From NCBI GenBank assembly GCA_051294905.1, contig CM119373.1:34162001-34226000 (forward strand): a stretch of DNA of 64,000 nucleotides. The letters run 5' to 3'. Under the pieces are notes generated by a model. It was not told where the DNA came from. It did no database searches and saw only the letters and a program-made list of their open reading frames with translations. A program made the translations under genes and the position numbers. Of the stretch, positions 1-64,000 are shown piece by piece. Numbering within the stretch: the stretch's first letter is position 1; each line of letters starts with the position of its first letter. Source of the DNA: Botryllus schlosseri (lineage: Eukaryota).

Positions 1-3000
1 TTAAAACACAATATTTAGATTTTTTCTCATACTAAATATAGTCGAATAGATTATTTTCTATATAGTTTCACTATTTATTTCCTGTAAATTCCGGGTCTAT
101 AATGTCTAGATTGCAGCAATGATACGTCACGCTATGTACCACTGACGATATGGTCGGTAAAGGCATGGCATATTACGGATTGCAGGATGTTTTCTTTGTA
201 AATTCGTGGTGTTCGACAGCTGCGGTCATTTACACAAAGCGCATATGTTCTGTCACCGAATCCACACCCTCAATTTGATAGCACGGAACACGTTAGATAT
301 ACTGACGATGAGGATTTATGTTAGGTGATACAAGGTCTACAGTTACATGCCACACAGTGCTTCCAACATATGTAGATATCCCCAGGTCATGCCGAGTATA
401 CATTTATCCTTATTGTCATGTACTCTACTGTATCATGTGATTATTTCTGTTTATTGCACTGCACCGCACCGGATTCAACGTATAATATTGGCTTTCAGCG
501 ATACGCGGAATGTAATGATACGATCTTCGCAGACGCGACTGAGATTTAGCAAACAGAACGGAATGTAATCAAATGACTTTTAGCAAATTAATCGACGCAT
601 TGCCATGGTAGCGAGAGGTCATGCTACTTTCGACAAGGTTATTTCCGTCGACTTCGACTTCCTCTTGCGGTGGTGTAGGCCGTTATCTCTCTTGTGTATT
701 ATCTCGTAAATAGGTAGAGTTTTAATTTCAATTTTACGGTACATTGTGATGATATGTGCTTGTTGTCAAAATATGTTGTGTGGCTTCAAGACAGCAATAG
801 TGCAGAGGTTCGTATACGCCTATACGGGGACCGGTAAGACACTAAACGGTCTGCGAGCTGGTTTTAGGTAATCCGTAAAAGGGCACCAAGAAGCGAGAAA
901 ACCAGATTATTCCTTGGGAATGGCACCGAGAGTGGGACTAGTCATTAGTTAGCATATTTTACGTGTGGTATAGCCCAACTAAACACGTTAAATCGAGATT
1001 GGGTCACAAAGCGCGAATACCCTTTTCATAGTCATTGACGTCTGAAATTTTCGGGGCTCACGCAACCATCCGCAAAACGCGAAGGGGTTCGCATTCAAGA
1101 AGGTTAAATAACCCCTGTTCTATAGGGGAATACGACCTGTCCTCTTGCCTTTTGACATTGAGTTAGCGAGTGCGATGCCCAAAATACATTTCGATACCCG
1201 CCTTTCTAATTCCTAATATCTTTGATATATATTATATAAGTTTCTGTCCATGTCACAAATACACCCAGGCACTAAAATAGAGGATGTCGAAATATTACAT
1301 CTTTCGATCGAATAAAGATGAAACTGTTTTATTGGAGGTTTAGTGTGACAAATAGTTGACAATTCTCACGTAGGCCAATACCACCATAACTAAGTATAGA
1401 GTCAAAATGGAACTCAGTTTATTGAACACACGCAAGACATAGCGTCGCGTCAAGCACAATGAATTATTTCAACATGATATTTCGAATTTCCGGCTTAGTG
1501 CCTTCAACGAGATCATGACATCTATAGCTATATCAATTAACTGACTTAAGATGAGACACGTGTTTCTAATCACCCGATTACGCTCTCATTACATGCGACC
1601 AAGTACAAAGTAAACGTAGTATGTGGTGATAATACACAATATACTACGTATGATTGATATTTGATACGAAACAAAATGACAGCTCCATATCCGTTCTATT
1701 CTCAACGCAAATGTTGCCGTTTCGATACTTTCGGGTGCAATATATCATTTCCCATGCTTCTTCGGCGAGATTTATGTTCTACACCAGAGTGATATCCTCC
1801 AAAATACATAGCTTTATAGTGGTGTCTAAAGTATATCTCGATCTTACGATGCGTATGATACGATGTGCTGATATTTCCATGTAAGAAATAAATAAATCAG
1901 AATTAAAATTGTTCTAATCACTTGACTGTATAGGAATTTCAAGGTTTGCTACAGTTACCGCAGCCCCACCACAGCAAAACCAAAGCTCTGTAGAATGTTG
2001 CAACGACGGAAATCGTCACAATTGGAAGCTTGAGTAGGGAGTTCTGTCGACAAATGCGGAATTTTAGCGGTGGGACTTTATGACGAGATATTACACCGGA
2101 GCCCAGCTGACGCGTGCCCACTGCCCAATGCCCATGTCTCAAATACTTCCCATATCTATTTGTCTTATCTTCACCTTGCAACGACGCGTTTTATTTGAAG
2201 CCATTTCACCGATGAAGATTATGAAACATTTGAAACAAGGGGTGAGATATCTCCCGAGACAGCTAGTGTGATGTGGCAAAGATTATTTGTCAGATGTGTT
2301 TTATCGAATATGCATCAACACAGCATATTTAGGATCATTATCATCCGATATCCGTACTGGCGCACGACTCGGTACCAAATTATCGTTTATTGATACACGA
2401 TATAACAAATGTTTGCAGATCTAAGGCTATTTTGATGTCGATTGCAAAGTGTCAGCCGACGACAGTCTTATATATTAAATTTCCTGAATTTGTGTGACAA
2501 CTGGTATACGCTTTCGAATTGTTGTTGTTTGCATTATCTTTATAATCCACGTCATTTTGCTTTACTTAACCTACTCATGACACTGATAAGTAGAATTATG
2601 AAGCTCCTTCCATATCACGATTTATGAGGCGATAAGAGGGTAACTATAGGATTTGACAATTACTTTCACTTCGACTTCTCTGACACAAAATGTGGGGCCA
2701 TTGTTTGAAAACATAGGCAGAGCACAAGACGGATCAAAAGGGTGGGGGATAATATTTCTTGACATGTCGACACTGGATATTGATACTGATCATTCCACAA
2801 TAAAAATCAAGCTCCACTCCTCCCTATTACATGCGATTCAGACTATACATGGTTGAATAGTATATTCCCATTGAAATGAACACGAATATTATCAGCTGAC
2901 ACTCGTCAATGGTAATCGCAAGCAACAAGTCGAGAATTGGAAATAACATTCTATGTCAATATATACAATGTTCTCTCCAATTCTCTACTAGTTTCTGGCA

Positions 3001-4260
3001 ATTGCCCCTGACGATTGTCATTTCGGGGTCAATTGAATATGAACATAGTATTCAATTGTATATTGAAGTTCTGTACCTCCAAGAAGTCCTCAACAACATA
3101 TTACGCATAGCAGTGGTATATTTGTGTATTCGTTAAGGTGTCAGTGTGATATTCTTATTACTAATTCCCCGACCCCCGAAGGAGGGTGAAGCATCATAGT
3201 AATGGAAACCGCTATTTTTCAAAGCAAACATTTCTTACATTTCCATAAAGTGAAGCCCTGTGAATGCGTGAGTTCGCATGAGCCTCTATAATTGAACAAG
3301 TCTGTTATGGCATGTTCACGCACATTCTCAACGACGTGATCTATTTGAACTTCGTAACACATGCATCAGTACCCGGCGATTTCACTGAAAGTACAAGACC
3401 GTATCAACGCACGATAATATCTTACACGCAAGCCGCCTTATGCTTTGCGGTTACGGCGGTCGCCCTTTTGTGGCATGCTTCAATTAGCTCGGCTTTTCTC
3501 GGAACTCATTCGGACTGCGTTGGCGTACTTGAGATCACGAGATAATGGTAGGTATGGTCACGTGTTTTTCGCCTCTCAGCATTGAAAATGGATAACGGCG
3601 TCATGTGATTCGGTATTTTGAGCTGACAAGACTCTCGTGTCGAGTTGTAAATCCCGCCTGCCGCAATGTATTTCTTTCTTCAATATATACCGTGGATATT
3701 GCCAAATAATTGATTTCACTCTAACATAATAGCTTAGCCAAGTAAGGTTTCTACCCTTTTTACTGAACCGACCGGTTATTGGGTAAGTTATCGACGTGGT
3801 AAAATTTTGCAAATCCACACGATGTCGGTGTGGAAAAAATACGGCGGTGGAAATGTGAGAACAGATTCCAGCAGGGCTGCAACCAAGTCACAAGATCCCG
3901 AGTAACAAGTCAATTCTACTTTTATAGTTTTGATTCGAGTCAAGTCGAGTCATTTTCAATTTTCCACCGAGCCAAGTGCGACCCCAAGTCGGGGTTCAAA
4001 GGTAGAGGGTCGAGCCCGCGTCACAGTGTTAACACTCGACACCGAGTCCAAGTCCTTATGTTCACTATTCATTTTAGAGTTCAATCCTGTTCAATTCATA
4101 TTTTTACAACTATCTTTGGGTGATATTGAATGCCTCGAAGTAATTTCCCCCACTTTACAATGTTTCTGACCCAATTTACTGAAACCAGTACTGATAGACG
4201 AAATAGCAATAATTACAATGAGATAGTACGTACTACTCTTCGAAGTTACAACGAACTACC

Positions 4261-5150
4261 CAGGGTTGTAATGACTCGAGTCATGACTCGACTCGAGTCC
4301 GACTCGAGTCACGATTTTCTGATGACTCGACTTGACTCGTGTCATTTTCTGAAAATACGGAAATGACTCGACTCGACTCGAGTCAATCCGCGTATTGACT
4401 CGACTTGGACTCGAGTCATTGTGCATGACTCGGACCAAGTCATATGACTCGAGACTCAGACGGCCAAGACCGACATGTCATTGTAATTTCGAAGAGAAGT
4501 AAAGTAACCACACTCTTTGGGATATCGTCTATTCGTAGTGGTACTTGAAAATGCGTCCATAAACTGCTAAAAGTGAGGAAAACTAGCAAATTATAAATGC
4601 GAAGTAATCGATATGACCAAACAGAGTTATAAAAGATGGGTTTAACAAGACTTTAACTGGAAACTTGTGGCGAGATAGCGCAGTGGTATAATCCGCGGCT
4701 GCAACACCAATGGGTGCGGGTTCGAGTCCGACCGAGGTCGACTTCTGAATTTCGATACCTAAGTGTTGGAGGTTTACCTAGGCTCCTCCTCGCCACCTCA
4801 TCCACGTCAGCGGTGTCTTACAAAAAGCCTAGAGGTGGGCCGTGCTATAAGTCGGCAGTTACGGAAAATAAGAAGAATATCGGCCTGGTGTAAATGACCA
4901 TAGTAGTCGACAAACACCATGAATACCCCAAACAAACAAACAAACAAACTGGAAACTGAGCTGTCAACACCATGACTTGGACTCGGACTCGAGTCATAAT
5001 ACAATGACTCAGACTCGACCCTCTGCTCGATGACTTGGACTCGGACTTGACTCGGGGGTGAAATGAAAATGAATCGACTTGAGTCGAGTCAAAACTATAA
5101 AAGTGAGATTGACTTGTGACTCGGAGCCATGTGACTTGGTTATAACCCTG
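4261..5150. mobile_element. GACTCGAGTC-rich hAT-type MITE
   Basis: TIR CAGGGTTGTAA/TTATAACCCTG; 8-bp TSD GAACTACC/GAACTACT; subterminal GACTC/GAGTC arrays. Confidence 0.85.
4666..4946 (+). mobile_element. tRNA-derived SINE family A, full length
   Basis: A box TAGCGCAGTGG, B box GGTTCGAGTCC, (CAAA)n tail, perfect 11-bp TSD AACTGGAAACT (4655-4665 / 4947-4957). Confidence 0.88.
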
Positions 5151-6620
5151 GAACTACTTGTCTTGGCCGTCCGAGTCTCGAGTCATATGGCGTGGTCAAG
5201 TCGTGCTCCTTGACTCGAGTACAAGTTGAGTCAATGTAGAAATTGCCACATTTTCCATTACAACCCTGATCGTGTTATCCTTCTTTTCATCAATTCCAAG
5301 AATTGCAATGAAGTGATGGATCTGACAGAAAAACCACTGCTTTGAATTTCATCACGAAGATAGTAGTTTTTCGATTTCTTTGCATCTCTTTTACCATGGG
5401 CATCAAATAACAGTCAGTCGCGGCAACAGAAAACAATTTCGAAAACTTCACCCGTCTGTGGCATGATTACTCATCCCGCGATAACCAAAAAGCTGCATTT
5501 TGTCATTGAAAACCTCATCGTAATCTACATTTTCAAAAAAGTTATCTCAGTAATTTTCATACCTTTTCAATCCACGCTACTACTTCAAGTACTTTTGTCA
5601 TGTGAATATCGCTACTATGCATGTAACTAAGTATCATCAATCATGCGCGAGACATTCTTAATCGTAGAGATATAGCAAACAACAAGGCACCATTGAATAC
5701 GCTGGCCTTGCAGATATAACCAAATTTTTTAAATAATAGTCGCCGTAACGAAACACCCCATCATACGCATTTTAAGGAGAGGAAAATTGCTGTTTATATT
5801 TCGATGCCAATCATAATATCCACTGTGTGGTCTTCAAATGATGCGAGATTGAAGTTTTATACCGTAAAATCTTGCTCGAGTCATGAATTGAAGAAAGCCC
5901 GTCTGACACAGATAGAGTCTCGGAGATTGCGATGGTTATCGCCGTATTGTAGTTGCCATCAAAACCCTATTTCAAGCCACGATATTATCTTGCAGCAATG
6001 GGAGTGCGTCAAGAAATTATAATATTGCATGACATTAGCATTGACGTGGAAAAGATGCGATATCAAGACCCGAATCTATAAGTCGTAAAACGAGATAGAA
6101 ACGCAGGCGTTTATAACCGCCTTTGCAGGTCACGTATTCGCTATTAAATTACGCAGTCTTCCCGCACAGAATATTATCCGACCGCAAATTATCAACGGGA
6201 AATCGGAAAATTTGGGCAACTCGCCCGTTACAACGGTTTTGAGATGGGTCCCTCGGCTCCTAATGACTTATTATTACAGACAGCTATTTACGGTACAATA
6301 CAATTGCAGAATATGTGGAATTAGGGAGCTTTTCGTAGAGCCGATAACTTGATTGGCATTTCTTTGGTTGTTGGCCAACGATCCTCGTGTAATCTGGAAG
6401 GACAGCAATCGAAATCAGGACTCTGACCAACATTTGACGTTCACGTTTCAGGTTAACAAAGGTAGAGACCCTTCCGATGTGGCCCGTACAATTTCCTCCA
6501 CGTGTCCATATAACCTCCTTATTTTTGCGAGCAACTCGTGTCCAAAACCAGAAGTTGCGTTTGCTTCGTTGGTTTCAATTTTTTTATGATACGTATTGGG
6601 TGTAAATATTGAACACATTT

Positions 6621-6884
6621 GTTGTTGTTTGTAGGATTCATAGTGTTGGTCGACTACTATGGTCATTGACACCAGGCCAGTTATCTTCATTTTTTATTCC
6701 GTAGCTGCCGACTTGTAGCACGGCCAACTTCTAGGCTTTTATAAGACACCGCTAACACGGATGAGATTCCGAGAACGAGCCCAGATAAACCTCCAACAGA
6801 ATTCCGGAGTCAACCACGGTTGGACTCGAACCCGCAACCCATTAGTGTTGTAGCTGGGGATTATACGCTACGCCATTTCGCCAC
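6621..6884 (-). mobile_element. SINE family A
   Basis: Reverse-complement homology to 4666-4946; TSD ATTGAACACATTT/ATTCAACACATTT (12/13). Confidence 0.85.
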
Positions 6885-7757
6885 ATTCAACACATTTCAA
6901 GACTAGTATTTTAAATCGTTTCCTTGGAATGTAACTGTGACCTTACATAGCAACACCGAACGGGAGAAATGAATTATGATATCATTCGGAAACAACAGAA
7001 TAATCTGTGACAATGAGATATGGTTTGAGGCGAGGTATGTACGGGAATTTTCTCAGCACAAACATAAATAATCTTATAATTACGCATGCTTTGGTTCACA
7101 ACTATAGTATCGGATGTGGTGAAACCAATCACATCTCACAACATGTCGGCGAGCCAGTCGTATTGTATCTCGACTCAACTGGCACACGTCATCATTTTAG
7201 GTCTGACCAATAGTTTATGATTTCGAAATTGGGATAGGATGTCGCGTTATCTCGACAAGCTCGCGTGTAATAACGTCGAATTACATCGTATCAGATTCTG
7301 CGAAAGAAATGAAATCGATTTTATCGACACGAGTATTACTGGGTTCAGATATTGCCGGAATAATGTGCATCTCGCCGCGAATGAAATTTTAATCCATCGT
7401 ACACCCAAATACATTATTTTTTAGGTATGCGGCGGCTGAACAAGCGCGTTCAGGCCGAAGTGGTCAAGGTAGTCACATATAGTACTAAAGAAGTCGCACC
7501 AACAACAAACTTCCGCTGCATTATAAGTAGAAATATCCAAGATACGCCTGAACTCCTTTAAATGGAAGCAGAAAATAGAGGTCTACCAAATACTCAAGTG
7601 AGGAGTTTCAAACAGTAGATTTGTTCGAGGCATCATAAGCGTTTAGCAGTTAATCGGAGATGGCCACCTTGGAAATCAAAAAATCGATCTTCGCGACTAA
7701 CGCCAAATGAACAATGTACCGCAAATACGTGCAATTTTCTAAAATAGGTTCAGTTAG

Positions 7758-8076
7758 CAGGAGAGGGCAACATACGGCCCGCGGGCCGGACCCGCAGCCA
7801 GAGTTCAAAGAGCTTGTTGAGAACTTGATCGACCACAGATGTCTCATTGACTTCAAGAGCTATTGAAGTAGACCTATACAAAAAGTTAATAAATTCATTA
7901 AATACTGTTTTTGGTGTCTGTGCTTTAAACTTAAAGTTTACATTAAATACGTTTTATACTTTGTATAGGTGGATAATTATACGCGATTTATGTATCGATT
8001 CAGGAATCCGACACGCCAAGTAGGCTACTTAGTTTTCCCTTATCAGGCCCGCCGACTGTAGAAGTTGCTCGCCCCT
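7758..8076. mobile_element. Charlie/MER20-like hAT MITE
   Basis: Ends CAGGAGAGGGCAACATACGGCCCGCGGG / GTTGCTCGCCCCT; same family as 20878-21470 in opposite orientation. Confidence 0.6.
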
Positions 8077-8904
8077 CAGTCATAGGGATACAGGGGCTAT
8101 TTTGCTCAGTTGTTATGTCAACACCATTCGCAGAAGAGGTTCAAACATATCCCGAAACTATTCTTGACTCTACGAAATCCTAAAGTGTATAAAATGTTTG
8201 CTCAAGATACTGCTAAGTAGAAGTGGCAGTTGTCCAATAGCAGTTGTGTAAGTAGTTGAGGTAGGCAATATCTAATTGAGTTCTGCGAAAAAGTAGAAGT
8301 ACTTCGATACTGGTCACCTTTGACATCGCCCCTATTCTCATACACATCATGCACCACCCCACCCCGAAGGACAATTTTAATACATTTCCAACAGTTTGAT
8401 TCGTTTTGCAACCGTTTCTGTGAGTAATACAAGGAAATCAGTGAATGATTCTCACATTAGTAACTAAGGTGTTATATATGAAGTTTAGCAGACACGAAAT
8501 ACGTTCAGCTGCTCGATAATTTCTTATCGTCACGACCATAACAAACAAGTCGTCACTCCGACAGCGAAAGTTTAAATATAAGTCATGACAAGCTCCAATT
8601 ATTTGCGATTGCTTTGGCGATTACGCGGAAGCTTGTAATATTTCCGCGTGGAAGATAAGATTATCTTTGTAAATATTTACCGGTTGGAATTAGTAGTGCG
8701 TTCGTGTGAATGGCGAGATCATCGCGACCGGGAAATGAGAATGACCTCTTTGGCATAATCGTCAGTGTTGCAACAATGCGAGCTGTTTTCGCCACTGCAA
8801 TACAACTGAGAGAGGTACGATTGATGGTTGAGATAAGGAAGGCTCCAATAGGTGAGAGCCTTGTGATGTATGTGTAAAAATCTCTTCCACGAGACTGCCT
8901 ATAG

Positions 8905-10113
8905 CAGTGGTCGGGAACCTTTTTGGTCCAAAGAGCCATATTGGCCCTATTTTTTCCATTTTAACTCCCAAAGAGCCAGACATGCCAATCAACTGTTACG
9001 TCACAATTGGAAATCCGTGCCGTCATTGTAGCACTAATTCGAACTCACTATACATGGGATTCGTCGTGGGCGCCAAATTTTCTCTGTAAAACCTCGTACT
9101 AATCATGCTGGTTGCCTTATTTCAGCATGCGAAACTTGAGTTACGATAAAGTAGGTTCGTCCTGATGATCCTTTTAAATGCGAGAACTCATGATCACATA
9201 TGTAGGTGGAGCCAAACATGGTGACTGCAAAAGTGTATAGGCCTACTCACTGCGTAAGCTCTGATACATCAGGGACGTGGGGTTAGGGGAGACAAATGAG
9301 GCAGTGCCTCCCTGTTGTCAGGGTGAGTGAACGAATGACTTAGAATGACTAGATTTTGAATATTTTTCTCCCAAATTCACATAATTTGCATATTTATCGT
9401 TCGAAAATAAAGCGCGAAACTACAGGTAAGGCACAGACGGGCCAAGCCTCACCATCGATAACGCGATTAATGGTAAATAGTTTAATATTTATTAGAACTG
9501 ATATTAATCGAATGTAGCTGTCTCACAGATTCCGAAAATCTATTAGTGATCGATTTCTCAATTCTCAAAGTATTCGGCGGTAACATAACGTTGCGCTGCA
9601 CGCCTACATTTTATTGCAGGTACCACAGGGCTACTTATCAATCAAGCTATGGTGTTCTTTGTAATTGTGAATGTCACGTCCACGGCAATTCAATTCGCAC
9701 CGCAGATCAGGAGGACAATCTGTCATTGGAAAATGTGTTGTCATATGGACCCCGTCGCCATGTGCGCTATTTTCTTTGCTCAATCAACATATCGCACAAT
9801 CCATGGTTTCGAGTAGGGTGCATCGAATTCGCGAGTTGCCGAGTGGTATTAGTCGCCGGCGCGACAGGAACTTGAATTTGAGGATTTTGAAAAGAGGGAT
9901 TCCGAGCACTTAAACCGGAAGACGGCATTGTCTTTACCTCTCAAAGACATGTTTATACTGCCACGAGAATAATTATTCTGGCAGTGATGGAAATTTAGTA
10001 ACAAATTGGTGCGATATTGATCAATTCAGTACAAAAAAATATTTGGCAAAGAGCCATATCTTACACCCAAAAGAGCCATATATGGCTCGCGAGCCATAGG
10101 TTCCCGACCACTG
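8905..10113. mobile_element. Charlie-like hAT non-autonomous element
   Basis: Perfect 15-bp TIR CAGTGGTCGGGAACC; perfect 8-bp TSD GCCTATAG. Confidence 0.9.
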
Positions 10114-10304
10114 GCCTATAGGCTAATGATCGACGATGGTGTCATGTGACTCTTTGGTTCAATGCCGCATCGCGAACGGTGGATATACGGTGTTAGGTTG
10201 GGGACAACCGAATTCACTGGTAACCCAACATCCATATTCCAAAATACGTGGTTGGCAACATAAATATATCTTTATGATAATATTGCAGATGTCAAAGTAA
10301 AATG

Positions 10305-10845
10305 CAGGGTGGTAACCAAGTCGCAAGGCCCCTAGTCACAAGTCAATCTCACTTTTATAGTTTTGACCAGAGCCAAGTCGAGTCATTTTCAATCCACCAC
10401 CGAGTCAAGTCCGAGTCCAAGTCAGCTAGCAGAGGGTCGATTCCGAGTCATGGTATCATGACGCGATTCCCAGTCCAAGTCATTGTGTTGACTGCTCAGT
10501 TTCCGGTTAAAGTCTTGTTAAACCCACTTTTTATAACTCTGTTTGGTGATATCGAATGGTTCGATTTTTCCACACTTTTAGCAGTTTATGGTCGAATTTT
10601 CGAGTAGGCTACAGGTACCATTAGACGAATCCCAATAGTGTGGTTACTTGGTTACTTTACTTTTCTTCGAGATTACAATGAAATGTCTGTCTTGGCCGTC
10701 TGCGTCTCAAGTCATGCGCAATGACTCGAGTCCAAGTCGAGTCAATTCACAGATTGACTCGAGTCATGTCGAGTCATTTCCGTGTTTTGAGAAAATGACT
10801 CGAGTCAATTCAAGTCATCAGAAAATCGTGACTCGACCCGAATGT
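10305..10845. mobile_element. GACTCGAGTC-rich hAT-type MITE, one end disrupted
   Basis: Starts CAGGGTGGTAACC; internal homology to 4261-5150 in reverse orientation. Confidence 0.7.
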
Positions 10846-12590
10846 ACAAGATCCCCTGGCCGTCCTTAGGTAAATCTTTCTTTGCCTACTCGCGATCTTA
10901 CAGATTTTATAAAGGAGACGTTTTAGGATCTTTGCGATCTTGATCAGTTGTAATTGTATAGAAAACTAGATAAATTTCAGCTTTTCCAAATTTGATTAGA
11001 AGAAGAATTACTGAATTCACAAAAACTTGGAAATTAAATTGAGCTCCGAATTAGGAAGAAATACCAAAATAATCAAGTTCAATTCATACCAAATCATTCA
11101 CATGAGCATACGAATGGCAAATGTCTGTACTTTGTACACCAAGTCTGCATCGTATCGCACTATACAGCTCTCATGTAGCATTTCAGGATAGCTGAGTTAA
11201 TATTATACTACAGAAACATTTCACAAATAAGATTAGAATTAAATTATCGACATGTCGCTTTAATTAAGCAACTATAGATGGACATTGCCTCGTGAAACAA
11301 TAGCGATCAAATGGGGACCGATTAGATGGCGATAGACGACTGTGTTTGTTGCATTTCGATGAAGAAACACTTCAATCAACACAGAACGAATATTACAATC
11401 TACGCATGTAGCCACTTGAAAAATAAATTGCCATATCGCACAGTACCGGTCGTTATTGCCCAGAAATCAGACACGCTAAGCTGTCGAAAACGCGCTAACG
11501 GAAGCATCAATGAGGATGAATTGTTAAGCATTGTTCTACACGAGATAAGTCAATGTATCTTTTGAGCTCAAACACACATTCCTTTAGTAATGATGACCTT
11601 TTAATAGACGCGTAGATTTGGCCGGTATTACGGCGCATAAGAACTCGTAAAACATATATTTGTTTCGTCATCATGTTAATCCGGAGAGGCATTTTCATAC
11701 TCTGATGACTTATCGGATCATAACATCACGTTTTTCGTCGGTTTTTCCGAGAAAACCTGGAAACATAATAATCTCTCTCGAGAAGAGACGGGATAAGAGG
11801 TTAACCGACTATGATTCGACATCAACCAGCCATTTAACGACCGTAATAGCAACCTTCACGCCTATTTCGCTAGCTTGATTTTCTATTCCAAATATGTGAT
11901 TCTCACGTGTGTCAGACGATAAGTAGGTCAGATTTAGTATGCTGCAGAAATTATTGGAGAGACGAATATGGAAAATGTAATTTACAACCAAATTTAAAAA
12001 CAATTAGCTGTGAAGGTATACCGCATATATTTTTATTCGATACAGTCGTGCTCGTAAAGTAACGTGGAATTATAATGAGTAAAGTACTTTCCGCAAGAAA
12101 TAAAATCGTCAAAATAATTAGCATCCACATCTATAATATACCTGGTGCAAAGTACTATATGAGAGGGAAGATAACAATCGAATACTGAAAATCATAACAG
12201 TCATCATGTGTCGCCACAAATATAAATGTTATCGGAAGAATCAATATCATAAATAACGCACCTTCCGGTACCAAACCACGTTCCATTCGTTTTATTCACA
12301 TTCTTGTCGCAATATCAAACAAAGGCTTGAATTAATATCTTATTCATTTGCGAAATATTTGTAGCTAATAGCTAATAAAGCAATAGGAAGGTTTACGGAG
12401 AAGTCGAATACACTTTTGTGAGGTTTCTTTAGCACATCGGAAATGTTAAGATTTCTGATTATTAGGCAGCAGGAATTATATATGACTTTGGGTAATTCCA
12501 AATAAATGCTATTCTTTATTACTTCGGTGTTACATTTTCATTGGGCGCAATAGTTTCATTGGGCGTAATATATTCTCTAAACCAGTGCTC

Positions 12591-12869
12591 TTTTTTTGTT
12601 CGTTTTGTGGTATTCGTGGTATTTGTCGACTACTATGATCACCAGGCCGATACGCGTCATTTCTTTCCGTAACTGCCACCTTCTAGCACGGCCGCCACAC
12701 TTCTAGGCTGTTTGTAAGACACCGGCTTACGTGGACGAGGTGGCGAGGAGGAGCCTAGATAAACCTCCGACATTTCGGCATAGGAATTCTGAAGTCGACC
12801 TCGCTCGGACTCGAACCCGCACCTTTTGGTGTCGCAACGGCGGATTATACCACTGCGCTATCTCGCCAC
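12591..12869 (-). mobile_element. SINE family A
   Basis: Full head (reverse A/B boxes at 12805-12869), body and tail homologous to 4666-4946. Confidence 0.85.
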
Positions 12870-12877
12870 TGCTAAAT

Positions 12878-13612
12878 CAGGGCTGTAATGGCTCGAGTAA
12901 TGAATTCACTCAAGTCGGACTTGAGTCGCAATTTTCCGTTGAATCGACTTGAATTGAGTCATATTCTAAAGAATGGTAAATGGCTCGACTCGACTTGAGT
13001 AGATTTATGTATTGACTCGACTTGTGCTCGAGTTATTGCGCATGTCACGACCATGCCATATGACTCGAGATATTCTATATGACTTATTCAAGTTTCGTGT
13101 ATCAGAACCTGCCATGGAAAATTACTCCAGAAACTGAGTTTTATCTGATCGAATAAGCACGTTAAGAGTAGGAAAAACGGGTACAGCTTGATTGCTAAGC
13201 TTTCGATACCACCGAAGAGTTTCACATAAGGGAATTGAACCGGACTTGATCTCAATAATGAATAGTCAACACCATATGACTTGGACTCGGACTCGACCCG
13301 TTGCTCACCCTGACTTGAAATCGGACTTGACTCGGTGGTGAATTGAAAACGTCTCGACTTGTCTCGAGTCCAAACTATATGAAAGTTAAATAGACTTGTG
13401 GCCAATGTTCCCTCTAAGCTGCGCAGGTGCGCAAATGCGCAGTGCTGACACTCTGCGCACAAAAAAAATCAGAAGTTATGGACTTATTTTTAGCCGTTAC
13501 GCACTGTTGTCCACGGGCCTGCGCAGTGATTTGGTGAGTGTGCGCAGACTCTTCAAAAATTAGACGGAGCATTGCTTGTGACTAAGAACCTTGTAACTTG
13601 GTTACAACCCTT
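12878..13612. mobile_element. GACTCGAGTC-rich hAT-type MITE
   Basis: CAGGGCTGTAATG..TTACAACCCT ends; interrupted by 13403-13574. Confidence 0.75.
13403..13574. mobile_element. TGCGCA-rich hAT-type MITE
   Basis: Imperfect TIR CAATGTTCCTCTAA/TTAGACGGAGCATTG; TSD CTTGTGGC/CTTGTGAC; a related degenerate copy lies at about 55147-55343. Confidence 0.8.
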
Positions 13613-16600
13613 CTCAAAACAACATTTTACCACCGTGCCACTGTGTAAAACAGCAGTTACATTTCAGACGAGATGCTGTTGTTTGGTTGGTGCTTAAGTA
13701 ATGTTAAAAACCATACCACATTGATACAATTATAAGCTAAAATATAGACGTCTATGCTATATGCATGAGTACGAACTGGAACGCAAGACAACATTCTTTC
13801 AAATCAGCATGGTGCATTGATACGAGATCTGCCATCGCCTCAAAATCCGAAGCACGGAGCTGCACGGATTTATGGGCTGTCGCATTAATTCATAATCTCA
13901 AACACCTAAATCTGTTGCTGAGTGAGATTTTGCGGACAGCGCCCCACTTGGCAAGGAATTTAAAAGCGGAAAATTCGGTCCTCAGCACATCTGTCGAATT
14001 TCGGAGATTTGAAACATTCCGGGAAATTGCGGGATCAATGGGATATACATGAACCGAAAATCCAAGACCGTCACGAAAATTCGTGACCGGTTACCAACCA
14101 AATGAGACGAAAATAAAGCTTGTCATGTTCAATCGTGGCAAAACTATTACTTACTGTATTTATATAACAGACTTAACCCAACTCTTATTACATCATAACA
14201 AGAAACGCAAACGACGCTGTAGAGCGCACACACCTTAATCGTCGAGTATAAAGCGATTAACAGGCTATCTGCTGTTTGAAGAATCCAGACATACAAATGT
14301 ATTGTTTCGGATCGAATTCCGTCTTTATTTTGAAAACAAGGCATGCGTGTGACATGTGTCGATGGCAAAAGAATACCTGTGGTTTCTCAGTCAACTAAGG
14401 CTATAGGCTTGGATACCGCACGGATGCACGGATGCACACTGCACAGTTGCACACATATGCATACATATTCCCGTGAATTGAATAGTATACATACGAATTG
14501 TTATGGCTGGTGGAGTATACTCATCTCATTCAGATTCAAACTGATGTGATGAGTTATGATCATAATTCACATCGGTACGCGAAATGATCATTGATGACTC
14601 TACAGTATAAATCTATACACAGTGCGAACTGCATACTATTTTTTCACTTAGAATCACTGAGTAAACCGCTACAATGCATCAATGTAGAAGTTAACAAATA
14701 GTTTGAAGCAGTGTTTTCAAGGTTGAGAGGTCATTCAAATTACAGTGTTAATATGATTCCAATCTCTGAAAGATGAAGCCCCACATACCCATCATTATAC
14801 CGATAGGAATCACACTCAAAGATATTCAATCGTATAAAATGTATGCATGCCTTGTCCCACAACCGTGAAGCGTCATGCAATACAGCAACTAAAGAATAGC
14901 AAGAGCCGTCATCAGTTCGACATGTTAACACGAGACCACGTTTACGGAAGATGAGAAGAACACAACGGAATCTAGTACGAGTTGAAAGGTTATTTGTCAA
15001 GGTATGGAATGTAAATCCAATACTGTTGTTATGAAATCAGGAGATATCATTACCAAGGGATTATAGGAGGTTCTCATTAAATTACTGTTGTGTAACGAGT
15101 GATTTAACGGTGTGCGGCGATGCTACCATAATAGTTATATGTTTTTTTTTTTATATCAGAGTCAGTCTAATGACTGCATTTTTTGACAATGCAAAGGAGT
15201 TCATGAATATCTACTTTTTCTATTCCTATTGTATGGTGCCCACTAGCCTGATAAACAAACACCCGTGCTGGCTCACGCTAGCCTATAGTCACACAATATA
15301 CAGCGCATATGACATTGCGGTGTGATCGATGGAATACTAATGGTTGCTATGTGTTAGATTTCATTGAGGCAAGATCTTACTTTGCGTCACATGTAATCTA
15401 AATTACAGAAAGATAGGCTATGCTTATCCGGTTATCATAGCGGGAATGTATCATATATACAAGAATCCGTATTCATGGGATATAGCGTAGGAATTCCGCG
15501 GATAGGACTTGCGCGGATAAAATATACTCCATGCAGTGTTATCGTCACGAGATACGGATGATACCTAGCAGATTACTATATACAGAAACTCAGCTGTTTA
15601 ATAGTGTTTTGTGGGCCACACCGCACGTGCAGACATCGACTCTCGTAAATCGAAACGTATTGTATCTGAAATTACGATAGGAATTTTCCGGCGGTTACAC
15701 TCTGCAAGTATAGATTGGCGGGATATGACGCCCATTGCTACCGAGTGTAGTTGCTATTCAAATTGTAAATCGGTCTGGTTGATATCTATGCTTATAGCTG
15801 TAACGATATACAGTATTCATTAGTGAAACAAGGTGTTTTGTTGGTGGTATTACTTCGTAAAATATCAATGTAGGTAACACTAGTCGCTACAGTCACTGAC
15901 ATATCGCCGCAAATTCCCCACCATCACGCCAAGCGATTTCAACAGCATTCGGAGCATTTATTCAGTTAATTAACTCTGTACACAATCGCCAAACATTTCT
16001 CGCGGCAAAGTCATCAAATGCGAACATACCCGGACACATTTGAAGACAATATTCATCCATGCCTTATAGCGGGGGTTCTCAGACTGGGATATGCGAGCAA
16101 CTTCATTTTTCTGGCACTGCGACAATTTTTTCCAACAGAAATTCAAATTTTTATGTGACAAGTGAGAAAAAAATGTAAGCTGACCAAATCCATCATTTAA
16201 GGTTTCCCACCATGCTTTTACATTGCTGTGCAACGTTACTGGCCTCAACTGCATTTACCCGTAGTGAATTTCTGTTTCTCTACTGCCGCGGTGATGATAG
16301 TCTTTAGGTATAGGGAAATGCAGCTCTAGGATTAGTTCTATCACAACCAATGTCATTCGCTTATTATGAAATCTGATTAACGCGATTGCCTGTGTACAAT
16401 GACAAGCAGGCGATAGAATCTTACGCTGTATAATGATCAAAATCATTTCATAATTCCACGCAGTAGAATATTACTTGGCGATTTCTTCAACTCGAAAATA
16501 CTCTTCGTGCTTCGCGCGATTTCGTTTCGAATGAATTGTTGCTTACAATCTGGCTACCATACCCACCGACAAAATAATAGTAGGCTAATAATAAAAAATA

Positions 16601-19600
16601 AAACATAAGTTACAGAAATGAGTCTAAACATTTTCGCAATTATGAGAGAGATAGTTGGGGTGCTTTAGTCCAGGGGTGTGATTCCTGCTGGTGCGGGACC
16701 ATCAGAGACCAGTGGACCGCCAGACATCTTCCCGTTGGGCGAAACCTTCGACATTTATATCTACAGTCTCTGAAAGGCCTCACGTCCATGAAATCCACAG
16801 AAGTTGTGCTGAAAACCTTACGGGGGCCCAAGACCAGCGTTTGGCTGCGGCCTGGAAAAGTGCTGATTCATTCCTGGAAAAGGAATACGAGAAAAATTGC
16901 ACGGTAGTTCAAGGGGCACGAGCGCTAAAAAGGTTAAGAAACACTGATGCTGATCATGAAGAACAATCTCCGTTCTAGACTAATTTGTGAAATGTGCCAT
17001 TCCGCAACAATTCCGAGAATAGATTTGCTCGCGGGGAAGCGTTAAGCTCGTCCATCAAATGTGTCAACGGATGTTCGAGATTGTAAATACATATTTTGTA
17101 TTATTTCAACTGCGTTACGCCATACATGTGGATGAATCAACGTCTGAGAGCCCCTGCCATATTATATTCGCAGATTTCCGTCGGGACAAATCCCAGCACG
17201 GAAGCGAACACCCATTAGGTGGATTTAACCTATGCAAACTGTTCAGAGAGTATGGGTCATTGTCGTGCTATCGAGTTCGTTCAAATATTACTACAAATAT
17301 TCATGCACCCGCCTCCACCATAAACAGATCGTATCATTTGCTATTTGTGAAAAGTTACAATTTGCGATCTTCCTGGCGACACACTGATCGTCTCATCGAT
17401 ACCGAGTATTTATCAACACGCATTGAGTCACGAGACCTTGCACCGAGTGATACAATGATAGCCGCTAAGCATACACAAGATCGCGACCACAGATGTCCTG
17501 CTCTTTAATCTCTCCATTTACCATCACGCATAATTTGGCGTAGGGCGAGGTTTTTCGTAGTTTCACTTGATACAAGCGGACGAATAATGAACCAAGCGCG
17601 ATAACCTGCTGGTGACATTATATCTTTCAGAGAATTGACACTTGAATATTGGATGACGTGTTTTAAATCTGTGATTGTCATAAACAATATCAACCTACTT
17701 CGTCTGTGAGGATTTTGAGAGTTTTCGAAACTTTGCTGAGTTGAAATCTGTAAATCCCGTCCATATGAGAACGACAAGATAACGTCCGCCGACATACTTT
17801 TCTCACTGCAATAAATATCTATCGATTACACTTGCTACAATGAATGTCATCAATACCTCCGAAGATAGTTTGCAATGTATTTATTGTATCACCTTTCAAC
17901 AGATGTGACCAAGTACGAATTACTTGGAGCTTTCCAATTGGATACTAAAGACTGAATGAACCAGGATAAGTGGGAGGAATTAACTCGCTTAAGACATATA
18001 AACTTAAGGCAATGTTCCAAAAAAAGATGCTCATTTGCTAAATATGTTATGTCAAATCCTAGAACGTCAAAAAAATTATAGTTAGCAGTTCTCTAGGGGA
18101 GATATGACCGGAAGCGTGTAATAAATATGACCGATTCCTAGAATATTTTATCTAATCATGAACGAGATCATTATTGCCAGGCTAATATCCTTATAACATT
18201 GGCTTTCCATTCTTGGGTGTCTGAGTTTACGGCTTTTCAATTTGGTAATAAAACTTCCAATCTTTATGATGAAAACAGATTATGATATTATGACACTCTT
18301 TCAAACGTCATTGTGGCGTAATACAAAATGACAGAATACAATAATTATCGTTTGTTCGAAGTCGTTTTATCAGTTGTGATTGTCATCACGGATTATGATA
18401 CCTACTCCAAAATTAGAACGCATGGAGAAAAGGCCGTAATTGTATAGCAGGACAATCACGTGTGTTTACGGGGATGTCAGTCGCAAAACGGATGATTAGT
18501 TTAGTAAACTCCTGTCACATGATTCGGTAACATACTAAATACTGTGTGATGAGTGATGACTGATGATGTCACAGTTTGCAATAACTTTTATTCACGATTC
18601 TTGCAATCGATTAATCATTTATTTAGACCACATCTCATGCCTCCACTATCGCCTCCTATATACCATGTTTGGGACCTAATAAAATAAGTTGGTTGTTTTC
18701 CGTGTCTATGACAGTGGTCGGGAACCTATGGCTCGCGAGCCATATATTGCTCTTTTGGGTATAAGATAGGGCTCTATGCCAACTAATAATTTTTGTATTG
18801 AATTGATCAATATTGCAGCCACTTGTTAGTAAATTTTCATCACGGCCAGAATAATTATTCTTGTGACAGTATAAACATGCCTTTTAGGCAGGCCGTGTTA
18901 TTTTTGGCATATGCCAAAACTGCCAAAAATATCTTATTTTTGGCTTTTTTCGATTTTTATTTTTGGCAGTTGTGGCATCGTTCTCTAAATAGACCGTTTC
19001 AGCCTCGAATTAGTCACAAAAACGCTGTATTTGGGCTAGTTTGTCAAAAGACACCACAAAATGTGCAGCATCCACGTATAATCAGTGCCAACAAACAATA
19101 AGAAGAAGAAAAAACCTAACGATTTCATAGGTTAATAATATCAAACGAAACCACAAAATGTGCAGTATCCATCGGAATCGGTGCCAATAAGCAAAAAAAA
19201 GCCTAACAAACACGCTCAACAGCTGATTGTTACAGCTGTTGAATAGACTTAATCGTTTGCACTGTAACAGTGCTTCCTAACTCAGGTCAGCTAAGTTTCT
19301 CCTAAATTCATTTCTCGCCCAGCGAATCTGGAAAATATCGGCTTCAACAGTAGCCGTTGAGGGAAAGAATGTTGCCAGTCATCCACAAAAGGTTTTCAGA
19401 GCTTCAAAAGCTTTGGAGGGCCGAACCGGCTTCCATGCATCATGAAAAGAGATCACTTCGCTAGTGCCATCGATCTCATCGCGGAAAGAATTTTATTCCC
19501 GATCCTGTTCCGGGAGTTTCCTGCATTGTCTCTCAACTCAACACATTCTATTTAGTGGCCCGACTATCATTTCTCCTACAGTCTACCGATATATTTTCGG

Positions 19601-19969
19601 AGGACTTTTGTCACTTCAGGTGGCTTTAATAATACCAGCTCGCATAGAAGAGTGTTTCTATGTGTCGGAGGTTATCTGGGCTCCTCATCGCCGATCCCGC
19701 TATACGAACAGTGTGTTTAAAAGCCCAGACACAGAGCAAGCCACGCTCTCATAAAGCTGGCAGCTGAGACCCGAAGAAGGACGCATGCAAGAGAAAGAGT
19801 GAAAGAGTGAATGCGCTGAATGAAAGTCGTCCAACGAGGAAGATACATGATGTTGAAGATACTGACTGTACGATGAATATGAACTGTAATATGAAAACTG
19901 AACTGTACCTATATCTGTGTCGTGACGCACAAGGCCTAAACGGCGATAAGCGTCACTGTAATACCCTTG

Positions 19970-19991
19970 TAATAATAATAATAATAATAAT
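19970..19991. repeat. (TAA)n microsatellite
   Basis: About 7 perfect TAA units. Confidence 0.9.
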
Positions 19992-20044
19992 ATAGAAGAG
20001 TCCTGGGAAGGTTAGCTTGTTTAATAACTTTGACGCAACAAGAC

Positions 20045-21849
20045 CAGGGCATGGTATGGTATGGTATGGTATGGAAGTATGGTATGGTATGGATCGATAT
20101 TTTGGTATGGAATATGAAAGAATGCAAGTATGGTATGGAATGGAAGATTTTAATCTATGGTATGGAACGACATTTCCATACTTCCATACTTTGGTGTTTT
20201 ATACATTTTATCGTGATCTGTGCAAGCTTCATGAAGCGTACGTTGATCGCTGCTCACGGAATACGATCACTTTTGTTATGTGTGAACGTGAACTATTGAA
20301 TGCTGTGTAGATACAAATACGCGCTTGTGCAACGGTTTTAGGAGCACTTGGAATGACATGATTTTGTGATATAATAATGACAACAGTAATGTTGATCTGA
20401 TATTCTATTGAGTCTAGACACGACGTCTCCGAGCATAGTCTATCATGTGACGCAATAATTGGTAATGTAGGCAACTCCAGCTATACCTCATTCCTTAAGT
20501 GACGACAGCTCACAAGCAATAATGATGCAACGTACTTATTGCTCAATGCGATTGATGATTACATTTCTTCTGAAACATCGTCCGCTCCGCACATTTATAC
20601 TATTTGCATACCGTGATATCTTTTTGGTCATATTTCAAACGCTCTTGCATTAGGATTATAAATTAGGGAGTGGGGTAGACATAGTTTGAAATTCTCGCCA
20701 CGCTAACCCCAACCAAATGATGTACTAATAATCACGCAGATCGCTGCAGTATTGATCGCCTGTAGCTGGGATATTTTATGGGTGCGCCTATATTATAAAT
20801 TATTTTGCGAGTATTTACTTCAAACTTGCATGTGCATCATGTCAATGTACCGGAAATGCGATTATATTCTTATGGAGCAGGGGCGGGCAACTTCGCCAGT
20901 CGGTGGGCCGGATATAGGAAAATTAAGAACTTGACAAGCCGGATTGCTGAATGGATACATTATTCGCGCATATATACAAGGAATAAATCGTATTTAGTGA
21001 ATGTATTCTATCGACACCAATGTTACTTCAAAGCCTTTTCTTGCCGATAATGACAATGCAATGTGGATTTGAGAACAGCATTGTCATACAGACGCCGCCA
21101 TGTCTGCTTCTCTCTGATCAACTTACTCACGGTGCGATCCTTAATTATGATTTCAAAGCGTTTCATTAGTCCGGTACCCAAAATTTACCAAGATATCAAT
21201 TCATTAGGGTTGAGTACATCATAAATGCCGATAATGCAAGTCTTCTCGCTTCGACGAACTTACGCGTATAAGCTCCACACTCTCGCACGCTGCGCAGTGC
21301 GCACACCTATATAATTGCATAAGCAGTCACTAAAATGTTACGTTTAAGCAAGTGGTGGGGAATCTCGGCTGACTGGGGCCGCGGGCTACATTATCATGTA
21401 AGACGGGAAACTGTCCGCGGGCCGGACAAAATCTCCTCGCGGCCCGCGGGCAGTATGTTACCCGTCCCTTTTATGGACGGTCCTATATGACAATCTGCTG
21501 ACTATCTCATTTTGCTCGCGGAAGCTGTAGAGTAGACTTACACGCACCTCACCACCGTGGACTAAACCTCACCAAAACAGACTCTGTATAAAACTATTAC
21601 CAGGAATTAGATTCGCATCATGGCTAGTTTAAGCAATAATGACATCCGAAATATCAATAATATAGGTGCTAGAAAAGGAAATATACTTATGATATTCAAG
21701 TATTTGAAAGTATGGAATATGTATCAAGTATGGTATGGAACACTGTTGGTATGGTATGGAAAATTGCAAGTATGGTATGGAGAGGGTAAGGCAAGTATGG
21801 AGTATGGAAAATTTTCGTTCCATACCATACCATACCATACCATGCCCTG
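20045..21849. mobile_element. hAT-type element with (TATGG)n subterminal arrays
   Basis: TIR CAGGGCATGGTATGGTATGGTATGG; perfect TSD AACAAGAC (20037-20044 / 21850-21857). Confidence 0.88.
20878..21470. mobile_element. Charlie/MER20-like hAT MITE
   Basis: CAGGGGCGGGCAAC..GTTACCCGTCCCTT ends; TSD TTATGGAG/TTATGGAC. Confidence 0.75.
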
Positions 21850-23769
21850 AACAAGACTGTCTGGCAAAACGAGACTATGCAGCTCAGAAATAGCCAGATA
21901 GTTTGTTGCGTGACAATGTTCAACACGATCACAATGCAAAAATCGTGGTGGATTTTGGGGGTTCCAGTTCCATGAGCAGAATATAATTTATATTTTAATA
22001 ATCAGTATACTGCGGCAGCTTCTCATTGATACCCGTTTTATTAAATTTAGCGCTCGACAAGCCGGTCAAAAATGGTCGTAAAATTGCCTTTGGAAAAATG
22101 GAAAGTAGGACGTAAACCAAATGCAGTCAGCCGTTCAATCTCGCTGTGCCCACACCATTTAGAACACCATGCTTTCACCCCTAATGGGTGGGCTGGACCC
22201 AGATTACGAAACCTGCCTTTCACAAACGCTCTTCTCGCTTGTAACGCGTCCCTGTTAACACAACACCATGAACGAAATACACTATTTGGCAGGCCGTGTT
22301 ATTTTTGGCATATGCCAAAAATTGCTTATTTTTGGCATTTTCAAATTTTTATTTTTGGCATCTGGCTTCTGAAATGCCAAAAATAACACGGCCTGCTTTT
22401 AGGGGTGCCGCCTTCAGGTTTAGGGGCGGTCCTCCTATTTTCAATATCTTCAGATTTCAGTCACTGTCGCGCCGGCGACGAATATCACTCGCGAATTCGA
22501 TGTACCTGGCTCGAAATCATGGATTGCACGATACGTTGACAGATAAAAAAGAATAGCAAACATGATGACGCGCATATAACAACACATTTTTCAAATACAC
22601 AATATATCTTACTGATCCACGGCGGGAAATTAACTACCGTGGACTCTCACAATTACAAACTCGAATTACAAACAATGTCATAGCTATCCACGTTCTTTAT
22701 TGGTAAGTAGCTCTGTAGTGTCGGCGATAAAATGTAGGAGTGTAGCGCAACGTTATGTGTTACCGCTGAATTGAGAATTCGATCAGTGTTTGTATTTTTG
22801 GAATCAGTGCGACAATTAGATTCGATTATTATCAGTTATAATAAATTATAGGCTATTTATGATGAATTTCATTATCAATGGTGAGGCTTGATCCGTATAT
22901 GCCGTACCTTTCGTTTCGCGCTTTATTTCCGAACAAGAAATATGCAAATTGTGTGATTTTGAGAGAAAAATGTTCAAGGACCTGTTATTCATGAACATCG
23001 ATAGATAATACCAATAATAATTGAAGGTGCCACAATTTTCGTTCATTCATCCTGACGACAGTGAGTTACCGGCTTACTTGCCTCCCCTGGCACGACGTCA
23101 CTGATGTATCACACCTTAGAGTGGGTAGGCATGTATACTGCCGTAGTGACAATGTTTGGCTCCCCCTACGCATGTGATCATGGGTTATCGCATTTAAATG
23201 GAGCATGACGACGGACCTACGTTCACGTATCTCTAGTTTCGCATGCTTAAATAAGGCAACCAACATGATTAGTACGAGTTTATTTTTAAAGAAAAAATGT
23301 GGCACGCACAACGTATCCCATATAGTGAGTTCGAGTTGGTGCTATCACGACGTCATGGATTTCAATTTTGACGTAACAGTTCATTGACATGTATGGTAAA
23401 ATGGAAAAAATAGGGCCGATATGGCTCTTCGGACAAAAAAAGGTTTCCGACCGCAGGCCTATGAGATATTTTTCGGATTTGAATAGTGAGAGACTAATAT
23501 ACGTCTGGAAAGGCAAAAAATATGACTAGTAAAGCGAAGCAAACGGTATTTGTCAAAGCACAAGTGCAATCTTCGTCTTCTTGTTGCTTATTGTGTTAGA
23601 GAAATATATGACTAATTCGAAACCATATTGTCTCCGACTATACATCGCACCATCTTGGAATACATTTGCGTTGCATTTCGTCTCTTGCGGCAACTGCGAA
23701 TATCACTGTCCATCAGCACAGATCCAAGACTCGTAATATTTTATCTTGCAATATGCATTTATTTTTCGA

Positions 23770-24130
23770 GGTTCCACACTATCACCGAGAATGCTATTAC
23801 CGAGATGGACATTACCGAGAACGGACATTACCGAGAATGGACATTACCGAGAATGGCCAATGTCAAAGAATCTAGCTTAATGTTAACGGACGTTGTCGAG
23901 AAATTTACACCTGAGAATCGATACCGAATGTGGCAACGCCGTGATGCACACACACGACCTGTGCATATGCATAACATGCCTGCATTGCATATATTGCATT
24001 CTCGGTAATGTCCATTTTCGGTGGTGTCCATTCTCGGTAATGCCCATTCTCGATATTGTCCATTCTCGGTAATGTCCATTCTCGGTATTGTCCTTCTCGG
24101 TAATAGCATTCTCGGTATTGACCGGACACC
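23770..24130. mobile_element. MULE-type MITE with long TIRs made of ATTACCGAGAATGGAC repeats
   Basis: Left arm is (CATTACCGAGAATGGA)n and right arm its reverse complement; 9-bp TSD ATTTTTCGA/ATTTTCCGA. Confidence 0.8.
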
Positions 24131-24300
24131 ATTTTCCGAGACCAATACACACTTTTCCTATCAATACACTCATTGCAGAAGACCAACATTGCAAACCCAT
24201 TGCCGTGACAAAGAAGGGACTGGCTTGGTGTGATTCGCTGGCCAGGGCGGTTGCACCACACGCTGGACACCATAGCGGCGTGAGCATTGTTCTCTTATCA

Positions 24301-24506
24301 TATTCATGGTGTTTTACGACTAAAATGGTCGTTTACACCAGGCCTATTTTCTTTATTTTGATTCCGTGTCTACCGACATGTATCACGGCGCACTTCCAGG
24401 CTTTTTAAGACACCTATAATGTGGACCAGATGGCGGGGAAGAGCCTAGATAAACTCCCAACACTTGCGTATGAATTCTGAAGTCGACCACTACGCTCTCT
24501 CGCCAC
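24301..24506 (-). mobile_element. SINE family A with internal deletion of the B-box region
   Basis: Body and extreme 5' end homologous to 4666-4946; the segment between GTCGACC and CACTACGC is missing. Confidence 0.8.
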
Positions 24507-24573
24507 ATTTAGGTATGGTATAAGTCAGAGTATAGTAGATTGATATCTTGTAATAAAATTGCACTATGTAGCC

Positions 24574-25211
24574 CAGTGGTTCTTATACTTTTTAGACCGC
24601 GACCCAAATCTGACTTTTAGTGGTATCTCGCGACCCAAGCAACACACACCAAAATGAATGCATTTGGGTGCCGACCAATTATATCAATAACGAAGGGTTT
24701 GGCCACCCAACGACGGTCAATTATCGCCACCGAACTTTTTGGCACCGCACTTTGCCCAGCCGTATGTTGGCCCAACGCCATATATTCATGTGTCCAAGCG
24801 TGGACGGGTTTTGGCCTCATAAACCGGCAACCGCTCGTTGTACAACTCAACACTAAAGCGTCCCAGGTCTCCGACGGTGTTTTCCAGAGAAACCAATGTT
24901 GAAAAAATCTTATCATGAATTCAAACCAATTTGTTTAATACAAAGGTCGGCACATTTTCATGATCAAGTCATGTTGTGGTGGCGACTTCTCCGCGTGTCT
25001 CGCTTATTGGCCGTGGTACCAAACTCATTGACCTCTGATATGCTCAAACCAACTACAGTAAATCGCGCAAAAAGCGAACATATTTTGTTGTTGCAATGAC
25101 CTCAAATAATATTACATACATATTAAAGGACCGGTCTTGTACCGTCGCGACCCAAAATTATACCCTTCGCGACCTATGTTTGGGTCGCGACCCATACTTT
25201 AAGAACCACTG
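24574..25211. mobile_element. Charlie/MER5-like hAT MITE
   Basis: TIR CAGTGGTTCTTA/TAAGAACCACTG; subterminal CGCGACCC motifs; flanks share TAGCC (partial TSD). Confidence 0.8.
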
Positions 25212-25353
25212 TAGCCAGTGCCAGAAATATAATGGAAACTTGTACTTATACTTCGTAGAAAAGCTTGTCCTTCAATAAAGAATACTCGACTGAATTCGTG
25301 AGATCCAGACGTTTGGGAGGCGGTCAAATGGTGGAATAGCAGCAGCAATCCAA

Positions 25354-26385
25354 CTACACCCCCGCAACCTTTAATTTTCGAACATTACTGGCGACGCGGT
25401 AGCCACATTTCCCGGACTTCTTCGCCTCGTAAAGTGCTTCGTCGGCACGGCGTAGGATTCCGGTATCTGTTGCATCCCGACGAAGCGCAATACCGCAACT
25501 CACCGTAACCGTCTTTTTAATGCCGAAGTCGTGGCTTGCGATAGATTCGTGAATTCGAGTGACGCGATGCTCCAGCGCGTTATATTCGATATCGTAAAAC
25601 ACTATCACGAACTCATCTCCGCCCCAGCGGCCAACGTGACCCACACTTTTGAGGTTTTCCTCTAGTAATTTGGCTACACCAATCAATACGTTATCCCCGA
25701 CAATATGTCCGTATTCGTCGTTAATACGCTTAAAATCATCAATGTCAACAATTGTGATCCATTTTACTCCTCGCTCCTGTAATACTGCTTCCATATATCG
25801 ACGATTGCGCAATTGTGTCAAAACGTCCGTATGACAAAGTACGAACATTTCACGACTGATCTCTTCCAGTTGTGTCATAGCGCGATTTTGGCTAGAGACG
25901 TAGAAATGAACGATCTCGAAAAGGTGGAAATACATAGCCGTCAATAAAATAAACGTGGTTCTATCGAACGACACAGGACGCCAATTTTCGGAGCCATTCA
26001 CACAAACGTATGTGAAAACTCCAAAATGAACTAGTATAAAGACTGGTTCAATTTTGTAGCCCGTAACAAAAATTGAAAAAACAGGCGTTAAAATCGAGAA
26101 TATCGCCGCGAATTCATAACTGTCGTATCTCCAAATGTAAAGCAGACTTATCGCTAACATGATTGCGACAATAATGAAAGCTGGCATGCTTGATTTACGG
26201 CTCTGCAGTGAGTCAAGATAGCTCCAAACACCACAACTCCGCGAGCCAAGCGCTTGAAGAATCACTGTGCTTTCCATTAGTAGAAGAGATAAGTTTTCCT
26301 TCGAGAAATCGGGAATATCATGCGCACCATTGGCAGAAGGATGGGCAACAATGTCTGTATAATCTGGCGGATGACGATGCGCCAA
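25354..26385 (-). CDS. Membrane-anchored GGDEF-domain diguanylate cyclase (bacterial type, intronless); putative horizontally acquired gene
   Basis: Only long ORF in the window (343 aa from TTG; first in-frame ATG at 26277 gives 307 aa). All canonical GGDEF blocks occur in order: TDVLTQLRNRR, IVDIDDFKRINDEYGHIVGDNVL (DIDDFK at 25729-25746), GRWGGDEF (GGDEF at 25609-25623), TVSCGIA, ILRRADEALYEAKKSGK. About 4 hydrophobic segments lie N-terminal of the domain (approx. 25890-26190). Confidence 0.93.
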   Translation of the reverse strand: MAHRHPPDYTDIVAHPSANGAHDIPDFSKENLSLLLMESTVILQALGSRSCGVWSYLDSLQSRKSSMPAFIIVAIMLAISLLYIWRYDSYEFAAIFSILTPVFSIFVTGYKIEPVFILVHFGVFTYVCVNGSENWRPVSFDRTTFILLTAMYFHLFEIVHFYVSSQNRAMTQLEEISREMFVLCHTDVLTQLRNRRYMEAVLQERGVKWITIVDIDDFKRINDEYGHIVGDNVLIGVAKLLEENLKSVGHVGRWGGDEFVIVFYDIEYNALEHRVTRIHESIASHDFGIKKTVTVSCGIALRRDATDTGILRRADEALYEAKKSGKCGYRVASNVRKLKVAGV

Positions 26386-26439
26386 TTACATGAATGCGAC
26401 AGGTATTAACCAGCATCCGTACGGCACGCCATCCATTAA

Positions 26440-26482
26440 CCTAAATGCAGTATTTAATAGCTTAACCTGCAATAATTAGTAT
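26440..26482 (-). promoter_or_regulatory. Candidate branch point and 3' splice (or SL trans-splice) acceptors upstream of the GGDEF gene
   Basis: Minus strand reads TACTAATTATTGCAG|GTTAAGCTATTAAATACTGCATTTAG|GTTAATG: a TACTAAT branch-like motif, two AG|G acceptors, and an ATG (26436) 4 nt after the second. Confidence 0.35.
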
Positions 26483-29221
26483 GGATACCATTGTAAACAT
26501 CATTGTGTTCCAAAGTTAAATTTACTATACAAATCGAAAGATATACTGAAACTCTCATCCACACTGTTGTGTTGTGATCTAAACAAGGCGATATATTAAT
26601 TATTTTTGCTTTGTTGGGCTGATGGACTATGTGATTTGGTGCGTACTCACATATTCCTATATATTAGGTGAATTTTGGGTGGGGTTAAGGTGTGTGAATC
26701 GAAAATTTCGTTGTTGATACGGAAAAGAAGGGTGTTATGGGCCCAAAAATTTGAAGTAACTCAAAATGGCGTAATCGAAACTGAGTCACAGAAAGGATGC
26801 TAAGACAGGATGGATCAAAGTAAATGTTGATTTGAAGATGCAATTACCAGCGTGTGCCGTAATCATTCGCTTTGATGGGATTTTACCTTACGTTTGCAAA
26901 AGTTCAGAAACGCTTTCAAAAACTAACTCTGTGGGCTAACTCTCTACGCGGCGTGTTTATCGATTAGTGAATGAACCAATTTTATTCATATATTTTGACA
27001 CTAATACTAACTGCTTCAACAACAACATTCTGATGTGAAAGTAGGCTACACTTTACAGTTGAGTCTAGAACGCTTACGTAAAAAGAATGGACATTGGACA
27101 CTCTTACCAAAGGGTCATATAGAAGAGAAAAGCAAGAGTGCCCATAATCTCACTTCTGAGCCCCCGTGGCGACATGTTTGTTCAGAATTGATATATTTCG
27201 AATCGTCAATATCGAGCGTAGACCTATTCACATGTTTGACTGACGAAATATCTCACAGTCATGTGATTTGCTCGACAAAAACCAGAGGTGCCGCTAAGGG
27301 GTGTATGTCCTATAGATGTTATGACAAAAGTAATCCGCGCAACGGACTATCAACCCGCAGTTTGACTGATAGCAGGTGTCGGCGGGATAACGGCTCGTCA
27401 ATCTTGTTACTAACAACAGTAGAATTAAATAATCTGACGGACTACATCTGTGAACCGTATCGCGCCAGACTTCGTCAAATGTAGTTGTGGATCCAGCTTG
27501 TAACCGTAATGAACGGGAGAGTCATTAGTGTACCGTGTACCTGCATATCGACAAAATTAACGAAGCTTACTTCTGAATGATGAAGTACTTAAGACAGCTC
27601 GCATTTCTAACATGAGGTCATCTGAATGCAATGTGCCCTTACAACTTTATCCATGATTTGTTGTAACAATTAGGATTAAGATTGCAACAAAGCGAAGTGA
27701 TGTAGGGGGTTGCGAGAACGCAACATTCGTTCGCACGATACCTTTGGGCTTTGACTAACTGCTGCTTGGAAATGACCCTCTTCACACTTGGAATGTTAAT
27801 TCACGACCAGGCGAAAAAGGCAATCACATTACGATCGGCCTGTCCCGTATACTGCCCAAATAGTCCGTTTGCAGGACTTCGATCACAGCAGCGGTCTCAG
27901 ATTACTTCCACCGTTAAATTTTGATAGGCACACAGAGCCCAAAAATGAGGATTTTAAATCGGAACTCTACCATAAGCACAGACGCAGAAAGCATCGGCAT
28001 GCTAACCAATCGAACGTTGCCATATGCGGTACAAATCACGTGACCGAAGTCATGTAAAGACCCTATTTGCACCAAATTATAATGGCAGTTCAACTGCATA
28101 CCTTGGGATGATGTTTAAACTGGTGACTCGACTTGGCCCTTCCTTAATAGTAGGCAGACAGGACAAGTTTGCCCTGTGCGCACACCGCAATTATACCTCT
28201 CTATCCAGTCCATTGGGTTTGACACGGAGACGCATTGACGCATTTTGAAGTCAATAACTACCGCATTGCGTTGTGTGGCGCGATTACTACAACCACTGCA
28301 GATTGTAAAACTGGCTGTTTCAAAAGTAGGTCAACTTGCAGTAATTTTTATATCTTTCTGATCTACAACCATCACTTGAAGACACACAGAACTATGCCCT
28401 TATCTGAGCGTAAAACGAAGCAGTCCAATGTTGACGATGCTCAGCAATGAGTTGGTCGCATGAAGGTAATAACTGTTTTGAATGCTGTCAAGACGAGCGA
28501 CAGGAAGAGCGTATCGATATTTCACACATTCCTATTTCAATGCCCGGACAATTATTGCATCCGCACTAATAAATCGAAGTTTGCAGCATAACAAGGGTAT
28601 GACTAACATTACCGTTTTTGCAATATTTGTGCAAGTGAATTGCGGATAATAAAGGCCGCGCAGATTTCGCGTGATATGTGGGTCACCATTGGGATTGCAT
28701 CAATTGCATGGTGTAACCCGGTGGGAGTCAATATAGACAATGTCAAATGGAAAATCCTGCATCTGAATACTGCTTGTGAGTCTATATATAATCGCTATAG
28801 CAATCAACTCAGCAGTAACTGTTTTAGTAATGTGAACGGTCATCGGTCAACGTATATTGCATACGGAAATAATGTAATTCCATATCCTCAAAAAGCGCGG
28901 CGCAAAGCAAATCAGCGGTACATTTCTTTATAAATTTCAGGTGTCTCCCCCGTTCGAAATTGCGCACAAATCAGCCGAATATACACCTGTGAGTCGGCGG
29001 GGCATAAATCAAATGCTTCAGCCACTGGTGTAAAATGACCATTGATGTCGAAACACCATAAACACCGAAACATCACCAATAACTTATATACATCGCGAGC
29101 GGCTCACGAGCTTCTGTCCACGTGTATTACCTTCTGGGATGTTAATTCACTCGCTATCCATAGGCTAAAAGTGTATGTGGGACTCCTTGTGAAAGTGAAC
29201 GATTGAAAACAACTAGAGTAA

Positions 29222-29480
29222 GTTTGAAGAGACTATTGGAGATACAAAACTTCAGTATACAATTGACTCATATATTCATGTTGAAATAAACCCGAATGTT
29301 TTCGACTGACACACGTCATACTTCAAAGCAGTCATATTGCTGTTATACAATGTTCTTTTCAATTCTCTACTAGTTGCTGATGAGTACTCATGGTTAGTGT
29401 AAGCCGATAATATTCGGGTTTATTTCGATATGAATAATGAATATATTATGAATTGTACACGGCAAGTCTGTTGAATTGAA
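29222..29480. repeat. Fold-back (palindromic) repeat family; other copies near 2860-3100, 36550-36620, 38200-38320, 40640-40800, 52415-52530, 53430-53525, 59120-59372
   Basis: Arms TTGAAATAAACCCGAAT..TTCG / CGA..ATTCGGGTTTATTTC; shared motifs CTCTACTAGTTG and TTCAATTGTATATTGAAGTTCTGTACC recur at the listed sites. Confidence 0.7.
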
Positions 29481-31523
29481 TCACGCGAGGTCATCATGAT
29501 TTTAGATGACTCTGCAAATTGTTTTGTGGGGCAATAAAAATCACCTATTCGCAGTCGACCAATAAGTAATGCGATACCACCCACTTCACACGACTCTCGA
29601 CACACAAAACAAACAGTTCGAAGATTTTCGGAGTCCTCGTCGGCCACAGTTTAAGATTACCGCAAGATCCGGTTGTGGTACTCTGCGAATAAGCAATCAA
29701 ATACAGATCCTCTTTCAACGGGTTTTCAAATCCAGTAAGCAGAGAACCTATCTCGTAGCGGCTGGATAATGAGTGGATACGTCCCCAATGACAGCTTCCT
29801 TCAAACAAACGTGGGCTCTTTGACGGATGTTTTCTCCCATTACATATAAATTACCGATGCCGTCACATAACAGATCTCAAAGCATTACGGCCGGCGCATT
29901 AGGGGTGCTGCGCTGTCATAATGAAAGTCAGGAGAATGTCCGTATTCATCAAAACCAAAGCGTGTGAATCAATAATATAGCATATTTCTCCTGTTATAAA
30001 ATGAAACACGTGAGCAGAGGTGGTCAAAGTTATCATTGTTAGTACTCTAGTTGAAGTAATTTTCTATTCGATTACAAGTCGACCTATAGTGGTATCCAAG
30101 ACACGTCCAAACTGCTTTAAATGGAAGTATACTATTAAGATAGGGACACGGCAAATTTCCTCTCAACTACAAGTAGAACTAGAGATTTCCGTGACATCGC
30201 AATATTACTTCAAGCGGGAGAAATTTAGACCCGAAAAGTACTCAAGTATATGTAGTTTCTAAAACTAGATTTGGTGCACACGGCTCATACTTTCAGATAA
30301 TCGAACAAAGGCGTACACTTTAGAAATTATGAAATGCATCGTCGCGACTAACGTAAAATGACTGACGATGCTCCAAATTTCTGCCATATTCGAAAGAATA
30401 TTCAGCTACTAACGGTATCTCGCGCAGTTGTTATGACGATTTCCCTCAGAAACGCGGTGGAAAGAAACACATCCCAAAACGACATTCTACTTTACTGCCA
30501 ACGTCTGAACAGCATGCAGTTTCGTCAAGTAGAAAAGGACGTATTAGTAGGCAAATGACATAGCCAACAAGGTCTATTGCCAGTTAGCCAAATATACCTG
30601 AGCAGTCTGGACAGTAGGAGCGGGGCCTACGCTATAAGTGCTTCGTTACCGACCACATCTGCTCGTGACCATATAATTTAAGTTGTTGAATATCTATACC
30701 TGATTTTCAGTTAGCTGTCTGTCGGCAGGCTAAACCAAAATCGATATTTTTCAATCCTCAAATGCGTTTTTAATGCAAGAGTCATTCAACGCACTTTGCG
30801 GCATTTTTCCGTTGCGTGCGCCTATGGCCGATCGCCCACAATACCGCGTGCTTGCAAAGCGGTATTTCTTTTCCTCGGGTTCAGCTTGAACTGCTTGAGT
30901 TCGTGGGCGAATGACGAATTATGGGGTCACGACTTGTTTGATATGGAATTCCGGGTATGTTTTTACCGACTTACAGCCGACCGCAAGACTTAATAATCAT
31001 GCGCAAGCGGATATTTAAAAGCGTCGATACGCCACATAAGAAGCTACGGTACAAAGAATGGAACTACCAAATTATGCGGTAATATTGTGGTCACGGCCTC
31101 TTTAGTGACCAAAATATTACCCTATACATCGTTGAATTCGTTGTTTGCTGTACGCGTGATTGACCGTGGTGCATTTCTTTGTGCGCAATGATTTACCGTG
31201 GTGCAACAGACCAAATATAGTGATAAGCAGCAAAGCAACTAAAAACAAGTTAATTCATATCTATACCCCTCTGGGTTGGTACATCTCAAATGTACGCGAT
31301 ACATTAACGCATGATCTGGTCGTCTAACCTTCAATGTTTTTAATCAGACTTGGAAGCAAAAGAGGTTGAAGAACCCTGCCCTTAACACATCTCCTGTACG
31401 AAATATATATGATAATTGTCAGAAAACCGTGATAGTATATATTTGTACGAGGTCATGATCCTCACGTGTTGGAATCTGCATACGACATATCGCTGACTGA
31501 CGTCGCCCCGGTACAGCGTATAG

Positions 31524-32276
31524 CAGTGGTCGGGAACCTTTTTCGTCCGAAGATCCATATTGACCCTATATTTCCCATTTTACCTCTCAAAGAGCCATAC
31601 ATGTAAATCAAATACCACGTCACAATTGAAAAATTGTGACATCACAGTAGCGCAAATTCGACATCACTACATGGGATTCGTCATTTGCACCGTATTTACT
31701 CGGTAAAAACTCGTACTAATCATGCTGGTTGCCTTATTTGCATTATGAGTATGCAAAACTTGAGCTACATAGATTTTTTGCAAGTATTAAATGTTTCAAT
31801 TGTTTTGCACTGAGAGCAGTGGTGGGCCTGCGATTGGGGGGGGGGTATGAATATGTAATCGGAGTTTATTTATCGCCGGAGATCATAAAGACAATGTATA
31901 TTTGAAAACTGCATTGTGATACAGGCGCTGCCATGTCTGCTAGTCTCTTTTATCAATGAATGCATCGTGCAGTTCCAGATTTCGTACCGGCTACATCGAA
32001 TTAGCGAGTGATATTGGTCGCCGGCGAGACATCAACTTAAATTTGAGGATTTTGAAAGGGGGTCCGAGCCCCTAACCCTCAATACGTCACTGTATTAACC
32101 TATCAAAAACATGATTATAATCCACAAGAATAATTATACTTCTCGTGCTGAAGATTTAATAACAGGTTGCTGCAATATTGGTAAATTAGGCACAGATATA
32201 AAAATTTCGCAAATAGCCATATCTTATGTCCAAAAGAGCCATGTATGGCTCGCGAGCCATAGGGTCCCGACCACTG
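31524..32276. mobile_element. Charlie-like hAT non-autonomous element (8905 family)
   Basis: TIR CAGTGGTCGGGA(A)CC; perfect TSD GCGTATAG. Confidence 0.88.
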
Positions 32277-33300
32277 GCGTATAGATTGGTCAGAGACAAT
32301 CATGAGTTTGGTCTAGAACAAACTTCGCTGTTCTAACGGTCTCTGTACAAAAGCCCAGAGGACGCTGTGAAGGACCGATAGAAGGAAAACGAATGAAAAG
32401 AGCAAGGAAAGTGCCTAAAATAGAGACAGAGAGACAGACGGACATATTCTTTATTTCAATTCAAGTCAACACTAATATTTAAAAAAGAGACAATCGCAGC
32501 GATACGGCCACATTCAATAAGCGTGGTCACTGGTCATCAAGTCAGCTCCTGGCATATTGACGGTATATGCCTAAAATACAATGAAAAGAACGTAAAAATA
32601 TCAAGATAGAACAAAGCGTTACATCAGGTACACTAGACCATGATGGGTGTTAGATTGAAAGACCTTACTTGCTAGTTTCGACATCCTCCTATCTGTTCAT
32701 TCCATCGCACTGTGTCTTTTGAGCGGACGAAAATACTAGAACAGCCGATTATCATTATTTGAATATTTTGGCGGGATGCTGGGTGAATTTACGACTTTCG
32801 TCACACCAGACCTGGATTTGCATTATTTCGCATAATTATAATCCCAGGACAATTTTCCACTTATTCTCGTCTTAACCTAATATGATTTTTGATATTATAA
32901 CGAGTGAATCCAAGATATGTAGATTTGTAAATATGAAATAATCTGATATGTGACATCCAGACAATGGTTAACTCTTGAAGTCACGAGTAGTGTAAATGAG
33001 CATTCATGTTACTAAGATATTAGGCATATAATATATTATAACGATATATGGTTGTTTAATGACATATGGCATGTATTGAGTCCGAATATACCCTCAGCCT
33101 AGTGGCACCAACCCCAACACGTACGTTGCAAAGTTAAACAATTACATAATTCCACTTCTAATCAGACTAATCAGAGTGAAATGCCGCTAAACTAATTCTA
33201 ATCTAATTTGTGAAATGTTTCCGTGCTCTAATTTTTCATTCTAGTCTGATGTATGGTTTTCCTGAAAAAGCTACAGGACTGCATAATGCGAGACGCGAGC

Positions 33301-33497
33301 TTGTGCTTTGTGGTATACAGGGTGTTTGTCGACTACAATGGCCATTTACACCGGGCCGGTTTTCTTTATTTTGATTCAGCAGTTGCCGACTGGCGGCACG
33401 GTACTCTTCTATGCTTTTTAAGACACCGATTACGCTGATGAAATGGCGAGGAGTAGCCTAGTTAATCCTCCAACACTTAGGTAGGAATTCTGCAGTC
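33301..33497 (-). mobile_element. SINE family A, 5'-truncated
   Basis: Body and tail homology; tRNA head absent. Confidence 0.75.
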
Positions 33498-35659
33498 CAA
33501 TGGGTGCGATGGGTACGTACGTGTTACCGGAATCTGGCCTTCAAATCTGTTCTGCAGGATCAATAATGACTCGGCCCCGCGTGACCTTGTAAATGTATCA
33601 CAACACCGTCAAGAGTTCACCGGCCGTAATCAGAAAATCCGCCGACAATCATTCCCATTGTTGATGTAAGAATGGAATTACCTGAACCTTGACATCGTCA
33701 AATTCGCGCTAATAATACTCTGAAAGCACTTACGGACGCGATATCATCTCGCCACGCGAAACTCCAGATTGCATCGCGTAAATATTTTTTGCCATCAAAA
33801 TCGCTGACACTGCGTATTGTGAGTCATGAATAGCGCCGTTTATGTGTCATAAATCCGGCGATCATTGCCAAGGCAACCGTTATCGTGGAATGTTATCTAA
33901 CACTGTCTGCGTTTATGGACACAACTCGACCGATTAAACAATGATTAGGGATCGTAATCGATGATTTGAAGCAAATCCGATCCCTTTGCGGACAAGTGAA
34001 ATGAAATAGACACTTGGATTCCCAGAAAGCAAATTTACATATGGAATTTTAAGTCTGCGAGATTGGGGTAACTTTTACTACTAACCATAGGTGGTGAGCA
34101 ACGAAGTACTTGGTCTGGTTTCGGAGTACTCAAATAGGTTTTTCCTGTTTGTATTTCTCACTCAAGTGTTTATGATATAAGAATACCTCTAGTTCTACCT
34201 AAGTTTTCAGTTTTTTATGAAAACATATCCTGCATACTAGCGTTTTTACTTACTTGGAAATCGCTGATTCTACTTGTACCGGAGTAGAAATTCACGGCGT
34301 TATTTCTACTTGAGTACTTTGGTCACTCTCGCTAGTAGCACCAAATGAATATCATTTAACGCCCAAGCACATAGACACAGATAATTTCAATTCGGTACAA
34401 AAGTATTCCAATTCGGTAAAAAATATTGAATTGCCTGTGTTTGGTCTAACACGAAAACGAAAACTTTTCGCCGCGGCACTCTTACGCCGTGATATCCTCC
34501 GAATACGCCAAAGCGAATTTCCAAGTCATGGGTGCACCCGACTTGGTAAAAAATCCCGTGACTCTGTTATAGTGTGTGCTGCCATTGCGGTAGGGATTTT
34601 ACTTGTTTGTCATGTGTATACTGATCAGTTTCATTTTGTGCTGATATACTGTCTAATTATAGATAACTAACCTATACGGCGGTTAGTAATCTATAGCCTT
34701 ATACTGTTCTGTATGTCTCGACCACTGATACCGCGATGTGCAATATTAGTGCTTTGGGGAAGGGATTGGATTGTGCTTTCCCTGTCCATGCCGTTGATTT
34801 GAAAACATTGCTTTTTCATTCCTTCCTCGAGAGAGAAATTGAATAAACGATCCATCTACAATTGTACATCTGAGATTTGAAGAAGTTGCACACCAGACAC
34901 GGAAAACTATAATTCTACTTAATTCCGGTAATGTATTTCTAATCTAATTTGTGACATATTTCTAATCTAATTTCTTGTTTTCCAGAGAATGCTACACGAG
35001 AACTGCCAAGTGAGAAATGAGACAAGCTTGGTGTATAGACATTTACCATTCTAACGCGTATGACAATGAACTATATATGATTTGATACGAAGTGAACTTT
35101 ATTTATGTTGTATTTCTCTCTTTTTCGGAATTTAAATCAATTTCCAAGTTTTCGCGAATTCAGCAATATTAATTCTGATTTTACTCTAATTGAAAAAAGC
35201 CGAAGATTTTCTAGTTGCTTGACTCTGTCTGATGTATACGCAAGCCACGACAAAAGTGCAGCGGTTTTGAACACGTCAGCGCATACCTCCTACGGCATAA
35301 ACGAGACTCAAAGTGACCGCGTGTCGCTTTAACGGGTTTACAACATTTCGTTGTCTATCCAATTACACGGTTGAATTTCATACATCCCACGCGCCAACAG
35401 GGATCAGATGGGATTGCACGGTTCAAGGCCAAACGCCGAGTCGGCAGTTCCCCGACTATGAATAGAAATACCAACACGGCTCGGGTTACCTGGATTTGTT
35501 TATGATCGTGTACGGATTATGTTTCATCACTAACTCTATATCCCCTTTTAGAGAAGATTTGAATAAATAAACTTCAAAGTCTGTATATGGCGACAGCTTG
35601 TAGTCTGTATATGGCGATAGCTTGACTCCTCAACACCATGTCTGAGAACCATGTATAGT

Positions 35660-35894
35660 TTTTTTATGGTATCCATTGTGTTTTTCGACTGCAACGGTCA
35701 TTTACACCAGGCCGATATTCTTTATTTTGATTCCATATAGCGGTCGACGTTTTAAGACACCGCTTACGGCAGCGTTGATAACTCTCCAGTCTCCAACACT
35801 TGGGAAGAGATTCCGGAGTCGACTTCGATTTGACTCGAATCCACAACCTATTGGTGTTGCAGTTGTCGATCATACCGCTACGCTGTCTCGTCAC
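35660..35894 (-). mobile_element. SINE family A, diverged, internal deletion
   Basis: Head (GACTCGAATCC..CGCTGTCTCGTCAC) and tail homology. Confidence 0.75.
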
Positions 35895-36699
35895 TATTGA
35901 AAGTCTCGTATGAACAATGAACACCCGAGGTCAACTTACAGACTGAATTTGACCCGCGACAGGATATTTTATGTGTTGGTCCCGTTTTTCAATATATATT
36001 GATTGGGTATTGGAAGACAAGACGTATATTCGATGATGTCAATTTGGCTCTCATCACTCAGTTTGCGCCTGAAACTTCCCGGTGGCGAACAGTGGTTAAT
36101 GAACGTTTTATCCTCGCAGAGGTGCGATCAGGCAGCGTGGTTTCAGAAACACAGTCATCTCGATGCACGTGCTTGTTATTATCCATGCTCACTCTTGTCG
36201 GAATAATTAGCCATTTAACTCAGCGTCGGCAATCCAGACGTATGGTTAAGTGTGATCAGACTTTGAAAACAAGACTTTAATGACTTTTGTGCACGAGAAT
36301 TTCGAGTACCGATTTGTAACGCCTCTGTAATCTTGTCATAAAGAGCTATAACGAACCGTGTAGCGAAAGTGCACTGATGCGGCATTTTACTGTAAGTCTG
36401 TTTGTGCGAAAAGCTTACGCTCAACACCCTGATGATTTTGAATGATGTTAGGATATCGAACATCGACATACTGATAGGATCAATTAGATCCTTATACGTG
36501 TGTATTCGAGCAGACTCTCGGAGGTAATGACCTTCAGTATACAATTGTGTAAAATATTCATGTCGAAATATTCGTGTTTATTTCAATATGAATATATTAT
36601 TCAATTATATATGTCTGTATTTATATAGTGACAACATGGAGATGCTGCTGCATACCTACCTACCTGCCAGATAAAGAAATATTCAGCTGGACCACAAGA

Positions 36700-37052
36700 T
36701 GGGGTGATGGTAATAGAGCCCGGCCTCTTGATCGGTATAGGTCCTGGGTTCAATCCCCGGCCGGGTCAGACTGAAGACCTGAGTAGTACCACTTCATGGT
36801 ATCCATGGCTACCCCACTTAGAGTTCAGCATTACCAGGGTTGCATGGAGGGTTGGTGCAAGACCTAGGGAGCCTGACAATGCTATTTCAGCACCTTCCTT
36901 GTCTAGCGGCATAAGCACATCATGCGCTCATGGTCTAGGGCTCTAGGCGAAGATATGCACAGATCACACATCTGTATAATATATATAATGAGTCGGTGCA
37001 TATGCCAGAAAAGCATCAAGGACGAAAATATTCAACGTCCTATTCCTATTCC
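36700..37052 (+). mobile_element. tRNA-derived SINE family B
   Basis: tRNA-Lys(CTT)-like head (GCCTCTTGATC..GGGTTCAATCCC); body shared with 49545-49860 (GCACCTTCCTTGTC..AGCGGCATA, ATGAGTCGGTG..ATATGCC); (CCTATT)-like tail. Confidence 0.7.
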
Positions 37053-39025
37053 AAGTGACATATTACTTTTATCATTGGTCGATACCCTGCCATACCATAC
37101 CTGGAATTGGTATTAATAGGCCAAACATGCGCTGCAGAGCTGGTTTATATTGCTAATATTACAATTCTTAACGGGATTACTATTAAAGATCTATTTCTGG
37201 TCGTGCGAAACCTGCTTCAAGTGCTCTCTGACGTGACTAAGTGTATCAATGTCACCGTTAGATATCACCGGATATGCTTATCAATGATTGTATTTACGAT
37301 GGTGGTTTCTAAAGATACGTAACCGATGCGTGATGCATGTTTCTGTATACACGCCTAGATTTGAATTGCGAATTAGAAGAGGTTTATTATGACGAAACCC
37401 ACTTAAATTCTTTCTTCCGGTTGGATCACGGCGATTAAGGTATTTCCGAGAATGATTTTCGCCGTGGTCGCTGCGTAAACGCATTGTACGCACTTGAAAA
37501 ATTGGTATTTACGCCAAGCTTCATTTCCAGTCCCGTGATTTCAACTATAGCGTGCAGTTCCTCCAGTAGTTTCACGTGAGCAATTTGCAAGAAAGCTAAT
37601 GCTGGGTTAGCTAATTATAGGGCTGAGTAAAATCGAGTGAGTGATCCGATTCGGAATCATTTTGCATTTCATCGACTTTTAAATTACTTCGCTTTAATCC
37701 ACGAAATCGGCTTCTGACACAGATCTATTTACATCAAGAAAAGTGCGACGCCTTCTTGAGCGCGAAGAAATGTGACAGCAAACGAAATCAATTATTGAAA
37801 ATACATGTCCCGATTCTAGATAGATGGACAGTGGACATATACAAACCTGCGTACAGGCGAAGAAAAATAGATCCCTGGTTCAGCAATTGGTCGACTTCCA
37901 GACTCCATACCGTCCGGGGATTGTTTGATTTACTATTATGACCTTCCGACAACAGTCATCGTGAGTAGTGTGACAAATTGGACTCCGGGTGACGATGGAA
38001 ATAAGTTCGCTAATTGCATCTTAGTAAATTTACCGTAAAATATTAACATTCGGGTTAAATTAGATGAAGCCAATGTTTAAGTTGTTAATAACGCGTTTCC
38101 AAAATTCATTATTATCCGTCGATTTCATTACTGCGGATATTAGCCTCTCGCGATAAGACACGACATGGAATAGTTAACACGTCTGTTGATATGCAAGGTT
38201 ATTTTCAAATCTCTACTAGTTGCTGACGATTAACCCAAACGATTGTCAGCCGAAGTTCATTTAAATGTGAATATACTATTCAAATGTATACTAAAGTTCT
38301 CTACGTTCAAGAGTCTCCTCGAATAGGCAAATCAATGTACATACGACTTATAATTTATGCGTAGCTCACATTCCAAATGAATTCCAGGACAATCCCACGG
38401 AAATTGTGAATAATGGCAGCTATTGACACGCTGTTGGGTTGAAAAAGCGCGCCGAATATATTCCGAGGGATATTATTTCTGTGCGGCGCAACTCGGTGCC
38501 GGTTACGGGGGTAATTATAGGCGAAGGTGTGTACCATTCCCGCGAAGAGAAATGCTATTTCAAAGGTTGAAGTCCGGAAGTGGTGGTTTATTCTCTGGGA
38601 TAATTGCGAGCAGCAAAGTGCTGTCTGGTGTAGATATGAATATATCACCGCCTACTAGGCTTCAAAACGGAAAGTGTGTGGCTTCTCTATGCAAAATGAT
38701 GTGCTTGCAGTGAGATTTGACTGATCTAACGGCCATTACCACTTACCATAGTACACCATACAGATTAAAATTTACAACTTGCCGATGAAATCGTTATTAT
38801 ACCAGATGTGGTCAACGTAGTTACAACTCTCGATTTAGAAGACACTATTTTGAGTGAAAGTAGAAAATGGATGTCTGAAAACTACTCAAATACTGTTAAA
38901 AATTGGTGTGGTCGAGGGGCCTCATATTTTAGCAGTCAATCGAAGGCGTCTACTTCCAATTTCAAGGCGCATCTTAGCGGCCATGATGGAACATAAATGT
39001 GGAATAGTATTTCACCGGCTACCCG

Positions 39026-39279
39026 GTGGCGAGATAGCGTAGTGGTATAATCCACAGCTGCAACACCGATGGGTTGTGGGTTCGAGTCCGACCTTAGTGT
39101 GGTAGGTTTAAATAGGCTCCTTCTCGCCATCTCACCCGTGTAAACGGTGTCTTATAAAAGCCTACAACTGGACCGTGCTATATAAGTCGGCAGCCACGTC
39201 ATAAAAATGAAGCAAATATCCCCGGTGTAAATGACCATAGTAGTCGACAAACACCATGAATTCCACGAAAACACAACAA
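39026..39279 (+). mobile_element. SINE family A
   Basis: A/B boxes intact; TSD ACCGGCTACCCG/ACCGCCTACCCG (11/12). Confidence 0.85.
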
Positions 39280-41844
39280 ACCGCCTACCCGACAGTCGCC
39301 GGGCATCGATTGTCCATATTCAAGTCAAAATACAAGCAGATTCTACTGAATGAATACTAAATAGTCTGCGCTCAAGATTGTCAGACCACGATCTATTTCG
39401 CTTACCGACACATGTCACTTTATATTCATCGCTTGTCCTCTTTATGTTATCTTTTATCACTGCTCATCCAGTGCTTGATTAAAAGACTATACTTCAAGTC
39501 GGTTCGACTCCTTACTATCTTTTCATTTTATCGCTACTTGTGGTGTTATGAAAAGACGAAATTATTAATAAACCAACGCGAGTGAGTCACTTGGTAGCTG
39601 CACGATGACCGTCGATGAACAATGAACATGGATTATGCACCCAAACATTTTTCGCCGAAAATCTTTATATTACACACCCTGTCTTTCGAAACAGGCTTCA
39701 GTTATAATCCCACAATCGGTAAACATCAAAGCATTGTGTTACATTATTTCCCGTCGGTGCTACCGTGTTTAAAGCTACTTAACTGTAATTCCATTGCTAA
39801 TCCTTACCGTAATACTTTCGCAGTACTTGTGGTTAGGCGATATACAAGCAAAAACTAATCCGGTCAATGCGCAATAGAAAACTACCTCAGGCGCTGGATG
39901 CATTTTTAATCCCGCAAGTTAGTCTATAACGCACACAACTGTTCCGAAGATGTGATTAGTAATTTCAAACCGCGCTATGTTAATTTGTTTATTATATACC
40001 CCCGACATTAGGCATTTAAGCACAATCTGTACGTGGTTTTTAGCAGAACTGTCTACTACAACTGGAAATTAGCGGTCCACAAGGCGACACCGACGTTATT
40101 TTTCCGCGCAGAGTAAATACTAATTCACGAACACCGCCAGTATCGCGAACAATGCAATCGAAAATTCTCATTATCATGTAACAAGTAGGTTTACAATCAC
40201 GACTATCCGTCTTGCAAGCCAAATGCTACACCACACTCTATGATTATCCTGAGGAAACAGAGTTCTAAAGGACGTTATTACGTAATGGCAGTGTATCAGT
40301 TGAGAGAGAAATTCCGACCTCTAGTACGCGCGGTTGCGAGATGCCATGATTACAGGTTACCATGGCGGCCCTTGTGATTTGGTGCTGTTGTCGACTGACT
40401 AATTAGAAATACTAAGTCTCGCCCAAGTGGATGATAGTGAGGCGAAGCAATCAGTGCGCTGGAATTTTTCTAGTTATACGTCAATTAAACCATTGAAACT
40501 TGTATACCTTGTATGAGTCGCCGCTGGGAATCGGAACACGCGTATGACTAGCAGTGTTTCGCATTGGGTAACAGGTTATTATATTTGACAGTCATTTATG
40601 AAGTGGTGAAAATAAAAAAATCCCATTTTAATTGAATAACACATTCATATGATATACAAAGTTCTTTTTAAATCTCTACTAGTGACTGAGAATAACCTTT
40701 GTCGAGTGTCAGTCGAATATACTCGGGTCTATTTCAACATGAATATATTATTCAATTTTGAATTGAAGTTCTGTACCTCTACGAGTGTGTTCCAAAATCC
40801 TTGTGAATTAAATTATTCCTTTTGCGTTTCCGAAACATTTTCCTCTATTCCGTTGCTTTCAATTTACCCTTTTTTAACATGTAATAGTCTTTTTCATGAT
40901 ATGTAACGGCATAGTTGACATCATAAATAAATAAAATGTCCCGTGGCTAAAGCAGCCTGCGTAGCTACTGGAAGTATAATTAAGGGACGTGAATTTAAGC
41001 TCAATTGCAAGTAAAAGTATAGCAATTTTCTAGATGTGACAAAACTATTTCAACTAGAAGTAGAAATTTAAGATATGAAAAGTATTAAAGTATACAGTTT
41101 TAAAAATTAGATTTTGTCGGTGGGTCTCATACTTTTAGGAAATAATCGGCGGTGACCACTTTCGAAAGTACAAGGTGCATCTTGGAGACTATAACGAAAA
41201 ATGACCAATGACACTACAGAAGAGTGAAATTTTCGAAAATATACCCTGTCGCGATACGTTTTTTCCCAAACTAATTTCTGCCTTACAAAGTACAAAGCCA
41301 ATAAAACCTTCAAGTACACTTAGAAGTAGTCTGAAAGCCCAATCTCTTGAATATATATTCAAAAGAACTATAGAAGTACTTTGCTACTGGCCATTTCGGG
41401 ACCCGATACCCACCTGAACCAACCTTTGCGGCCAACGGGCCACATGAGATTTACGAATCATTGAACGGGCCCCTTGAATGTTGATGATTTTTTTTAGTCG
41501 TCCGATTGGAGCGAACCGGATTAGGTAACAGAGAAAACAAGACTTATATTATGACGCTTCAAAATCGATAACAGTTATGTCATGAAAACTCAGTGTGCAC
41601 TGTGCAGTGATGTTACTTGCATACATTGCTGGCCGCCTCTGTATACTGCTGGGCTCATTTGGCAAGGACAGGATTATTCGGCGCTTGGGCATATCAATAT
41701 CGAAGATTTCTGTGAACATGCGTCTATCAGTTCGTGAAAAGGTTTCATCACCGACGATCTTTCTTGGACGAAACGTTCTCTCAAAATTGCGAGTATAGTT
41801 CGACTCAATTCTGTGAATTAGTGGGTATTTTTAATTTCTGGAGG

Positions 41845-41885
41845 GGTCACCCGGGGCCTACGATATTCGTAGGCCCCGGGTCACC
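41845..41885. repeat. GC-rich hairpin
   Basis: CCCGGGGCCTACGA-TAT-TCGTAGGCCCCGGG, 14-bp perfect stem, extends to 19 bp with one mismatch. Confidence 0.9.
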
Positions 41886-42648
41886 ATACTAAAATTAAAA
41901 ATTTGAGTGACAATAAATGGCGCGAAGTGCTAAGAAAAATATCAAGTCAAATCAATCTGTCACGAAATATTCTACTCCGTGGTCATATACAAAGATTTAC
42001 GAAAAATGTGACTGGCCCCTGGCTACGCAAACGCATCGGATCTGATATTTTAGTCATCAACACCCCCAATTTCGCCGTCAGGCTAATCAAACTTTGGTTG
42101 GCCTTGGAAGTTCGCAATAAATTACCCGGGCGGGCCACTACGAACCTTCTCACGATTCACATTTGGCCCGCGGTCTACTGGGGTACTGCCTTGCCCCTGC
42201 GTTAGACAAAAGAAAATGTTTTTCAATTGTCAGGGGCGATGCTTCTTCGAAACGATCAATCGTATGTATTTACAACGTCTTATATTTAATCCAATCTCGT
42301 GAAAACTTTCAACAAACAAACCGCAAGCACGCGAAACGTGTGCTAAAGCGGATACAGCGGGGAATTCGCACTGATTTAGATGCCTAGCTCAACCGTGCAT
42401 TGGGTGTTTTGACCTCTGCCGGTATATTTATAATATTACGCAGCTCAATTTAATAGGGAAAATTTGCAAAACGTGCACAGTGCACACAAGTGTTGCACGA
42501 AAGATGAAACAGATGTATACTCGACTTGGAACTTCAGCATGCGAGTTATATATCGAAAAGACATTTATTTTTCGATGGCTCACTATAGTCTGATGTTCTT
42601 GTATCCACCCGATAAGCATGGTATATTGATACATTGATACATGTACGT

Positions 42649-42922
42649 TAGGGAAACCATCTGTCCTCTATTAGTATTTGTCCTTTTTAAATAATTGTAT
42701 AACGTCTTCTTTCTTCGCATGGCGTTCTATTTTTTGCTTCTAGTTTTAGAGGATCAGACAGCCAAGACAACCCGACACAAAACCTGGTCTTTTTGGAACT
42801 GCCGCGAAAGTTGACTAAAAAGGGCGACTCACCTAAAATCACAATTACCTGTATAAATTCTCCGCTTTATGTCTGTTATTGTACGTCGGAAAAAGTGTCC
42901 TCTTTTTCGAATGGTAACCCTA
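42649..42922. mobile_element. Blackjack-like hAT MITE (degenerate)
   Basis: TAGGGAAACCAT/ATGGTAACCCTA ends, GTCC/GGAC subterminal motifs; no TSD found. Confidence 0.6.
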
Positions 42923-45900
42923 TGTCATATCATATGCCATCTTAATGCAGTACCGACCGATGAACGTTTCGACATGGATGAAACGCAACCGTTGATATAG
43001 TTTAGAATTTATGATAAATTTATGGTAACAAAAAGGACATAGGTTCCTGCATTGAACTAAAATGTTGTCACTTATCATTATCGTTGCTGTATCCACTTTG
43101 ATTGACTTTATGGATACCATCCTGATTCTTGGTGGGTGAAACGCAAAGTGCCTCGAATAAAACAGAAATACTGCTGTTTCAAAATCGAGCTATATTTGAA
43201 AACAAAGTTCACGATATTTAGAAGACAAACCCCGGTTATCGGATATGTGCCGATTATAATCACCTTGCTATACATATACTCTCATAAATAAGGAACATTA
43301 TTTAAGCAAGTAAAGATGGAACGTATTTCTATGGACCGTAAAATGTCACCTAAATTCCCGAAAAATACCAGTTGAATTCAAATGAATCAATTATATAGAA
43401 TCGCAGTGAATAAATTTATTGAAAGCTCAACAGAACCTTCACGAATCAGCATGAAAGATCCCCTCGCGGCCTTTAAGACACGGGTGCCGACCCCAGCTCT
43501 GTAGCTTATTTCTGAACGCGATTCAGGCATTATAACCCTGATTTAACTCCAAAGGGACGAACTTGAACAAATCAACGGTCACCTATTCGCGCGTAGCGAT
43601 TAGGATCGAAAGCGTTGGCTAATTCCGGAAGTCGACCGTGTAAAATATACGTATCAAAACGATTAAACGTGATTAGATTTGAGAACGGAGATCAAATTTA
43701 AAAATTTATTTCCGAATTCGGAATATGCAATTCCCAAAAGAAAAAGAAAAATGACAGCGTATTTATCCTCACGCTCGGGAATACTCGTTAATTATTCATC
43801 CGTGGAAGATAGAATGTAGACGCATTTTCCATCCGGAAATATTGCATGTTCGTCTCCGTTCATGAATAATGTATTTCAAAACTGGATACTCCGAATTTCG
43901 TACAAGTCGTTCGATTTTCGCGATTCCGATCTTTGCAGGGGGATGGCTTCATCATATGGGCGGCGTTCATGGTAAATATTGTGAATTTCTGTTATACAAA
44001 ACGAGGGAGAAATATTCTTGGCGACGTTAATGGTATTTATTTGATTTGGTAGCTGATTCCACACAAATCATGGGCACGCTGTCTCTTCATTATTATTTCC
44101 CGAATTGAATCCTGTCAAATTTCGGGTACTATGAACCATGAGTACACCAAGTATAAAATTGTACTTGTTGGGAGCGGGGCATTGTCAGAAGTCGCTTTGG
44201 AGCGTTCGATGAACGCTTATGTCATACCGCAGATCCTGCTGTCACTTCCAGCAAGAGCAAGTTATGTAATATGTTCACATGAGAGTATCGAAACAATCAC
44301 ACATATACGTAAAAACGCAATTCGTGAAAAACCTGCGCTTGTGACAATACAGAGCTACGTAGATTAGGCGACATGTTCGATATACAAAGAAAACTGTCAT
44401 CATCATAGTCAGTTTGAATATGTTTGAATGTACCAATACTCTACACCCGCGGTTCCCATGCAACCGGTGGTGAATTCCGGGGTTTCTGGTAGGGAACAAA
44501 CGCACTTGTAAAATATATCAATTCATAATATCCATACGTAAGGAGGCATATCACCACGATTACAGATACCAGTTCACTGCTCTGGACTGCTCTGTATGCG
44601 TTGCCAATCATATGGCGCGTTGTTCACAAAAACTCAATTTGAATTCTGGATAACCAATATTGGGGTCACAAACACGTTTAACACGAGCATCATGTCGTGC
44701 AATAAAGCTTTCACAGAGTTTTTCGGGTTACCGATGCACAAGAAGTTTTATGTTGCAGTGAAAGGCGATTTTTTATGTTTACTTTCAGACGTCCCCGGCA
44801 TATTGGGTGCACTGAAATAAGCGAATGACTTATCCGCGACACACGGTATATCAGTCTGGTGAACTTTATCACTCTGGTTAACAAAAGATAACAGAAGATA
44901 CGATCATACTTAAATCGAACTCGGATGGACGTTTGTTCAGAAAAATTATGCGGAACTGCCACTATCGTTGGTTAAGAAACTAAACACATGTATACTTCGG
45001 CAGAACAATGTTATCCCGATATATGAGGCTTGCGTACCGCGCCAAACAACAACAACTTGTAGCACCAGCTTGTAAACGACAGCAGCTTGTAAACCAGCTC
45101 CCAGTACTTGTTCAATTGTTCATACCTGTTATCTGTCGACAGGAACACGACAGACGCCAAGCCTGAAACCAATACCTTTTCCCCGTTTGTTTGCCGTCGG
45201 AAATAGCGACTGTTTACAGATATAATACTGATCACGGGGCGACACGATGAAGGTGTCAGGTAAGGTTGTAATAACTCGAGTCGAAAATATTTGGTTACTC
45301 GACTTGACTCAAGTTATTTTCCTAAATATTCATAAGACTATAGGAAGGCCAAGTCAGGCATTTGTTGTTACTTCGAATAATAGTAAGCCACCAAAATATT
45401 GGTATTTCTTCTATCAGTACTGGTGTTTGTAAAATATGGCCAGAAACAGTGTAAAGTGAGTAAAATTACTATTTACGAATGTGAGGCATTCAATATCACC
45501 AAAAGAGAGTTGTGAAAGTGAGTTGAACAGACTTGAACTCGAAGGGAAACGGTGAACACAATGTCTTGAATTCGGACTCGAGTCAGTGCTGCATACACAA
45601 TAGCACACTGTCAAATTTCGCGCTTCAATCTAAATGGTTGTCACAAACATCTCGCTCACGAATTATTGTGATAACAGTAACGCGGCTTGGGGCGATTATG
45701 GGCTGAAAAACAGTTTGATTTAGAGGAGGAGAACGTACTATTCAATCTTTTAATCGCGAGAAGATAAAGTGTTCGGCTCATTTGGCAAATTGGATAGGAA
45801 ACTGCATTATTTAGGAATTCTTCGCGACTCACCTGTTGGGAAGCACTGGTCTATAATGACCCCCCCTGGCACCGAATAAAGTACCAGCGCCCCGTGACCC

Positions 45901-46103
45901 CCCACACCGCATCTAAATGATAAAGCGAACGTTGTTCTGCATACATTACAATTAACAATAATGCATATGAAACTGTTGCACATGTTATCATCCTCATCAT
46001 TATATTGGGTTTGATATTTCATGAGAACAATCTGAAATCTCCACGTCCGGCTATGTGAAGTAGGTTACTACTGTGAGTCAGAAGATTTGTCCAGGCACTG
46101 AAA

Positions 46104-46465
46104 TAGGGTTACCATATTTTGGAATCGGGAAGGGAAGACACTTTTTCAAAATTTTCAAACTTAAAATACCGGAGGAAAATCTTGAAGAAATGGTAAATTT
46201 TTCACACTTCGTGGTCAATTGACTAAAAAAAGGTCAACTTTCTCGCTCAATGTCCAAATTACAGTTTTTCTGTCACATTATCAGGTGGTTGACGGAGAGT
46301 TACTTCAGTGCTGATTTACTCTATATTAGTCGAATTTGCCCTACATTTCTCAAAAAAGCGGACAAAATCTCAAATAGGAGGACATTTAGGCGCCTTTGAA
46401 AGACATTTTCAAAAACCTGAAAAAGGAGGACAAATCCTTTTAAAGAAGGACGTATGGTAACCCTA
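46104..46465. mobile_element. Blackjack-like hAT MITE
   Basis: Perfect TIR TAGGGTTACCAT; perfect TSD CACTGAAA. Confidence 0.9.
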
Positions 46466-47374
46466 CACTGAAAGCACGTTTTAATAAATATAAGCCGGGC
46501 GGGGCAATGAGGAAGAATTTAACCCGACTCCAGGGAAAGTATCTCTGTATGATTCAATCGTGTATCCAGAACGATTGATAGTAAGGGATATTGAGCTTTG
46601 ATTTGAGCACACAAATTGTTCTGGAATGTAGACGGCTCTCAATCATTTCATGCTCGGAAATTTAACATAATGTACTGATTATGCAGTAACGAACTTCTGA
46701 TTGGAATACATCCTGAAATCAAATTACCATATATCTTTGTGCAGTTTTTCGAGATGATTGCTGTATGCTACTGCGTCAAAATTAGATAAGCCTATGCGAG
46801 CAGGACCGTTATCAATCTCATGCAAGCTTGAGAATTGGAAAGGTTCACGTCTTGGTAAATCTCTCTGATCTATCATGGGCTTATTACTTAATCCAGACAG
46901 GGTCATTTTCACCTCGATTTTCACCATTAACAAAAAAGGATAAATTAGACTGATAAAACTTGATGAATAGAATAGTCAATTAAAAGCGATATCTTTTATC
47001 GGGACCAGAACTATTGTGGGACTGGGTCGCATCAGTGTGAAAATTTCACGACCGTTTGACACAGAGAGTGAAATCGTGAAAGGCAGTTTTCCTTAAAGCT
47101 ACCCCACCTAACTGTGCATCAATAAGTGTTCAAATACATCGTATTTCTCACCACACAATATACCACGCTTTCTGGTGATTCTGCCGACTGCTGAATCAGT
47201 TCATTGATGAGCAGGATATACATTGTTAAGTAACAATCAAATGTTCCCGTACTGCCGCTTGAACAGACCGACGCCTGGATCGACCATAAATCGCCTGGAC
47301 ATAACCGATTTAGCAGTTTTACTGTATATTTTGCTGTTTTAAACAACAATCGTTCAACACCACGCATGCAGCAG

Positions 47375-47536
47375 TTGCCCTCTAAACCTCCACCGCCCCC
47401 ATGTGCTCTCAGCGCCCCCCCCTACCGCCCAATTTGTAGCCAGCACCCAATCCCAATCGCCCGCTTCGTGGCCAATGCCCCTTTCACGCTCGCCAACGCC
47501 CCCAGGGGGTGCTGGCGCCCACTTTGGGAGCCACTG
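47375..47536. mobile_element. Charlie-like MITE fragment
   Basis: Ends TTGGGAGCCACTG followed by ATCTAGAT (classic Charlie NTCTAGAN target); GC-rich body; left end unclear. Confidence 0.55.
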
Positions 47537-48411
47537 ATCTAGATGACGCCACATCCAATTCTGAACGATACATATTTTCCCCTTCGCTCCAATTCAATAA
47601 AAACCAATGGCGTTAAACAACTTCTGTAATTGTGACTCTTCATTGCAATTACCATTGCCTCGACAATCCATGCCAATTCTTCATTTACCGTGATTATGTT
47701 ATCTAATCGCATCAATCTTTGTGTATTGCATTGAAGTAATAATTTGGTATTACTAAAATTCTATAGCTTTCAGTTTTTGTATTTATTTATCCGATTATTA
47801 CGAATATAAACGGCAACAAAATGATTCTTCATAGGCCTATACCAAAGATTCTGAAATATAATTTTTTCATGTAATGCCGCAGAGGAATAACAGTTTGATT
47901 ATACTGAAATTTTACAAGCTTACTTTAATCTGTACAGTTTTATTTGGGGACAGGATTTTTTGTGGATTTACCAGTTTTACTGAGAATAAAAATCAATCAT
48001 GATATGGTAGATGCATGCATCGACCAGGCCTCACTATATTTAACCAGCCCGAACAGCATTACAGTATTGACATTCACATTTCAATCGTATGTATTGATTG
48101 CCTCGCTTGAGATTCGTCAATGCCGACGGCTACTTTACGCAAATAAGCTCCGGCAACCAGGGCTATGCAGTGCTGTTCCTCCTACTGGTGCAACCTGTAG
48201 GCGAAGTAAAACCATAGGTTATCCCGTAAATGTTACGAAATCAGGTGCACGATTTCCCAAGCATATTCCTAGGAAGATTGTAAGTTGAGTTGCATTTCCC
48301 GACTGGAAATGCTATCCTACAACGAGGCATCGCGAGTACGCGGCGTCCAACGGAAATGAAAATGTCGTTTACAAACCTTCTAGTCTTCCTGGCCTAATAC
48401 CTTGACATACC

Positions 48412-48421
48412 TATATATAAG
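48412..48421 (+). promoter_or_regulatory. TATA box of the C-type lectin-like gene
   Basis: TATATATAAG about 60 nt upstream of the ATG at 48482. Confidence 0.5.
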
Positions 48422-48481
48422 ACTTACAGATACATATCTTGGGATGAAGATATTAAGTTTCAAGACAACAAAAGCTGAAGT

Positions 48482-50954
48482 ATGTTACTGTTACTGGCTC
48501 TGGTTGTTGCGTTCCATTGTGCGGCTGCACAAGACTATGGCTGCTCCAATATCGGTGGCAGAGAGGGTACGTATTTCTTTGCAGTCATCTGAGTAGTGGT
48601 GACTTGTTGGTGGAATGTATCAGAAATCGTGGGGCTTTCACTTGCATACCTCTGTTACTGCATGTCGTGAATTCTATACAGTAATTTAACGTGTCGGCCA
48701 GTTGGAGATGGACATTTGATTACCTATAATTTCTGATTTCACGAATGCCATATTACGAGTGTACCTACGCCACAAGGAATGATCGGAATTTAACATTAGG
48801 GATGAAACAGAAGTTTTTTTGTAGTGGGAAATGGGTCAAAATGGCTCTTTGCGTTGTAAAAGTTGCCTAGTCCAGGTCTATATTCTATTTTAATTTGCAG
48901 GCCTCACATTTGTGGACGATAAATGCCCGCTTCAGTTGGTAATAAATGAGAAAAAGGAATGCTTCAAAATCATAAACGACGGGCGACGGCCAACAACTTA
49001 TGGCAAGTTATTTCTGCAATGCAAGACACAAGTTGGAGATGGAAGTGAGTCTATGTCATTCTAGGGACGTGCATTCAAAATGCACCATACCTTCTCAGAT
49101 GTAATATGAAGAGTCTTCATTGAAGACCACCGCACATCAGGCTTGTAAACATCAAGAGAATGGAATCATCCACACTATAATCGTAGCATTGTGAAGTTGT
49201 ACTGCATTGCAGTGTAATGTGTATGTGTAACACACGTACATATATGTCAGTGTCGCTACTCAAGTAGGGGTCAATATGAGTAGAAGTAGCAATTTTCAAG
49301 ACGTGTCATAACTACAAAATGAACGGTTTGAACAGTATTCACGTATGTAGTCTCAAAATGTAAATTTGGTTGATGGGTCGCATGCTTTAAGCAGTTAATC
49401 GGAATTGTCTATGCTTCGTAATTAGATCCCGTATCCTCACGACTATTGCTAAATGAATAATGACCCAACAGATAGTCTAAAATCTGTAAGCCTCAAAATC
49501 ATATACAGTTACCGTGATTCAAAGGCTATTTTTCGCGGTCGTTATGAAATGAAAGTACGTTGTTTATTATTGTCCTTGGTGTTTTTGGGGCATATACACC
49601 GACTCATGATATACATGCACGCGATCCATGCATATTGCATATGAATATCATGAGTGCGTGATTTGCATATGCCGCTGGACAAGGAAGGTGCATATATAGC
49701 CTTGTAAGGCTTTCCAAGCCTGGCACTACCCCTCCATGCTATGCCAGTAACGCATGAGCGCACAGCAGGGACGTCATGGATACCAGTGTTACTAAACAGG
49801 TCGAGTATCGACCCCACGACCTACCGATCAAGAAGTCGGACGCTTCACCATTACGCTATTTTGTCAGTTATGACGATTTCAATTACAAAAGTAACGAAAA
49901 CTCATCGCACAACTATACTTTATACTTTCAAAACACGCAGTATCACAGCAAGTCTGTGCCTACCAAACTATTTGTAGAAGTGGATGCATATGGCTTAAAA
50001 ACATAACCCCTTGAGCATGCAGTGCAAGTATGTAAAGCAAACTTGAGCACTCCGAAAAAGTATAGGTGCTTCACTACTAACCGGAAAAATATGCGATTCC
50101 CGAACACATTAAACGTGTTCTTTTCGTACAGATGCGCATCTGGCGACTATCACCGATCAAGAGACATTTGAAGCCGTGCGCTGCTACATCATCGGCAGCA
50201 CTACCGTGACGGAGGACCGCAATTCAGACATCTTGTTGGGAATGCGATATAACGTAAGTCAATATACTGCTAGCTTGATAGCGTCGAATAGAGAGAAAGC
50301 AAAATCATATCACATACAGCAACTATATAGCAACATAACACATTGACGAAACTTACGGTTGCTCCACCGGTGGTATTCAACTTTTTCAGTTTGTGGACCG
50401 GTGAAGTTTCAAAAATGAAAATAGAGCCAGAATGTGATTACGACAAAAGTACGCAACTCAAAAGACAAAGAATTTCAACGCTATTTTAATGAGAAATTTG
50501 CTGCTATCTTTTGATAGTACACCTGTTATTGGTGGCTCTCTGTATATAGTGCAAATTCCTGTCGCGACCATGTACTCGATTTTGGCTGTTGGATTTCTTT
50601 TGAGAGAGATGCGACATCCACTGTTTGCTAGATTCCATTATACTGTCAAATGTCGCTAATTTGTACAGCCTAATTTCGTCCAATAATGTCCAAACAATAT
50701 CCTTAGCTTTGGCGTATTGCTGGTCTTAAACGGGCTGTAGGCTATTAAACAGTTTCGTACAACACTTGCATCTATTCCAGGGCAGAACATCGAGAAATCA
50801 ATACTGGGGACCAAACCCGATGATATCCATCGGGTATGACAATGCTCCGTTGGTGATGAGAATCAGCGAAAAGCTTGGCAACAGCCAGATCAGCGTAGCT
50901 CATCCGAGAGATGCCTTCAGACGTGCTTTATGTCAATTTACCGATGAGAAGTAG
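48482..50954 (+). CDS. Secreted divergent C-type lectin-like domain protein, 4 exons, 174 aa (exons 48482-48566, 48901-49044, 50132-50253, 50781-50954)
   Basis: Manually spliced. All introns are GT..AG (G|GTACGT..TTTGCAG|, A|GTGAGT..CGTACAG|, C|GTAAGT..TTCCAG|) with compatible phases 1,1,0, total 525 nt. Product: MLLLLALVVAFHCAAA (signal peptide) QDYGCSNIGGREGLTFVDDKCPLQLVINEKKECFKIINDGRRPTTYGKLFLQCKTQVGDGNAHLATITDQETFEAVRCYIIGSTTVTEDRNSDILLGMRYNGRTSRNQYWGPNP...RRALCQFTDEK. CP-x11-CF, C-x7-AHLATI, LLGM (WIGL position) and terminal LCQ match the long-form CTLD layout. Confidence 0.82.
49545..49860 (-). mobile_element. SINE family B inside intron 2 of the lectin gene
   Basis: Reverse strand reads TAGCGTAATGGTGAAGCGTCCGACTTCTTGATCGGTAGGTCGTGGGGTCGATACTC, then the family-B body and a (TTTCA)n tail. 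Confidence 0.72.
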
Positions 50955-51600
50955 ACGGTTTCAGAGATACTCAAGCCGGGCGGATGAAGGTCGAATCCGA
51001 ATCCTCTGGACAGAAGGTTTTCATAATTTCGCGTCTGTGATTGCCGGCTCTGTTTGCGCGGCGTTAAAATGCTACTTGTCGAAATGTGATTTCGAGAAAT
51101 TGTGTGAATTTTTCTTTGTTGTGTTTTCATGCCACGAGACGTAACTGAATTGAAATACAAGTTTTCCATATAATCTACCGTCTCTACGTCTTTCATAAGG
51201 ATACATGGTACTTTGCAAGCAGGTGGCGTCATGTTAATTCGGTGTGAATACCCTGTAGACAGCACTGAGATATTCGGGCACAAATGAGTTAACGAGGTGT
51301 TAGTTGATTGCGCGGCTGCAAATAGTTGCCGCTATAGTCCCGTGCATTGATACGTACCATTCATATTACCAAAATGATAGTTGCGGGGAGTTATCAGTGG
51401 CCACGGATTTGCTTATTCGCAAAATCTGAGTTATCCTTCTAGTGCACTGCAGCCAGATATTTTCATTGAATTCGTCTGGTTTCAATAATTTTAATTTCTT
51501 GAACTATGCAACTATATGCATAATGAAATTAACTTTAAATCAGGGTACAGTCACCTATACCGCAATATACATCACCCATTCATTTAAGCTTTAACGGAGA

Positions 51601-51890
51601 TTGTTGTTGTTTATGGTATTCATGGTGTTTTTCCACTATACTACGGTCATTGGTCACTTGGACCAGGCCAATTTTCTTCATTTTTATTCCGTAGATGCCG
51701 ACTTGTAGCACGTCCCACTTCTGGGCTTTTATGATACACCGCTTACACGGATGAGATGGCGAGGGAGAGCCTACATAAACCTGCAACACTTCGGTAGGAT
51801 TTCTGGAGTCGACCTCGGTCGGACTCGGACTCGAACTCACAGCCTATTGATGTAGCAGCTTTGGATTATACCACTACGCAATCTCGCCAC
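51601..51890 (-). mobile_element. SINE family A
   Basis: Full length, (CAA)n tail; TSD CTTTAACGGAG/CCTTAACGGAG (10/11). Confidence 0.85.
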
Positions 51891-51934
51891 CCTTAACGGA
51901 GGTGAAATCTGGAAAATCATGCAGCGTATAAATG

Positions 51935-52300
51935 TTAATGCGGAGCATAGACCGGAGCCGGATGGGATATCCAGCCGGATATTTTCGATTTTGGCCAGAA
52001 TCGGATTGGAGCCGGTACAGAACTTTTTTGATAGGCCGGAATCATTATGGACAAGCATGATATTTGTGACTAAATAACTACCAATCAACCACACGCAAGT
52101 AACCGTCAAGCCAGTGCGAAAATAAACGAGCCATGTTTACAAATTCACGGAACCACCGTACCGTCGCGTAGGGCGGGGCGTGGACCGGGGCCGGATTGGA
52201 CATCCGGACGGACTTTTTCATTTTTGGCCGGAGCCGGGCCAGAGAATTGAAAAACAGGATCGGAGTCGGACCAGAGAATTTGTCGATCCGCTCCGCACCA
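51935..52300. mobile_element. CCGGA-rich non-autonomous DNA element
   Basis: GCGGAGC/GCTCCGC inverted ends and dense CCGGA/TCCGG motifs; boundaries approximate. Confidence 0.5.
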
Positions 52301-53817
52301 ATAAATGGTCTCGGAATCGGCAAGCATACTTTGAAACGAGAGTATATATAGACTGAATGGACAGAGATTGCATTGTGGACCAAGAACTACAATACGATAA
52401 ATATTTATTGTATATAATTGGATATTTGAAGAGCTTCCTGGAGGTACAGCCGAAACTATTCGGGTCTATATTAGTACGAATATATTATTGAATTGTGTAT
52501 TGAAGTTATGTGCGTCTTTTCAGAGAGATATGTATTTCACATGTACTTAATACGTATCATTTCGACCTGTAACTCAAATAATATCACACGCAGCCCACGA
52601 ATAATAACTAATGGATCAATGTTACAGCACGTTTAGCAATCGGTTACGACAAACAACACTGTCTACTGCAGTCACAAAACTCTGACTGTATCTCTTAATC
52701 GAACTCAATCAATCATCTCTAATTGATAATAGTAATCCAATTATAGAAAACGAGGGTATAACCCGGACGGTGGTCATCTCATCTGTGCATTCCGAGCTCG
52801 TTCATTTTCGTCTCGACTTGCATCGTGCGCAATATGATGATCGAAAATACCCCTCAGAAATATATATGTTTTGTAAAAATTTGCATGAACCCGCCGATAG
52901 TAAGCTGGCAGTCGCAATTATTCGTCTTCAGTAAACATCAGTCTCCAGACGCAGTTTCAAGGAACTCGTGTATTCCATGCCTGAACGGAACACACATTTC
53001 ACGACGCAGACACATGCTCAGCGCACATTCAAAATAAGAGGCGATATTAGTACATGACGCAACGCATTGGCGGTTGCTATTCCGTTAAACAGTCGTGATT
53101 GGCACCGAAAATATGAAATTAATGTTTTCAGTTGCCAATGTAAATGTGTCAAATGATGGCACGTCTCGAATGTGTCGACAAAGCTATACGCCAACCTGGC
53201 AACTAGCCACCTTTATTCACAGTCACCTTACGACCGAAGTGCTTGACATCAAAGTCCCATTTTACATTATGCACGTTTCTACGTATTGTCATTAATTATA
53301 TTTCATGAGTTTTTCAAAGTAAACACAAGCCGCAATAACAATTACAGTGTGCAGTAAAAAAAAAGCGTCTTTGTGAATTAGAGAATGAAGCAGCCACCTT
53401 TATGTTTTTCTCTGGTAATTTGATACGAGATCCTTTCAATTGAATAGTATATTCATATTCAATTTGAATGTACTATTCAATTGTATATTGAAGCTCTGTA
53501 CCGCCAAGAAGCTCTTTAGAGATCCTTTCAACAAATAATCCAAATTCCGCTTTGAGTAGTGTCATACTCTGAGGTAGTTAAAGTAATCATAGTTGCTACT
53601 TAGGTAGAAGTAACTTCGTAAATTGCTACTCCATTACAAATAATAGCGATTGATTTCCAAGTAAGTTTAAACGTAAGTATCCTAGACCTAGTCTCGCCTG
53701 AATACTTTTAAGTTCAAGAAGTCTAAATTCATAACAATCAAAGTAAGAGGTGCAGGTGGGCTAAAAACACTGGAGAACTCCGAAAAAAGAAATAGCCGCA
53801 CTCCATTACTTGACCAC

Positions 53818-54727
53818 CAGTGTTGGGATGACTCGAGTCAGACTCGAGTCACCTTTTTCTTATGACTTGACTTGACTCGAGTCACTTTGCTAAAATGACT
53901 TGACTTGACTTGACTCGGCGTATAAAAAATGTGGATTGACTCGTGACTCGGAGCAAAATTCCCGAGTCAATTTCAAGTCATCAAGTAATCGGTGTCGATA
54001 AAAACCACTCTATCTTGTATATGTTCGGATTGTTCGCGAAATGCTGGTGTAACCCGTGAGAGCGACTAATAATTCAATGATCGTGTGTTTTACTGAGCCT
54101 CCATTGTTTTCTCACAAATAAATTGACCGCAAACGAGGTGATCGAAGCTTCCTTACGTCGTCGTAGTAAAGTAATTTAATAGCAAAATGTATATTTCTGT
54201 TGTCTGTTCTTACCTTTACCCGATCCTCTTATTTTATTGGAATTGAATTCGAATATAGTTTATATAGTCCTCAACCATTGACGCAGGGTCGAATTGTATC
54301 ATATCGATATGTAAATGCGTAATGTATTGCATCTTATCAATTAATTTCTCTATTCATTATTTAGGCTGGTAACTATAAACTGAGGCCATGCAATTACTTT
54401 TAGTTTAGCAGTTCTACGTATATGTGAGCGATACAGCGGCTTCTTACGTGTATATCTAACTCTATATTCGTTGTTCCTTGATTCAGAATCAATGACCACT
54501 CAATCTGGATGCCAGACAGCTAGCAAAATGCAATGACGTAATCATGCCTCATACTTCGAAAAGGCAACTTGACTTGAATTGTGACTTGACTCGTGACTTG
54601 ACTTTACTTGGCTCGACTTGACTCGAGTCACCTCCAAAAATCTAGTGAATTGACTTGAATCGAGTCAAAATGTGCAATGACTCGGAATGACTCGTGACTC
54701 GAAGGTAGTGACTTGATCCCAACACTG
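53818..54727. mobile_element. hAT-type MITE with CAGTGTTGGGA TIR and GACTCGAGTC arrays
   Basis: Perfect 11-bp TIR; perfect TSD TTGACCAC. Confidence 0.9.
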
Positions 54728-54795
54728 TTGACCACTTCTGATCGCACTTGATAATGCAAGAGTTTGAGTAACGATAACGATGTACAGGTTCACAT

Positions 54796-55129
54796 CAGGG
54801 TTGTAATGACTCGAGTCATGACTCGATTGGAGTCCGGGTCGAGTCGCGGTTTTATGGTAACTCGACTTGACTCGAGGCATTTTTTCAAATGTATTGACTC
54901 GACTTGTACTCGAGCCATTCTAAATCACTCGAGCAGAGTTGGAAAAGTGGGTTAAACCATTGATTTAACCGAAAACTGAACAGTGAATAGAATGACTTGG
55001 ACTCGGACTCGGCCCTCTACTAGCTGACTTGGACTCGGACTTGATTCGGTGGTGAATTGAAAATGACTCGACTTGACTCGAATCAAAACTCTAAAAGTGA
55101 GATTGACTTGTGACTTGGTTACAACCCTG
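54796..55129. mobile_element. GACTCGAGTC-rich hAT-type MITE, short derivative
   Basis: Perfect TIR CAGGGTTGTAA; perfect TSD GTTCACAT. Confidence 0.9.
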
Positions 55130-56442
55130 GTTCACATACATATCATCAATGTTTCTTCCAATTTCTCACGAGTCTACACGCACTCACCAACTCACTGCGC
55201 GGTCCCTTGGACAACAGTGCGTAACGAACTAAAAGAAAAGATTATCACTTCATCTTTTTTTGTGTGCGGCACAGATTTTTCTGTGCGCGGCGACTTTGTC
55301 AGCAGTGCGCGGCAGCGCACGCGCGCAGTTAAGAGGAGGATATGTATATCATGTGCATATCTGTGCAAGTGCACCTACAGCGTATTGCCGATGCAGTGAC
55401 ATTCATTGTAGAACGCTTTCAGGGTATATTTCTATCAAACATAACAGTCCGTACTATAATACGTAATACGAAGTAACATTCCATCGCATGACTTGGCTGG
55501 CGCTTGCTGCACTGCTAATTTCGCCCCAGCAATCCATCCCGCGTTATCCGTTCATTCGTTATTTCATTCGTGCAAGGATTCGCGCCTCCAACCGCAAGAG
55601 TCAGTAAGGTTCAGCAGTGCAACTTGCGATTCGATCGCGCTATTACGTAGGCATTTCAATAATGTATTTCGCCCGGTGCTTCTTACGTATGACTATCAGT
55701 ATCAGTCGCCGCAGACGGCTATTCCATATCAACGTGTGGACACTGCGACCACGTGGCTGCATTACGCATGAATTTCGAGACAGAAATACTGCAAATTCAT
55801 CAATTTTTCAATACCCTCTGCGGTCTGCACAGACGAGAATAAAGCACCACCTATCGCGTCTTGAATTATTGACTGTTCTGGCGATATGTAATACATCCGG
55901 CGGTATGCCTTATATTCTAAAGCTTCTTTCTGTTGTTGTATGACCCGGAACTCATTGGTAGGCAAAATAACGTCCAACAGGGTGATGAACCAAACTAATT
56001 AAAAAATCTTCGAGTGGGCCCGTTGGTATAATGACTTCGTTACATAATGTTATTTCGTGACCTCCTGTTTGCTATCTCAAAAGATATTGAAATGGCCCAA
56101 ACGTACTACACTAAAAGACGCACTTGATTTCAAATTGGTGTTTCTTCACTGGCACAAATATGAAAGTAGGCAAAATCGACCAGTATTCTTCTCTCTTTCC
56201 CCCTCTGCTCTAGCCCTGTGTATTCATAATAATACTTGTTGACAACCTGTTGGCAATGATTCGCTGACTACTGTAGCATCAGAATATCAAGATGCCAGAC
56301 AACCCTTTGTGATTAGCGGTGTATATGACATGTGACGAAACATTTACCTTGATAAAAGTTTAGTAGGGTAAACTGTATTTATTGGCTCAATTCGCAGTCG
56401 TGCATCCAAATTCCATAAGCAATTTACCATCATATTGATAAG

Positions 56443-57301
56443 TAGGGCGATTTCTTTTAACATTAAAAAAATGAAGATTTTGACCTAAAAAATCTAAATT
56501 TTCACATTTTTTTACCTTAAAAAAATTAATTTTGACAAAATTTTGACCTCATGGTTCATGTATGCAAATTAGGTGTTTTCTCGCATAATGTTAGTATTGT
56601 ACTACTTACCTTCATTTCTGGTTGAAACTGTATGTCCTTACGAAGTAGTTTGGCCTGAAAAAACTTTTTTGACTTAAAAACTGACAAATTTATTCATGAA
56701 AAAACTTTATTTTAACGGAATCTGAATCTATGAAGAATTCCAGTAGTTACATCATGTATTATGATCGAAATAATTAAAATTTGTTATAGTACAACGAAAA
56801 ATATTTTCCTGCATTCTCGGGTAGAAAGTGTCCGTCTTTACTAAGTAGCTGTCTTTACTAAGTAGCTTGCCAAGACTATAGAAAGAACGTTCAACAGCAG
56901 TAGTAGTTGTTGTCTGGCAACACTGAAGTTGTGCGTACACTGCTGGTGACACGCCGTGTTGCTTCATTCTGACAATGATGTGTACACAACAAATCTTCAT
57001 CTTGCCCTTCTTGATATGAGAACCAATGCCCATGCAACTTTGCTTCAGTTAGGATATTGCGGTATGTTGAGCATAACACCATGTCACCCTGTTTGTCTCA
57101 TTTGACCGTTTCTGATTAACAATGAGCAGACGATGGGCCGTATACAACGGTAAGCCCATGAAGTATTAGGCTACAATCTGTAAAATGTCAAATGATAAGT
57201 TCACCTACAGTGCAATCATCTACAATTAAACGAAATGCAGGTTAACGCTACAATTTTGACAAAATTTTAACAAAATTTTGACATGTCAAAAAATCGCCCT
57301 A
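56443..57301 (-). mobile_element. Internally deleted hAT transposon with transposase relic
   Basis: TIR TAGGGCGATTT/AAATCGCCCTA; TSD TTGATAAG/ATGATAAG (7/8); carries a hAT dimerisation-domain fragment. Confidence 0.8.
56780..56943 (-). pseudogene. hAT transposase C-terminal dimerisation-domain fragment
   Basis: AVYAQLQCCQTTTTTAVERSFYSLGKLLSKD resembles the hAT S/T-x-x-x-ERxFS motif. A 17-bp tandem duplication (GTCTTTACTAAGTAGCT x2) shifts the frame; removing it restores KLLSKDGHFLPENAGKYF. Confidence 0.7.
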
Positions 57302-60300
57302 ATGATAAGGTATTCGAAGTTCGGTACAATCTCTTGACGAAGAAATGAATTTGATGGTCTATTTTTAGGAGTATATAGGATCGTTGCCATGTTATAGGCT
57401 CACTAAATATTTTCACGTCAGAAATTCAATTATAAATGCCCTACTCTTCATCATAAAGGTAGACGAGAGTCAAATTTACCCTATGAGATATCCACGTTAA
57501 GAGTGTCTGTTTTTATTTTAAATTGGGTTACGTAAGAGGCTTAGCTATCTCCTGACCTTACATTGCATTATATAGCATATGTAATTACATTCTTTTCGAG
57601 GTATTCTATTTCTAGAATGTTCCAATACTTACGCAAATGCTCTGATCGTTGTGCCAATTTAATGGCAAATAATCCATAACCATGTCCAAGCCCTCATATC
57701 GCTTGTACCGACTTATCTCGATGTGTATGATGCATTACAGCGACATGGCTTTACAACTCAACAAGGGAAGTTGCAAGATAACGCTTTAACATACATAACA
57801 TACATGTCGTAGTGTAGGCGCGTTTACTGGGGTTCAATGGAAAAACCTTTTTCTGAAGGCAACATCTTCTTACTGATCTATATTGCAAATCGTTTTTGAG
57901 TTTTGAGGGTTTATGAAATCGTGATATGATAGACGCGACGGATTGTTCGATTGCGGAGTATTAGCGGTTGCCCTATCACAATAAGGCTGTGAAATTAATC
58001 TTATGGCTGAAAACTTGTTTCAGCTCTTCTTAATAATTGTGGGCTACCAAACCCATTAACTAGGTAGTCATGATAAAGCATATGCCCAACACATTGTCAT
58101 AGCTAGATATACCCAAGATTACGTAATAAAATATCACAACAAACGGAGTTTACTAGATGAGTATGACAAAATGCGTTTGCTGCATCCAAGAGCAATCGCT
58201 TGGTGACAGCATACTGCAGTGTAGTGTGTACTGTATTCAGTAAATTGTATTATAGCAACAACATGTGTCTCATTCTGTCATCGTTTCCAGTGTTGCATCA
58301 CAATGTGAGGAAATTTGCGTCAATTCATGCCTTGTCTAAACTAAGAACAGTTTGGTTCCCGGTATTATATGCTAAACAAAGGTTCGGTAAACAGGAAACT
58401 ATAAGGTATGCAAAGTATGAAGACACCCGGAGGTGCTCTTACTCATTACAAGCTGCCTTACTCATGGACCGTATAATTCTGCATCGGTTTTCATAACTCT
58501 GGTGATTTGTAACACGCAGAGATATGCAACAAACATTTGCAGTGTCTTCAAAAGAGCGAATCTATGGACTTGTTACATTGAATTGTTATAACATGAAACG
58601 CAAAGGGCTGGATGTAAGCTATCAAAAGGTTTCAATCCAACCCAAGACCCATATTGACTTTTACATTACGATTTAGCAAATTGAAGGAAAAAAATAACTG
58701 TCACGTCTATGGACTCGGGGTGTCATGCTGTCATTCTATTTTTGACAATGTATAGTCGTTAGCTACTTTTTAATACTGTGACATTATGTAATTCTGATAT
58801 TGTAGCAATTGTCTAGCATCAGCATATCGAAACTGTATTCCAAAGTCGACAGTTACAATGGGCTGAATAGATAGGCGATACTGACAAATTGTATAGCGTC
58901 TATAGCTCCACGCGGAATTTGAAAGCCAGATTGCATATTGCGCTACAAATCATACAATGACCAGTATTTAAACCTCTGTCAGTCTATTCAATGCTCGTCA
59001 AACATACAACGAGTTTCCAGCAGTAGCAACGTGTCTATTTCAACAGTTGTCTATCGACTACACTTTTGCATATAGTGTTATGTACTTCCGGCAATGCACC
59101 CTAGTTAACAGATGAGATTATAGTTGAACTACATATTCATATTGAAATACAATTCAATGGTATATTGACATTGAAATAAACCCGAATAGTTTCGGCTTAC
59201 ACTGTTGCGCAACTATGGTGGAGAATGGTAAAGAAAAATCATATAACCTAATATTGAAATATGAAATTTACCCGTGACGAGTCCAAGCCGAAAGCATTCG
59301 GGTATATTTTAATATGAATTTATTATTCAATTGTACACTGAAATTCTCTACCATCCAAGAGTCTCTTCAAAAGACCACATTGGATTATGAATATACACCA
59401 ATAAACGAAATGAAGCAACGATATCGTGTGAAAGGCCTGAACAAATGAAGAGCTATCAACCACACGTATTGACCATATTTACGCCCAAATTGCACTATCA
59501 CAATACACAAATAAACCTCATGAATAAAGGGTCTGGTGTGAAACGGCCTCAGCAAATGAAGCGCTATCAATCAAACATTATTGCTGGATTTCGGCAATGA
59601 ATGCAGACACAGATTTCAAACCCAAATTTTTCACACCCAGAGCGTACAAGAGAAGGTCATACTTGATGCTATCCGCAAGCATTACAGTTGACATAACTGC
59701 TCATTACAAAATGGCAATGAGGAGATAGTGAGTTCAATCTCATGCTATTCGCTAACAGTGCACTTGACAGCACGTGATTCCCTGATTACAAAATGCTTAT
59801 AAGGACATCGTGAGTTCAATCACTCTCTCAATAAGAGAAGAGGAAGTAGTCTGTATGAAACAGTTTCGATGGCAACCGTGACGGAACAATGGAAGGATGT
59901 TGACAGGATGCACCCATTCAAAACGTTACGCGGTATCAATGGCGCGAATAAGACGCTCTGCGTCGAGTTACGTCAAGTTGTGTCATGTCTGGTAGGATAC
60001 GCGCTGACAGAGTCAGCCGAAAATAATCAATTTCAATTTGGCAAATAGCTAGCGAATTATCAGAACCGCATGGGGTCAGCATCATTCGCTCTGTATAAGT
60101 GCAGTATAACGTAGTGACGCAGCGGACATGGTACCACACAATAATCACACAATTGACTAGACTTATAGTACCATAGGTGCTGGTGGGTTTGAATCAAGGT
60201 CTGCTTGTAAGTACAATGATTCCAAGCAATCAGATAAAATAGTATACACAGGGTAATGATATTAAGAGACGATATATGCTATTGCTGAAATTGTGCCACT

Positions 60301-63300
60301 GTTGCCAATAAAAGCAATTATTATCGTTTCGTTAATTACTTCCCGTACCGGGCCTTTTAGACCTTGATAGCACAACATGCAAAAGATGTACCACATATAT
60401 GTGAAGCAGCATTGCCTCAAGTCGCAATGAATTAGGTATGAACAAAAATACCAAGTTATGACTAATGAGGCGTATAAATATCATTATTTTCTTTATGGTC
60501 GCATAAAGTACACATTTGGAATTTCCAAAACATGAACAACGCTATGACGCCATAACGAGCGATACCAAAATATTCGACTCGACTTGAAGCTTACTCGATT
60601 CAGGATCGAATCACGCAGATATTCGAATTTATCCAGCCCTTCCGAAAAGCCTATCGAGACATAGCTATCAGAGTGTTTTTGGCGATTCTGACATAGGCAG
60701 TGGTCGCAGGATGTAATATATTGAATATCTATTTTGCGTTGTGGATTAATTATGTCAATACAGTCCACATGTATTAGTTTGATCGCAAAGTACTTTGGCT
60801 TGTAGATGGTTTAATATCCATCAAGTGTCTCATGTCTATGACGTGACCATGCTAGGGGCAGTTGGTATCAACACAGTGACATTCAACAACACATTCAGAC
60901 ATCGGCCGGTTCGTAGAAACGGATGACTTATTAGGTCAATTAAGAAGCCACCATACACCACGACACCGTTTGTCGAAGGTCACAAAAACCTCGTGTTCAG
61001 CTAATGGGCGTGTTCGTACTGCTCATTTCTATGAGCCATTCACGACTGGCATTTGTCACGCAGCCAAGTGTATTTTCATATTACGCTGCAGGAAGAGATT
61101 TCGGGATTTTCCGCACAATACGAAAACGCAGACGCCGACAAACTATTTGGCTTGCTCAAGTTTCGAAAGCTATGGACTGCATGACATGATGAGCACGGTA
61201 AATCCATTGAATTTCAAGACAATTTTCTATTCAAGGAGCATGTAATAGGCGAACTTTGTCTAGAGCTGCTGCTATTGCCGTATGAGCTACGACCGTGAGA
61301 TTATTGCAACCTCAACCTTCCACAACGTCATTTCTGTCACGACATCAACTATGACGACACCAGAGAACAAAGAAAAGAAAGAAAACTTTGTCTCTTCTTT
61401 TTAATTCTCTCGTGACACGTGAAGTGTAAATCATTATTCATTGTGTCGCCAGCTTGTACTCAGAAATGGGCAGGCTTCCAGCACAAGCAGTTGTGCGGCG
61501 CGGTTTAGCAACAGAAAGTCCGTTACATATTGCCGCATTATTGCATCATATCCTCTCTGCTATATGCTTATTGAACCTAAAGTTAAGTGCTTAGGGCGAA
61601 ACGTTAGTGGTGGAAAATTTCCATCAGGTCATTTCACTGAAGCATACACTCTCGCCAAGAACCTTTATCGGAATTCAGAAACCCCATTCTCGGGGTGTCG
61701 ATGGAATATTTCACCCCACTTCTTAGCGACTGAACATCATTGATGTGTTCCAAATTGATTATTGCGCGGTTTCAGCCATTCATCATTACCAATAGGCGTT
61801 TTTCTTTCTTTGTATATAATCCATCGCGACTTTATTACTTTGTGGTTACTTTCTTTCGTACTCCATTTGGGCTCATTCCAATTTGTCAAGCATCATTTAG
61901 ATTAAAATGCTGTGTTGGAATTATACCGCGGCATAATTCTGAGGGATGTTCTGTTTTCCTGTACTACTTTTTGGGTGTGAATGCACATACTTTTCTCTAA
62001 AAGTGTGTGACATAACAATATAAGGCATCTTAATGAAAATATCGAGTTCAGGGTGCATGCTGTCAAATTTTCTTTTATCCTAAATCACGCCAAGATCCGG
62101 TATGATACGCCATTGCGCAAGACGATCACGTGGCATGCTATCATGAAGGTATCAGGTTCGGGCGGGAATGCGTACGTTGGATTGTTCGCTTAGTTTTAGT
62201 GGGAAGGAACAGCTCATGTTTCGATGGTGGAATTGAAACTACATCGGAAAAGCGCCCATTAACGGCTTTTGAAAGAGCTTAATCGCTATAATAAAGATAT
62301 ATTGCTAGCGAACAAATCGCCCTCTTACACATTGCGAACAAATAGACAACATTGTACAATGTATACGTGGACATTAACCAGAGATTAAATGAAATTCAGA
62401 TGAATGGTCCTAATATTCAAACTCTAACTGATACCAAAAAGTTAAATTTGAGTACGACATATATCTGTAATCAGATAACCGTCAGCAATTAGTAAGGATA
62501 TCGGATAAATGAAAATATGAGCCAAATGAATCATCAGCAAAATGTTAAACGTCTTCTCGTGCGGATATGAATATCAATTTGCAACGTTTCAACGTTTCGC
62601 ACTATTCATGGTTAAGCTTCGCACTTCATATCATACAATGTAATGGAGGGCAACTCTAAGACTGTTGCTACAGGAAAAAACTGTCCCACCGACTCGACAC
62701 AATCATAATATGGACGGAAGCGTCATACAATGTAAATGCATTGATGTAAAATAGAAAATAGGAGCATTTACCAGATTTGCACCATTGCGCAGCCTGCATA
62801 ACATACCATCGGTACTTTCTGGTACCAGATTTTGCTTCCATACTAATTCCAATGGGTGATAACAAGTCAAATACGCTAACTATGGAGATATCTCCCCAAG
62901 GGTAGTGGATTATCGTCACGTGTGCCACCTATGCGCCTTCTCGGGTCGGTACACAAAAATTCAACTCCCCCCCCTTAAATCTATCTTGACAATAATTGGT
63001 ATACTTGACTCATTTACACACGTTGGAATGGGTCGTAAATCAAGATCTCGCACTAGAATGTGATATGGTGGAACGAAACGCACGATTTTCGTATACAGCG
63101 TATCGCAATGGACGAAACTTTTGACACAACGATGAAACAGAAAGACCATGAGATATACTTCGTCGAAAAATAGTAGAAAGGCTTTTATTTATTACATTGG
63201 TAGCGACAATAAACTTGCAAAATCACATATGTGAAACCGTTGAATGATTCAGGACTCAAATTTGCATTAAAAATCTCACATTTGAGCTAAACCTCAGTTG

Positions 63301-64000
63301 CGGTAAGGCGTGAGTGCATGTACAAGTGTACTTGTTTGCTATAACGAGGCACTGCGGGGCCACATAAGTACACGTTGCACATTTCTCAGAAGAGCCCCTG
63401 TTGAACTATTGCATCTCCAGTTTACCGTGAATATTTTCAGCACTGTTAGGAACTGAAAAGCGTGACAAATAGTCACGATTCAGCTGGAATTAAGTTGTGG
63501 TTGACTTGCTTTTTCGGTAGATCCGATACATTGTAAATATGTATAATGGATTTTATGGTGCTCGACTACTAAGGTCTTGTGCACCAGGGCTGAGGAAGCC
63601 ATAGTTAAATCAGATGTGTCTACACAATACAACAAATTACACGACCGGAATAAGCATGTGTGGATCAGTTAACAGACATTCCACATCAGATACATTGAAA
63701 TCGGGCCTACGACATCTACAATAAGTTGCTGATTGAGTCTCCATTGCAATCTGGAATGTTAAAAACGCGTTAATCCCCAATTTTAAATCCACATCAGGGT
63801 TTGCCTGTACGTGCGATATGCGACATCAAATAATAAGAACTCCCAGGTAGCAAAAGGGTCATATTACGCATTCGGATGGAATCTATGCATCAAAGGCAGC
63901 GCGGTCTTGAGAGAAATGCGACCCCTCAGACCTAGGCGCGAAAATTTCAAACCGAGATGGAATTTCCCAAGGCATGTTTAAATCGGTTTTCGGTTTTGTT

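What the first reader, a model, noticed from the sequence alone, without database searches (positions are those of the whole stretch)
25354..26385. A bacterial-type diguanylate cyclase sitting alone in animal-type DNA: candidate horizontally acquired c-di-GMP signalling in a metazoan
Seen: an intact intronless GGDEF ORF, the only long ORF in 64 kb, with no operon or bacterial gene on either side. The window is otherwise full of SINEs and MITEs and holds a GT-AG spliced lectin gene. Established: GGDEF enzymes make c-di-GMP, a bacterial second messenger. The clearly demonstrated eukaryotic case is dictyostelid DgcA, and animal GGDEF hits have often been suspected contaminants. Bacterial cellulose synthase BcsA is switched on by c-di-GMP through its PilZ domain. 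Tunicates make cellulose with a horizontally acquired CesA. STING binds c-di-GMP. Inference: if the host is an ascidian, this enzyme could supply c-di-GMP for (i) tunic cellulose control, (ii) endogenous STING/cyclic-dinucleotide signalling, or (iii) manipulation of surface biofilms. None of these is shown by the sequence.
Basis: partly seen in the sequence, partly recalled or inferred. Interest (0 to 1): 0.95.

Follow-up and report, generated by a model that had tools for sequence, protein, structure and literature searches.

The report
Vibrio cyclase gene in sea-squirt DNA
A sea squirt chromosome really does carry a piece of a Vibrio gene for the enzyme that makes the bacterial signal c-di-GMP, with its catalytic part still complete, but the evidence so far suggests the animal is not using it.

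Summary
25354-26385 (-) is a 343-codon ORF, the only ORF of 150 aa or more in 64 kb, with a strong GGDEF match (5e-33), every catalytic residue and a confident cyclase fold. It is not contamination. In independent samples it has single-copy host depth, short-read contigs join it to host flanks and repeats, and it carries host-type haplotype variation. It nests inside Vibrio, sister to V. aestuarianus (53% identity), and no closer donor was found. It is not a whole gene: homology starts at ORF residue 39, the first ~50 codons (TM1) are missing, and Pfam no longer detects MASE6.

Evidence for use by the host is weak. Haplotypes differ by 7 amino-acid changes to 1 silent change. Diversity equals that of the flanks. 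A 2-bp indel rewrites the tail. Five or six bacterial-invariant positions are changed. Two bulk RNA-seq samples gave no reads, and other RNA runs gave only traces.

Against pure decay, the catalytic domain has diverged no more than between Vibrio orthologues, while the membrane part is strongly accelerated. One run of unknown type looks RNA-like and covers the locus, strand unknown.

Verdict: a real bacterium-to-chordate transfer and most likely an unused relic. I put current function at about 0.2. An earlier scan note on this same stretch reported the missing RxxD site.

The parts
25354..26385 (-). Open reading frame of 343 codons plus stop (TAG at 25354-25356); the start is a mechanical TTG
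25390..26271 (-). Segment homologous to the bacterial MASE6-GGDEF family (ORF residues 39-332, profile positions 51-344 of 346); this is the detectable bacterial-derived DNA
   Evidence: hmmsearch 320 bits, E 3e-99, one frame only; no trace of the N-terminal 50 positions
25897..26271 (-). Remnant membrane domain (equivalents of TM2-TM6). Hydropathy is within the bacterial range, but the sequence is strongly diverged and Pfam does not call MASE6
25408..25833 (-). GGDEF catalytic domain (residues 185-326)
   Evidence: Pfam; alignment to PleD; model pLDDT 93-98; fold matches DgcB, PleD and others
25609..25623 (-). Active-site motif G-G-D-E-F (residues 255-259). The I-site position reads KSVG rather than RxxD
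26275..26277 (-). First in-frame ATG (Met37), two codons before homology begins. It is the only plausible eukaryotic start and would give a 307-aa protein
26386..26388 (-). In-frame TAA that closes the frame upstream; the sequence beyond it shows no homology to the bacterial N-terminus
25385..25386 (-). Polymorphic +TA insertion in the X5/X6 haplotype. It shifts the frame after Ser333, so the tail reads IMFEN-stop instead of NVRKLKVAGV-stop
   Evidence: table 4; frame worked out
24574..25211 (.). Host TIR element of about 640 bp, 144 bp downstream of the stop. It is present in the window haplotype and absent in others, and proves that the ORF lies next to mobile host DNA
   Evidence: (X5 contig joins 24566 to 25210)
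26355..26358 (.). Point where the X6 contig leaves the window sequence. It reads AG on the ORF strand and GT on the + strand, so it is a possible splice junction of unknown strand
   Evidence: table 8 (record 28); sequence

Best explanation
A fragment of a Vibrio-type membrane diguanylate cyclase gene (MASE6-GGDEF) entered the germ line of a sea squirt and is now a single-copy, fixed or common part of a chromosome, in repeat-rich DNA where I found no host gene nearby. The fragment lacks its first ~50 codons. No transposon vehicle is visible, so integration was probably by illegitimate end joining (inferred). The frame is still open and the catalytic centre is complete. If it were translated from Met37, it would give a five-helix membrane-anchored cyclase able to join two GTP into c-di-GMP, without product feedback because it has no RxxD site; this is inferred from homology and the model. 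The animal does not appear to maintain or use it as a protein-coding gene at present. It is best read as a horizontally transferred gene relic that is silent or transcribed only at trace, possibly non-coding, level and is drifting.
For: Integration: the ORF's depth equals the flank depth in X1 (14.5 against about 17), X5 (67.8 against 69.2) and X6 (18 against 21.6). An X5 contig links 24128-24566 to 25210-26317 and another spans 26320-26578. At least ten runs from five or more studies hold ORF words.
Origin: the best hit is V. aestuarianus at 53% identity. The other close hits are Vibrio and Marinomonas genes, and the three contexts I fetched (P0001-P0003) are bacterial neighbourhoods. The tree puts the sequence sister to V. 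aestuarianus with 99/97 support.
Truncation: homology runs from residue 39 only. Hydropathy at the TM1 position is -0.04 against 2.15 +/- 0.34 in bacteria. MASE6 is undetectable even at E 10.
Drift: there are 7 non-synonymous and 1 synonymous differences between haplotypes, pN/pS is about 2, and omega of 0.2 or less is rejected at p 0.01-0.02. ORF diversity is 0.93% against 0.98% in the flanks. Derived alleles sit at conserved sites: A211T, where 15 of 18 bacteria have A, and R312C, where 13 of 18 have R. There is a frameshift polymorphism in the tail. Five or six columns that are invariant in the 18 bacteria are changed (6 of 38; 5 of 36 by the stricter gap-free count), against 0-1 in every bacterial member.
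Expression: X23 and X29 gave no reads on 25400-27600, and X15 and X16 gave only three fragments at depth 2.6-2.9. Eleven upstream ATGs precede Met37 within 520 nt.
Against: The frame is open over 305 homologous codons on a long branch (0.87 against 0.088 for the sister). Uniform neutral decay sufficient for even a conservative excess leaves no stop in only 2.7% of simulations, before counting indels.
The GGDEF domain is as conserved as between Vibrio orthologues (61% identity, 2 of 32 invariant sites changed, one of them the harmless E to D). The membrane part is accelerated (46% against 68-75%; identity ratio 0.67-0.84 against 0.93-1.28 in all Vibrio pairs). That pattern fits selection on the catalytic domain during part of this lineage's history.
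The tri- and tetranucleotide signature is host-like, which could mean long residence in the host.
Run X6, of unknown type, has RNA-like patchy coverage and holds the whole ORF on one contig at depth 18. Within two studies some runs hold the ORF and others do not.
The SNP sample is small (8 sites). A model with a relaxed membrane part and a constrained GGDEF domain still gives 7 or more of 8 non-synonymous with p about 0.2.
Confidence: 0.62

Rival explanations
1. It is a domesticated, working enzyme. The sea squirt expresses the ORF from Met37 or from an upstream spliced exon, in particular tissues or conditions, as a membrane-anchored cyclase. The bacterial sensor domain has lost its old role and drifted, while the catalytic domain is kept by selection. 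The c-di-GMP it makes acts inside the animal (for example on STING) or on surface bacteria.
For: All catalytic residues are present and the fold is confident. The frame is open on a long branch, and uniform neutral decay is disfavoured (p about 0.03). The domains differ, with GGDEF conserved and MASE6 accelerated. Oligonucleotide composition is host-like. TM2-TM6 remain hydrophobic. The RNA-run fragments fall only within 25210-26448 and not in the unique flanks. Run X6 looks RNA-like, holds the ORF at depth 18, and its contig leaves the genome sequence at an AG on the ORF strand. Presence of the ORF varies between samples within studies P3 and P4.
Against: The haplotype differences are 7 non-synonymous to 1 synonymous, with derived changes at conserved catalytic-domain sites. 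Diversity equals that of the flanks. There were no reads in about 1.9 and 1.5 billion sampled bases of two bulk RNA-seq runs. There is no intron, no verified promoter, poly(A) site or leader, and many upstream ATGs. Arg codons remain bacterial, 19 CGN to 2 AGR. The X6 junction fits a GT donor on the opposite strand equally well. Neither tunicate HGT survey lists the gene.
Confidence: 0.2
2. It was transferred very recently from an unsampled Vibrio-related bacterium, for example a host-associated lineage. That donor's copy already had a divergent, N-terminally altered membrane domain, so nearly all the divergence is bacterial and the time spent in the host is short. This is a sub-case of the relic reading with a specific timing.
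For: No protein above 53% identity was found, either by the word-index search of the 5.8 billion clusters at 90% identity or by the exhaustive scan of 1.84 billion representatives, both drawn from about 15 billion proteins. GGDEF divergence equals ordinary distances between Vibrio species. RSCU correlates with Vibrio genes at r 0.65 and Arg codons are bacterial. CpG o/e is 1.55-1.78, far from the host equilibrium of 1.11. The polymorphism looks neutral.
Against: The ORF's GC and CpG also differ from its nearest Vibrio homologues, and its oligonucleotide signature lies 2-4 sd below Vibrio DNA. A working bacterial MASE6 protein without TM1 has no sampled precedent among the 18 relatives. The insertion predates the split of haplotypes that are about 1% apart and is present in every adequately covered run.
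Confidence: 0.3
3. It is an assembly chimera or bacterial contamination wrongly joined to animal DNA.
For: The ORF is intronless and has bacterial-type Arg codon usage.
Against: Independent samples and studies give the same junctions on short-read contigs. Depth equals that of the single-copy flanks. Haplotype SNPs are shared across individuals, and a host transposon insertion polymorphism lies 144 bp from the stop. No bacterial neighbour genes are present. Identity to any known bacterium is only 53%.
Confidence: 0.02

Closest known systems
Vibrio MASE6-GGDEF diguanylate cyclases (e.g. the V. aestuarianus GGDEF domain-containing protein, P0001; annotated AdrA-like in Marinomonas)
   Same: It is collinear from profile position 51 to 344 and is the phylogenetic sister of the V. 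aestuarianus protein. It has the same linker plus GGDEF layout, the same absence of an RxxD I-site, and the same K in the SGK motif.
   Different: It lacks the first ~50 residues including TM1. The Pfam MASE6 model no longer matches. The membrane part is only 46% identical where sister species share 68-75%. Bacterial-invariant positions are replaced (S144T, R166Q, L180M, N327C; also N177S in the looser count), along with the benign E257D. It sits in animal DNA with no bacterial neighbours.
Bacteria-to-tunicate gene transfers already described: cellulose synthase CesA, GH6-1, and the Styela clava cold-shock protein genes (PMC7540406, PMC10334666, PMC13390645)
   Same: It is a bacterial gene integrated in an ascidian chromosome, with coverage equal to its surroundings and a bacterial phylogenetic position. 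These are the same criteria used for the Csp genes.
   Different: Those genes are expressed, and two of the three Csp genes have acquired introns (CesA and GH6-1 introns: my recollection, not checked here). Some have shown functions or regulated expression. This one has no intron, no clear transcript and neutral-looking polymorphism. It is absent from both papers.
Dictyostelium DgcA, the established eukaryotic GGDEF cyclase (Chen and Schaap 2012; from my own knowledge, not retrieved here)
   Same: It is a eukaryote-encoded GGDEF domain with a complete active site.
   Different: DgcA is expressed, makes c-di-GMP and controls stalk differentiation. None of these is shown here, and the Vibrio origin implies a much later, independent acquisition.
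Non-functional nuclear insertions of bacterial DNA, such as Wolbachia-to-insect transfers (general knowledge)
   Same: It is intronless bacterial DNA in an animal chromosome with little or no transcription and neutral evolution.
   Different: Those insertions are usually near-identical to a known resident symbiont and often large. This one is a single sub-gene fragment only 53% identical to anything sampled, with an open frame and a domain-specific conservation pattern.

Membership tests
GGDEF-domain diguanylate cyclase (PF00990), catalytically competent type | Profile match above the curated threshold | tested here: met
   E 5.3e-33, 114.5 bits against a cutoff of 23.8, covering 2-159 of 161 profile positions
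GGDEF-domain diguanylate cyclase (PF00990), catalytically competent type | GG[D/E]EF active-site loop, plus the metal-, guanine- and phosphate-binding residues (my numbering for PleD: D327, N335, D344, R366, K442, R446) | tested here: met
   DIDDFKRINDEYGHIVGD, GRWGGDEF and EAKKSGK align to PleD. All are invariant in 13- and 28-sequence alignments. At the last position the ORF has K where PleD has R, as do the Vibrio relatives.
GGDEF-domain diguanylate cyclase (PF00990), catalytically competent type | Palm-like GGDEF fold preceded by a dimerising helix | tested here: met
   The AlphaFold model has pLDDT 86.8 overall and 93-98 in the domain. Foldseek matches DgcB (TM 0.85, rmsd 2.0), PleD, WspR and DosC.
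GGDEF-domain diguanylate cyclase (PF00990), catalytically competent type | Makes c-di-GMP from GTP | not testable with these tools
   Needs an enzyme assay or a reporter in E. coli.
GGDEF-domain diguanylate cyclase (PF00990), catalytically competent type | RxxD allosteric inhibition site (typical of the family, not defining) | tested here: not met
   The position reads KSVG where PleD has RAID. The site is also absent in the Vibrio relatives.
MASE6-GGDEF family (PF20966 + PF00990) | Detectable MASE6 membrane domain | tested here: not met
   No MASE6 hit even at E 10, while V. aestuarianus P0001 scores 1e-08.
MASE6-GGDEF family (PF20966 + PF00990) | Full-length collinearity including the N-terminal segment and TM1 | tested here: not met
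   The alignment starts at profile position 51. The upstream region scores at random, rank about 11000 of 21786. Hydropathy at TM1 is -0.04 against 2.15.
MASE6-GGDEF family (PF20966 + PF00990) | Descent from the family (phylogenetic nesting) | tested here: met
   Sister to V. aestuarianus inside a Vibrio clade, support 99/97. The GGDEF-only tree gives the same placement with weaker support (90/84); the membrane-only tree leaves the Vibrio clade unresolved.
Functional (domesticated) bacterium-to-animal transferred gene | Physical integration in the host chromosome, reproducible in independent individuals | tested here: met
   Bridging contigs, equal depth and shared haplotypes in X1, X5 and X6.
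Functional (domesticated) bacterium-to-animal transferred gene | Sense transcription as mature mRNA | tested here: inconclusive
   Two raw RNA-seq samples gave no reads and two RNA runs gave trace fragments. The RNA-like run X6 covers the locus, but its strand and library type are unknown.
Functional (domesticated) bacterium-to-animal transferred gene | Purifying selection in the host | tested here: inconclusive
   Polymorphism of 7 non-synonymous to 1 synonymous argues against it. The conserved GGDEF domain against the accelerated membrane part argues for past constraint, but this could have acted in the donor.
Functional (domesticated) bacterium-to-animal transferred gene | Acquired eukaryotic gene features (introns, poly(A) signal in place, clean 5' leader) | tested here: not met
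   There is no intron in the ORF. Eleven upstream ATGs precede Met37. The nearest AATAAA or ATTAAA is 350-415 nt downstream of the stop.
Functional (domesticated) bacterium-to-animal transferred gene | Conserved orthologue in related host species | not testable with these tools
   No searchable collection of eukaryotic genomes was available. 'Organism B' (X10) is about 99% identical, so it says nothing about age.

The most novel reading that the evidence does not exclude
A chordate makes the bacterial second messenger c-di-GMP itself. On this reading the sea squirt has domesticated the catalytic half of a Vibrio cyclase as a feedback-insensitive, membrane-anchored enzyme and has let the bacterial sensor domain drift. 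It would switch the gene on only in certain tissues or conditions (the runs that hold the ORF against those that do not), for example to drive its own STING pathway or to manipulate bacteria on the tunic.
Probability: 0.15. Interest if true: 0.9.

Novelty: new member of a known kind. Interest (0 to 1): 0.5.

Why it matters
Horizontal gene transfer from bacteria into animals is accepted for a small number of cases, and tunicates supply the best-known one, cellulose synthase. GGDEF hits in animal assemblies have generally been dismissed as contamination.

This case passes the integration tests in independent individuals. So at least one chordate genome truly carries a catalytically complete diguanylate cyclase sequence of identifiable Vibrio ancestry.

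If it is a relic, it is a clean, datable example of how bacterial DNA enters and decays in a chordate germ line. It would also warn that an intact ORF with an intact active site is not evidence of function.

If it is used, it would be the first animal-encoded source of c-di-GMP, which bears directly on STING biology and on host-microbe signalling. In either case a few simple experiments can settle the question.

Tried and rejected
1. The ancestral start codon lies upstream of the in-frame TAA ('MDGVPYGCWL' resembles the bacterial 'M-------WL'). Rejected: an N-terminal profile scores this region at rank about 11000-16000 of 21786 windows.
2. TM2 has eroded. Withdrawn: its hydropathy of 0.95 is within the bacterial range of 1.32 +/- 0.40.
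3. Frameshifted remnants of the N-terminus. None found in any frame.
4. Mapping the insert boundaries with a Vibrio-versus-host Markov model in 150-bp windows. Too noisy to use.
5. Finding a closer donor in bacterial genomes. The protein searches give nothing above 53%.
6. Bacterial remnants in the flanks. Ten flanking ORFs have no significant domain. Promoter-like and terminator-like sites are at chance level.
7. A transposon vehicle. No TIRs or direct repeats bracket the ORF. Rfam finds nothing in 20-32 kb.
8. Neutral decay of the membrane part alone. It cannot be rejected: P(no stop) is 0.11 and hydropathy is retained in 26% of simulations.
9. Clean intron boundaries for the X6 coverage gap at 26357-26748. 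Neither strand has both GT and AG at the block edges, so it stays unresolved.
10. Locating the lectin gene by motif scan. Not found.
11. Prior literature on animal or tunicate GGDEF genes. None in the searchable library.
Full report
OBSERVATION

It is the only ORF of 150 aa or more in the 64-kb window. Pfam finds a GGDEF domain at residues 185-326 with E 5.3e-33. The motif G-G-D-E-F is at 25609-25623. The listed start is a mechanical TTG immediately after an in-frame TAA (26386-26388). The first ATG is codon 37 (26275-26277).

Window composition is about 41% GC throughout, and the ORF is 44.7%. The scan's earlier notes call the host a sea squirt. They also mention a bacterial-type cold-shock gene with an intron in the same genome. 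Such genes were reported for Styela clava (PMC7540406), so that species is a plausible host, but I did not verify this.

IS IT REALLY IN THE ANIMAL GENOME?

Yes. I laid Logan contigs of four runs on 23400-28400.
- In X1 (probably the assembly's own sample), X5 (another sample and study) and X6 (a 2018 study), the ORF has the same depth as the unique flanks: 14.5 against about 17, 67.8 against 69.2, and 18 against 21.6.
- One X5 contig aligns to 24128-24566 and then directly to 25210-26317. So the ORF is physically joined to host DNA that includes a repeat with six copies in the window (24287-24488).
- Another X5 contig spans 26320-26578, across the 5' end of the ORF.
- The sequence that the X5 contig skips (24567-25209) is a ~640-bp element with 12-nt terminal inverted repeats and a short target duplication. 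It is present in the window haplotype and absent in X5, X6 and X15, which makes it a host transposon insertion polymorphism 144 bp from the stop codon.
- X5 and X6 share a haplotype that differs from the window at about 1% of positions in both the ORF and the flanks.
- At least ten runs from five or more studies hold ORF words.

Contamination and chimeric assembly are therefore excluded for practical purposes.

WHERE IT CAME FROM

The closest protein, found by a word-index search of the 5.8 billion clusters (at 90% identity) of a collection of about 15 billion proteins, is a V. aestuarianus MASE6-GGDEF protein (53% identity over 85% of the query). The next hits belong to clusters that include V. 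mexicanus and Vibrio sp. 99-70-13A1 proteins (49% and 47%). An exhaustive scan of 1.84 billion representatives from the same collection found nothing closer. These relatives sit in ordinary bacterial neighbourhoods.

A maximum-likelihood tree of 37 sequences places the ascidian sequence inside a Vibrio clade, sister to V. aestuarianus with 99/97 support. Ten ORFs around the gene have no significant domain. Promoter-like and terminator-like sites are at chance level. No inverted or direct repeats bracket the ORF. So a single sub-gene fragment arrived without a recognisable vehicle.

ANATOMY

A profile built from 12 bacterial relatives aligns from profile position 51 to 344 of 346, which corresponds to ORF residues 39-332, in one frame only. 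The first ~50 positions of the family, which include TM1, have no counterpart. An N-terminal profile scores the upstream region no better than random DNA from the window. Hydropathy at the TM1 position is -0.04, against 2.15 +/- 0.34 in the bacteria. TM2-TM6 keep normal hydropathy, yet Pfam cannot detect MASE6 even at E 10, while it does in the Vibrio protein.

The catalytic domain is complete.
- DIDDFKRINDEYGHIVGD, GRWGGDEF and EAKKSGK align residue for residue with PleD.
- They occupy invariant columns in the family alignments.
- The RxxD inhibition site is absent (KSVG), as in the Vibrio relatives.
- An AlphaFold model of residues 37-343 has pLDDT 86.8 overall and 93-98 in the GGDEF part. 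It matches solved cyclases such as DgcB, PleD, WspR and DosC.

IS THE ANIMAL USING IT? EVIDENCE AGAINST

1. Polymorphism. Between the window and the X5/X6 haplotype there are eight coding differences upstream of the tail. Seven change the amino acid and one is silent. That gives pN/pS of about 2 and rejects omega of 0.2 or less at p 0.01-0.02.
2. Polarity. Polarised against the bacteria, the window haplotype carries the derived states A94, F103, T211 and I310, and X5 carries C312. Several of these are at positions conserved in 13-15 of the 18 bacteria, including positions in the catalytic domain.
3. Diversity. Nucleotide diversity is 0.93% in the ORF and 0.98% in the flanks (counts).
4. Frameshift. 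A +TA insertion after 25385 in X5/X6 replaces the last ten residues with five others.
5. Invariant positions. Six of 38 columns that are invariant in 18 bacterial relatives are changed (S144T, R166Q, N177S, L180M, E257D, N327C), while every bacterial member has 0 or 1 changed. A stricter count that drops columns with gaps gives 5 of 36, without N177S.
6. RNA. Two raw bulk RNA-seq runs, sampled at about 1.9 and 1.5 billion bases, gave no read on 25400-27600. Two contig sets from RNA runs gave three fragments at depth 2.6-2.9.
7. Gene features. There is no intron. Eleven ATGs lie within 520 nt upstream of Met37. The nearest poly(A) signal is 350-415 nt beyond the stop.
8. Literature. The Styela clava genome paper's HGT screen and a 2026 survey of tunicate HGT do not list the gene.

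EVIDENCE THE OTHER WAY

The terminal branch is ten times longer than the sister's (0.87 against 0.088), yet no stop has appeared in 305 homologous codons. In simulations, uniform neutral decay sufficient for even a conservative estimate of the excess leaves the frame open in 2.7% of runs, before counting indels.

The excess is not uniform.
- The GGDEF domain is 61% identical to V. aestuarianus. This is the same as between Vibrio species (57-64%). Its branch length is 0.41 and 2 of 32 invariant sites are changed, one of them the harmless GGEEF to GGDEF.
- The membrane and linker part is 46% identical where those species share 68-75%. Its branch length is 1.29 and 3 of 4 invariant sites are changed.
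- In every Vibrio pair the membrane part is about as conserved as the catalytic part or more so (ratio 0.93-1.28). For the ascidian copy the ratio is 0.67-0.84.

So at some time the catalytic domain was under selection while the membrane domain was not. Sequence alone cannot say whether that happened in an unsampled donor or in the host.

Composition does not settle the question.
- Arg codons are 19 CGN to 2 AGR, and RSCU correlates with Vibrio genes at r 0.65. Both are bacterial-like.
- CpG o/e (1.55-1.78) is above both the host (1.11) and the Vibrio homologues (0.74-1.10).
- The tri- and tetranucleotide signature falls in the host range, 2-4 sd below Vibrio DNA.

Run X6 is labelled as of unknown type, and it does not behave like whole-genome DNA. 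Its repeat-to-unique depth ratio is about 30, against 1000-11000 in the DNA runs. Its unique coverage is patchy: 25210-26356 at 18x, 26749-27899 at 21.6x, and zero or near zero elsewhere. If it is RNA-seq, the locus is transcribed in that sample.

Within studies P3 and P4, some runs hold 34-66% of the ORF words. Others hold under 5% of the ORF words while still holding the neighbouring repeats. The X6 contig leaves the genome sequence at 26356/26357. That point reads AG on the ORF strand and GT on the opposite strand, so the transcript could be sense and spliced, or antisense. I had no read-laying runs left to resolve this.

MOST LIKELY MECHANISM

Shown:
- a Vibrio-family cyclase fragment is integrated, single-copy and polymorphic like host DNA;
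- it lacks TM1;
- its catalytic residues and fold are intact;
- present-day variation looks unconstrained;
- transcription is absent or very low in the RNA samples that could be read.

Inferred:
- a double-strand-break repair event inserted a 5'-truncated gene fragment;
- the reading frame extends 38 codons into unrelated sequence by chance, for which I estimate a probability of about 0.1;
- the locus is now a drifting relic, possibly swept into low-level or non-coding transcription.

If it were translated from Met37, the product would be a five-helix membrane protein. Its stalk helix would pair two GGDEF domains to condense two GTP into c-di-GMP, without product inhibition.

My probabilities are as follows.
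- Relic not currently maintained as a gene: about 0.62. This includes the sub-case of very recent arrival from an unsampled donor.
- Currently functional cyclase: about 0.2.
- Artefact: about 0.02.
- Remainder: mixed histories, such as a gene once used and recently released from selection.

COMPARISON AND NOVELTY

By descent the sequence belongs to the Vibrio MASE6-GGDEF family, but it fails two of that family's defining features: a detectable MASE6 domain and full-length collinearity. It meets every sequence and fold criterion of a competent GGDEF cyclase, though activity is untested. As a transferred gene it meets the integration and phylogeny criteria used for the tunicate CesA, GH6 and Csp cases, but not the expression, intron or selection criteria.

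I found no report of a tunicate or other animal GGDEF acquisition in the searchable literature. It is therefore a new member of a known kind, bacterial DNA transferred into an animal genome, carrying an unusual and potentially consequential cargo. An earlier scan note on this same stretch (s1-270938) had already remarked on the missing RxxD site, and I confirmed that.

Noticed in passing
window 24574-25211: A ~640-bp element with 12-nt terminal inverted repeats (CAGTGGTTCTTA / TAAGAACCACTG) and a 5-7-bp target duplication (TAGCC / TGTAGCC). It is present in this haplotype but absent in runs X5, X6 and X15. The family is at roughly 500-1000 times single-copy depth, so it appears to be a recently mobile MITE.
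   Followed up: partly
window 23784-24116: A hairpin element whose 76-nt arms (92% complementary) are built from 16-nt tandem units. It has enormous depth in DNA runs (100,000-400,000 against 15-68 for single-copy sequence), making it one of the most abundant repeats of this genome.
   Followed up: no
window 29273-29436: A small inverted-repeat element (40-nt arms) that is strongly represented in all four RNA runs, with many different flanking sequences. It is probably a MITE embedded in many transcripts.
   Followed up: no
window 24287-24488: A repeat with six copies in the window. Contigs from other copies run on into TCGGTCGGACTCGAACCCGCAACCC, which looks like the 3' half of a tRNA, so it may be a tRNA-derived SINE.
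   Followed up: no
window 25853-28076 in run X10: A run labelled as a different organism ('organism B') carries the ORF and its flanks at about 99% identity, with the X5-type alleles. It is either a very close sibling species or a labelling or mixed-sample issue.
   Followed up: no
window 25354-26385: The ORF's CpG content (o/e 1.55, and 1.78 in the catalytic half) exceeds both the host background (1.11) and the three nearest Vibrio genes (0.74-1.10). I have no explanation for this.
   Followed up: partly
window 26749-27899: A stretch with no long ORF (longest 149 aa) and no Pfam domain, upstream of the GGDEF ORF, is covered in run X6 at the same depth as the ORF (21.6 against 18), while the neighbouring unique DNA has none. 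It may be part of the same transcript or a separate transcribed unit.
   Followed up: no
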